Shown: one piece after another, positions 1 through 64,000 of the stretch | Layout: each line of letters starts with the position of its first letter | Numbering within the stretch: position 1 is the first letter of the stretch | Assembly: GCF_902652985.1 (NCBI RefSeq) | Contig: NC_047030.1 | Coordinates: 5,332,001-5,396,000, forward strand | Direction of reading: 5' to 3' | Length of the DNA: 64,000 nucleotides | Source: Pecten maximus | Taxonomy: Eukaryota | Translations under genes and position numbers: made by a program | The notes under the pieces: generated by a model | What the model was told of the DNA's origin: nothing | What the model saw: the letters and a program-made list of their open reading frames with translations, nothing else | Database searches by the model: none

Positions 1-17
1 TTACATAAATCACTTAC

Positions 18-80
18 CTTTGCATTGATATCGACAAACTTCGGGAGCTGAACAATTACTCTTACAGGAAGCAAGGATTC
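18..80 (-). CDS. Locus A 63-nt Cys exon (GILASCKSNCSAPEVCRYQCK); the gene continues beyond the left window edge
   Basis: Acceptor ttaattttag, donor G|gtaagt, 63 nt, phase 1-1. Same length, phase and C-x5-C-x3-C-x end as gene B exon 3. Confidence 0.8.
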
Positions 81-312
81 CTAAAATTAATTCATAAGTA
101 AAAGTATATAAATTAATGAGAGATGAGTTGTTAAACACTGCCTCTAAATATCTCTACTCCACTCCCTTTACTCGAGTGCCCTCTTATATATTTTCTTGCA
201 ACTTATCCTCAATTTAAAAAAAAAAAAAAAAAAAAGAGAGAAAAAAAAAGAAAGAAAATCTGTCTTGTAGGTCAAGTTTTCCAACTTAACTAAAAATACA
301 GGGTGAACCGAT

Positions 313-2337
313 ATTTTAAGGTCACCTGAGCCAAGCTCAGTGACCTTTTCCAATCCATCATCATCCGTCGTTAGTCACATTTTCGACTTCATCTAAAACA
401 ATTCTGAACAATCTTTTATTAAATTGTGCAGAAATCTCCCCAGGCTAAAGGTCTACCAAAACTGTAAATTATATTATCCCTATCCTCCAGGATCCAGAGG
501 GTGGTGGGGGAAAAAGTAGTCCAATAGACTGATATTTCAAAAAATCTTCTCAAGACACAGATATGGCAGAATGGTATATATTTTCATGGATAGAAGGTTC
601 GTTATCAAAATTGTAAATTCCATGGCCCCTGGGTGTCACATTCTCCCTGGGAAGGGGTAAATTTTACTATAGGTTATATAGGAAACTCCCATGTTTTAGC
701 ATAATGTGTTTCATTTTCATTTTATTTGGATAGCATTTGGTCAGGACTAATTTTCTCAATAACATAGTTACAAAGAATGTTATGGTCAAGGTCTTGTTAT
801 TGGGGTCGGAAGTAGGTCAAAAATAAAAATATCAAATTGGGCATATGAACGAACATGATCCATTGAATAAGAATATGCAAGTTATGTGATCATCCGACGT
901 AAAATAACAGAGATATGACAATTTGAAAAAAACAAGAGGCCCATGGGCCTTAACGGTCACCTGAGATTTGAAATATTTCGGTTAATCTAATTGACCCTTT
1001 TTGGCCACACCCATCAGTCTTAAGGGTCAATCAGGGCCAACCAACAAGTGCATACCATCAAACTGTTATACCATTCTGATAATGTTAACCAGGTTAGAAT
1101 GAGTTCCAATACAAATCCAACAAATAATAGTCAAAAATGTGATTTCCCTATAAAAACTCTAGTAAAGTTTACCCCCTCCCCAGGGGCAAACGCGAGACTC
1201 CAGGGTCATGAAATTCATAATTTTGGTAAAGCACTAAGAGACCCTTCAATCTATGAAAAGTAGTTGATTCTCTCTTATATGGGTATTGCAAGGAAGATGT
1301 TTGAAATTGCAGTCAGTTTGACCCTTTTTGGCCCCACCTCTCAGGCCCCTGCGGGGTGGGGACCATATAATTCTCAATTTTGGTTGACCTTCAGCCATGG
1401 AAATTTTTTGTCAAATTTCATTGAACTAGGTTGAGCGGTTTCGGAGAAGAAATTGAAAATGTAAATTGTTTACAAACAGACGACGCACGACGGACGACGC
1501 ACAACGACGGACAAAAAGCGATTAGAATAGGTCACTTGAGACTTCGTCTCAGGTGACCTAAACACTTACATAAAGCATTTTTTTCTCGCCAAAATTAAAA
1601 AATCATTTAAAATTGCAGAAAAAAGGTTTCTGCTCTTTGATGTATACACCTGAAGGTTTAAAGGCTAACTGTTTGGTACATCGATAGCATGCTGGCTGGC
1701 TAAAAATGTTATTCTTATCTTCTCAAGGTCACAGGGGTCAAATGACGAAAACGTTTTAAAATTCAAAACTCTTTCAAAATTCTTAATTTGGGGCACATTT
1801 TGTAGAACATGCAATTATAAAGATGTGTGCAATATTTCAAGCTAAAATGATAAAAAAATGACGCAGATATGGCTATTTAAAAAATAGAGATTCCCGCCAG
1901 AAATTAAAAATCATCCCAAACTGCAATAGTTATGTAAATAGTTGACCTTGACCAATAAAGTTCCAGGTCACAGTAATCAACTGACTGGGTTAAAGAACAG
2001 AGGTGAAGAGAAAACAAAGAGAAGCATAGGTATAGAATATGAATGTGACCATCAAATACTCTTTATGGATTGAAAGCTCTTAACATGATGTATCAAAATT
2101 GTAAATTCCACTGCCCATAGGTTTCATGTTTCTCTCTGAAGAGGTGCTAAGCTTTGCTATAGTTTATGCAGGGAAATCACATTTTGATGGAAATTATTCA
2201 TATTTTAGAATTATGAGGCCGAAACTATACTACTAAATGCATTCATTTATGAACTTTTTAGAAATACATCGTTAATACATAAAGTATAGTTATATGTTTA
2301 AGTCTCAAGTGACCGCCAAGGCCTAAGGGGCTCTTGC
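313..2337 (+). mobile_element. HINE/Helentron-like non-autonomous element (outer), interrupted by a second copy
   Basis: 5' end ttttaaggtcacctgagccaagctcagtgacc followed by a cgtc-type tract. 3' end ctcaagtgaccg...ggcctaaggggctcttg is a degenerate sub-TIR plus palindrome. Confidence 0.55.
931..1562 (-). mobile_element. HINE/Helentron-like element (inner, opposite orientation)
   Basis: aacaagaggcccatgggcc palindrome plus ggtcacctgag sub-TIR at the left; gacgac microsatellite and aggtcacttgag...ctcaggtgaccta inverted pair at the right. Confidence 0.75.
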
Positions 2338-2586
2338 CTTAATATATCTTCTCCAATAATTAAAATTTTTCTTTTATTATTTTTTGTTAAAGTATGGATT
2401 CAAGACAATTAGCATGTAAAGCATATTGATAAGAAAATGATTGAGCAAAGAACACTCATCAATTTTCATGACAATCGGTTCATTGAATGGCTTCATTTTA
2501 CATTTTTTACAAGAACAAAGAGCTGCCTGCATAAATAAAGAGAACTATTGTGTTGTTTGGTTTAGTATCTAATTACAATTTCTTAC

Positions 2587-2616
2587 CTGTCTTAGGAGCT
2601 CTTCGTTTACGGCCCG
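2587..2616 (-). CDS. Locus A 30-nt microexon encoding a convertase site (AGRKRRAPKT)
   Basis: Acceptor tcttatgcttgcag, donor G|gtaaga, phase 1-1. R-K-R-R furin consensus preceded by Gly. Confidence 0.75.
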
Positions 2617-3615
2617 CTGCAAGCATAAGAGCATCCCATTACACCTTTTCGTAACAACTCAACATATCACAAACCACACACATTGTATATAGGTTGATAT
2701 ACGCAACAGCAAAATAAAGTTTTTGATCTTAATTTTTAAGAAAATATAAAAGCCACTTTTGATGCGGCGATGCTTTTTTGAAAGAATGGAATTAGGTTAG
2801 CAATCTCGATGCTCAAAATAAGTACGCAAGTCGTCTGTTTTTTCAGACCGTCGCAATCTGTATTCGTGTGGAAATCATTTTTCATGAAAATCAGATTTTG
2901 TGTATTAAATGAAAATTATTTGAACATATGACAGAGTTCATTGTTGTTATTTGGAGGCAAATGTGTAAGACGTTATATTTCTTGAAGGTGGATAAAGTGT
3001 ACATCTTTGCCATAACTCTTTGCCTTATATATTTGCTCACGTGTTACGAATAGCACCCGAGCTTTAAACTATTAATCCACAGAGAAATGTTTAATGTTTT
3101 ATTAAAATTGTTTTGCATGACGTATACATCTTTTTTGCTTAGCAAGCTGTATCGATTTGAGATTCAACATACCTACTATAAAGATTTAATTAGGGGTGCC
3201 ATGGATTCATTAATAATCAATATAATATTCAAGGAAATTAAAAATGACTTATTATATTAGGATTATATGTGGGACCTCCATATATAGTAAGGGATAATTG
3301 TAGTCCTTTTACCCATACAATTTAAATGGTGAATATGGCACATATTAAACATTTCTATTTTAAGATACAATCCAAATTTGCAACAATGCTATTTACAGAC
3401 ATAAGTACATTTATTGGAGATCCAAAAAATTCTAGTGATACATCATGATATATATTTTTACATTTCAATGCTTTATAAAAGGACTTTTAAGTTACAAGGT
3501 TCGTTAAATCCTAAATCAACTTTGCTCTTGACAATAGGTTAAACAGTACGATTTAAATCCAAAATATGGCAAAGATAAAATAAATACAAATTAGTACTCA
3601 CAATTTCAAACCTAC

Positions 3616-3648
3616 CACGATCTGTTTTTGCCTTGGGCCATCGCGCAC
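3616..3648 (-). CDS. Possible 33-nt microexon (GARWPKAKTDR)
   Basis: Donor G|gtaggt, weak acceptor atcacattag, phase 1-1, open frame, 79-nt upstream intron. Confidence 0.35.
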
Positions 3649-3727
3649 CTAATGTGATATCATTGCAATTTGTACTTTTTAATTTCACTTTCGATGTTTA
3701 TTCATAAAGTTATGCAGGAAACTCTAC

Positions 3728-3910
3728 CTGCTAGTGTTGTTGCTGCTGGTGCTGGTGTTGTTGCTGCTGGTGCTGATGTTGTTGCTGCTTTTGTTGTTGG
3801 CACTGCCGTTGTCGTTAGTTTTGTTGGATCTACACATTGTGGTTCGGCGCATTTACCGTTATTTACACATGTCTCATGTAATGTAGCTGTTTGTGAACAA
3901 ATGGTACCAC
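3728..3910 (-). CDS. Locus A exon: 4-Cys half-domain plus Thr/Ala/Pro linker (GTICSQTATLHETCVNNGKCAEPQCVDPTKLTTTAVPTTKAATTSAPAATTPAPAATTLA)
   Basis: Acceptor aattctgttacag, donor G|gtagag, 183 nt, phase 1-1. Overlaps ORF 3702..3947. Confidence 0.85.
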
Positions 3911-5029
3911 CTGTAACAGAATTTTCCCTAAAAAATTTCATTGACACACTGAGAATGAGATTGTGGATTCACTAATGTAACATTAAAACTGTTTCTCATT
4001 CAAGACAAAACTGATTTGCGTAATTGTATTATTTGGGGTTTGTATGCTATGTGAAGAATGAGATCACACATAAAGTAGCATAAATAAGGTCTCAAACAAC
4101 AAAAATGCACATGACACTATCGCTTTCTTATCCTTGCACTTTAATTATAGTTTTTTTTTAAATCTCACTTTCTCTCAACACCAAATACAATTTTCGTTCT
4201 TTGACAAAGCCGTTTTTGAAATGGAAAAAAAACCCCTCATAATACGTAGACTTGAATCATGACTGTAGCAGCGTACAATCTACGTAAGATAGTAGCCTCG
4301 CTCTCGATGTTATTGCATCACTCGCTCAAATATAGTCTTTAGACGGGATGAATACGAAAAGAATATTCCTAGTCAAGCCGGTCATTCACTGTCAAATAAA
4401 GTCAATAGAAGCAGAAATTGACAGTTGTTGTTGAGTAATCTGAATCGCCGACATTTATTCCGTGGGAGATCAACACATTAAACATCTGCTCGTCGTCGTT
4501 TAAAAAACAAATATACACCGATAATATTGTCCACTCTCTCGGTATCTCGGTATAATTTAAATTAATTTGTTAAAATTTGTAAATGAACGAACTTTGGTCA
4601 CAATCGTTTGATGGTGGCGTTCAAATGCTTCCTTACTTCTGTTTCTCATTATCATTTTTTTTCATACAAAATGATATATTCAGCTTACATCTGCATGTAA
4701 TACAGCACATATTGAAATGTATGGTGTTGGGTAATAAAAGCCGAATCTCGAATCCTGCTCCACCTTTCATGACAGGTAATTAATAATACAAGTGTGAACA
4801 TTATTTACGATAAACTTTGAAGTACTTTACTTCGATAAAGATTTACCGAGAACAAATATTCCTAGCCCCTGTTCCCTTGTGGTCCGATGTTCATCGGTCC
4901 GCCCGTAAACGCTTTTTACCTCCATATTCATACAAAACTATACGACGGATCTGTCTCAACTTCAAATTCAGCTTCTGACTTAGCTGTGTTAAATCGTTAG
5001 TCTGATCTATAACAGTGAATGGCCGACAG

Positions 5030-5545
5030 TTTGGTTTTATTTGTTTAACGTCCTATTAACAGCTAAGGTCCTTTAAGGACGGTTTCCCGTGTTTGCGATA
5101 TGCATGCGTATGGTGCGTGCGGATGTGTGTTTTGGGAGGCTGCAGTATGTTTGTGTTAAGTCTCCTTGTGATAGGCCGGAACTTTTGCCGGTCCATAGTG
5201 CTACCTTACTGAAGCATACTGCCGAAGACACCCAGCAGGATACCCCACCCGGTCACATTATACTGAAAACGGGCCAAACAGTCACCCCACTTCCAAATTG
5301 TTGAGCGTTAAGCAGGAGAAGCAACTACCATTTTTAATGGACTCTAGTATGTCACAGCATGGGGACAGAACCAAAAGCCTTCCTCACAGGGGAGAACGCT
5401 CAACTGATGACGGAAAAAGAGGCATTGTCAAGGGAGACATTAGGAAGAAGAAAGTTGTTCAGAAAGAAGGGAAAACATAAAATCTCAAATTTAGTCGCCT
5501 CTTACGATCATGTAATGGGGGCAGCAGGTAAAATTCTTACGCTGG
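5030..5545 (-). mobile_element. tRNA-derived SINE with a Meta/MESC-like central domain
   Basis: On the minus strand: tRNA-like agttgagcgttctcccctgtgaggaaggcttttggttctgtcccc, then gacatactagagtccattaaaaatggtagttgcttctcctgcttaacgctcaaca, and tail ggacgttaaacaaataaaaccaaa. Domain assignment is from recall. Confidence 0.7.
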
Positions 5546-6349
5546 GCAGGTGGCCATCTTTGATTATCGCTATTTCTGGAGGTTTACGAGGAGGATATCC
5601 CCAAAACTTCATATGTATGAGCTAAATAATCGGTAGGCGGTCATTTTTAATGTTCGCAATAAAAAATTCTAGAGAACGAATTGGAAGAATATGTTCTCGA
5701 AATTCAGAAGGTTTTCCTTTGTCCCTAGTTGTGCAAATTATATTCTAAGTCTGATCTAAGAAACAAAATGGCCGACAGTCGGCCTTCTTTTGATTTTACA
5801 GTTAAAGTTTGTGATAGCCGTTTCTACAGATGTGCCGGGACCATTTTTTCCTTAAACTTATAACTATGTAAGCTACACTCGGTCCTATGGTGTGTGCCCT
5901 TTTGAATTTGGGTATGATGTTTACATTTAGTATAGACTTTCTTTTTTCATTTTAAGCATTTTAAATTCATGCAATAAACAATACGATACTGGAAATAGGG
6001 ACAAGTGTCACAGACACCTCGGTCAACCCATCACCATTACTAAATAACAACTTAAAGTCTTTGGTAAATGGTAACATCATTAACTAATATACCAGCACTC
6101 GCAAACACTCACGTTTACCAAATTATTAATGGAAAACAGAATTAATCCAGCCATTTTTGCAATCGAAGACTGATATCGTTATTCCATCAAAAAAGGCAGG
6201 GAGGATTTTTATCAGTTCTTATGAAGGTTTCCCAAGGTCACATATCTTGCTCATTTGGTTTTTTATTTGTTAAAAATTTTTATTTGCACTTAAGTTTTGC
6301 TATTTCTGATTCACAAAAAAATATAACATTTTATATATAGGTACTGTAG

Positions 6350-9300
6350 TACGGAAGCCGAATAGGACCAATATAAAAACAATAACTTAGTTGGTATCAT
6401 TAAAAAATAAATAAAAAATCCCGTATATACGAGTTTATTTCTCGTATATACGAGATTATTTCTCGTAATAACGAGATTGTTTCTCGTATATACGAGTTTC
6501 TTTCTCGTATATACGAGATTATTTCTCGTAATAACGAGTTTGTTTCTCGTATATACGAGATTATTTCTCGTATATACGAGTTTCTTTCTCGTAATAACGC
6601 GTTTATTTCTCGTATTACATGTAACAGTGTGCTCCATCATGAAACCGGAACTTATTTAGTACAACTCTACGGAATGGCAGTTGTAACCGACACAGTGGAA
6701 TGTTGCTCTTACAAGGGCTTTAGTAACGATGATATACTGTCGTCTTTGGCGATTTCGTCTTACTGTGTTATTAGGAGATAGACACTGAAAAGGTTCTTAT
6801 GGCAGCAATATTTGTCAAGAAGGAAAAACCACTCATATACTCATAAACATATCTACTTCTACTAACATTATGTAGCAACACGTTTTAAGTCTGATATTTA
6901 ATAAATACATCTAGTGACGCTGTCTTCGACAGTGTGACCAGTAGCAACACAGACATGTGTGAAGACTATGAAAGGCCGTTCATGTCAAAACCTAGTACCA
7001 TTTAACGCGTTAAACATAACATTTAAGATTTAACGAGTCCTTTAAATACGTAGTAGATATATGAAACAAGGTATTCGATTGTTTCTGTTATGTTAGTCAT
7101 TTTAACGCGTTAAAACAAAAGCTACGACTTTAAACGCGTTAAACGAACAAAATTAAACGCGTTAGAATTCCAAGAAAACATCGTGTTAAGATTTACCGCT
7201 TTAAATGTGTTTAACACGTTAAATGCTAACGCGTTAAATGTATCTCGTTTTTGACATGAACGGCCTTTTATAGAATACGATCTGGAAATGAGATTTGAGG
7301 TTGATGACTTTGGCGAATATTGTCGACAAGAAGTCGGAATCCAAAAATATAAGTTTGAGCTTTTAAGAAAATTAAATTTTAGCGAAATGGACTCTGAAAA
7401 TGACCGCTTGGATAACACAGACTGATGTAGATGGATGTTATACACGATCCAATAATCAGCCAATCACCAATACACAAAATATAAATGTATTAACCATTCC
7501 TTACTCTTTACTATAAAAAGGAATACCGCATCAACATTAGTTTTTTTTTGTAAAATAATATGTCATTTTATTTGCAAATTAATATTCAAATAAACATACC
7601 AACAAAACAACAGTTCTGGATACTTAGGTTTGTGTGACAAGACGATACACACGTACAGTAAAGTTATGCATTGTATTCTATACAAAAACCCGCGCATGAA
7701 GGACACTACTTTCAAAAAGTAAAAAAAGTAATGTATTGTATAGATTCATAGTGAGATCTACAATAGACTTAATCTCTCCCGTATGAAAACCAGTGTTGGA
7801 ACCTACAACGTACTTCTATAGATACAGATCAATTTTAGACAATTCTTCAAGTGGATTTCAAACGTATCCATTGCTGTTTTGGCTAGTAAGAATTCAAATT
7901 CTTCAGCATTTATTAAACTTCTATTACTAGAAGTATTATAAGCGAAATACATATTTGTGTGCAACAAACCTCATTATAAAGGATATAATATTAAGTCGTT
8001 ACATATTTTGTAACGGCCCGTTATAATAGAACATTATTCTAACGTTATACATGTTATATACGACCCATTGAAATAGAAAATCACAAATTTTACATGTTAT
8101 ATACGACCCGTTATAATGGAATATTAGTAAGATGATACTCGTCGTATTTGGCCCGTTATAATAGAAAATAAGGAAGATCTTACATGTTGTATACTGCCAG
8201 TTTTAAAAGAAAATTATGTCCCAGGTTTCGGTAGCACTTATTATCAACTTATTCACAAATATTACTCAAAACGTTTATCCAGCACTTACATGATTTTTGT
8301 CTAATTTGTATAAATTGCAGGCACGTGTTCACGTTTGTTTCTATATATTTTCTTTCTGGCGGCTCTGATTCCTTTAAACCTGTGACGTCACAGGTCATAG
8401 GTCACCAAAACGAGGTCAACGACTTTGGGCTTCAGGTGTGTTTTCGAGAAAAATTGCAATAACTCTAAAACTAAAGTCGTCATAAAAGTCGCACTTTCAG
8501 CATTTTTAGTTTCATCCTAAATTACATTTTATAAGCTAAATATAGCAAATCGTTCCGGGTACACTAGCTTATTATGACGAACAACCTACTTAAAAGTTGT
8601 CTTCGCAACTTTTATATATCACACTAGCGACTCAAATGAAGCTTCTATATCATAATATCGTATTCATTATATCAGTTAAGTTGTTATGTGACTTAATTTA
8701 TGTAAATTTGGTGATAACCGAATTTCCATATCGCGATAACGAAAAAAAAGAACTCGCAAGTTAGATAGTTCAAACCAGAAAGAATCCCGTATATACGAGA
8801 AATAATCTCGTATATACGAGAATTAATCTCGTATATATGAGAATTAATCTCGTATATACGAGAAAGAATCCCGTATATACGAGAATTAATCTCGTATATA
8901 CGAGAAATAAACTCGTTATTACGAGAAATAATCTCGTTATTACGAGAAAGAATCCCGTATATACGATAATTAATCTCGTATATACGAGAAATAAACTCGT
9001 TATTACGAGAAATAATCTCGTTATTACGAGAAATAAACTCGTATATACGAGAAATAATCTCGTATATACGAGAAATAATCTCGTTATTACGAGAAATAAA
9101 CTCGTATATACGAGAAAGAATCCCGTATATACGAGAAATAAACTCGTATATACGAGAAAGAAACTCGTATATACGAGAAAGAATCCCGTATATACGAGAA
9201 ATAAACTCGTATATACGAGAAATAATCTCGTATATACGAGAAAGAAACTCGTTATTACGAGAAATAATCTCGTATTTACGAGAAATAATCTCGTATATAC

Positions 9301-9372
9301 GAGATTTTTTATTTATTTTTTAATGATACCAACTGAGTTAATTTTTTTCATTGGTCCTATTCGGCTTCCGTA
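6350..9372 (+). mobile_element. IS3EU-like TIR element remnant with ~70-bp TIRs and inverted 21-bp subterminal arrays
   Basis: Ends TACGGAAGCCGAATAGGACCAAT ... ATTGGTCCTATTCGGCTTCCGTA. Arrays of tacgagaaataatctcgtata at 6420-6615 and 8780-9305. Relic peptide at about 6715-6835 (GFSNDDILSSLAISSYCVIRR*TLKRFLWQQYLSRRKNHS) resembles the N-terminus of IS3EU-type transposases. No matching 6-bp TSD visible. Confidence 0.7.
6974..7265. mobile_element. MITE (~290 bp) nested in the IS3EU-like element
   Basis: TIR ggccgttcatgtcaaaa / ttttgacatgaacggcc, with several internal ttaacgcgttaa palindromes. Confidence 0.75.
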
Positions 9373-10241
9373 GTTATTTAATCACGAGCCAAAATTATGT
9401 TATTCATTTTGTTGAGCAAATAATCTTACGGCAAGACAGTACAATCAAATTGAATTATTGGTCATGCAGAGAGCTCATTCGAACACTTTTAATAAAGCAG
9501 GAAGTACCATTAATGTAATAAAATGTTTGATTTGAGTTAGAACGTTTGAATGAAGTCTTAACAGTTGAAATATGGTAAAATTTAATGTGAATAATTCATT
9601 TTCGATTTCAACAAATTAAATTGAAAAAGAAAAAGGATCAAACAACTGGCATAGCCTGTGTAAGTTATCTATTCGATAAACAACTAGTATATGATATATA
9701 TACATTAAACATAATGTGATGTAATAACAAAATGAAGCAAACAGCATAAACCGATCAAAATAAATTGTCTGCTTGGAAAAATAATCCATTTTGATCAAGA
9801 TACTGTACCTAACATGTGGTGAAACAAGCGTTCACTAAGTTTAAAATGATTCCATACAAAAAATGTGCATCTGATAGCTTTATTCATGAAAATTTAATCA
9901 TAATGAAATTATATCCCAATGAAAAGGGGAGTTTGTTGGATGATATCCTTGTAAGGGAATATAGTAATTGCAATATGTAATCATTTGAATTTAGTGCATT
10001 AATTCATATCTTTAAGAAGAAAACCAATGTGCCGTATGGTTAGTCAATTACATTATAGTATTGCGTGAGTACATAGAATATTCTTGTCAAGGGGTTCTCT
10101 TGCACTCTATATTACTCGATATATTTCTATTTGAAGGATTTGGCTGACAACGACCACACTACGTAGGATGTTTGGTAACAAATATCCACATAAAAACATT
10201 TATAATTATAAAAATAATAGGCAACATAGTTTTACTGCATT

Positions 10242-10247
10242 TTTATT
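10242..10247 (-). terminator. Candidate polyadenylation signal AATAAA for gene B
   Basis: First AATAAA I found on the minus strand downstream of the stop codon (about 575 nt). Weak evidence in AT-rich DNA. Confidence 0.35.
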
Positions 10248-10820
10248 TTAGATTATAAACACAAATAAGTATATGATATCACAGCACAAGGTTGACCAAA
10301 TTAGACAAATGTATTGTCGATACATAACTTGAACATTTACAAAACGATTATGAACATATCATCAAATTTCCATAAATTAATTTAGTTACTTTTACAATCA
10401 TTTACAAATTCAATCATATAAAAGACCTAAAGAACTTAAAATCCAAATTACGATAAGAATTGTCTTCACTTCCAAGTAGATGAATATACTATTATGAAAA
10501 GGTTTACTTTTATATCAAATTAAATGAATTGTCTTAGCTACTAAATCTACTATCTGCATTTGAAAGAAAAATTGGTGATTGGAAAAATTAATGTATTATC
10601 TTGGAGGTATTTAAGTTACATCTTTGAAGATCATTACGATTGCTAGCTTAGATGTCACATGAAACGTATAAAAATCTCATATGTACGAACAAATGGCGTA
10701 CTCTCAATTTTTTTCCGTTCCAATCACATCATGTAAGTTGTGGTAAAATGTCATCCGTCATTGTGTTCAGTAAGCAATTCCATTGGCGTCGGGATGACAA
10801 ATGCTGTCTACAATAATCTA

Positions 10821-10894
10821 TCAGGGACTCAGGAACAGCTTTGTGACGACCCCAAATATCAGTATGAGGGGAGAGAATCTGTGGACGTCATTAC
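10821..10894 (-). CDS. Gene B terminal coding exon: GPI-signal-like tail GNDVHRFSPLILIFGVVTKLFLSP*
   Basis: Acceptor tatatgcttcag, phase 1, TGA at 10823-10821. The junction creates N-S-G (small omega, omega+1, omega+2 residues), followed by a short spacer and a C-terminal hydrophobic stretch with no cytoplasmic tail. Confidence 0.75.
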
Positions 10895-13800
10895 CTGAAG
10901 CATATATTAATCCATAATAATATTAAGTATTAACACAATATATATACACAGTATTATGATATTTTTGACAAGAACTTACACCACATCATTACCATCAATA
11001 TTGCCCAACATTGCAAGCAATTTGATGTAACCTACCTTGCTTTGCCAATGTAAATCGAACTTGTTAATGTATTTAAGAGTTGCATTTCTGTTTACAAAAT
11101 TAGGGATATAGGGTGGGTGCCATAACATGCATACAGTTGGGAGAAAACTAAACTTGGTAGTCTAGTGCACTTCAGTGCACTACAAAAGTTAACTCCAGTT
11201 AACATCGTGGTGCACCTGAGTTAACATCGTAGTGCACTTGAGTTCACATCGTAGTGTTCTAGAGTTAACACTGTAGTGCACTGGAGTTCACATCGTAGTG
11301 CACTTGAGTTCACATCGTAGTGCACTAGAGTCAATACATACAAAGTAGTTTATATACAATGCATAATCTCTAGAACATATAAATGTTTCATTAAAACAAA
11401 ATTTCAAATATATATATACAGGGACTAGTCCATGTATATTGTGTGTGTTCATGATGGTGTGTACATTTTACTTTTATTTCAGATATGTTTATTACATGTA
11501 TATAAGTAATACATGTCACGTATTGGTAAATAGAATATACACAAAAACTGGCAAAATAAAGGTATCATATTACATTGATTCCACCCATTAATTCCACCCA
11601 GTACATCCATGCATTTACACTAAATTAAGATTAATTATAATTTAGGAAGCATGGAAAATACCAGTTTTGAAATTAAAATTAAATCGATCACCATCAAGCA
11701 ATATTGATTCTTCCTTCATTGAAACATATATTGTACATGCAACATAAATGTTATAGTTTGTATACCGTCAGGTATATAATCTTTCCAGACCAGGTAAATC
11801 ATACAAAATAGGATTATGATTGTTATTTTGTTGAAAGGTGTGAAAACACAGCCGAAGAATCTGGCACAAGGAGTCCAGCTGTTCTGGGCATGGCCAAAGG
11901 GCATTAAGCTTAATTAAGGGTTTACCTGTACAGGTACTGTACTAGTCATGCATGGCTACCCCTCCCCTAAACACTCATGTAATTATATATAACCAGTCCC
12001 CAATCTAATTTTTTTATCATATGTACCTAGTAAGTGTATACATTAGTTTCACCGTTAAAATTATTGATTATTATTGAGAAATAAAAATACTGGTTTGCAA
12101 GTTTATATAATATTATTATAAGACTTTCGAGATAATATTATAACGGTTTTTAAAATCCAAACAAAAACTTGTGAGTTAACCTGTAGTTTTGATAAGTGTC
12201 ACCAAGCTGTGTGTCATAGGGACCACAGAACCAAATCAAAAATAGAATGTGGGTTTTCCCCGTTTGGGCAGAAGATTTAATAGGAAGGTGAATACATCGG
12301 GGCCTACTGATTGGATATTTAGATGAGAGAAGTTTCCAAAGTTTTAATATGTGGGTTGGGCAATACATGTGGATGTAAAATATATAGAAAAACAGTTTTT
12401 TTGCTAGCCTGTTTTTGTCAGGGGGAGTTAAGTAAGTGTGTATTTTGTTGTTAATTTAGATGAATTTTGGTGCTGAATTCAATACAAGATGGTGGCCCCC
12501 ATATAAAAAAAGTTCAAATTGATAGAATTCTTTATAATTCCATTTAGAGGTTTCCGAGATGACATACTTCAAAATTATGGCTACTGGACCAGTGTTATAA
12601 ACTCCATTTAAGCAGTACAGTGATAAACGTTAACATTACCGTCTATGGGAAATCATTTGGTTCCGTGGTCCCTTAGAGTATGGGTCAAATCCAAGTGTCA
12701 AGAATTATAGTTACAGTCATGCTAGACCAAATGTCTGCATCGACTAGATCTTAAAAATAATAGGTAAAACGAATAGGTTTATAATTTGATTACTTTTTTC
12801 AGTACTTATTACATTATTATATTTATAAGATTATAAAAAACAAATGATTTTTTTCTATAGGGAAGTTAATTACTTATCGGTATTATTTTGCTGAAATGAT
12901 TGATTACAAAATGTTGCACTTGACTGACCACTTTGACATGGAATTTACCTGGTTTTCACTCAGGTATGACCATACAAGACCAAGGTGTGAAAATTGATCT
13001 GTTTGCTAGACCTTACCTATAATTATCCCCTATTGTTCTACTCTCACACCTGTAGTCTCACCCGACCAAGAAAATACTTTACCTGTATCGTAGCTCAGAA
13101 TGTCTTACCTGGTAAACGCTGGGTGTCATATATTGATCAATAAGAATGCAAGTTTATCAATACTTACATTTGAAGTTGGATTATTCACTTTGACTTTCTT
13201 TTTTGGTGGGGGAGAAGGGCACAACAAGGTACAACCGAGAAGCCACAGGGAGATTAACTTGTTCCTCAGTTTGAACTGTTTTCAAAATTATGTAACACGC
13301 GACTCAACTTAATACAGTTCTGTGAACAGTATACAATAGTAAACAGTGCTTGGTCAATTGTTTCATATTTTGTATCTACAGTAAACAAAATTGCTTTTGT
13401 TTTCACTGAATTTTCAGTTTCATTATTTAAATGACAATCAAAATGCAGTATTGCTAATTAGTATATGGATGAAATCTAAAATGATTTCTCATTTTATAAC
13501 AAACACGGCTTTCAATGGAGATTACTTATATATATTTAATTAGGTACTCCATAATTAATTAATAATTTAAATTTCATGAATATAACTATAATTATAACAT
13601 TGTATGTGAAGCTTTCAGGAAAATATATAAATTTGTTTGCTTATTCAATATAAAACAAATGATTAACATAAGTTGAGGGGAAGCTACATACTTTTACACT
13701 CAATGAATTATATAGTGCCACTTAATCCTAATAAAATCTTAACTGCAAGAGACTGATACCAGTCCGGTGCCCTTGGGGCGCCTAGACCACTGCCATTCAT

Positions 13801-16800
13801 ACCCGTTACATATTAATTACCCTGTGTGGTGTGGGTCACACATGATCAGGCAGGTTTCCCCAATTAACTCCAAGGGGTCCATTTATAGCAGGCATTATAC
13901 CGATACCTTATCTAACTATAGGTATCCTCTCATAATATGTAAGTTAATAATTGACAAGATGAATGTACCTGTAGTCAGGTTTTATTAATACATCATTTAC
14001 AAACATGAAATAAATATAAAATCAAACCACTAGAATGTCTGAGGATGGAACTTAAATATTTCATATTGTTTCAGCATAGTATTAAGAATACACATTTCCT
14101 GCATCTGGCATGGATTGAATTCCTCTGGCCTTTATACCTTAAGACTGACATTTTGACAGAATATATTATATAGTCTAAATAAGAAATCTCTCTGTCAGCA
14201 AGTCTAAATTAGTACTGAATCAGAAGGTTTAATTGTGCTACATTCACGAACATGGGTAGCTTTACCTTCAAAACTTGACTTGCACACATAATATACAACA
14301 CATCAAATCATATAGCTCATAACAACATTTACCCAAGAAGTTAAGTGCACATCTTAGTGCACTTGGATTAACATTGTAGTGCACTGGGGTTAACATCGTA
14401 GTGCACTGGAGTTAACATTGTAGTGCACTGGAGTTAACATCGTAGTGAACTCAAATACGTGTGCACTACGAAGTGCACTTGGTACCAAGTTTAGTTTGCT
14501 CCCAACTGTAGGTGCAGTATATTTTAATTAATAACGTAAAATTTGGGGTAGTAGAGTATCTATAACAGATATCTATTTAAATTTATTCATTTATTTTTTG
14601 TGTTTTTTTTTATGTGTGGTATGAGGGTCACATGAACGTCATATAAGTTTGTCATACCGGAGTTCTTCTCTGTATCTGTAGAACTGGAGGTGGTACCTGA
14701 GTGAAGAATAACACATCAATTGTTAACAAATGTATGCGCATTATATGCAATGTAATAGTGACGTTACTATCAGCACAGCTATATTAAAAATCTTAATCTC
14801 CATAGACATAATCCGATTGTAATTGTAATGAAAGCATGCGATTACATCACCAAAACACAAATGGGGAATATTTTTCAATACATTTTTCGTTTAATAAGAA
14901 GCCTGATAACACTTGTTAAGAAATTTTACCTATTTTTAAATGGAACTTTTTCCGCAAGTCTTTATTTGAGTCAAATGTCTTATAATGTTGAAAGATGCGC
15001 GTCGTGAAGTGATTTACCATTCTAACTAATAATTCATGAGACACATTCACATCTTTCGATTTCTAATGTGTAGCATTGCGGAAAGTGTTAGTTCAAATCC
15101 AGCAATGATCCAATTACTAACATAATAAGAATCAATATTACTAAAATATATTCCTTGAATAAAACAGTTATCATTTCTGAATTTAAAACACTAATTGAAT
15201 GTGATGTACTCATGTTAATTTAATGTACTTGTATATGAATTACTTCCTCCTTATATTTGATTAGTTCCATCACCGGTAATGCCTATTAAGTAAGACGTTT
15301 ATATTTCAAGCTGACCACCTTGGGCTTCAACAACTACTATCACCTAATTCTCTATACAAGTGAGGTGTCCTTCACTACATAAAAAGGGATATCAAGCAAT
15401 ATTTTTTCAATTCATGCTATTATTTAAAGTGACACATGGAATGTTTTGATTTCCTTTTGTCAGTTTAAATTTCCCATCTTTTTGCATTAGGTACAGACAA
15501 TACGTGTGGACGACAAATTAAACGTATGCATCTAGATTAATGTATTCACAAGTTAAATACCAAGTTACACTTTGATAGCATTTTAATTTGTACTTATCAT
15601 TGTGGAAAAATAAATATGGAACCGTAAATGATCGGCCTACTATAGAAATAGGATTCAATTTGCTTATACTACTCTGTTGCGGAAGGGATTTAACCGCCAT
15701 AGTTTCATTTCAAGTAGGACTTTAACATATTAGTTTTACCAACAATATTTGTAATACAAAATGCGCTACTTTGACAGAAAATAATCTCACTGTTATTTAT
15801 CAACTTAAATCACACCCAATTATTATTAGGATGAAAACAGTGTCAATTATATTACATCTTTTACATCACAAAATCTCATTAATCTTTGCATTTCAAGTTT
15901 TTGAACTTTTTAGTTATCATCAATGCATTATACTATAAACTTTCATGGCAAATAAATCCAAAGGGTTAACGAAAGAAGGAATATATGAAACACTAAAACA
16001 GCAATCAACAATTCCTGTAGATGAAACTGGGATAGCGTTAGTTGACTATGACATCCAGCAATTATCGAAAAACAATTAATGTATGATTCGTCACCCAGTC
16101 TAGCATATTATGTGGATGCAAAAAAAACCCTACTTCATAAGCATCGTTAATGTTAAATGCTTGTACTAAAAGTAGGCATACATCAAAATAGTTAATGAAT
16201 CATTCTCAAACAGATGATATAGAAAGCGCGAGGATTTATTAGGAGGTTGCCAAAAAATGCATAGCTGCAGTATATTTTAATTAATAACGTAAAATTTGGG
16301 GTAGTAGAGTATCTATAATAGATATCTATATAAATTTATTCATTTATTTTTTGTGTTTTTTTTATGTGTGGTATGATGGTCACATGAACGTCATATAAGT
16401 TGGTCTTACCGGAGTTCTTCCCTGTATCTGTAGAACTGGAGGTGGTACCTGAGTGAAGAATAACACATCAATTGTTAACAAATGTATGCGCATTATATGC
16501 AATGTAATAGTGACGTTACTATCAGCACAGCTATATCAAAAATCATTACATGGGTGCATATGAATCTTTCCGTTCGGTTATTTATCTGCGATGGTCAGAT
16601 ATATCAATTCTTATAACCAAATAAAACCACATATTTAATCGAATTCTTTTAGAAAAAAATACTATGGGTTGATCGATTTATCATCTAACTAAATGTAATG
16701 TACTGCTGTATGAAATACCTCCTCCTTGTACTTGACTGGTTCCATCGCCAGTGTTACCAGTAAAGTAAGACGTTAATATGTCATATTGACCAACGAGGGT

Positions 16801-19800
16801 TGTAACCCAAATGCGCTGTTTTGACAGTAACTAATCTCATTTTGCGTTTCTTCATCTCCATAGACATAATCCGATTGTAATTGTAATGAAAACATGCGAT
16901 TACATCACCAAAACACAAATGGGGAATATTTCTCAATAATTTTCTCGTTTAATAAGAAGCATGATAAGACTTGTTCAGTAATTTTGCCTATTTTTACATG
17001 GAACTTTTTCTGCAAGTCTTTATTTGAGTCAAATGTCTTATAATGTTGAAAGATGCGCGTCGTGAAGTGATTTACCATTCTAACTAATAATTCATGAGAC
17101 ACATTCACATCTTTCGATTTCTAATGTGTAGCATTGCGGAAAGTGTTAGTTCAAATCCAGCAATGATCCAATTACTAACATAATAAGAATCAATATTACT
17201 AAAATATATTCCTTGAATAAAACAGTTATCATTTCTGAATTTAAAACACTAATTGAATGTGATGTACTCATGTTAATTTAATGTACTTGTATATGAATTA
17301 CTTCCTCCTTATATTTGATTAGTTTCATCACCGGTAATGCCTATTAAGTAAGACGTTTATATTTCAAGCTGACCACCTTGGGCTTCAACAACTACTATCA
17401 CCTAATTCTCTATACAAGTGAGGTGTCCTTCACTACATAAAAAGGGATATCAAGCAATATTTTTTCAATTCATGCTATTAATAAAAATTGACACATAAAA
17501 TGTTTTGATTTCCTTTTGTCAGTTTAAATTTCCCATCTTTTTGCATTAGGTACAGACAATACGTGTGGACGACAAAGTAAACGTATGCATCTAGATTAAT
17601 GTATTCACAAGTTAAATACCAAGTTACACTTTGATAGCATTTTAATTTGTACTTATCATTGTGGAAAAATAAATATGGAACCGTAAATGATCGGCCTACT
17701 ATAGAAATAGGATTCAATTTGCTAATACTACTCTGTTGCGGAAGGGATTTAACCGCCATAGTTTCATTTCAAGTAGGACTTTAACATATTAGTTTTACCA
17801 ACAATATTTGTAATACAAAATGCGCTACTTTGACAGAAAATAATCTCACTGTTATTCATCAACTTAAATCACACCCAATTATTATTCGGATGAAAACAGT
17901 GTCAATTTTATTACATCTTTTACATCACAAAATCTCATTAATCTTTGCATTTCAAGTTTTTGATTTTTTTAGTTATCATCAATGCATTATACTATAAACT
18001 TTCATGGCAAATAAATCCAAAGGGTTAACGAAAGAAGGAATATATGAAACACTAAAACAGCAATCAACAATTCCTGTAGATGAAACTGGGATAGCGTTAG
18101 TTGACTATGACATCCAGCAATTATCGAAAAACAATTAATGTATGATTCGTCACCCAGTCTAGCATATTATGTGGATGCAAAAAAAACCCCTACTTCATAA
18201 GCATTGTTAATGTTAAATGCTTGTACTAAAAGTAGGCATACATCAAAATAGTTAATGAATCATTCTCAAACAGATGATATAGAAAGCGCGAGGATTTATT
18301 AGGAGGTTGCCAAAAAATGCATAGCTGCAGTATATTTTAATTAATAACGTAAAATTTGGGGTAGTAGAGTATCTATAATAGATATCTATATAAATTTATT
18401 CATTTATTTTTTGTGTTTTTTAGGTGTGGTATGATGGTCACATGAACGTCATATAAGTTGGTCTTACCGGAGTTCTTCCCTGTATCTGTAGAACTGGAGG
18501 TGGTACCTGAGTGAAGAATAACACATAAATTGTTAACAAATGTATGCGCATTATATGCAATGTAATAGTGACGTTACTATCAGCACAGCTATATCAAAAA
18601 TCATTACATGGGTGCATATGAATCTTTCCGTTCGGTTATTTATCTGCGATGGTCAGATATATCAATTCTTATAACCAAATAAAACCACATATTTAATCGA
18701 ATTCTTTTAGAAAAAAATACTATGGGTTGATCGATTTATCATCTAACTAAATGTAATGTACTGCTGTATGAAATACCTCCTCCTTGTACTTGACTGGTTC
18801 CATCGCCAGTGTTACCAGTAAAGTAAGACGTTAATATGTCATATTGACCAACGAGGGTTGTAACCCAAATGCGCTGTTTTGACAGTAACTAATCTCATTT
18901 TGCGTTTCTTCATCTCCATAGACATAATCCGATTGTAATTGTAATGAAAACATGCGATTACATCACCAAAACACAAATGGGGAATATTTTTCAATAATTT
19001 TCTCGTTTAATAAGAAGCATGATAAGACTTGTTCAGTAATTTTGCCTATTTTTACATGGAACTTTTTCTGCAAGTCTTTATTTGAGTCAAATGTCTTATA
19101 ATGTTGAAAGATGCGCGTCGTGAAGTGATTTACCATTCTAACTAATAATTCATGAGACACATTCACATCTTTCGATTTCTAATGTGTAGCATTGCGGAAA
19201 GTGTTAGTTCAAATCCAGCAATGATCCAATTACTAACATAATAAGAATCAATATTACTAAAATATATTCCTTGAATAAAACAGTTATCATTTCTGAATTT
19301 AAAACACTAATTGAATGTGATGTACTCATGTTAATTTAATGTACTTGTATATGAATTACTTCCTCCTTATATTTGATTAGTTCCATCACCGGTAATGCCT
19401 ATTAAGTAAGACGTTTATATTTCAAGCTGACCACCTTGGGCTTCAACAACTACTATCACCTAATTCTCTATACAAGTGAGGTGTCCTTCACTACATAAAA
19501 AGGGATATCAAGCAATATTTTTTCAATTCATGCTATTAATAAAAATTGACACATAAAATGTTTTGATTTCCTTTTGTCAGTTTAAATTTCCCATCTTTTT
19601 GCATTAGGTACAGACAATACGTGTGGACGACAAAGTAAACGTATGCATCTAGATTAATGTATTCACAAGTTAAATACCAAGTTACACTTTGATAGCATTT
19701 TAATTTGTACTTATCATTGTGGAAAAATAAATATGGAACCGTAAATGATCGGCCTACTATAGAAATAGGATTCAATTTGCTAATACTACTCTGTTGCGGA

Positions 19801-22800
19801 AGGGATTTAACCGCCATAGTTTCATTTCAAGTAGGACTTTAACATATTAGTTTTACCAACAATATTTGTAATACAAAATGCGCTACTTTGACAGAAAATA
19901 ATCTCACTGTTATTCATCAACTTAAATCACACCCAATTATTATTCGGATGAAAACAGTGTCAATTTTATTACATCTTTTACATCACAAAATCTCATTAAT
20001 CTTTGCATTTCAAGTTTTTGATTTTTTTAGTTATCATCAATGCATTATACTATAAACTTTCATGGCAAATAAATCCAAAGGGTTAACGAAAGAAGGAATA
20101 TATGAAACACTAAAACAGCAATCAACAATTCCTGTAGATGAAACTGGGATAGCGTTAGTTGACTATGACATCCAGCAATTATCGAAAAACAATTAATGTA
20201 TGATTCGTCACCCAGTCTAGCATATTATGTGGATGCAAAAAAAACCCTACTTCATAAGCATCGTTAATGTTAAATGCTTGTACTAAAAGTAGGCATACAT
20301 CAAAATAGTTAATGAATCATTCTCAAACAGATGATATAGAAAGCGCGAGGATTTATTAGGAGGTTGCCAAAAAATGCATAGCTGCAGTATATTTTAATTA
20401 ATAACGTAAAATTTGGGGTAGTAGAGTATCTATAATAGATATCTATATAAATTTATTCATTTATTTTTTGTGTTTTTTTATGTGTGGTATGATGGTCACA
20501 TGAACGTCATATAAGTTGGTCTTACCGGAGTTCTTCCCTGTATCTGTAGAACTGGAGGTGGTACCTGAGTGAAGAATAACACATCAATTGTTAACAAATG
20601 TATGCGCATTATATGCAATGTAATAGTGACGTTACTATCAGCACAGCTATATCAAAAATCATTACATGGGTGCATATGAATCTTTCCGTTCGGTTATTTA
20701 TCTGCGATGGTCAGATATGTCAATTCTTATAACCAAATAAAACCACATATTTAATCGAATTCTTTTAGAAAAAAATACTATGGGTTGATCGATTTATCAT
20801 CTAACTAAATGTAATGTACTGCTGTATGAAATACCTCCTCCTTGTACTTGACTGGTTCCATCGCCAGTGTTACCAGTAAAGTAAGACGTTAATATGTCAT
20901 ATTGACCAACGAGGGTTGTAACCCAAATGCGCTGTTTTGACAGTAACTAATCTCATTTTGCGTTTCTTCATCTCCATAGACATAATCCGATTGTAATTGT
21001 AATGAAAACATGCGATTACATCACCAAAACACAAATGGGGAATATTTTTCAATAATTTTCTCGTTTAATAAGAAGCATGATAAGACTTGTTCAGTAATTT
21101 TGCCTATTTTTACATGGAACTTTTTCTGCAAGTCTTTATTTGAGTCAAATGTCTTATAATGTTGAAAGATGCGCGTCGTGAAGTGATTTACCATTCTAAC
21201 TAATAATTCATGAGACACATTCACATCTTTCGATTTCTAATGTGTAGCATTGCGGAAAGTGTTAGTTCAAATCCAGCAATGATCCAATTACTAACATAAT
21301 AAGAATCAATATTACTAAAATATATTCCTTGAATAAAACAGTTATCATTTCTGAATTTAAAACACTAATTGAATGTGATGTACTCATGTTAATTTAATGT
21401 ACTTGTATATGAATTACTTCCTCCTTATATTTGATTAGTTCCATCACCGGTAATGCCTATTAAGTAAGACGTTTATATTTCAAGCTGACCACCTTGGGCT
21501 TCAACAACTACTATCACCTAATTCTCTATACAAGTGAGGTGTCCTTCACTACATAAAAAGGGATATCAAGCAATATTTTTTCAATTCATGCTATTAATAA
21601 AAATTGACACATAAAATGTTTTGATTTCCTTTTGTCAGTTTAAATTTCCCATCTTTTTGCATTAGGTACAGACAATACGTGTGGACGACAAAGTAAACGT
21701 ATGCATCTAGATTAATGTATTCACAAGTTAAATACCAAGTTACACTTTGATAGCATTTTAATTTGTACTTATCATTGTGGAAAAATAAATATGGAACCGT
21801 AAATGATCGGCCTACTATAGAAATAGGATTCAATTTGCTAATACTACTCTGTTGCGGAAGGGATTTAACCGCCATAGTTTCATTTCAAGTAGGACTTTAA
21901 CATATTAGTTTTACCAACAATATTTGTAATACAAAATGCGCTACTTTGACAGAAAATAATCTCACTGTTATTCATCAACTTAAATCACACCCAATTGTTA
22001 TTCGGATGAAAACAGTGTCAATTTTATTACATCTTTTACATCACAAAATCTCATTAATCTTTGCATTTCAAGTTTTTGATTTTTTTAGTTATCATCAATG
22101 CATTATACTATAAACTTTCATGGCAAATAAATCCAAAGGGTTAACGAAAGAAGGAATATATGAAACACTAAAACAGCAATCAACAATTCCTGTAGATGAA
22201 ACTGGGATAGCGTTAGTTGACTATGACATCCAGCAATTATCGAAAAACAATTAATGTATGATTCGTCACCCAGTCTAGCATATTATGTGGATGCAAAAAA
22301 AAACCCTACTTCATAAGCATCGTTAATGTTAAATGCTTGTACTAAAAGTAGGCATACATCAAAATAGTTAATGAATCATTCTCAAACAGATGATATAGAA
22401 AGCGCGAGGATTTATTAGGAGGTTGCCAAAAAATGCATAGCTGCAGTATATTTTAATTAATAACGTAAAATTTGGGGTAGTAGAGTATCTATAATAGATA
22501 TCTATATAAATTTATTCATTTATTTTTTGTGTTTTTTATGTGTGGTATGATGGTCACATGAACGTCATATAAGTTGGTCTTACCGGAGTTCTTCCCTGTA
22601 TCTGTAGAACTGGAGGTGGTACCTGAGTGAAGAATAACACATCAATTGTTAACAAATGTATGCGCATTATATGCAATGTAATAGTGACGTTACTATCAGC
22701 ACAGCTATATCAAAAATCATTACATGGGTGCATATGAATCTTTCCGTTCGGTTATTTATCTGCGATGGTCAGATATATCAATTCTTATAACCAAATAAAA

Positions 22801-25800
22801 CCACATATTTAATCGAATTCTTTTAGAAAAAAATACTATGGGTTGATCGATTTATCATCTAACTAAATGTAATGTACTGCTGTATGAAATACCTCCTCCT
22901 TGTACTTGACTGGTTCCATCGCCAGTGTTACCAGTAAAGTAAGACGTTAATATGTCATATTGACCAACGAGGGTTGTAACCCAAATGCGCTGTTTTGACA
23001 GTAACTAATCTCATTTTGCGTTTCTTCATCTCCATAGACATAATCCGATTGTAATTGTAATGAAAACATGCGATTACATCACCAAAACACAAATGGGGAA
23101 TATTTTTCAATAATTTTCTCGTTTAATAAGAAGCATGATAAGACTTGTTCAGTAATTTTGCCTATTTTTACATGGAACTTTTTCTGCAAGTCTTTATTTG
23201 AGTCAAATGTCTTATAATGTTGAAAGATGCGCGTCGTGAAGTGATTTACCATTCTAACTAATAATTCATGAGACACATTCACATCTTTCGATTTCTAATG
23301 TGTAGCATTGCGGAAAGTGTTAGTTCAAATCCAGCAATGATCCAATTACTAACATAATAAGAATCAATATTACTAAAATATATTCCTTGAATAAAACAGT
23401 TATCATTTCTGAATTTAAAACACTAATTGAATGTGATGTACTCATGTTAATTTAATGTACTTGTATATGAATTACTTCCTTCTTATATTTGATTAGTTCC
23501 ATCACCGGTAATGCCTATTAAGTAAGACGTTTATATTTCAAGCTGACCACCTTGGGCTTCAACAACTACTATCACCTTAATATCTATACAAGTGAGGTGT
23601 CCTTCACTACATAAAAAGGGATATCAAGCAATATTTTTTCAATTCATGCTATTATTAAAAGTGACACATAAAATGTTTTGATTTCCTTTTGTCAGTTTAA
23701 ATTTCCCATCTTTTTGCATTAGGTACAGACAATACGTGTGGACGACAAAGTAAACGTATGCATCTAGATTAATGTATTCACAAGTTAAATACCAAGTTAC
23801 ACTTTGATAGCATTTTAATTTGTACTTATCATTGTGGAAAAATAAATATGGAACCGTAAATGATCGGCCTACTATAGAAATAGGATTCAATTTGCTAATA
23901 CTACTCTGTTGCGGAAGGGATTTAACCGCCATAGTTTCATTTCAAGTAGGACTTTAACATATTAGTTTTACCAACAATATTTGTAATACAAAATGCGCTA
24001 CTTTGACAGAAAATAATCTCACTGTTATTCATCAACTTAAATCACACCCAATTATTATTAGGATGAAAACAGTGTCAATTTTATTACATCTTTTACATCA
24101 CAAAATCTCATTAATCTTTGCATTTCAAGTTTTTGATTTTTTTAGTTATCATCAATGCATTATACTATAAACTTTCATGGCAAATAAATCCAAAGGGTTA
24201 ACGAAAGAAGGAATATATGAAACACTAAAACAGCAATCAACAATTCCTGTAGATGAAACTCGGATAGCGTTAGTTGACTATGACATCCAGCAATTATCGA
24301 AAAACAATTAATGTATGATTCGTCACCCAGTCTAGCATATTATGTGGATGCAAAAAAAACCCTACTTCATAAGCATCGTTAATGTTAAATGCTTGTACTA
24401 AAAGTAGGCATACATCAAAATAGTTAATGAATCATTCTCAAACAGATGATATAGAAAGCGCGAGGATTTATTAGGAGGTTGCCAAAAAATGCATAGCTGC
24501 AGTATATTTTAATTAATAACGTAAAATTTGGGGTAGTAGAGTATCTATAATAGATATCTATATAAATTTATTCATTTATTTTTTGTGTTTTTTTATGTGT
24601 GGTATGATGGTCACATGAACGTCATATAAGTTGGTCTTACCGGAGTTCTTCCCTGTATCTGTAGAACTGGAGGTGGTACCTGAGTGAAGAATAACACATC
24701 AATTGTTAACAAATGTATGCGCATTATATGCAATGTAATAGTGACGTTACTATCAGCACAGCTATATCAAAAATCATTACATGGGTGCATATGAATCTTT
24801 CCGTTCGGTTATTTATCTGCGATGGTCAGATATGTCAATTCTTATAACCAAATAAAACCACATATTTAATCGAATTCTTTTAGAAAAAAATACTATGGGT
24901 TGATCGATTTATCATCTAACTAAATGTAATGTACTGCTGTATGAAATACCTCCTCCTTGTACTTGACTGGTTCCATCGCCAGTGTTACCAGTAAAGTAAG
25001 ACGTTAATATGTCATATTGACCAACGAGGGTTGTAACCCAAATGCGCTGTTTTGACAGTAACTAATCTCATTTTGCGTTTCTTCATCTCCATAGACATAA
25101 TCCGATTGTAATTGTAATGAAAACATGCGATTACATCACCAAAACACAAATGGGGAATATTTTTCAATAATTTTCTCGTTTAATAAGAAGCATGATAAGA
25201 CTTGTTCAGTAATTTTGCCTATTTTTACATGGAACTTTTTCTGCAAGTCTTTATTTGAGTCAAATGTCTTATAATGTTGAAAGATGCGCGTCGTGAAGTG
25301 ATTTACCATTCTAACTAATAATTCATGAGACACATTCACATCTTTCGATTTCTAATGTGTAGCATTGCGGAAAGTGTTAGTTCAAATCCAGCAATGATCC
25401 AATTACTAACATAATAAGAATCAATATTACTAAAATATATTCCTTGAATAAAACAGTTATCATTTCTGAATTTAAAACACTAATTGAATGTGATGTACTC
25501 ATGTTAATTTAATGTACTTGTATATGAATTACTTCCTCCTTATATTTGATTAGTTCCATCACCGGTAATGCCTATTAAGTAAGACGTTTATATTTCAAGC
25601 TGACCACCTTGGGCTTCAACAACTACTATCACCTAATTCTCTATACAAGTGAGGTGTCCTTCACTACATAAAAAGGGATATCAAGCAATATTTTTTCAAT
25701 TCATGCTATTATTAAAAGTGACACATAAAATGTTTTGATTTCCTTTTGTCAGTTTAAATTTCCCATCTTTTTGCATTAGGTACAGACAATACGTGTGGAC

Positions 25801-28800
25801 GACAAAGTAAACGTATGCATCTAGATTAATGTATTCACAAGTTAAATACCAAGTTACACTTTGATAGCATTTTAATTTGTACTTATCATTGTGGAAAAAT
25901 AAATATGGAACCGTAAATGATCGGCCTACTATAGAAATAGGATTCAATTTGCTAATACTACTCTGTTGCGGAAGGGATTTAACCGCCATAGTTTCATTTC
26001 AAGTAGGACTTTAACATATTAGTTTTACCAACAATATTTGTAATACAAAATGCGCTACTTTGACAGAAAATAATCTCACTGTTATTCATCAACTTAAATC
26101 ACACCCAATTATTATTCGGATGAAAACAGTGTCAATTTTATTACATCTTTTACATCACAAAATCTCATTAATCTTTGCATTTCAAGTTTTTGATTTTTTT
26201 AGTTATCATCAATGCATTATACTATAAACTTTCATGGCAAATAAATCCAAAGGGTTAACGAAAGAAGGAATATATGAAACACTAAAACAGCAATCAACAA
26301 TTCCTGTAGATGAAACTGGGATAGCGTTAGTTGACTATGACATCCAGCAATTATCGAAAAACAATTAATGTATGATTCGTCACCCAGTCTAGCATATTAT
26401 GTGGATGCAAAAAAAAACCCTACTTCATAAGCATCGTTAATGTTAAATGCTTGTACTAAAAGTAGGCATACATCAAAATAGTTAATGAATCATTCTCAAA
26501 CAGATGATATAGAAAGCGCGAGGATTTATTAGGAGGTTGCCAAAAAATGCATAGCTGCAGTATATTTTAATTAATAACGTAAAATTTGGGGTAGTAGAGT
26601 ATCTATAATAGATATCTATATAAATTTATTCATTTATTTTTTGTGCTTTTTTATGTGTGGTATGATGGTCACGTGAACGTCATATAAGTTGGTCTTACCG
26701 GAGTTCTTCCCTGTATCTGTAGAACTGGAGGTGGTACCTGAGTGAAGAATAACACATCAATTGTTAACAAATGTATGCGCATTATATGCAATGTAATAGT
26801 GACGTTACTATCAGCACAGCTATATCAAAAATCATTACATGGGTGCATATGAATCTTTCCGTTCGGTTATTTATCTGCGATGGTCAGATATATCAATTCT
26901 TATAACCAAATAAAACCACATATTTAATCGAATTCTTTTAGAAAAAAATACTATGGGTTGATCGATTTATCATCTAACTAAATGTAATGTACTGCTGTAT
27001 GAAATACCTCCTCCTTGTACTTGACTGGTTCCATCGCCAGTGTTACCAGTAAAGTAAGACGTTAATATGTCATATTGACCAACGAGGGTTGTAACCCAAA
27101 TGCGCTGTTTTGACAGTAACTAATCTCATTTTGCGTTTCTTCATCTCCATAGACATAATCCGATTGTAATTGTAATGAAAACATGCGATTACATCACCAA
27201 AACACAAATGGGGAATATTTTTCAATAATTTTCTCGTTTAATAAGAAGCATGATAAGACTTGTTCAGTAATTTTGTCTATTTAACATGGAACTTTTTGTT
27301 CGATTTCTGTAAATGAAACTGGGATAGCGTTAGTTGATTATGATATCCAGCAATTTTCGAACTACAAGTAATGTATGATTTGTCACACAGTTTAGCATAT
27401 TATGTGGATGCAAAAAACTAATACATAAGCATCGTTAATGTTAAATGCTTGTACTAAAAGTAGGCAAACATCAAAACAGATGATATAGAAAGCACGAGGA
27501 TTGATTAGGAGGTTGTCACAAAATGCATAGCTGCAGTATATTTTCATTAAGGGTCTTAATCCTCTGCTCCAAATACACTTCCGAACTCAGTAGAGTATCT
27601 ATATCAGATATATATATAAACGTTATGTGTGTTGCGTATATATATATCATATTATATGATGTTAATATGAAAATCAATCTTGTAAGTATACTTATTAATA
27701 TTGAATACAGTTAATAACTAATCATTTCGTTGATATAGCTTTGGTCAAATGTTTAATTTCTTCAGTTTGATTAAAGTAATTTAGCCTCATTTCTTGTACT
27801 GAATAACCTTTACTTAGAATTTCACATTATATATGAATCTTGTTAAAAAACACTTTTGATAATAAATTTGATGTAAGGCGGGACGATCAACAGCTTGGTA
27901 GTTTCAGAAATCACAACGAGGAGACTGATACAATGAACACATGTACAAGTTTATTTACATAAAAATTAAAATTACAAACACATTCACTACTATTCATCTA
28001 TTCGAATACCAAAGTATCTACTCTTCACATGACAGGGATGATTCTGCGTCACTAAAGATACTGAAGTTGTAACTTCAAGTAGGCCCGTTCCAGCATCTAG
28101 CGGTTATGCGCCCACCATCTGAAGCTTTTACAAATATAAACAAACACCTACTAAACATCCTTTCGTGTACATTCATGATCAACATATATTAACAATCTAT
28201 GAAGTAATCTACAGCTCACCAATACATGATTTATTATTGTAAACTACTAATAATTATACCCTAAATATCAAAACAACGCTACAATATAAGGTGCTTGATG
28301 AAAACATTACTTAATTAATGAATTACTATCGTGATTTTGAAGGGAAGTGGCTCCTAGACCGTCATCAGATGCGTCAGTGCGTAAATCAAACTCTTGCTCA
28401 AGATCCGACAACTTCAAGACTTGTTTTGCAGTTGGCAACTCCTTACGAGTGGTGTTAGCTATTTCCTTACTTGAGTCTAATGCAACTTCGATGTGTGTTC
28501 CTTCTTTTTAGGATCCGCTAACGGCACGGCGATGGCAGCAAAGTTTAGTATGAAACGTTTGTAGAATCCCGCCACTCCTAGAAATCCTTTTGGTCGGGAG
28601 TCTTGGCGCATTTTCAGTGCCAGCGCTATCTTTGACTTTTCAAGTTGCAGTAAAACATTTCGAAAAACATGCCAATAGCACGGCAAACTCTTGAAGCTAA
28701 TGGAGTAGTAAGTTCCACCTTGCGTAGATGTGAGAAGAGCTCTTGTAGCATCAGCATATGCTCCTACCATATGCTAGTATATATTGGAATATCATATATG

Positions 28801-31800
28801 AAATTGTCAACGTGCTCCATTCCATCCCATATAACAGCTTTTTCATCAAGCTACTGAACGTTCACCAGCCCGAACGGCTTGGCATTAAATTGGGAAAGTC
28901 CTTGAAAATGCTGTCATCTGCTTAGCTTCTGAAGACAGGGGAGATTACTAATAACCTTGCGCAAATCTAGTTTTGAGAAAAACTTGGCATAGCGACTCTT
29001 GTCGTTCTTCTCTTGATCAATACGACATGTGCTCAATACGGTGATGTAGACGGCTCGATGACGTCAATTTCGATCATTTTCTCCACCTTTTCTCTAATTA
29101 CTTCATTCGCGATGTAAATAACTGATATTGCTTGACGTCTACCGGTTCTTTGACAAAATGATTGATCTCGTGTTCTGCTAGGTATGTTCTATTAGGTAGA
29201 TCAATGAAATTCATTTATTTGTTGTCCAGTGAAGTCCGAACAAATTTCCACATTCTTTACATTCTCCTTACCTTAATTGCTTGGAACATGTCCAGTATAA
29301 CGGGAGCCTCCATCTCGTCTTCCTCAACATCTTCTGACACAACTGTATTCATAACACAGGCAAACACTCAACTATCTCTCCCATGATGTTGTTCGTGACT
29401 CCATGTATTTCTTCAGAAGGTGGAGATGCAGCGTAACTACCTAACGTTCTCTATGACTTTAAAATTTCCTCTCCATTGCACAAGGAGATTGCTCGCCTAG
29501 GTGGGAAGAAGGACCACAGCTTTGTGACCGGGATACAACTCGTTGGATTAAGCTGTTATGTTGAAATGCCTCCTCTGTAGCACCTCCGCTTCTTTCAGAT
29601 GTTCGACTGGGATCTGGCATGTATCTTCCATCCTCTCCCTAAAATCTATAAGATACTGATATGTCGCCTTCATATCATAGTTGGGTATCTCCGTTGTCAA
29701 TACCTCCTTCAGAATCATCATAGGACCCTGCACTGCTCTCCCATATATTATCTCTAAAGGCGAGAATCCTAGACTCTCTTTCGACACTTCCTTATAGGCA
29801 AAACGAAAAGATGAAGTTAAAATACCGATCCCAATTCTTGGGTCTCCCTGTGCTAATCTTCATCAACATCTGTTTCAGAATGCCATTAAAATATTTCACC
29901 AGTTGTATTGTGGATGGTACGGCGACGATATTAGTTGGCGAATCTACAAAGGTCGGCTACCTTTCTTCATCAGTTTAGACGTAAAATAGGATCCTTTGTC
30001 TGTCAGCATTTCAGCAGGAACTTCAACGCGACTTCATATCTTCAACAAAGCTTCAGCAACCCACTAAGTTCCAATACCTTTAAGCGCCATAGCCTCTAAG
30101 TACCACGTGATATAGTCGAAAACGGTCATAATAAACCTATTCCCATGATCCATTCATCCTTTTCAACGGAGTGTCTGTTAACGACATGCATGCTTCGCAA
30201 TGGTACCTTCAATGCTTTCTTCTTTTGGAAGGTGCGCTGACACGTATCGCAGGAACGGCGAATCAGCCCCCCCCCCCCCCCCCCCCCCCCCGCCCCCTTG
30301 GATTCCTGGCCAGCAGAATTGTGTGAGTACTCGATTCGACGTTCGCTATGCAGCCAAATATCTTGACATGATGGATTCATGTTAAAGTTCCAAAAAGGCA
30401 TGTCGGTAGTTCTATGGCACTATCAGCTGTCTGAAGACTTTCCCATTGGCAACTTTTGGACTCTGGAACTCACGGGACATAATGTCCTTATAGTAAAGCC
30501 GAATTCCTTCATAATATCGTGTATAAGATTCCGCCTTTAACACTAACTTCCGGAACTTCTTCAGTATCAGACCACACTTGTTCGTCCTTCAGTTCTTGAG
30601 CATTCCCAATATACTTTATACTCTCTGGTACATAAGACGGGTTTAAAGAGCATCCTATTCTCCTTCACCTGAGCCCTTGTCTCAACATCTTTGACAGCTC
30701 TGTCACCGTCCAATTCTTATCCTGCTGACCAACAGGACGTGTTTCCTTCACATTGCCGACTATCAGTTTGTTGATTGGCGGATCTAATACAAAGGCTTAC
30801 ATGTTTCCGTTAAAGAGTGACATGTCCATTACAATAAGCGGTATATTGGCTAAATAATCAATACTGGAGAGATCAATTATCTACTGAAGGTCCACAAGAC
30901 TTTACCTCACACCTATTGCATCACAACACTCGAGTCCCTTAGACAAGTGGTAACCTACCCTTTCACGCTACCAGATACCATCGGCATAGCATATGTCTGG
31001 CACAGACACATTATTACAGGCAACAGTCAAATGTTTGCATTGGCCTTATTTTCCTAGCGTCTTCGCTGATGCAATTTCAGAGGGGGAACTTCCCGATTAT
31101 GGGCTGCTGTAGTCGACGACTTGTGTCCCCCTACTTTCTGTCCATATCCCCTAGCAGAAAACAAGTTGACTCGCATTCCTCTTGCTGCAACAAACTGATC
31201 AGCAAATCTGGCCATCCTTTCAGTTGACGTTGGAAAAGATACAAATCCTTGTTACTGCAGATGAGAAGTTGGTCCCTAAAAACCATATCCTTGAACCTAT
31301 TGAAAGTCTTCCCTCAAGATAGCTGTCAAGCAAAATGGCAGACTGAGTAAATATTTCACGTATTTTCGAACTTGCTGCCCGAAAACTCCAAATTTTGAAA
31401 AGTTTGATCTGTCATCTTTTCACCGTTTGTGTTCCTTCTGCGCATTCACTGCAGCTCTGGTCTCACCTTCCGCTCTTGTCTTAGCCTCTTCCGTAATCAA
31501 CTTAAACTAATCTTCAGCTTCTCGTACAGCTCTGGCTTCTCTTTACGCTTCTATCTTGGCCTGATCTTCATAAATAGTTTGTTTGTATTCTCCCATTTTT
31601 TTTATTGAAACTCGGCTTCGAGCTGTGCTCGGCGGTCCTTTCTCTCCGATCCACGCTCATCTCTCTCCCTGGCTTCCACTAGCTGCACAGGCTCATAGAG
31701 CTTAAAACCTTTGTAACATAATTCCTTCCTGGAGGCTAGACATCGTGACAGCTGGTAAACTCTGGAGTATCGCAAAGAAAAGTAATGCACTAAAAATTAA

Positions 31801-34800
31801 ACTCGTAACTAAATGCTAAATGGAAACAAAACATTCTGCTCACCATGCACGTTCTTGGTACTCAAATGGCGCCTGTCGGGAATATTCAAATCATAATCTA
31901 CAATGCTTCATCCACAACAGGTTACCCTGAGACACACAACATACAGAACAGAGGGCCACGAAGAGAAAACGTTCAGCAATCTTACCTAACTTTATATCCT
32001 GTGTTTTATCCAAGAAATACATAACGCCGGTCATCCCAACGCTGCCACTCATTTTGTAACGTAAGACGAGCCTTCGCTTGGTAATTCCGGAAATTGACAC
32101 AGAGACTAATGCAATGCATATATGCACAAGTTCATTTACATAGAAAACAATGATTACAATTCTCCAAACTACACTCCCTACATACAACATCTATTCACAC
32201 ACCAATATAACTACAATCTCTTCATGCGTTAACATCAATCATCACTTGTGACGAATTGGTGTCACGAAGCAGTTCCTATAAACAGTGTGGCGCATAGTCC
32301 ATGAATCAATGTCTAATTGTGAAACCCCAAACTTTGCAAATGTGCATCCGTTCAACGGATCACTATATAAGTCCTCTACTGGAAAAGATATAGGAATATA
32401 TTGCGGAAAGCAATCGCCTCCCGTCGGTGATGATAAACGGCCTTTGACTGTCTTCCCGGCATATAAACTTGACCTTTGGTCGGCCCTGATTCTGCGTCGC
32501 TAAAGGCATTTGGTAACTTCAAGTAGGCTATCCCAGCATGTGGCGATCACGCGCCCGTCAAGAGACACTTTAACAAATATAAAAATCAAACACTAAATAT
32601 GCATTCCTTAATCATACTCAATATCAATTATTATAAATTACGAATAAGTATACCCTGAATATCAATTCAATCCCCAAAAAGCTAAATTGTAAGAAACATG
32701 ATTACATTCTACATAAAATAATAATTGACTAACGAATATTACTATCGCGAGTCATATACGACGCCTATGAGCTTTCGTAGAATTCCCCACCTACGCACTC
32801 TCACACCACTACACCTGTTCACGACTATCACTCACGGCTTTCATACAAAATAAGCACGAAGAAAATCACTTTACAAATAGTCACCTATGAATGGCTCGCA
32901 CTGAAAACTAGATGATTTGACTTTCAATAGGGACAATACGAATATGACAATAGATAATCATAGAAAACAAGAAAGCACACGATTTGCGAAAGATAGCAAG
33001 ACTACTCACTTCCAGTCCTATTTCAGGGCTTCTACAAAAGGTAAAATAACGCCATAACACGTCGAACAGGTAAAACGATTTCACGGCAGTACTGGTCACC
33101 AGGTCAGTTCCTCACATAGTGTTCCTAGGTACGCCCACACACGCGCTCGCGTGACTAATACAATACAAAATACATCAAAAATATCCTTTCTTACGGAAAG
33201 TCGCCAGGGTTAATTTTCGTTTTTAAGAAATAGAGGTTACACAACGAGTGGTTGTTGGATATGGAATGTATTTCACACGAGTAAGTTATTTTTTAAAAGT
33301 TACAAAAGACACGAGCTTTTTTCTTTTTTTTTGTGCGAGGGGTCGGAGGGGTCGCCCTGGTAGGGGGGGGGGAGGGGCTAAGCCCCCCGCGGAAAATGAA
33401 TATAGCACATTTGCAATCATTCTGGATCAGGTGTGGATTCAGGATTTTTCGAAAGGGGGTGTAAAGTAATTAAGTGATAATGCGAGCGCCGTAGGCCCGA
33501 GCCCAGCGGGTCCCAGGGTGGCGAAGCCCCCCTGTGGAAAATGAATATAGCAAATTTGCAATCTGCAATTGAAAGGGGGGGGGGGGGGCAGTAATTTAGT
33601 GATAATGCGAGCGCCGTAGGCGCGAGCCGGTTTTTATTTTATTTTTAAGGCTATAAACAAAATTTCCTCCTCCGAAAAAAGGTAAAATTTACCTAGAATA
33701 GGTATTCACTTTAAAAACTTATTATTTTTCCTTGATAATTGACAGGTTTTTAACTTTTCGAATCTGATAGAATGTGTATCTAAAGCGAACCCTATATGCT
33801 GCTAATTTGTCGACAACAGATGCCAGTGCCGTTTCATGTTATACGTTTTCCTCCTTCGTACCTGTCGGTAATTAGTATCACTCTATTCACGTTAAAACCG
33901 CGCATTCTTATTCATGTTGTGTTTCTGTCTTGTTCTCATTATGAACTCAACCTGTCTTGTTCTCATTATGAACTCAACCAACTTCACAAATTATCACCAA
34001 ATTATCGAATCTATGTGATGAAGTTAAGCAAAATTTCGTATTAAGATATAAATATTTACTTACCAGGCTAGTGCAGACGACCGACACACAGGTCTGAGGA
34101 TCGATATACTAGTATAAAAGTCGAATTGTTTCGGATTTACAAGATAAAGTTTTATCGTTGCCTTAAAAAAAAAAATTCGGTTCGAAAATTTACGGATATT
34201 TATCGAAATGAATATAAAATTCACGTTTTTCCCCTTTTTTTTTTAGATTTTGGATGTCAAAAAGTGTGTGTGTGTGGGGGGGGGGGGGGGGGGGGGGGGG
34301 GGCAAAACGATATGTTTGCCCCCCCTGCCCCCCCCCCCCCCGCTTCCTACGACACTGCATGGGAACTAGAAATAAATCTAGTTTTTAAGATATTTAGGGC
34401 TAAAGCAGGCCAAATTAGTCAGTCTGACCGGCAGGTTTTGTGTGAATCGGTCTTAAAAATCAACGCTTAGATACAAAGAGCTGAGATTCAAGTAGATGAT
34501 GGTTTTCTAACGCAAACGATATTATCACTATTTTTTTTACCTACCAAAGAATGCTCACCAAAGAAGTTTTAAAATGGTGTTTATTTTCAGTTTTTATTCG
34601 GCAAATCTATAGACGATCGAACGACCGAAAGCTTCATTTCGTTAATCACGAATACATATTTGTTTTGATCGATATGTAGACTTATTTTTGATAAAATCAT
34701 GATTGATCTATTTAATCTATAATGGTTTTGAACAAAATTTTAACAATGCCTTTCAGGGCATGAATTAACATTCACAGGTACGTTAATATTGAGCTGTGAA

Positions 34801-37083
34801 ATATACATGTTTAAAAAATATTAATGCACCCGGTTTTACCAGCTTGTCGTATAAAAGGAATAACATAGAATAACACCGGACGTGGGCCTAGTTGAGTTCA
34901 GGGCGCTAACTCGTTCAATGCAGCAGTCTAGGTGAGTTGTGTTACATTTTCCCGTCAGGCTCAGTCATTTTTTTTTTATATACATTGTATATATTATACG
35001 ATATTAAAAGTGATGTTGGAGGTAATAGCTGTTCTACTGTGACCACTTTTGTTGCCAAACAGGATCAGTATTCATCGTCTACCCAGACCAGCGTTCATTT
35101 GTTTTCGAGAATAAATATAAACTCGTAAGCATAGACCTTACTGTTATACGTGTTCGTTAACGTATGTGATATCTATTTTCTTTATTGTTTGTTCGTTTAG
35201 TGAAATAACCGTTTCGTAACGTTATGTATACATCGTATTTATGGTTTGATATGTATCTTGATAGGCTGATACTTGTTGATGTCAAGCAGCAATGTTACGA
35301 AATTTTGGCATACATGAGACTAGTTTAAATTGACGCACAGGAACTTTCAAAGAACTAATGCATGCACGTTAGTACAAACTAGCATTACCATTGACTATGA
35401 TAAGCATTATGGACATTTGAGTCGATTACAACATGACTTTTCAGGTTCATGAAATAGCAAATCGAATGAAATTTTACAAGCCTAAAATCACTATTCTGTT
35501 GCAATTACACAGACGTAACTTGACCATTTGTTAGTTCTTATCATGAACATCTATGGGTCTGTATTTTGACATCTGATTTGTTGAGCTACCTGTTAATGTT
35601 GGCAAACATGCATAAAATGAAAGTATTAGGTTAGCAGAAAAATCATGTGGATCAAACATATTGCGCAACTAACCATAAAGTTATGATCACAAGTGTCTAA
35701 CACAGGTAGTGCGAACGTTTGTTTGACCAAATTTTATTTAATAAAACCATAAACATCGTTTCTCTTGTGCAAATGGGTGCAGTTAATAATATAAAACAAA
35801 TATGGCATAAAGGGAGGTTTTAAAATACAAATGTACTAAAAATGCCCATATATGATGACATTAAGACATCTGCATATATATTTTGTATATCGCATATGAA
35901 TAAATAATCTGTAAATAATACTGATTCCATACCGATTGTGTTGAGCCAGGGAAATGCGATGAAACCACAGCGTATCCAAGGAGACAGACTTAACACGTTG
36001 ATCAGATAAACGTTACAATTTTGTTTTGTTTTTGAAGTTGAAATTTTTAGAAGGAAGAATAAAGCTTTTTATATTTTATAGAATATACGACATCCCATTT
36101 TTGTTTTACCATTTTGAAATACATTGGTTATCTGTATGGTATGGGCTTGACACATAACTAATATCCTTCCTGCTACGATCGGAAAACGAGGAAGTGTTAA
36201 TAAATTAGGAATAACAGTGTTGTTAGGATAGAAGTTCAGATATCAAGATACTGTCGTTTAGTATGAACAATGTAATTAAAATAACAGATGAACATTTTAT
36301 TTTTTTATCTAGATGATCAGTATGTATGTTAATTTATATCGTAACATTAATCGAAAGCTATTGAAATCCTCTCTTAGGCTTCATCTATTCTCATTAAATA
36401 TGCTATAATATTCATAATAATGACATTTTGTTTTACAATTTTAGCAGAAATATGCTGTCATATATAGAGGAAAACATCAAATTAGCACAGGCAATGACAA
36501 TATACGTTTAGGAGCAATTAGGGTGAAAAATCAGGATTTTTCAGCTATCGTCAAAAAGATAACAAAAACCATCATAAATAAGTTCTATACAGCAAAATAC
36601 GGATTATTTTAATGCTACATAAGCTTTTTCAACGGATTCATGATACAATGGAACTTCGTTAACTCGAAGGGAGCCTGAAGTTGGTTTCAAGTTCCGAGTT
36701 CCATTTTAGTAAAACGGAACTAGGAACCAGTTCCATGTTCCGTTTAAGGGAGCTAGCTTAAAGTACTTCGTTAGTCCCGGACAATTTTAAAGTATAATGA
36801 TTTATTTTAAAATCTATCAAAATTGTGAAAGTTACGGAAATTTATATTCAGAGGAACTTTAACCTATACATGTTTGTGTCCACGGGCAGTATATGTATAG
36901 ACGGGGCTACTACCCTACTACCTGTTTACACGGGCATTGCCCCTGGGTATACAATTTCATTTACATCATAACTCTGTCTACTTAGACAAAGGTTATAATT
37001 TTATATTATTGCCTTAGTATTTAGTGATATGGATTATGTCATTCACATCGAACCTAGTAATATACATGTAGAAGCAAGAGACA

Positions 37084-37124
<41 letters not shown>

Positions 37125-40100
37125 GGGGGGGGGGGGGGGGTAATTCCCGGTCAGTAGGCTGGGCCAGGATAACCGTGCAACAAATATGTATATACGAAGC
37201 ATGCATGCTATGATAAATATGATGAAGAGTCTAAGGCGTCATCATTCATCCATTCGTCATTATCATCATTCAAGCAACAACGAAACATTTATATATATTA
37301 TGGTTTCTTTTCTTATCTTGATAAAAATTATAATTCGAAAAACTCGACTTCGAAAATACTCGGATAATACGAAGTGAAAATTTTGTCTTAACAATAAAGT
37401 CTGATCTTTTGAAATTAATCGAATAACTCGTAGTATCGTGTTTGAGTCTAGCAACCGTCGGTAGTAATCGCCGGCATCTTTTAAACAACAAGTTCCCGGA
37501 CGTAATACTTAAGGTATCGGCACGATTATTATGCTATTAGAAGTGTTTAATGTATAAATTAAACAAAATTTCTGTGGAATCCAATAAAAACCACTCCCGG
37601 TAATCAAACGTACAATGTACTTATTTAGTTACACAGATAAGTTAAAGTGATCGCAGATGAATCTGCCCGCTCCACCCGCTCGCTCACTACGTAGTTAAAA
37701 TATCACAGTGTGGCCTGTACTTGTCTGGTGTTGTCACAGGTGTAGAAATGGAACGATCCCCTTTGCCTATTAAATCTTTAAATGTCTGAAACAATATCGT
37801 AATTACTGTATAGGAGTTCAGAGTACAGCTGTCTAAACGGTAACCCCTGTCTAATAAATCAGATAACATGCCAACTCAACAACAGAAGCATTTTATGTGT
37901 ACTTCAACTTCCTCGGTAAAACATACGTAAACCTACTAAACAGTATTTATTATATGTCCAGTGTAAGGGAATGGTTACGTTTGATAATATAATGTGTTTT
38001 AGATTTAAATTGTTATTTGATGTGACGTTAATAAGTTGTTATTCTGTTAAATTCCGCTTTATAGCTATTCCTTTCGCAAACATAACACTTACAAAACGAA
38101 ATACTGCACTGAACTTAATGGTGACAGAGCTCAGTTTTAATGATGCGAAACTGTTGACAAATATTGTCAAAACTTTGCACAAAAATGACAACTCGCTTGG
38201 TTCTGGCAAAACTGTCTTTCAAACATCCATTTACGTCAGCTTTCAATTTTTTTTTTTTTTAACAAAAATAATCAATTTTGACAAGCTGTTATTTTGTCCC
38301 GGGATAAACGAATGGATGGTCAGCCGATAAAAATTGCCGTAACTTGCGTAACGTATCCTTGAACAAATTGTTAACCTCAGAGAAACAAAAATTCTAGGAA
38401 AAATACTTTGAGAAAACAAGAAGGAAAATACTTCTTCAATTTTACTTTTAATTTGATTTGCACTTTGACATTTTTAATCATTTTACAGAATACATGGTAC
38501 TATTTATTTTTCACTTTTTCTTATAGAATACTACGTAACTGCATGAGACAGAACTGTTATTTGAATTCCATTCATAGTTAAAACTTACGTTTTTTTGTGA
38601 ACCAGCCAATAGGAATTCGATACGAGAAATCTATCTTTTCTGTGACATAGGATGATAATGATGTGTTAACTAATATTTCTTGATCGAATGACGAAGGTAG
38701 GTCCGTCGGTTACGTCAATCAGTGGAAGTGTGACTTAGTTTCCTTGGCAACTCTACGCACATATAGACTTTTTTATTACAATTAAAGCAAATATATATGA
38801 ACATTGACGGTTGTCATTTTCACCGAATGTGTTTTAATCTAACAGCCAAAAACGTCTTAAACAGGTGCAACATGTAGACCAGGATAAGTCCAAATAACCT
38901 AAACGAAACTCCAGTTCCATTTCCTGACGTAAACAGTATAATTAATGATAATGTTTTATAACTCAACGTTGGAACAAGGTTACTGTTTTCTATTCAATAT
39001 ATCGATAGCATTAAAAAAAATCCACTGTGAATCAATGCATTTTAGTTACACGTATAACAGCGACAGACAGAGAGAGATTTGAAAGTAGATTGCAAAGAAA
39101 CTGGACATGGATTTGTTCTACTCACCAGTTGATGTACCACATGTAGATTTGCAATGCCCCGTATTGCCATTCGGTCCACAAACAGTATTCTCAGCCACAC
39201 ATACTTTAAGATCGGCTGTCAGATGTGATAAACAGATACAATACCAATTACCTTACAAGACACAAGTAAGTGAAGACGAAAACCGACAGAATGTGTTAAC
39301 TTGTATATCTGATACAGTCAAATCTGGATTAACTAAACGATGACAATGTTTAGAATGATGCAGCAATGCCAGATGGCTTAAGGTTCAAACAAATAATTAG
39401 ATTTATAATCTTCCTTTCATTGAAGTGTTTACAAAGAGAAATAGTAGCTGCATTTTAAATAGTATAAAGTCATGACAAAGTCAAGTAAAACGTGTATGTA
39501 CATTATATTTGTCGCACACAATGTAGAAGTATTCCCTTAATTACTGTTAAATGCAGTGGCGATTCTTTCTGCATATTGAATTGAAATCAAAATTACCATT
39601 AAAATGTAGATGAAAATGAAACTTTTGCAATATTGTTCGAGCAATGTCTGTTAGCCTTGAAATATTTTCTATTCATTCTTGTGTGCCAAAATTAATGTGA
39701 CGTCATCATAAGCCTTTCAAATAGTCTAACTATATTCAAGATTCAAAGCCACGAGAGTTTTGTAATACTCTCATGTTACAGAAGCAACATTTTGATAGTT
39801 AGTATCACACTTAATGCTTTATTATTTTTCATGACATCTAGGATTATAAAACTGACAATTAGAAGCGTTGTGACAAAAAAAGTAATACGTACCGCCGGTA
39901 ATATGTCCGCTATCTGTTGCTATTTTGATAAAAAAAATATAGTATTAGAATCATTATTTTCCGCTGCATATGATAATGCAACAGGTAGGCTTAAAAGTTA
40001 GTTTTAATTCTTTAACTTCACTTTGTTAAATTGTACTTTAACAAAGCTCGGCCATCCATGAACAAGATATCATCACGTCTCATGAATTTATTATTTGATC

Positions 40101-43100
40101 TTAAAATGTAAAACTCAATTGTACTTATAAACGCGCTTGCTTATTTCCTTGAACTCCGTTTCAATAATAGACAAATATGTACAATAGTTTCAATTGCAAA
40201 ATCTAGAAAGACTTACCCTCGCATGTCCATTGACATGTCTTTCCACTTGAACAGGGAGTAGCGGTACAGTCTGGACCAGCTGTAATGTATATAAACCATT
40301 CTGTATACTTATACCATACTATATTATCTATTTTACTATTTAATATTTGTTGACTATCATTTAATGTCCTTTTATTGCCTTCGTGGATAGAGACAAATTA
40401 ATGATACTTCGCAGCCGACAGCGTATATTGTGTTTCTTCCATTAGCACATAACATGACATTATTTGAATATGGAATGTATCAAATTAACAACAAGGAATG
40501 AAACACAATACATGGCAGCGCCCTTCAATATTTAGCAAATGAAGCTTGAAACAATATATGTTTAAAGATTCATTTGTTTTCAAAAAAGAGGATAGGAAGA
40601 GAAGCTGAAACTTTTAGAAGGACAAAACTCTTCAAATAATCGTAAATAGACGAAACTCTTCAACGAGCCGACGCGTTTTCCGGACAAAATGCATGCGGAG
40701 ATGACCCGAAAAGGCGACATGGTGAGAGTCGATTATACAAACGCATGACCTTTCAACTCAGTATTGTAAATGAGGAATCTGGACAGGCTGAAGGAGCAGT
40801 TTGAAAAATGGTGTTCTGAAGGAGGAATTCAGCGATGTTTTCACGGATTAATGTGTTTTGGATGTAACAATTCGCATTGAATGATACGGTAGGACAAATA
40901 TAAATGTTTCTAGATGGCGGTGGTATGTAGTATGCGCCGTGTCAATTTGAAAAAATGTGTTTTTTAGTCGATTAAAGTGTGGTGGTGTGCCGTTTCGCTC
41001 GTGGCGGAGTTGCCAACATTGTACTTTACAGAGTATACATACCACTGTTTTATAAAAAAAAAAATGAAAATAACATTTTCTTATGCAAGCGCCTGTGGGT
41101 TTGATGGTACGCCCGCTTATCCCGTGACGATGTTTCACCAGATACAAAGTAGCTATATTTACCGCATGTCGGCATACCTTAGGATCCGTCGTTTACTAAG
41201 AGATGCTTACAGTTTGGGCACCCCCAACCTTGATATATGAATCTAGGAATGGATACGGCTAACAGGTTTGCATTTCGGATGATGTAGTTAACTTTGTAGA
41301 ATTATGAATTAAACCTTCACTCTAGGATGATGTTTTTGCTATAAAACAAGGCATACGGAAGCGAGGTACAGTGTATATTAGTGTTTGATGACACGTGGGA
41401 ACGAACTGCAGTGCATAGTAAATACAAAAACATGGATGTCCTACATTGTTTAGGTATCTTGTTGCAACAATAATATTTTCTTAAATTATATTTACCAGCT
41501 TGCGATGTTGTTTGTGCTTAATACACTTTTAAGTGAAATTACACATCGCCTTCTGTATTACATATTTAGTAAGGTAAGTTGTTGAATGGAATTACATTAA
41601 TATCGTTAGTGATTTTCACAAAGATTTATATTCCCATTGCACATGCGGGTTAATGTTGCGCCCACTTCTTTTGCTCGTGTTCTATGTTGTACATTTTTGA
41701 AACTTGTGAGTTCCGATGACGTCACATTGTTAACAGGTGCGGCGTTGTGTTTGCAATGTTTGAAGGCTATATTTACTGTTTTCGGTGCTTCTGTTCCTTT
41801 GAATATGTTATTGACGATGCATGATTTAAACATATCAAGTAATTTCATGTATAGATGAAGATTACTAGTAATTGAAATGGGCAAGTTACGTATACAATTT
41901 CAACTTTCAATGTGTCAGTGTATTTGTGATCGCGGTTGGGATTGGTGTCATTGCAACAATTAGGACGATGTTTTTACCACAGTGTTGAATCTACAAACTT
42001 GTACTAAAAACCAGATTTATTCAACACGATACATGATATGTTTTGGGAAATTATCTGCAAATAATCTACGAAAAGTAAATTAAATACGGTCCCGTTATCC
42101 GTGTATCAACGTAAATGCATGAGCATTGGCACTTACTTTTTAAATTGTCCTAGTGCACCCGTAGCTCAAAATCAGTTACATTGTAACTATAAGTAAGATG
42201 TTAAGATGGAAATAATAAAATATTGTCGTATTAACTTGTGATTATGTCTGAATTCGTCCAGAAACAACAACAAAGAACAAAGAACAAAAAAAACCATGCC
42301 AATTAAATGCCGATCTGGTAATTATGACATATATGTGCATTTGGAAGGCTTGTCGGCACTTTTTCTTTCGTTACTAAGAATGATTAGGACGCGCATCATG
42401 TTTATTAACACAATAAAATGCGACCATGGGGTGCACTGGTCTGTACCGACCGAGTGTTAATGTCTCCACTCGTGCTGACTACGTAACTACATGGAACGGT
42501 TCGATTTTATATACATGTACAACCAAGGTTCTTGATCATATAAAACCGGAAGAATTGAATACTGTCCTGCATTTATTCAGCAACCATCATTGGCAATATA
42601 CAACAACCAAAATAAATATTTTCGGCACCACAGAATAAAACCAACTTTAACAATAAAACATAAGAAGCAGCTATTACCCATAAGCATAAACTGCAAGCTA
42701 CAATGAAAGTAAGCAGCCAAAGCTTCTTTTAAGTGAAAGGAAAGTATAGAAGGGAAATATACAACAAACTTGCAAGTAGTAAATTACCAGCCAATGGCTT
42801 CTTTATCGTCATCCAACTTCCCACACATACGTGTTAAATTCACACCTATAAAGCATAACACTTTCCCATTCACAATGGTGCACACAAACTAGCATTCAGT
42901 TATTTCAATATAAAATACACAATCATAATTACTAGAACACATTCCCAAACTAAATAAGGCGTGAATACACCTCTCGTGGTTATGGATTGTAATCTTATAG
43001 CAAGTAAAGTATCAGGATCAGGCATAGAGACCACACGTTTCCCTCTTGTTCATCAACGTAACCTTACGTTGCGGCAGGACGACAACGCGAGGCCCAATGT

Positions 43101-46100
43101 TGCTAGAGTTTGTCGTGACTTTCTGGATCATAACAATATTTTAGTTCTTGATTGGCCAACATACAGTCCAGGTATGTCCCAATCAAGTATTTGAGAGACG
43201 GGCTGGACAAGAGGGTTGGGAAGCGCATCAACGTCCCCTATAACGTCGCCAAACTCACGCAGGTCCTCTATTCAGAAGTGGAATAATATCAAAAGGCAAT
43301 GAAATCTTGCTAGATTTAATGTCAAGGAGATTAAGACCAGCGACTGATGCCAGAGTTGGGCACACACGCCACTATTTTGGATCAGGAAACAGCGTAGGGT
43401 ACCCCTGTTTTAACAGTATTCACTCACACACCGTTTGTGATAGGACAACAGAAATCATAAACAATTATTCAGTAAAGAGAAAATAATCGCTAAACCCACA
43501 CCATGAACACATCATCAAAGAATCATGTAAAATTTTAAATATCGAAAACAAACTTGTGTTTCTTTTTTCCGCTAGTATATTTAGCCGTATGTGTGTATTG
43601 TGTTAAGACTAATGGGTTGATAAGTGTAATGGAGCGTGGGTTTAGTGCAGAATTTTCCTATCACTGGGAAGGGAACCCTACAGATAGCAGACTGACATAG
43701 TGCTGAGCCGACGTTTGACCCTTGATTGCCCGGGAGCTCTCGCTTATACAGGGCTGGTCTAAGGTAATAGGTGGTAGAGACCAGTGTGGGGTCCCGAGGA
43801 GAGAAGGGAGTGATCTCGTGTAGTACAGACGTGTTTAGGGTTGTCTCCGGTTGTCTTGGCTGAGGTGTCATCGCTAAAGGATTCTCTCATGCATTATTAT
43901 GGAGCATGTCGACTATGATGTAGTTGTACCAACAGTAGAACAAATATAATTTAATTGTGGATTGTTGTATTCTGGAAACCTCATCCCGGTCACGTAAAAA
44001 TATTTCGTATGAATTTACTAATGAACAACAGCATCCGCCCGCAAATACCTTTATGGTAATACTACGACTCCTAATCTTTCATGCAACTATTGATATCAAA
44101 AATCAAGAATACGAGTTACCACCGTATGTTGTCGAACGAGATTGTAAGACTCGTTCATTACTGTGTGTATGTTCCAAACTCGGGATCACAAAATGTGGTA
44201 AAACCCTCGGCAAATCTTGGGAGTCTTTTACTATAAGAGCCCAACCAAGTTTCTAGAAAAACTGTCTCTCAACCATCCATTTCTTCAGTTTTTAACTTTT
44301 TGTATTGTGTTTTCTTTGTTTTTTTTTTTTTATTACCAAGAATACTCGTTTTGGCAAGCTGTAAGTTTGCACACAAATTGCATTCCCTTTATGGTTCAGT
44401 GATAAACGAATGAATATTTAGCCGATAAAGCATTGCCGTAACATGAGCGACTTTTGACATATCCGTGATCAAATTATCAACATCCGATAAAAAATCTTCT
44501 ATGAACAATGCTTTGAGAAAACAACGAGGAAATAAATTCTTGAATTTTACATATAATTTGATTCGTACTTCGATGTATTTGATCACTTTAGAAAATACTA
44601 CTTTTTTCCCCAGTCACTGCTGTTTTTGCAAAGTAGGTCTCTGCATGAGACACGACAGTCATTGGAATTTCATTCATAGTTCAATGCTATTGGGAGTGAT
44701 GTTGAACTCAATCGCAATGACGTGGCGATGTTTCGTATGAGCTTATATTCACGGTGAATTCGGAAACTTTATGTGAACCAGCTAAAATGGGCTCGATACG
44801 AGAATTAGACCTTTCCTTCGACAGAGGATGATATGTGTAAGCCGATGCTTTTTTTTGATCAAGTGACGAAGGTAGGTCCGTCGATAACGACAATCATTGG
44901 AAGTGTGACTTAGTTTTCTTGACAGCTCTACACAAATATAAACCTTTTTATTTAAATTAAAGCAAATATATAAACATCGAGGGTCGTATTTTTGACCGAA
45001 TGTTTTTTTCTTTATCTAGCAGCAATAAAACGTTTTGTATGGTGCTACATGTAGACCAGGATAAGTCCAAATAACCTAAAGTAGACAAAATTACAGGTCC
45101 CTGAGCTGATGTAAACGGAATCATGTCGTCGGTTTTGGTGTTTTCAGTATTCGTGGTAGTAGAAAAAAAAGTAAATTCCAATTGGTCTTCACTTTTTTTA
45201 ACAGAACATAAGTATTGTGCGACCAAATAATATGGTCGCACAAATGACGCGCTCTTGTATTACCATAAAATTTCATAAATTTTCCTGAAAGCATACGACA
45301 ACATCAAAAAGCTGTCCAAATGTGCCTCTGCAGGAAATCTGTCCATAGACAAGTCCAAGCTTTCGCTTTGCTTTTTTTGTGTTCTGGACACAATAAAGAG
45401 TTTGCGGCAAGGCTTCTAAGAAAAAGTAAGGTGATGGATGAGGAGACAAGGTAGGAAGCAAAACAAGCTTTTTCACTTGTCTACACAATAGGATAATCCT
45501 ATCAAGATTTAAGGTCGGGTTAAGAAAGTGATTAAGAGAATCAAACTTAAAGTCATAAAATCGCCAAGAAAGCGCAGCAAAAATAATAACAAAATAAATC
45601 AATGAAAATTAAAAATAAACTATCAGGAATAGATAAATGAAAACAGAAAAAAATGGAAATCATGTAAAATTGCGATGTCAAGTTTTGATAAAACAGTAGT
45701 GAGGTAATAGTCAAGTTTGGATAAGACATGTCTTTAGTGACATCCAAAATGTCTACAAAAACAAAACTTCCATGTACAAAACAAATATACATCTACGTAC
45801 TATCCTTGATATCACATGTAAAAAAATTATTATTTGCAACAAATTCGTGTGTCCATGCTAGTAATATTAGTTTAGCTAGAAACGTAACTCAATGATTGAC
45901 AGAGATTTCTGATGTAATATAAGGATGTCGTAACTATTTCTCGAAACATTTAATCTTGCTTGTAACAATAATTGTTGTTGGCTCACATATTCCTGTCAAT
46001 AACGTAATATAGCATTATTGTTAAAAACGTATGTTGTACTGACTGATACAGTGGTGTAATGAAAGTCCATAATTGAAAAAGGAATTTTCATGGAGTTAAT

Positions 46101-46863
46101 GTATATTAAATTGAATTACATATATAAGCATAAACTCGAACCATAAGGTAATGGATATCTAGCATTAAACACTTGAGTGTAAGTTAATCGCTAAATAAGC
46201 AATGGATGGACATGTTAGCAATTCCATGTTTTTCCTTGAAATTTCTTTCATACTGGACTTATCTGTCTATTTTGGAGTGCCTCCTATCTTTTGCAAATGA
46301 ACAGAAAAAAAACAAAACAAAAACAAAAATAAACTCACCACACTGGACAAGCGCCAACGTTAAACAGAAAATGATGGACATCAAGTACATGTTGGCCTGT
46401 AATAGAAATCAATTATCAGTATCTGTTCATGAATTAATAGTATAATTATCAATATGCAACCTGGAATATATTGCATAGAATTCTTAGGAGTAAATCATGT
46501 CTATACTTGAACGTAATCATCCCATACATAATTCTAAGTTTACCAGTTAGTACAGACGGCGCCGATAATACATGAATTAATTCAGTTTTTGTTTTCGCAA
46601 TAATAATTTTACACAAATAAAAACAATCTTTCTGCAGAAAAAAAATATATATTTGAATTTTATTTCTGATGAAGGCCACTCTTCATCTTAAGCTATTTTC
46701 ACGTTACAAAATAATCAGATCTTTTTTAAAGATATAAGACAATTATATGTAATATAAACCTTACTATTGTAAAAACATTGTAGCATTCCCAAACGATGGC
46801 AAATTTTGACCATTACTGCTGATCTCTACATAAGCATATACTATAGTAAAATATACATACCAT
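10821..46863 (-). CDS. Gene B: spliced 186-aa secreted, putatively GPI-anchored 8-Cys protein with a repetitive Ser/Thr stalk. Coding exons: 46861-46863, 46339-46396, 40217-40279, 39126-39215, seven 39-nt microexons, 10821-10894
   Basis: All introns are GT-AG and all junctions after exon 2 are phase 1. The joined CDS is 561 nt and open. Translation: MANMYLMSIIFCLTLALVQC-AGPDCTATPCSSGKTCQWTCE-ADLKVCVAENTVCGPNGNTGHCKSTCGTST-(GTTSSSTDTGKNS)x6-GTTSSSTDTEKNS-GNDVHRFSPLILIFGVVTKLFLSP*. No family recognised. Confidence 0.78.
11134..14508. mobile_element. Non-autonomous TIR DNA transposon (~3.4 kb) with TA target duplication and subterminal 22-bp tandem repeats
   Basis: Termini TA|cagttgggagaaaactaaacttggta ... 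taccaagtttagtttgctcccaactg|TA. Repeats of agtgcactggagttaacatcgt at about 11160-11335 and 14340-14480. The empty site atgcaTAgctgcag is seen in the array units. Confidence 0.9.
14658..14696 (-). CDS. Gene B stalk microexon copy 7, variant (GTTSSSTDTEKNS)
   Basis: Same acceptor, donor G|gtatga, and one substitution GGG to GAG (G to E). Confidence 0.75.
16410..16448 (-). CDS. Gene B stalk microexon copy 6 (GTTSSSTDTGKNS)
   Basis: Same exon sequence and intact splice sites. Confidence 0.7.
18468..18506 (-). CDS. Gene B stalk microexon copy 5 (GTTSSSTDTGKNS)
   Basis: Same exon sequence and intact splice sites. Confidence 0.7.
20526..20564 (-). CDS. Gene B stalk microexon copy 4 (GTTSSSTDTGKNS)
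   Basis: Same exon sequence and intact splice sites. Confidence 0.7.
22584..22622 (-). CDS. Gene B stalk microexon copy 3 (GTTSSSTDTGKNS)
   Basis: Same exon sequence and intact splice sites. Confidence 0.7.
24641..24679 (-). CDS. Gene B stalk microexon copy 2 (GTTSSSTDTGKNS)
   Basis: Same exon sequence and intact splice sites. Confidence 0.7.
26699..26737 (-). CDS. Gene B stalk microexon copy 1 (GTTSSSTDTGKNS)
   Basis: Acceptor ttattcttcactcag, donor G|gtaaga, 39 nt, phase 1-1. Confidence 0.7.
27872..32752 (-). mobile_element. Degenerate Ty3/Gypsy LTR retrotransposon with Gmr1-like order gag-PR-INT-RT-RH
   Basis: Diverged LTRs at about 32055-32752 and 27872-28336. PBS tgagtggcagcgttgggat (32051-32033) resembles the complement of a tRNA-Leu 3' end. 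Relics: gag about 31000-31790; PR LRDS about 30940; INT RSCDTCQRT and SLGFSPLEIIYGRAVQGP 29500-30400; RT FSKLDL, QFNAKPFGL and GFLGVAGFYKRFI 28500-29000; RH EFDLRTDASDDGLGA about 28370. Many stops and frameshifts. Confidence 0.88.
38596..38903 (+). repeat. Diverged ~310-bp dispersed repeat, copy 1 (copy 2 at 44772-45080)
   Basis: Shared blocks tgacgaaggtaggtccgtcg, tggaagtgtgacttagttt and catgtagaccaggataagtccaaataacctaaa. Confidence 0.85.
39126..39215 (-). CDS. Gene B exon 4: second half of the Cys domain (ADLKVCVAENTVCGPNGNTGHCKSTCGTST)
   Basis: Acceptor tatcacatctgacag, donor G|gtgagt, 90 nt, phase 1-1, four Cys. Confidence 0.85.
40217..40279 (-). CDS. Gene B exon 3: first half of the Cys domain (AGPDCTATPCSSGKTCQWTCE)
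   Basis: Acceptor tatatacattacag, donor G|gtaagt, 63 nt, phase 1-1, pattern C-x4-C-x5-C-x3-C. Confidence 0.85.
43030..43578 (+). mobile_element. Tc1/mariner transposase 3' remnant with right TIR
   Basis: RQDDNARPNVARVCRDFLDHNNILVLDWPTYSPG matches the Tc1 QQDNARPH...LDWPxxSPDL motif. Ends in gtttcttttttccgctagtata. Confidence 0.85.
44772..45080 (+). repeat. Diverged ~310-bp dispersed repeat, copy 2
   Basis: Same blocks and order as 38596-38903. Confidence 0.85.
46339..46396 (-). CDS. Gene B exon 2: signal peptide ANMYLMSIIFCLTLALVQC
   Basis: Acceptor gatttctattacag, donor G|gtgagt, 58 nt (phase 0 to 1). Uninterrupted hydrophobic core ending in V-Q-C, typical of a signal peptidase site. Confidence 0.85.
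46861..46863 (-). CDS. Gene B exon 1 coding part (ATG directly before the donor)
   Basis: Minus strand reads ...gacctaccATG|gtatgt. It is in frame with exon 2 (GCC AAC ATG...) and lies about 55 nt downstream of a TATA-like element. The internal ATG of exon 2 is an alternative start. Confidence 0.6.
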
Positions 46864-46889
46864 GGTAGGTCTTCCTTGCGTTCTTGTGT

Positions 46890-46990
46890 TCAGTGTGTCA
46901 GTATCAGGAATGCAGTGATTATATATAATAAGATCAAGTGTGACGTAATCAGTAATCATCTTAGCACGGTATCTAAGAAACGTTCACGTG
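46890..46990 (-). promoter_or_regulatory. Candidate core promoter of gene B (TATA-like 46919-46928, CRE/ATF-like TGACGTAA 46941-46948)
   Basis: TTATATATAA lies about 55 nt upstream of the exon-terminal ATG, implying a short first exon. Motif matches only. Confidence 0.45.
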
Positions 46991-48429
46991 ATCTAAGCAT
47001 AACAAGGATTAGTTGTTAAGGATGATATAAAGTATATTAAATTAAGTGAAGACGTGCATGTGCACAGGCATGAGACGTGTTGACAGTAGGTACATTTGCA
47101 TACGCTTTAGTAGGAATGTTTGATCCGGATGGTCAAATAGATATTATAGAAATGAAATTCAGCTTCATTTTATATGAGTTTTTATGATACGAGTTTTAGA
47201 TTTTTTGCGAGTTATGGTTAGCAATTTTTTTTAACTTTGAGACGAGGTGCATAAAATCATATGCGAAATGAAAACAAAATTAAGATACTTTTTATCACAA
47301 AACTAAGAAAACATACATTCTGACGGGTTCGATGGTCAAAATGAAGAGGACAACATCCAACAGAGGCAGTCAGTTCGATTCGTAATTTCAATTCATGACG
47401 TAGCATTAGTGTCTATATAATGACATCAGAAATGATTGCTGAAAGGTGCACCTATTGAAAAATGTCCCATGGTATATTGCACTAGTAACATACATTAATG
47501 AAAACATACTACTTAGTAGAATTCACCTGATAACAGTCCGGTATTGTGATAAATACATTCTAATAACCGTTCCCGGTTACGTTTCCGTAGTCAGAGAGAA
47601 GAAATTACCTTTTTCAAATCATTTTAATGTAGGTCGTCGGCGGATAAAAGCAGATAGACCTATATTTTAGGTTATTTGACACAAAGTATCGAGTGAAATA
47701 TTCTAATGGCATATTGTCCGTTGCCGTGCGTTGTGCGTCCTTAATCATTTTACATTTTCAGCTTCGTCTCAAAAGTCAGTAAAAATTGGATTTATGACAC
47801 ATTCACCAGGGGGTCTGAGGGGCGGGGAAGATACATGTAGATTTCAAATTGACTGAAACAAATAGTATCTACTCAGGACCCAGATATGATGGAATGAAAT
47901 ATATACTTCATGGGTGTCATGACCCTGGGGTCTTGGGTTTCTCCCTCCGTAAAAGATAAACTTTACTGAAGTTTATATCAGGAAATCACACAGGTTCCTC
48001 TGCAGTTTCCAGGCTTTTCTTTGTTTTTTATCGAATAATACCAAACACATTAATCCGTGTAAGATTTATCTTATGTGAATAGATGGAAAAGTGAAAAGAA
48101 TTTACGGTTATGAAACAGGGACTATTTTACTGGCGTATTTATATTTAACTGGTGCATTGTGTTGAAAATTAGCACGTAAAACGATGTTATCATACTGCGA
48201 TTATAGTGTTTTAATGGTTAAATTTTTGTTGTTGTTACTTGGTATGCTCAGATAAAGAATCAATGCTCCGAATGTTAATATACATTTATATACATTTAAT
48301 AAACGACTGTGTGTCGGGAGGGGCCTGCTTCTGTTTCGGTTAAGTTTCAAACGGTCTTAGCTGATATATAACTGCTATAATATTACCATATATATGCATG
48401 TTTGCATATGTAATGGTTTATTTACCGGT

Positions 48430-50100
48430 ATAATAAAAAGAATTTCAAACAAGGGACTTCAGAGATACATGAAATCATTGACGCCTGGTCCTGAAGTACA
48501 TGTATTTTGGGGCTGAGATCAACTGCTGTCCATTCACGCTTGTTCTCAGACTCAATCCAGTTGCAATAATCATCATTTCGTCCACATAATTGGGATAACT
48601 TCATGCTATACCAGGTGGATGACGGCTAGAGGGCATATCAACCCACGTCTGGAACATACCTTACACTGGTGATATTAATCTGATATTGACTCATTTAGTC
48701 AGCCCTGAAGAATATCAAATCCACAAATTGTAGACTTTTTAACCTTTACTAAGTCAGATTTCCCCTTGCCATTAGTTCATACTGATCATCTTAAGACAAA
48801 TACTCCGCAATACATGACAATTAACACATCCCTATTAGACACAATAAGATATCTTAACGTAAGCTCAGTTTCCGTAAGGAAATCAGGCAAGCTGGCCCGT
48901 CAAGCTTTTCCTATATGACTCGTTTCCAAGGCAAGAATTCACCCAAGCTTGCAATGTATTTGGGCTATTTAAAAATGCAAGCATTCTCACAGCAATGCCA
49001 ATGTCATTGGAAGAATCAGCGGCAAAGAGCAATCCATATTGTTTATGAAATTTTAACACAAAGTCGTCCACAACAGAAATAAGGCTTCTGGGCAAACCAC
49101 GTCGCATGTTCTTCCATCAATGCTTAATTCGTCAACAACCCACATACCTTATGTTAGTTACAAGGCAATATTTGGTTGCCTCAGTATTTCTATGTTGCTT
49201 CTGTCCTTTAGAAGGAACAATGGAACTCTTGTCTTAATGGCAGCATCATTGAAAAAGTTGGAAGCCTCTGTAAACAACACAAATATCATCCTATTGGAAC
49301 CGATCATTGGTGTTCTCTGTATTTATTCTCAACATGTGTTTAACAATATTAACATCATTATTCCGACCGATATAGATCACGGACAAACAATATATAGACA
49401 TGTGATGCCACAGGAAGCAAGTTCCAAGAGATGACGTTCTTTATGCATGGGGATATAGCGTCGCTGGAAACAATAATTGATGGATTTTTTTCAACAAGAA
49501 TATATGTCCATCAACATAGGCTATAGCTACACTCTCACCTGAGGCAAAGTGTGAAGGTAGTGTCTGAGGAATTAATACATTTTAAGGAGGTTCTTTTTTT
49601 TCAAAAAGAGCAATACAGTTAATATTTTCGTGCCAGTTCACAAGCAGAAGGACAAATATAATTATTTTACTGTGTTAAGGTTAAGTGAAGAATCGTAAAA
49701 GGTCAGAACAAAAACTAGTACTCTTAATCGGTTTATCCTTCTGAGGAATCAAAGTATCAACAACATTAGTAGAAGCAACTGCCCTCAATATTAAAAGGAA
49801 CTCAGATATTTCAAAAGGATTCAGTTCGGCGTCTTGATTGGAAGGTGCACAACACTTACAGGGGTTTGGAACAAGAATGCCTTTCTTAATGACAATTTTA
49901 CTTTTATTTCTGCGACAAGCCTCACTTAACACTCCTCTCTTGATTCGCACAAAAACATTGGCATTAAGATAGCAAGATAGTGAAATATCAGGTTTTATAT
50001 TTTTATCTTTAGCAGGGGACATCAGAGTCCTCGACAGCATTATGAAGATGTTCAGTGGATACATATACGTGTAGTATATTACACTATATTTCTGACACAC
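48430..50100 (-). mobile_element. Degenerate Harbinger/ISL2EU-like (DDE_Tnp_4-type) transposase
   Basis: Relic motifs KKGILVPNPCKCC, DDICVVYRGFQ (compare VVDRGF), TEATKYCLVTNIRYVWVV (compare SRLVTKIRWVVE) and SPNTLQ, broken by stops and frameshifts. Confidence 0.65.
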
Positions 50101-50389
50101 AGACTTACATCAACTTTAGCTTCCTTTTTATTTGCTTTCAAAGTATTTCATAAAATAACCAAGTACAACGTTTTATCGAACTATAAACCAATATATATAC
50201 ATATATAATAATATTTTGATACCCTTATCCCCTAAATTATATTTAAAAGAAAATATTACAACTTTAATACGCATACAGGTGTATCAGGATCATACTGCAT
50301 GCAAACTTAATATCTAAAGTAGTACACACACATATGGCAGAAATAGTTTGTTCTTTTTTTTTCTTCTTGTGCATCGACTCCATCACATT

Positions 50390-50700
50390 AGCTCTGATGT
50401 ATGTCTTTGATGTGAGTCAAAGGTCACAATGCGATACACTGCCTCATTTAGAAGAACCTAATCCCCAGGTATGAAGTGCCAGTGGTAAGAAGTGTCGGAG
50501 GTAGAGCCCTGACAACATTTTTCGTTGATGTAGGTCAAAGGCACAATGAAGGTCATAGTGACATCATCTTATAAGTATGAAGTGCCAAAGTGGACAAGAG
50601 CAGGAGTTACATAATTGTACAACCCACACAAGATAATGTGCGGAAAGACGCAAGGACAGACGGACAGACATAACGCAAAACTACAGCCCCCCGGTTTCCG
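50390..50700 (-). mobile_element. HINE-like repeat fragment
   Basis: caaaggtca core repeats, a gacagacgga microsatellite and a terminal ccccccggtttccg. Confidence 0.45.
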
Positions 50701-53700
50701 ACTTTATATACAAATCACAAGCTGCATTACGGTCGAAAAAATAATATTCAAATCAACGAATCTGTTGGACTTTAATGTAAAAAAATACCACCTCCCCCAA
50801 TCACTTGATCATTGCATTACTCATTTCTTTTTTTCTTCACTAAGTATTAATAATCATGATATGTTCTAGCATGTAATGAGACACAAAATAAAGATTACCA
50901 TTGACATAAGTAAGGGTTATAAAATCTGGTCGCTTTGACCTACTTTTCGACTATGTGGTATCTTTTCAAGACCTCTTTTCTACAGATTTGAAATTGCACA
51001 ATTCATCAACATTATGAAGAAAGATTCGAAACATATCTTGAAATCTCGTCAAAGTGCGGCAAATGACGAATTAAATTTCCCCCGCCCCTCTTCCTCCTCT
51101 AACTCCCAGGGACTGATGGGTTGGGCTTAATGGACAAACCTCCCGACCGTTAGGCCCATGGGCTTCTTGGTATGCGCATGTCGATCATGAGGCTAATATG
51201 TACATGCATTTATAGTTTTTGAACGATAATGAATGTGTTTATTATTAAAAATAAACATCTGTATGAAATACAAAATAAATATTTTCCTAACACGAGTAAA
51301 CCATTGCGATTACAATTTACGAATCGTCAGAAAATCCGTTTGCGATACCAATGCAATTCAGACCAACCTAGTTATCATTTTCAAGATGTAACTGGATTCA
51401 AACTGATGCTAACCCTTCCGGGACACCAGGGTTTATACCCTTTGGAATTTTCAATATCCTCATACAATTTTTGTTTGTATGTTGTGGTTGAAATAATATT
51501 GTCAACACTACATTTCCACTTGTATGTCGATTCAGTACGGAAAATATTATGGACTTGTGTTATATTTTTCTACTGATTCAAGGTCATGAATGTCAATGTT
51601 GATCAATGGAGAACAGTAGACAGCTATGGTGAGATGGCCATAGGTCTTTTATTATCACTTTCGTCTATGTAGTATTTTTGTTTCATCTCTCATCTGTCTC
51701 TTTTTCGTCGAATAACAGTCTCGAGTGTTATTAGTTTCTGTCAGCACATTTACTGTAATAAACCGTTCAAAAAGAATATAAGAAAGAAACCAGATGTGAA
51801 CTCGCGTTCGTCAAGTTGACATTTTGCCAGCTGAGTGTTTGAAAGATTAAACTAACTGCATGGTCAGATTTCCCTTTTTATCTCTGTAACTGTATGAGGT
51901 GCGATTTTTCGATTTCATAATCGAATGTGTAGCCAGTATGTTTGTCATTTGGGGGTGTCATCGTAGTTTGCCCTAAATACTAAGGTATAGACACGTTATG
52001 GGCCTAAGTATGAACTATTTTAGATATGGTTAAACTTTTTACGCTGAATTTGTTGAAGGTTTGTCAGGTTTTCACTATCTCTGTCTAACCATCTGTACAG
52101 TGGTAACGCCCGATATTCAAAACATAAACTATATGTTTTCAAATGAAATACTGGTGAGTATTTTTTGACATTTAGGATTTTTTGAAACAGTTAAGAGTAA
52201 GAAATAAACGACAGTGGGTATTAAGTATAGGCCATCTTCAATGGATAAGTGTTAATTCAGAAATAAATAATGCAACTCCCAAACCTGAAAATGATATCGA
52301 TTGTATTTGATTAACAATACACGCTTGATTTTCATGCTAGTCCTCTTCGTCTTTCTGCCTACACGGATTACGCAAGTTCAATGCAAATTCGAGCAAACAT
52401 TAAGTAAAATGGCAAAAGTGGGACAACGGAATCGGTACATTAACATTTCAGACGAATTTATAAAGCGTTTGTTGACTCAATGAAATCAGGTGTTCAAGAG
52501 TTTCATAGAGAGATAAATTCAATCGGACAAAAGTCTCATTTTTCATCAAAACTAATCCAACTTAATAATATATTTATGTGACGTTACCTAAAAGAGCATT
52601 AGAGTGTAACATCAGTATTTGTTATTCCGCTTTATATCATTCATTTATTTACTGTATCCAATTGTAATAGATCATCATTTTTATGTGAAGAGGACTGGAT
52701 CGTTTCCTTTTATCAAATTTCTAACTACCTGAGCTAATATCAGGTAGGATATCCAGTAAGCGTAACGTATACACGTATTCTATACCTTGTTCAGTCTGCC
52801 CCTACGTTGCCATGTAAGGTATCCAGGTAAGTGTTATGTCATATGTACCGAGCACGCTCTGTGTAACATAACAAAAACACCAAAATCCGTCTTACAAAAA
52901 AATGTAAAATGTTTGACTACCAACACAATATAATTACTCCGACAAAAACAAAATCCTAAAATCAATACAAATGCTGAAAATATAACATCGGGTGGTCTAG
53001 AATAAAACTCTTGGTATGGCGTGTTCATTTTTTTATATACAATTGTAATTGTTTCTCTTTTCCAAATCCTGATTTTTCGAGTTTAAATGAAATATCCGGT
53101 TAGAATTCCGGTAATCAGATAGTATGCATAAATAAAATGCATTACTCTGTGCATTCTAACGATAGTGTACCTAGATACGTTTGAAGTATTATGTACCTCG
53201 CGGTCTATACGTAACTTAAACCCCAAAAAAACGTTAAAAAAAAAAGAAAAAGAAATAAAAAAAAACACGGCTTATAACTGTTTGCCTACCAACACCATTA
53301 TAATCCCGAAATATCATGCGGAATTACTCCGACAAAAACAAAATCCTAAAATCAATAATAAATACATGTAAGGCAGAAATTCCATTTTATCTGTCTAATA
53401 AATTGTATAATGAACGAGATTCGATGTGTCCGAGCTTGTGATAATGGAGCTAGATATTTATGTTTCAGATAAATCACAGGTGCGACAGACTCGATAAGAG
53501 GTTTGGATTGGCTGTTTTATTATCACCTGTACGGTCGTCCTGTAGTGATATCGTAGTAACACCACAAATTAAACCTGTGAAATGGAAGCGCTATCAACAC
53601 CTTATAATGTCTGCCTTAAACAACACGAGTGTGTTTAATAAATCTAATCCAGGCGTATACAAGTAGATTAAAAGATTCTGACAAATATTTTGTCCAGACT

Positions 53701-54506
53701 GTGAAACTGTACATGTACCAATAGGACTGACGTCACTTCCACATGCGACAAGAAGCCCAATTTGTTCTTTTTGGTCTTCATTTTGTAAATATTAGTTTAA
53801 ATGGTTATTTCACAAGTTCGCAAAGTATACAGTTACATTTTTAATGGCTTAACCGGTTCCTGTAAAATCTTAAAGAAATCTCGATCATTTCTTTTATTTT
53901 GCGATATGCATAAAGGACATGAAAAGAAAAAAGTGCCTTTGAAAATAACTTATTGCTAAATACATAAGATGCTTTATGACAATTGGAAAATGGAATCACA
54001 AATCTATGAAAATCTAGTCAGTGATAGGAGGAGCCTAAATTAATTTAGAAAAAAGCAAGGAAAATCAAATCAGACTGACGCATGAAAAGTATGATAAAAG
54101 GTGAAAGTTCACAAATCATCTTATTTAAACTAACAACTTCCACTGAAAATAAGGGAATCGGCCTGTGTTTCATTATAATTTCTTTATTTTGTTAACACCA
54201 GAAGAAAAAAGCAGTACAGTATACTGTATATATAAAGCAGGACCTCGATCACCAGCCTCATTCTGAATAGAACGAACTAAGTGTATCCAGGATACGCTGT
54301 TTTCGTTGTTACGCCGGGTCGTGAGTGAATTATTCGATTGTGTCCTTGATGTTACCCCTAACTCACTGGAACGTGTTTATATAACTAATCCACAATATCG
54401 ACAAATAATGCTGACACACGAAGCTGACTAACAAGAATGTGACTCAGTAGCTACCTTTCTGTAAGCTAGATAACCTTAATAATATTTAACCATGGGAGAT
54501 GTCCGT

Positions 54507-54604
54507 TCAATCTAATTAAAATCTAGATGGTCATTCTCACTAGTGACATGGTACATCTTAATGTAACGTGGTGAGAATGACCATCTAGATGTTAATTAGA
54601 TTGA
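54507..54604. repeat. Near-perfect inverted repeat (34-bp arms, 30-bp loop)
   Basis: tcaatctaattaaaatctagatggtcattctcac ... gtgagaatgaccatctagatgttaattagattga. Confidence 0.9.
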
Positions 54605-55079
54605 TACCCGTTTAATGTTGTACATATTGTAAGTAAGAAAACATATCTATAACGGTATAATGAAAATGTATCAAATCTGAAAATCGATGATATTAAATCA
54701 GAATAAAAACAGAGGGAATATGTGTATAAAGACATTAAAATGACGAAACGAAGTGTAATTAAATGGAAAGTTTCCACTTCTTCATCGCCAAGGAGAGTGA
54801 AAGTGTTCAATTATTTTATCTTAGTTTGCTCTTTTGGGAAGACACTTCTTCACATTGTCATTACCAAGCATTAAAATGATGTGTTATTTTTAATACCGTA
54901 CATCAATTTAAAGTATGTTTGATAACTTCCCTACCTGGCTTAACATACTATATAACAGTCCTGAGTGAATCATTAACGCATCAAATGATAAACAGACAGA
55001 AAAGCCGACTAGCTTTGGAGTATCTCGCTTCGTACCATCTATTTAGGTTTTTTTTTTAATTTAATTTATTATTTATTTT

Positions 55080-55572
55080 TCTACAAAAACGGGAAAGTGA
55101 TATTTTTGACCTTTCGACGACAGTTTGTTGTAGAATATAGAAAAAAATGCAGTTTTGAAAATTATTAGGATATACAAAATGACAAAGACAGATTGTTGCT
55201 CTGTAAATTTATTCATTGTAGAAACTGGTAGATGGAATATTGTAAATTATCAAAATAGGATTCGTCTACTTTGTGATACCTACGATCTCGGTGATTAATT
55301 TCATTATTTATTCAAACTTCTGAACGAAAATTAATAAATACTTGTATACGATACCTGATTTTTTAAAATTTCCATAGCTTATGGACTCTACCAACACAAA
55401 ACTTTCAAGAATATATGCAAATTGATTAAAGTACTGTTTAAAAAAGTTATATGATTTGTCATCCATACATATGTATATTGTACCTGTTGAATGTTGTAAA
55501 TATGATCTCCCTATCAATTGTATATTTTTTGTGAAGAGAATGAATAAATAAAGTTGAAATCAAAAGTTGAAA
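55080..55572 (+). mobile_element. LINE (CR1/L2 group) 3' fragment
   Basis: VETGRW and CDTYDLGD*FHYLF relics, followed by AATAAA and an aagttgaa repeat tail. Confidence 0.7.
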
Positions 55573-56099
55573 GATGATGTGTATATTAGCCTTTTTGGCA
55601 ATATTGATACAAAACATCTTAAAAAACGGTTATCCTTGTAAATACAGTACTGTTAACAAAATAGCATCATTTCACCTAATGACACTTATAACAAGTACTT
55701 TTATTTTATATATTGCTAAGCAGTTCTATTTTATTTCATTTAGCTTCTAACTGATTTCATTAATTTTAATGCTGATAACAATTGAAAAAAAAATGAAATA
55801 ATATGCAGTTTTTCGTGAAGGGTAAAGAATATGCAGTCAACCATTCATAGCAGGAAAATACCTCAAGGTAAGAGTGATGCAAAATGGCAAATACTGAAAC
55901 AAAATGTATGCTATATACAGATATAGATGCATTGTATGTACAACACCGAGAAAACATACAAATCAATACAATAACCGTATTATAACACAACAGGTTTCAC
56001 AAAATAGCAACAGGAACCAAGGCTTCAGTATCAGTAGAAAAGATAAATGAACAGAAACAAAACAAAACACTTCCATGACTCCCTTGTCTTTTAAGCCCA

Positions 56100-56290
56100 A
56101 AACACGTCTCAATGACATCCGTGTGGTAATGTTTGATCAGAGTTCGATTATATAACAACAAATCTTTTGAAGACCTCCTTTAACAACCAGAGGAATTCCG
56201 AGTCAATTCATTTGTGATACTTAGAATTACTGTAAGTTGTTCCAGGACACGCATTTACATGTCTTTGCCCAGATACTCTCAATGATTCTC
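56100..56290 (-). mobile_element. Short LINE RT C-terminal fragment
   Basis: EYLG and SWN relics followed by a degenerate downstream segment. Confidence 0.4.
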
Positions 56291-58613
56291 AGGTACATCC
56301 ACACTTTATCCTCTCCTATATCGATTACGTAACCTCTGTGTACCTGTCTTGTTACCTGTCACCTAGATAAACTTAAGGCCTTGTACTCGTGTTCTCTGTG
56401 CAGTTTGAACATAACAAGTGATACATAGAGGTGACCTTGGCGGCTGTTAATATATCAATATCTCCGTGGGCATTCAGTAAACACGACTCCGCGTGTGGCT
56501 GTCAGATAGATTCCTACGTCAATATTATAAGCATTCTGTTTGCCAATTTATAATGAGGAATTCCTGTATTTTCGAGAGTCACTACGTTTTTTTTGGTTTT
56601 GGGTTTTTTCACCCCTTTTTTTTAAAAATATTAAGCTTGTTTTAGGCTGCTGTGTACGTGCGATACTTAACCATATTTTTATAACATGACTAAACTCGCT
56701 TCGAAAACCTCGAGGAGGTCGGTATGTTTTTATCTCGGTTTTTAAGTCAATCTTCAGTTTCCACGTCCCATTTTCCCTTTTAATATTTTGTCAAGCCTTT
56801 TTATCGTTTAGAAAAAAAAATGCTAGAGTTATTTCAACAATTTATCCTTTCCATTACTTATCGTTGTAAGAGGTGTATAACATAAATAAGTATTCCGATT
56901 TCGTTCCCTCCTTTCTTGGTTTCTTATAACATTTTGCATTTTCATTACTATTTTATCATTTTATTATTTATTTTTGTATTGGCTATTTATAACCTTCACA
57001 TCAGTATGCGTCTGTCCGATGATGGCCATTTAAATACTTTTCAGATTAATTCAGATTTATAATGCATGTACATGTTTCGGTTAAAATAAAAACGAATTCA
57101 TAACCAGAAACCCTTTAAATGAAGGTACATTTTGTAATATCACAATTCAGAAGAAATAATGTTATTGATGATACACTGTGAATGCACGTTATCAGGATAA
57201 ACATTTTAAAGTGTTAAACCAAATGTTAAATTATTAATTTGTGTACCTAAAATGCATCCGCTAGAAAACATAAAATCTGAAGATAAATCAGCAAATGTTT
57301 CCAGCATGAAGAGCGTAGGAATAGGATAACTCAGGCGAAAGATGAATGCTGTCTTTCATCTACAATCAGTGTTTTTTTTTATTTGTTTTTTTGTTTTTTG
57401 TTTTTTGTTTTTGTTTTTTTGCCTCTTTGCACTGGCATTTGTTGCTTTGTCTTTGAGAAAAGACATAAGGGTTTATATAACAAATAGTTTTGTCTGTTGT
57501 TAACTGATGTTAACTCAATGCTCTTCAGAATAACAATAAAATGTTATAACTACTTGAGACAATAAATGTTGGTACAGGTGAGTTATCAACCGGGTAAAAA
57601 CACGACTTCAACACAGAATTATTAACATGGAAACACATACATGTGGGTACATGTATCTATATTTCTGAGAATGTTTCTGTTCCCTGGGTGGTCCCTGCAT
57701 ACCGGGAAGTATTTGTACAGATAATCTACAAACCAGTTTTCTATTGAAACACACGTTTAATAGAGCTCAGCTATCGGGCATCAGGGATTACGTATAATTC
57801 TATGGTAAACATTTCCTGTTAGTTTAGATAAAGGTATCTGAAGCAGGTTTCCTGAGTTTTTAATTCAAATTAGTGAGTGTATTTATATTTCAAATCAAAT
57901 TGATAATTGGCGTCAATACAGGATATTAGTCATCCAATTATATACATATATATAAGTAGCTTACTGAATTGCGCTTGTTAATATGAATTTAGGATTAGCG
58001 AATGATACAGCTGATTTACTATTTTACGGCTCGTCATTACTACAAGGGACCCAACTTGTCAAAATGATAGTTTCGCCAACTTTCTACAGTTTATGTGAAT
58101 GTAGTTTGTGTTGTGTCGGGAAAATATAGTGAGATAAGTGCATTCGGATAGAACGATACTATTGTTGGAAACCTATATACAAATGTATTGGCTGTGCTTA
58201 AGACTGTTATATCAGAGGAGACATTAACATAGCATGTGGATATTCCCAATGTTTTACTTATATCTGTTTTCGCCTTCAAACGTGTACTGTACATTGTATA
58301 TAAAAAGTTAATTTCAATCGAAATGAAGATTCCACAAAGTGACAAGAGGAACGCAACTATATACCACTGCAGCTAAATAATGCTCAATTTACAAACATGA
58401 AAATTGTTATAATTTATATGTTGTATATGTTCATGTATTTTTGAATGACAATTTGCAATTAAGATACAGTTTAATCAGAAATGAATGACTTTTAAACCTT
58501 TATCAAAATCAATAAAGATAGCATCCAGTATTTTACTTAAAATAATCGAAATATCTAGAGCATCAGGAATTCCCAAAATAACATTGAATATCAGAGATTT
58601 ACAGGATAAAACT

Positions 58614-59200
58614 TGTGTATCAGAGATTCACACGTGATCACCTGTGTATCAGTCACGCGATATCACCTGTGTATCAGATATTACCACGATATCACTTGTG
58701 TATCAGTCACGCGATATCACCTGTGTATCAGATATTACCACGATATCACCTGTGTATCAGAGTCACACGATATCACCTGTGTATCAGAGATTATCATGAT
58801 ATCACCTGTGTATCAGATTCACACGATATCACCTGTGTATCAGAGTCACACGATATCACCTGTGTATCACAGTCACACGATATCACCTGTGTATCACAGT
58901 CACACGATATCACCTGTGTATCAGAGATTCACATGCTATCACTCGTATATCAGATATTACCACGATATCACCTGTGTATCAGAGATTCACACGATATCAC
59001 TCGTATATCAGATATTACCACGATATCACCTGTGTATCAGAGATTCACACGATATCACCTGTGTATCACAGTCACACGATATCACCTGTGTATCACAGTC
59101 ACACGATATCACCTGTGTATCACAGTCACACGATATCACCTGTGTATCAGAGATTACTACGATATCACTTGTGTATCAGATATTACCACGATGTCACTTG
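58614..59200. repeat. Minisatellite of 27-29 bp units (cacgatatcacctgtgtatcacagtca and variants), about 20 copies
   Basis: Directly visible. It explains the HDITCVS / TISPVY / RYHLCI ORFs in all three frames. Confidence 0.95.
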
Positions 59201-60761
59201 TTGGGTTATTTCGACTGATAAATTTAAAGATGTATTTCATGCCCCGGAGCAAATTAACTTTGGTTTTATTTATGATCTTGTAAATACCAAAACTGGTAGC
59301 GGTTTTCTCGGAAACAATGTGCTCTATCAACCAGCATAGATCACATCCCATATTTCTATATGACATCAGCGGCCATAAACACCAAATACCTTCGCTACAT
59401 GTGATTGTTTATGCTGTGTTTTTATGTAAATATTTCACAGACAATGGGTTTTTGATTTTATGACTCTAAGAAATTTATTTATCAACGGCTACTCTACCTC
59501 GAAGTAATAAATATTGTCACGGAAACTAACCTGTGTCAAAGTCATTAGATTACTTTACAAGTAAATTTCATAACCTTCAAAATAATGTACCACTGAGACA
59601 ATGGTATTTATCCTTGCCCCCCCCCCCCCCCCCCCCCCCCCCCTCGGTTTATTTCACTTACATACGGGAACAATATACAACAAATTATTTTGTAGACATC
59701 GTATGTACAATGTAGTTACTATAGCACTGTTACACTGAAATAGTAATTAACTCACCATCAATACTCACTGACCCCAAACAGATAAACGTGTATCAATATA
59801 GTATTGTAATCAAACTAAGTTTCTTTTACGAAGTACATAGATTAACTTCGATTTTTGTGTTACATTTAATTTAAATAAATATCTTGTAAGTTAAACGCGA
59901 GGAACATCTCCTACACATGCTATGGCGGTAGACCCGTGACTAAATTTCAAACCATTTAATGTTGTACGATTTACGTAAAGCGGGATTTCCACGTGTCTTT
60001 TTAACAGGAAACACACCTACCTAATCAAATACCAAATCAATAACCAAGAGCCTAAGGTGATGTGGGTGTGTCTGATATGTCAATTACACATGCTATAATG
60101 ATAGATATAGATACCCAGGACTACAAACGATCACGTGACATCGGTTTCAATCATGCTGGATCTACTTCCGGGTTGAAAGAAGACACCGTGTTTGTATATC
60201 ATTCAAAATGGTTCGACCGTTTTTACCAATTGGCTCTTTTAAGAAATAAGAATGGGTCTAGTAATGTTAAATTTGTGTTTAGCGCTCTTAACAGCCTCGA
60301 CAAAACCTTATCAATATCTGCAGGTCCGATGGGATCCGTAAAGATTTTTGCCCGATATATCATGTAGTAAGGGGTTATGTAAGAGCAGGTGTCACTGGTT
60401 AATTTATCATGACACGACCATGCTGATTGGATAAAACATAATCTGACGATCTCTTAATCTATCACAGGTTCAGTTTAGATAGCGTAGGCTGATAAGGTAC
60501 ACTGTGCCAATTGGGAGAATATGTACATGTACAGTTATGTTTCTTTTGTGTCGAACAAGGTACATTTATCACTCGATCTCAATGTTTACTCGGGTATACG
60601 TTTATATGGCTGATTTTGTATAACCTATGTATATCTAATGTATCTTATTAATGTTGTAATTACACCAACTCAAACTACACTATATTCAATTAAAAATATT
60701 ATCTTTATTTATTTACAATAGTTGTGAAACAACTTACCTGTGTGTTAGTGAAACAACTTAC

Positions 60762-60804
60762 CTGTGTGTTAATCACATCTATTGGAAACGTACGGCGAGT
60801 GTTA
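60762..60804 (-). other. Isolated 43-nt exon-like segment with a tandemly duplicated donor
   Basis: Strong acceptor ctgtttctcccacag and donor CAG|gtaagt; 24-bp duplication at 60724-60747 and 60748-60771. Host transcript unknown. Confidence 0.4.
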
Positions 60805-60879
60805 CTGTGGGAGAAACAGTATAAACCGAACAAGCCCCACATTTAGAATTCATATTAAAAAATTAACATGTGCTATTTC

Positions 60880-61520
60880 TACTTATAATCAAAAGGGGGG
60901 ACACATAGACATAAAAAAATCATTCAGTTTAGATTTTACATTGATAGACAAATTCTCAACACATTATACAAATATGGTCCACCTTGTTCAGGATGTACAA
61001 TGTAACTTGAGTTTCTGTAAAATATTTATGCACTTCACCAAGATAATTAAGCTTGTCAACAATTTCTATTTCATTACCTTTGTAAACATATGCTCTGTCA
61101 CCATTCCGAAATATTTCTTTTTCTGTCAACCGGGGTTGAAGATGGTGAACGAAAAACACAAAACTACAATAGTTTCAATACAGGATATTTCAACATATAT
61201 TAACAACAAGTTCTTTCTTGTTTAAAGTAGGCCTGGTGAATAGTCCAATATGTGCTCTTTATAATTTAGAGCGATAAATAATCATTCATATTTTGTGGGA
61301 ATGTCGAGAAACACAAAGATTTTTACATAGTGTAGAAACACTCCTTGATGCGCTCTTTATCCAATTCCAATTTAACAAAAAAAGTTTCCTTTTAGATGTA
61401 TTTATAAACAATAGAAATCTCACAACAAATAGATTGGGTAATGAAATTTTGATTATGATTACGTTTTATATATACAAGACAAGGTGTCTACATACAATAT
61501 TAAGTCCACATGCTCTAATT
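60880..61520 (-). mobile_element. LINE reverse transcriptase fragment
   Basis: ORF 60956..61159 contains VYKGNEIEIVDKLNYLG, matching the YxGxxIExVxxFxYLG motif of non-LTR RTs. Confidence 0.65.
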
Positions 61521-61799
61521 AATTCTATTAAAGAGTGCTATATTTTTCAAAAATACATTGCTAACAGCCAAGGCGACCAGGTACAACAGAACTCTGACAA
61601 AGAATGGAGAAAAGTATTGGAATTGGCCGACAGTTTTTTTCTGAATTGATATAATGTCCACTGTATTATTCCTATTCTTCCTTTTTTCTCTACTTAGTTT
61701 CCCTGGAGACCCTAGATTCTATTGATATAGCTATGTAAGATAAATATATATGATAGTTATTTTTACTGTTTCATTTGACATGTTCATAGCCCAGTCTAT

Positions 61800-62260
61800 C
61801 TCACTTACTTTATATATCTTCAAGCTTCATTTAACTGTTGTTAAATGTATGATGATTTTGTGAGGGTGTGGAGAATGCGTTTATGTTGATGATATTTTGT
61901 CATAATGTTAATGTGTGGATGATAATGACGATGATGATATAGTTTTATATTCTCTCTTACTTTATATATCCCCAAGCTTCATTTAACTGTTGTTAAATGC
62001 ATGATGATTTGTGTGAGGGTGTGGAGAATGCGTTTATGTTGATGATATATTGTCATAATGTTAATGTGTGGATGATAATGACGATGATGATATAGTTTTA
62101 TATTCTCTCTTACTTTATATATCCCCAAGCTTCATTTAACTGTTGTTAAATGCATGATGATTTGTGTGAGGGTGTGGAGAATGCGTTTATGTTGATGATA
62201 TATTGTCATAATGTTATAATGTTAATGTGTGGATGATAATGACGAAGATGATGTAGTTTT
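61800..62260. repeat. Tandem repeat, ~153-bp unit, three copies
   Basis: cttactttatatat...gtgagggtgtggagaatgcg...gatgataatgacga recurs at 61804, 61956 and 62109. Confidence 0.92.
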
Positions 62261-63149
62261 ATTACCGAAGGGTGATGATGATATCATAAAGAATATATAT
62301 ATGAGGATAATGTTGGTGATGATTAAGATCATATTTGATGTTATTATGATTTCACGTAGGAATGTAAGTGTATGTGTTATGTTTTATGTATTATACTATG
62401 CTGAAAAACTTGAAAATATCATAAATACAAAAAAGATAATAATAATAAATAAGTAAATAATTAAAACATTAATTTTAGCAGTTGTGGAATATGCTTGGGA
62501 ATTGTCTAATCCTTTATTATATATTTGACAATAAAGATGTTTAGATCATATCAACTAGTTACATGTATTTTAAAGCCATTCATGTACGTTTAGTAAAGGA
62601 AGGGAGACAACCCATCCCCTTGCACCTAGCATCGTGGACATTAAAAACAAATTTAAAATCTTGTGTCTGGAACAAATCTTGATGATCTTATTTTTTCAAG
62701 TTTAAAACCTTCATAATATATATACATTTTTTTTGTAGATAATTCAGTAGTTTTCTTCCGACTCCGCCATGATTTATTTCGATTATACCATTGCAGTAGT
62801 CAACAAAACAGTAGAGCTGATGATCATCAAAGTGTTTTTTTCTTAATTTTACTCTGTAAAGCTAAATAGCATCTTTATTACCGAATCCATACTTTAACAT
62901 CTTTATCAGCGACTTTGAACATTTAAAAAAAATGATAAAGGTCATTTTAATTAGGCCAATTGTTGTTTATATAGTCATCTTTAAAAGGCGACTTTGTTAT
63001 TATGCCGATAGATTGTACATGTACATAATTTTCTTTAAAGGCGAATTTATAATTACGCCGAATCACTTTTCTAATCTTGAATATTGGACTCAAATGTGTG
63101 AATTGTTGACTACTAAATATATACGAAGTATACATGCAGGTATTTGCTG

Positions 63150-63820
63150 TACTAATCTAAGGTAATTTCTTGGGTTAGGCTCTCCGTCCGTCTATCTGTT
63201 TTTTCTATCCTTTTTATCTAAATTAACAAGCCATTGTGCTTGAAACAGAGTGGGATCCAGGGTAGATTGGGAGACTGGTATCTTTAACAGTAAATTACCA
63301 CCTACTATTGGTGAACATAGCCGTTATGCTCTTTGACACAATAGCTAATAGATCCCCCAGTTTATACACTCATTACACACTCACATTTTACACAGTTAAT
63401 TGTTTGAAGGCAGTATATAATTCAATTAAATCCCTGCTATCTTTGACTACTTCCAAAAACACTTCATTATATGACTTACATTTGCTGTCGCCAATTAATT
63501 ATTACGGACATTGAGAACAAAGGTTCTGTATTTTGCAAACAGAACTGCGACACCAGTATAGTTGTCATAATTTGGAGATTACCTTACAGATATTGCATCC
63601 TCTGGCTGCGGGATTCCTTGTGAGAATGCCATTCACTATATGTTAGAGTGTCGCCTTTTAACAAACGAGAGAAAAGTTTTGATAAAAAATCACCATTTAA
63701 ATGTGGAATGTTGTCTTGAAATTATTCTATAATGACATCAAAAGCATACCGTTCCGTTGACTTCAATATAAGTATCTTTAATTATATTCATACATTCATA
63801 AAATCCAGCAGAGGATTCTT
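63150..63820 (+). mobile_element. LINE (CR1-like) 3' fragment
   Basis: Relic C-terminal segment GCGIPCENAIHYMLEC matches the CxCGxxxExxxHxxxxC knuckle of CR1-group ORF2. Confidence 0.6.
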
Positions 63821-64000
63821 AATTTCGATGTCTATATCGGGTAATGATTGTACCTTAGTGTTATAAATATTCATGTTGTTATCAATCGTTGTTAGACGTT
63901 CAAACTAATAATCTTTTGGGAGAAGGTGATGGTAAATTGAAATAACAATGATCTATTCCTAGCTGATGTCAAAGGCTAACAAAAATATATGTTTGAATCA

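What the first reader, a model, noticed from the sequence alone, without database searches (positions are those of the whole stretch)
14513..27610. A 2-kb tandem array is a microexon amplifier that sets the stalk length of a GPI-anchored Cys-rich protein
Seen: every ~2058-bp unit carries exactly one 39-nt phase-1 exon with intact AG/GT sites encoding GTTSSSTDT(G/E)KNS. The seven copies lie between the Cys-domain exons (39126-40279) and a GPI-like terminal exon (10821-10894). Established: symmetric phase-1 exons can be added or skipped without frameshift, and Ser/Thr-rich O-glycosylated stalks extend surface domains from the membrane. Inference: about 13 kb of recent duplication lengthened the protein from 108 aa (one copy) to 186 aa. 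Copy-number variation between individuals, or exon skipping, would tune how far the Cys domain projects, and any copy spliced last recreates the N-S-G omega site.
Basis: partly seen in the sequence, partly recalled or inferred. Interest (0 to 1): 0.88.

Follow-up and report, generated by a model that had tools for sequence, protein, structure and literature searches.

The report
Repeated 39-base exon array, scallop gene
In the king scallop, a 13-kb block of near-identical 2-kb repeats each supplies one 39-base exon that really is spliced into mRNA, giving a small, probably membrane-anchored protein a serine/threonine-rich region of variable make-up, a scallop example of exon-bearing repeat arrays known in human genes.

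Summary
Window 14509-27297 is a tandem array with a 2058-bp period and about 6.3 units. Inner units are 99.4-99.85% identical. It carries seven copies of a 39-nt phase-1 exon on the minus strand, found nowhere else in this 918-Mb Pecten maximus genome.

RNA contigs from three studies splice this microexon to the predicted terminal exon (10821-10894) exactly at the predicted AG/GT sites. One run also shows a microexon-to-microexon junction, so serial inclusion is real for at least two copies. These joints are absent from a DNA run.

Not shown:
- The link to the Cys exons (39126-40279). It is inferred from reading phase, from the absence of other exons of that kind in between, and from a related gene (LOC117321067) whose matching Cys exon joins a homologous GPI-like last exon.
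- That all seven copies are included.
- GPI anchoring, glycosylation, or any tuning of stalk length.

New here: each full unit also holds two further 39-nt cassettes, X without an AG acceptor and X' with an in-frame stop. Two other animals' transcripts carry different cassettes beside the last microexon, one of them absent from the reference genome. The locus therefore varies in cassette content, not only in copy number.

Verdict: a real, new variant of a known kind (LPA KIV-2-type coding repeat; GPIb-alpha-type stalk repeat).

The parts
14509..27297 (.). Tandem array, period 2058 bp, about 6.3 units. Unit 1 (14509-16357) lacks unit positions 188-491. The last unit is truncated at position 652.
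27303..27620 (.). Diverged relic (83-90% identical) of unit positions 1713-2037 at the gene-5' edge of the array.
14658..14696 (-). Microexon copy 1, the E-type (GTTSSSTDTEKNS), donor gtatga. It is the last cassette in the reference-type mRNA.
   Evidence: In RNA run X4 it is joined to the terminal exon (10894|14658) and to the next microexon (14696|16410).
16410..16448 (-). Microexon copy 2, G-type (GTTSSSTDTGKNS).
   Evidence: RNA joints 14696|16410 (X4) and 10894|16410 (X6, X8).
18468..18506 (-). Microexon copy 3, identical to copy 2.
20526..20564 (-). Microexon copy 4.
22584..22622 (-). Microexon copy 5.
24641..24679 (-). Microexon copy 6.
26699..26737 (-). Microexon copy 7, the first in the transcript.
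18777..18815 (-). Cassette X (39 nt, phase 1, GNTGDGTSQVQGG), with acceptor ..ttactg (no AG) and donor gtattt. There are six identical copies; the others are at 16719-16757, 20835-20873, 22893-22931, 24950-24988 and 27008-27046.
   Evidence: In run X8 an RNA contig joins a variant with two mismatches to a G-type microexon.
19360..19398 (-). Cassette X' (39 nt, 29/39 identical to X), with AG acceptor and GT donor but an in-frame TAA. There are six copies; the others are at 15244-15282, 17302-17340, 21418-21456, 23476-23514 and 25533-25571.
10821..10894 (-). Terminal coding exon, GNDVHRFSPLILIFGVVTKLFLSP*. It looks like a GPI signal and is homologous to the last exon of the related gene LOC117321067.
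10235..10820 (-). 3' UTR. AATAAA lies at 10242-10247, and RNA contigs end near 10235-10237.
39126..39215 (-). Exon B, the second half of the 8-Cys domain (ADLKVCVAENTVCGPNGNTGHCKSTCGTST), phase 1-1. Its link to the array is inferred.
40217..40279 (-). Exon A, the first half of the 8-Cys domain (GPDCTATPCSSGKTCQWTCE), phase 1-1.
46339..46396 (-). Candidate signal-peptide exon (MYLMSIIFCLTLALVQC, phase-1 donor gtgagt). About 95% identical, introns included, to the matching place on contig C3751.
46861..46863 (-). Possible upstream ATG at the end of exon 1 (ACCATG|gtatgt).

Best explanation
The array is a real, expressed, exon-bearing coding repeat inside the long last intron region of a lineage-restricted king-scallop gene.

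The gene most likely encodes, in order:
- a signal peptide;
- one 8-cysteine domain made from two phase-1 exons;
- a run of 13-residue Ser/Thr-rich cassettes, one 39-nt exon per 2058-bp unit;
- a C-terminal GPI-attachment-like signal.

Every internal exon is phase 1-1, so unequal crossing-over between the near-identical units adds or removes cassettes without breaking the frame. The spliceosome then joins successive cassettes in series. The last cassette always ends ..K-N-S and meets the Gly of the terminal exon.

Shown:
- the array and its exons;
- microexon-to-terminal-exon splicing and microexon-to-microexon splicing;
- that animals differ in which cassettes lie next to the terminal exon.

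Inferred:
- that the cassettes belong to the same mRNA as the Cys exons;
- that all seven copies are included;
- that the tail directs GPI anchoring;
- that the cassettes form an O-glycosylated spacer.

Length and cassette variation is most simply a by-product of a fast-evolving locus prone to recombination. Adaptive 'tuning' is possible but has no evidence.
For: Array and exons:
- Searches give the array, its unit identities and the private variants in each unit.
- Searches give seven intact AG/GT microexons.
- One search shows they are unique to this locus.

RNA evidence:
- Canonical GT..AG joints at 10894|14658 and 14696|16410 in X4, and at 10894|16410 in X6 and X8. These runs come from three studies.
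- None of these joints is in DNA run X5.
- The cyclic microexon contig has depth 985, against 112 for the 3' end.
- Contigs run on to about 10235, just past an AATAAA.

Coding frame: one search shows the frame is open and the total is a multiple of 3, 561 nt, with seven copies.

The related gene:
- the only relative of exon B among 1.84 billion proteins is P. maximus LOC117321067. Its B-type exon is followed by a terminal exon reading GKNGSIKCGLSPLIMICGALAMLFLRP*.
- that terminal exon and the start of its 3' UTR are homologous to the window's.
- the signal-peptide exon is conserved at the related locus.

Variation between animals: searches show that the X8 and X6 transcripts carry other cassettes.
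Against: - No read or contig seen here joins exon B (39126) to a microexon.
- No database protein contains exon B of this gene, so the gene seems to be unannotated.
- The copy number of seven rests on one PacBio CLR/wtdbg2 assembly (PMC7191990).
- In DNA run X5 the summed k-mer depth over the unit is only 1.2-4.2 times that of the single-copy flank. That is fewer than 6.3, though the tool warns this figure is not a copy number.
- Contig depth is a poor measure of copies per mRNA.
- The cassettes have no proline, unlike classic mucin repeats.
- No GPI or signal-peptide predictor could be run.
Confidence: 0.7

Rival explanations
1. The microexons and the GPI-like exon belong to a separate transcript with its own 5' exon somewhere in 27.6-39.1 kb, or they use the Cys exons only in some isoforms. 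On this reading the 'stalk' is not attached to the 8-Cys domain.
For: No junction between exon B and a microexon was observed (one search covered only 10721-16700). No database protein holds exon B of this gene. The interval is 11.5 kb long and includes an odd, GC-richer block at 28-34 kb.
Against: Phase 1 matches at exon B's donor and the microexon's acceptor. The scan found no other credible phase-1 exon in the interval and no signal-peptide-like start there. In the related gene a B-type exon is spliced directly to the homologous terminal exon. A protein made only of cassettes and a GPI signal would have no signal peptide.
Confidence: 0.15
2. The copy number in the reference is an assembly artefact. 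The real array is shorter, or longer, than seven units, because a noisy long-read assembler mis-resolved near-identical 2-kb repeats.
For: The assembly was made with wtdbg2 from PacBio CLR reads (PMC7191990). Units are 99.4-99.85% identical. In DNA run X5 the depth over the unit is only about 1.2-4.2 times the flank.
Against: Each unit carries its own substitutions. The microexon-microexon junction in RNA requires at least two copies, and the depth ratio of 8.8 in X4 fits many copies. X5 is a different animal, so a lower depth there may reflect true copy-number variation.
Confidence: 0.2
3. The hydrophobic C-terminus is not a GPI signal. It is a short tail anchor or a retained hydrophobic propeptide of a secreted peptide, and the cassettes are a linker or propeptide rather than a surface stalk.
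For: The tail contains a Lys (LILIFGVVTKLFLSP), its mean hydropathy is moderate at 2.05, and no predictor was run. Many small, variable Cys-rich bivalve proteins are secreted effectors (general knowledge).
Against: Small residues N-S-G, an 8-residue polar spacer and a 15-residue hydrophobic end with nothing after it form the standard GPI pattern. The same layout is kept in the related gene despite 50-60% sequence change.
Confidence: 0.3

Closest known systems
Human LPA kringle IV type 2 coding repeat (5.6-kb unit with two exons, 1-40 units per allele; PMC6314250, PMC11462820)
   Same: Both have multi-kb, near-identical tandem units made mostly of intron. Each unit contributes in-frame exon sequence that is spliced in series, so the number of units sets protein length.
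   Different: Here the unit carries one 39-nt microexon encoding 13 unstructured residues, not a folded 114-residue kringle. Units also carry dead or alternative cassettes. Copy-number polymorphism is not yet measured.
Platelet glycoprotein Ib-alpha 13-residue repeat polymorphism in the mucin-like macroglycopeptide (Lopez et al. 1992, cited in PMC6322330)
   Same: A 39-nt, 13-residue Ser/Thr-rich repeat lies between a ligand-binding head and the membrane, and its copy number changes the length of the stalk.
   Different: The GPIb-alpha repeats are contiguous within one exon and rich in proline. Here each repeat is its own exon about 2 kb from the next, has no proline, and sits in a protein that is probably GPI-anchored, not transmembrane.
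Schistosome micro-exon genes, MEGs (PMC10526429, PMC5825161)
   Same: A secreted or surface protein is built from a signal-peptide exon, many short symmetric exons separated by long introns, and a conventional last exon. The architecture allows protein variation without frameshifts.
   Different: There is no sequence relation and the phylum differs. MEG microexons differ from one another, whereas these are near-identical copies made by one tandem amplification. MEG variation comes from alternative splicing, which is not shown here.
Pecten maximus LOC117321067 (P0002), on unplaced contig C3751
   Same: It is the only detectable relative. It has the same A/B two-exon 8-Cys module with identical Cys spacing, a homologous GPI-like terminal exon and 3' UTR start, and a nearly identical signal-peptide exon.
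   Different: It has two Cys modules and no microexon array. Its B-type exon joins the last exon across a 1.5-kb intron. Its Cys exons are only about 66% identical at the protein level.

Membership tests
Exon-bearing multi-kb coding tandem repeat (LPA KIV-2 type) | Head-to-tail kb-sized units of high identity | tested here: met
   Period 2058 bp, about 6.3 units, 99.4-99.85% identity.
Exon-bearing multi-kb coding tandem repeat (LPA KIV-2 type) | Each unit holds whole exon(s) whose summed length is a multiple of three | tested here: met
   One 39-nt phase 1-1 exon with AG/GT in each unit.
Exon-bearing multi-kb coding tandem repeat (LPA KIV-2 type) | Exons of successive units are spliced in series in mRNA | tested here: met
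   The 14696|16410 joint in RNA run X4 is absent from DNA run X5. This shows at least two copies; a depth ratio of 8.8 hints at more.
Exon-bearing multi-kb coding tandem repeat (LPA KIV-2 type) | Unit number differs between individuals | tested here: inconclusive
   Three animals show three different cassette arrangements next to the last exon. Depth in DNA run X5 is lower than expected for 6.3 units, but contig depth is not a copy number.
Schistosome micro-exon genes (MEG) | Internal coding exons are short and symmetric, lying between a signal-peptide exon and a conventional last exon | tested here: met
   Internal exons are 63, 90 and 7 x 39 nt, all phase 1-1.
Schistosome micro-exon genes (MEG) | Sequence relation to a MEG family | tested here: not met
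   No Pfam family matches. The only relative is a P. maximus gene. The resemblance is in architecture only.
GPI-anchored surface protein | C-terminal signal: small omega to omega+2 residues, a polar spacer, and a hydrophobic end with no cytosolic tail | tested here: met
   N-S-G, then NDVHRFSP, then LILIFGVVTKLFLSP*, with mean hydropathy 2.05 over the last 15 residues. The related gene keeps the same layout. This is a rule of thumb only; no NetGPI run was possible.
GPI-anchored surface protein | N-terminal signal peptide in the same mRNA | tested here: inconclusive
   The candidate exon 46339-46396 encodes MYLMSIIFCLTLALVQC and is conserved at the related locus. No RNA link and no predictor were available.
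GPI-anchored surface protein | Lipid anchor shown by PI-PLC release or mass spectrometry | not testable with these tools
   This needs a bench experiment.
Mucin-like O-glycosylated stalk | Tandem Ser/Thr-rich repeats | tested here: met
   8 of 13 residues are Ser or Thr in each cassette.
Mucin-like O-glycosylated stalk | Proline-rich (PTS) composition | tested here: not met
   The cassette has no proline.
Mucin-like O-glycosylated stalk | O-glycans actually attached | not testable with these tools
   This needs a glycosidase shift assay or glycoproteomics.

The most novel reading that the evidence does not exclude
The locus is a cassette-exon diversity system. Haplotypes in the scallop population carry different sets and numbers of 30-39-nt phase-1 cassettes (M, X, X', and a 30-nt cassette absent from the reference) behind a conserved signal peptide. 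Individuals would then display different surface proteins, a mollusc counterpart of schistosome micro-exon genes, generated by recombination within a macrosatellite rather than by splicing choice, and possibly serving immunity or self/gamete recognition.
Probability: 0.25. Interest if true: 0.7.

Novelty: new variant of a known kind. Interest (0 to 1): 0.5.

Why it matters
This is a clean case, backed by RNA, of a protein region built by amplifying a 2-kb unit of intron plus microexon. It shows that symmetric microexons can be multiplied by ordinary unequal crossing-over and are still recognised one after another by the splicing machinery.

It gives bivalve genomics, where presence/absence and structural variation are extreme (PMC7653742), a tractable locus for asking how such variation changes a surface protein.

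The gene appears to be missing from the public annotation, and its only relative is modelled incompletely. Gene finders are evidently missing this kind of gene.

If stalk length or cassette make-up proves to be polymorphic and functional, the locus would be an invertebrate parallel to LPA or GPIb-alpha.

Tried and rejected
- Genome-wide repeat or transposon as the source of the microexon: rejected. The microexon and its flanks occur only in this array. A search with the whole 2058-bp unit could not be scored because it gave too many candidates.
- Known RNA families in the window: none.
- Known protein family for the Cys domain: no Pfam family, apart from a sub-threshold teneurin-EGF hit on a neighbouring gene's exon. 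There is no relative among solved structures. The protein atlas gave only weak unnamed clusters and a poor model.
- Hit P0001 from the protein search is a repetitive, unrelated protein and was discarded.
- Looking for an annotated product or transcript-derived protein fragment that holds exon B: none of 24-77 aa. P0002 finds only itself.
- Homology between cassette X and the microexon: none (15/39 identical; local alignment no better than shuffles).
- Homology between the microexon and the terminal exon: none.
- The idea that the microexon is the split-off 5' part of an ancestral last exon rests on a 30-nt acceptor-region alignment to the related gene (score 26 against a shuffle maximum of 24). 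BLAST did not recover it, so it stays a weak lead.
- Whether C3751 is a paralogue or a diverged haplotig: two probes landed in transposons and settled nothing.
- The spliced protein was never assembled, typed or searched. Exons were handled one by one by reference and lengths were obtained by arithmetic.
Full report
**Source.** The window is G000:C16:5332001-5396000 of a 918,306,378-bp assembly in 3,983 scaffolds. These figures match the king scallop Pecten maximus assembly, built from PacBio CLR reads with wtdbg2 and reporting 1.71% heterozygosity (PMC7191990). The one protein relative found is named by NCBI as a P. maximus protein. The window has no N.

**Observation.** Direct repeats recur every 2057-2059 bp. 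A reference unit aligns over 14509-27297. That span is a short unit end, a unit lacking 304 bp, five full units and a last partial unit of 652 bp. An 83%-identical relic follows at 27303-27620.

Inner units are 99.4-99.85% identical and each has private substitutions. The gene-3' edge unit is 98.2% identical to the rest. Diverged edges around a uniform interior are the usual mark of an array kept homogeneous by unequal exchange, so 'recent' is not the only reading.

On the minus strand each unit has ..actcag|39 nt|gtaaga, encoding G-TTSSSTDTGKNS in phase 1. The seven copies are at 14658-14696 (Glu variant, donor gtatga), 16410-16448, 18468-18506, 20526-20564, 22584-22622, 24641-24679 and 26699-26737. 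The microexon with its flanks occurs nowhere else in the genome. A crude splice-signal scan of the 28 kb between exon B and the last exon picks out these exons and almost nothing else.

**Expression.** The 3' end (10230-10900) is held by RNA runs from several studies. I laid contigs of three RNA runs and one DNA run on 10721-16700.
- X4 has a 702-nt contig that joins the terminal exon to the Glu-type microexon at 10894|14658.
- X4 has a second contig that joins a microexon to the next one at 14696|16410.
- X6 and X8 join the terminal exon to a Gly-type microexon at 10894|16410.
- All skipped stretches read GT..AG on the gene strand.
- None of the joints is in DNA run X5, so they are splices and not a processed DNA copy.
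- Contigs run about 485 nt past 10721, to about 10235, just beyond an AATAAA at 10242-10247.

The microexon-microexon contig starts at the exon's first base and stops just before the Gly/Glu variant base. That is what a k=31 graph does with a 39-nt cycle. Its depth is 985, against 112 for the 3'-end contig. This fits several cassettes per mRNA, but the tool warns that contig depth is not a count.

**Variation.** Upstream of the last microexon, the X8 contig continues with 28 nt that match, with two mismatches, a sequence present six times in the array and nowhere else. That sequence is a second 39-nt phase-1 cassette, X (GNTGDGTSQVQGG, donor gtattt). In the reference it lacks an AG acceptor.

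A sister cassette X', 29/39 identical to X, has AG and GT but an in-frame TAA.

The X6 contig carries a 30-nt phase-1 stretch (DNANSPDTDS) that has no match in the reference genome with up to three mismatches. The arithmetic of contig lengths suggests that another 39 nt lies before it.

The reference's last unit is itself peculiar: it has the Glu variant, a 304-bp deletion that removed X, and 1.8% divergence. So animals differ in cassette content at this locus. A simple 39-nt ladder was not demonstrated.

In DNA run X5 the summed depth over the unit is 1.2-4.2 times that of the flank. This hints at fewer units in that animal, but it is not a measurement.

**Gene model.** Exon A (40217-40279) and exon B (39126-39215) are both phase 1-1 and together give eight cysteines. 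A hydrophobic exon at 46339-46396 (MYLMSIIFCLTLALVQC) ends in a phase-1 gtgagt donor.

No contig seen here links exon B to a microexon, so that link is inferred. The grounds are matching phase, the lack of any other exon of that type or any start in between, and the one relative.

A 31-residue exon-B query against 1.84 billion proteins found only LOC117321067 (P0002), on unplaced contig C3751. Mapped back to that contig, the relative has A- and B-type exons with the same Cys spacing. Its last B-type exon is followed, 1.5 kb on, by a terminal exon reading GKNGSIKCGLSPLIMICGALAMLFLRP*. That exon and the start of its 3' UTR are homologous to the window's. The relative has no microexon or unit sequence.

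**Likely working.**
- The tail has small residues N-S-G, an 8-residue polar spacer and a 15-residue hydrophobic end with nothing after it. The related gene keeps the same layout. This is the textbook pattern of a GPI signal, but no predictor was available.
- The cassettes are 62% Ser/Thr and have no proline. Mucin-type O-glycosylation is plausible from general knowledge and is untested.
- Because every cassette ends ..AAC TCC G and the last exon starts GT, any last cassette gives N-S-G. This follows directly from the sequence.
- Unequal crossing-over between units is the obvious way copies are gained and lost.

**Comparison with known systems.**
- The closest mechanism is the human LPA KIV-2 repeat (PMC6314250, PMC11462820).
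- The closest functional analogy is the 13-residue repeat of platelet GPIb-alpha (reference in PMC6322330).
- The closest architecture is that of the schistosome micro-exon genes (PMC10526429). No sequence relation to them exists.
- The Cys domain has no Pfam, solved-structure or atlas relative.

**Verdict.** The 'amplifier' picture is right as anatomy and partly as expression. The claim about tuning stalk length is untested. This is a new variant of a known kind, of moderate interest.

Noticed in passing
window 43264-58152 and 46300-46900; C3751 (loci L017-L024) 13002-27993: Unplaced contig C3751 is collinear with the gene's upstream flank at 85-94% identity. It is about 95% identical across exon 1, its intron and the signal-peptide exon. 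The Cys exons, by contrast, are only about 66% identical at the protein level, and the 3' part is unrelated. The pattern is a conserved signal peptide with a divergent mature part. Whether C3751 is a paralogue or a very diverged haplotig is unresolved.
   Followed up: partly
C3751 30681-35623 (loci L021, L018): The NCBI model LOC117321067 (P0002) starts at a Met inside a B-type exon. It omits the upstream A-type exon at 29717-29770 and the conserved signal-peptide exon, so the public model looks truncated at its 5' end.
   Followed up: partly
window 10783-10815 (loose ends): All three RNA runs contain a third version of the terminal exon and 3' UTR (..KLFLCP*) that matches the window only over 33 nt. 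It has no match in the reference genome with up to three mismatches. An expressed family member or allele is therefore missing from the assembly.
   Followed up: partly
window 11197-11331 and 14349-14451: The same 22-bp minisatellite (AGTTAACATCGTAGTGCACTTG) lies at both ends of the 3.8-kb last intron, next to the array's edge. DNA contigs of another animal join the two blocks. This could be a recombination substrate.
   Followed up: no
window 12121-12720: A very high-copy element sits inside the last intron, with k-mer depth up to about 67,000 in a DNA run where single-copy depth is about 33. It is presumably a transposon or SINE.
   Followed up: no
window 28000-34000; 30267-30297, 34276-34302, 37114-37140: A block of higher GC (40-44%, against about 32%) with strong negative GC skew lies between the array and exon B. 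It is flanked by long homopolymers (C31, G27, (GA)13 followed by G27). It may be an insertion of foreign or mobile DNA.
   Followed up: no
window 15244-15282 and five more copies: Cassette X' has intact AG/GT sites and an in-frame TAA. If it were ever included it would act as a poison exon and truncate the protein before the GPI signal.
   Followed up: no
window 13-153 and 3705-3968 (minus strand): Further A- and B-like Cys modules lie downstream. One runs into a Thr/Ala/Pro-rich linker within the same exon. The family therefore forms a local cluster and also uses mucin-like linkers elsewhere.
   Followed up: no
window 9004-9304 and 58588-59336: A 21-bp tandem repeat of 14 copies has a partly palindromic unit. 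Separately, a long repeat on the plus strand is open in three frames (..HDITCVS.. / ..ISPVYQ..).
   Followed up: no
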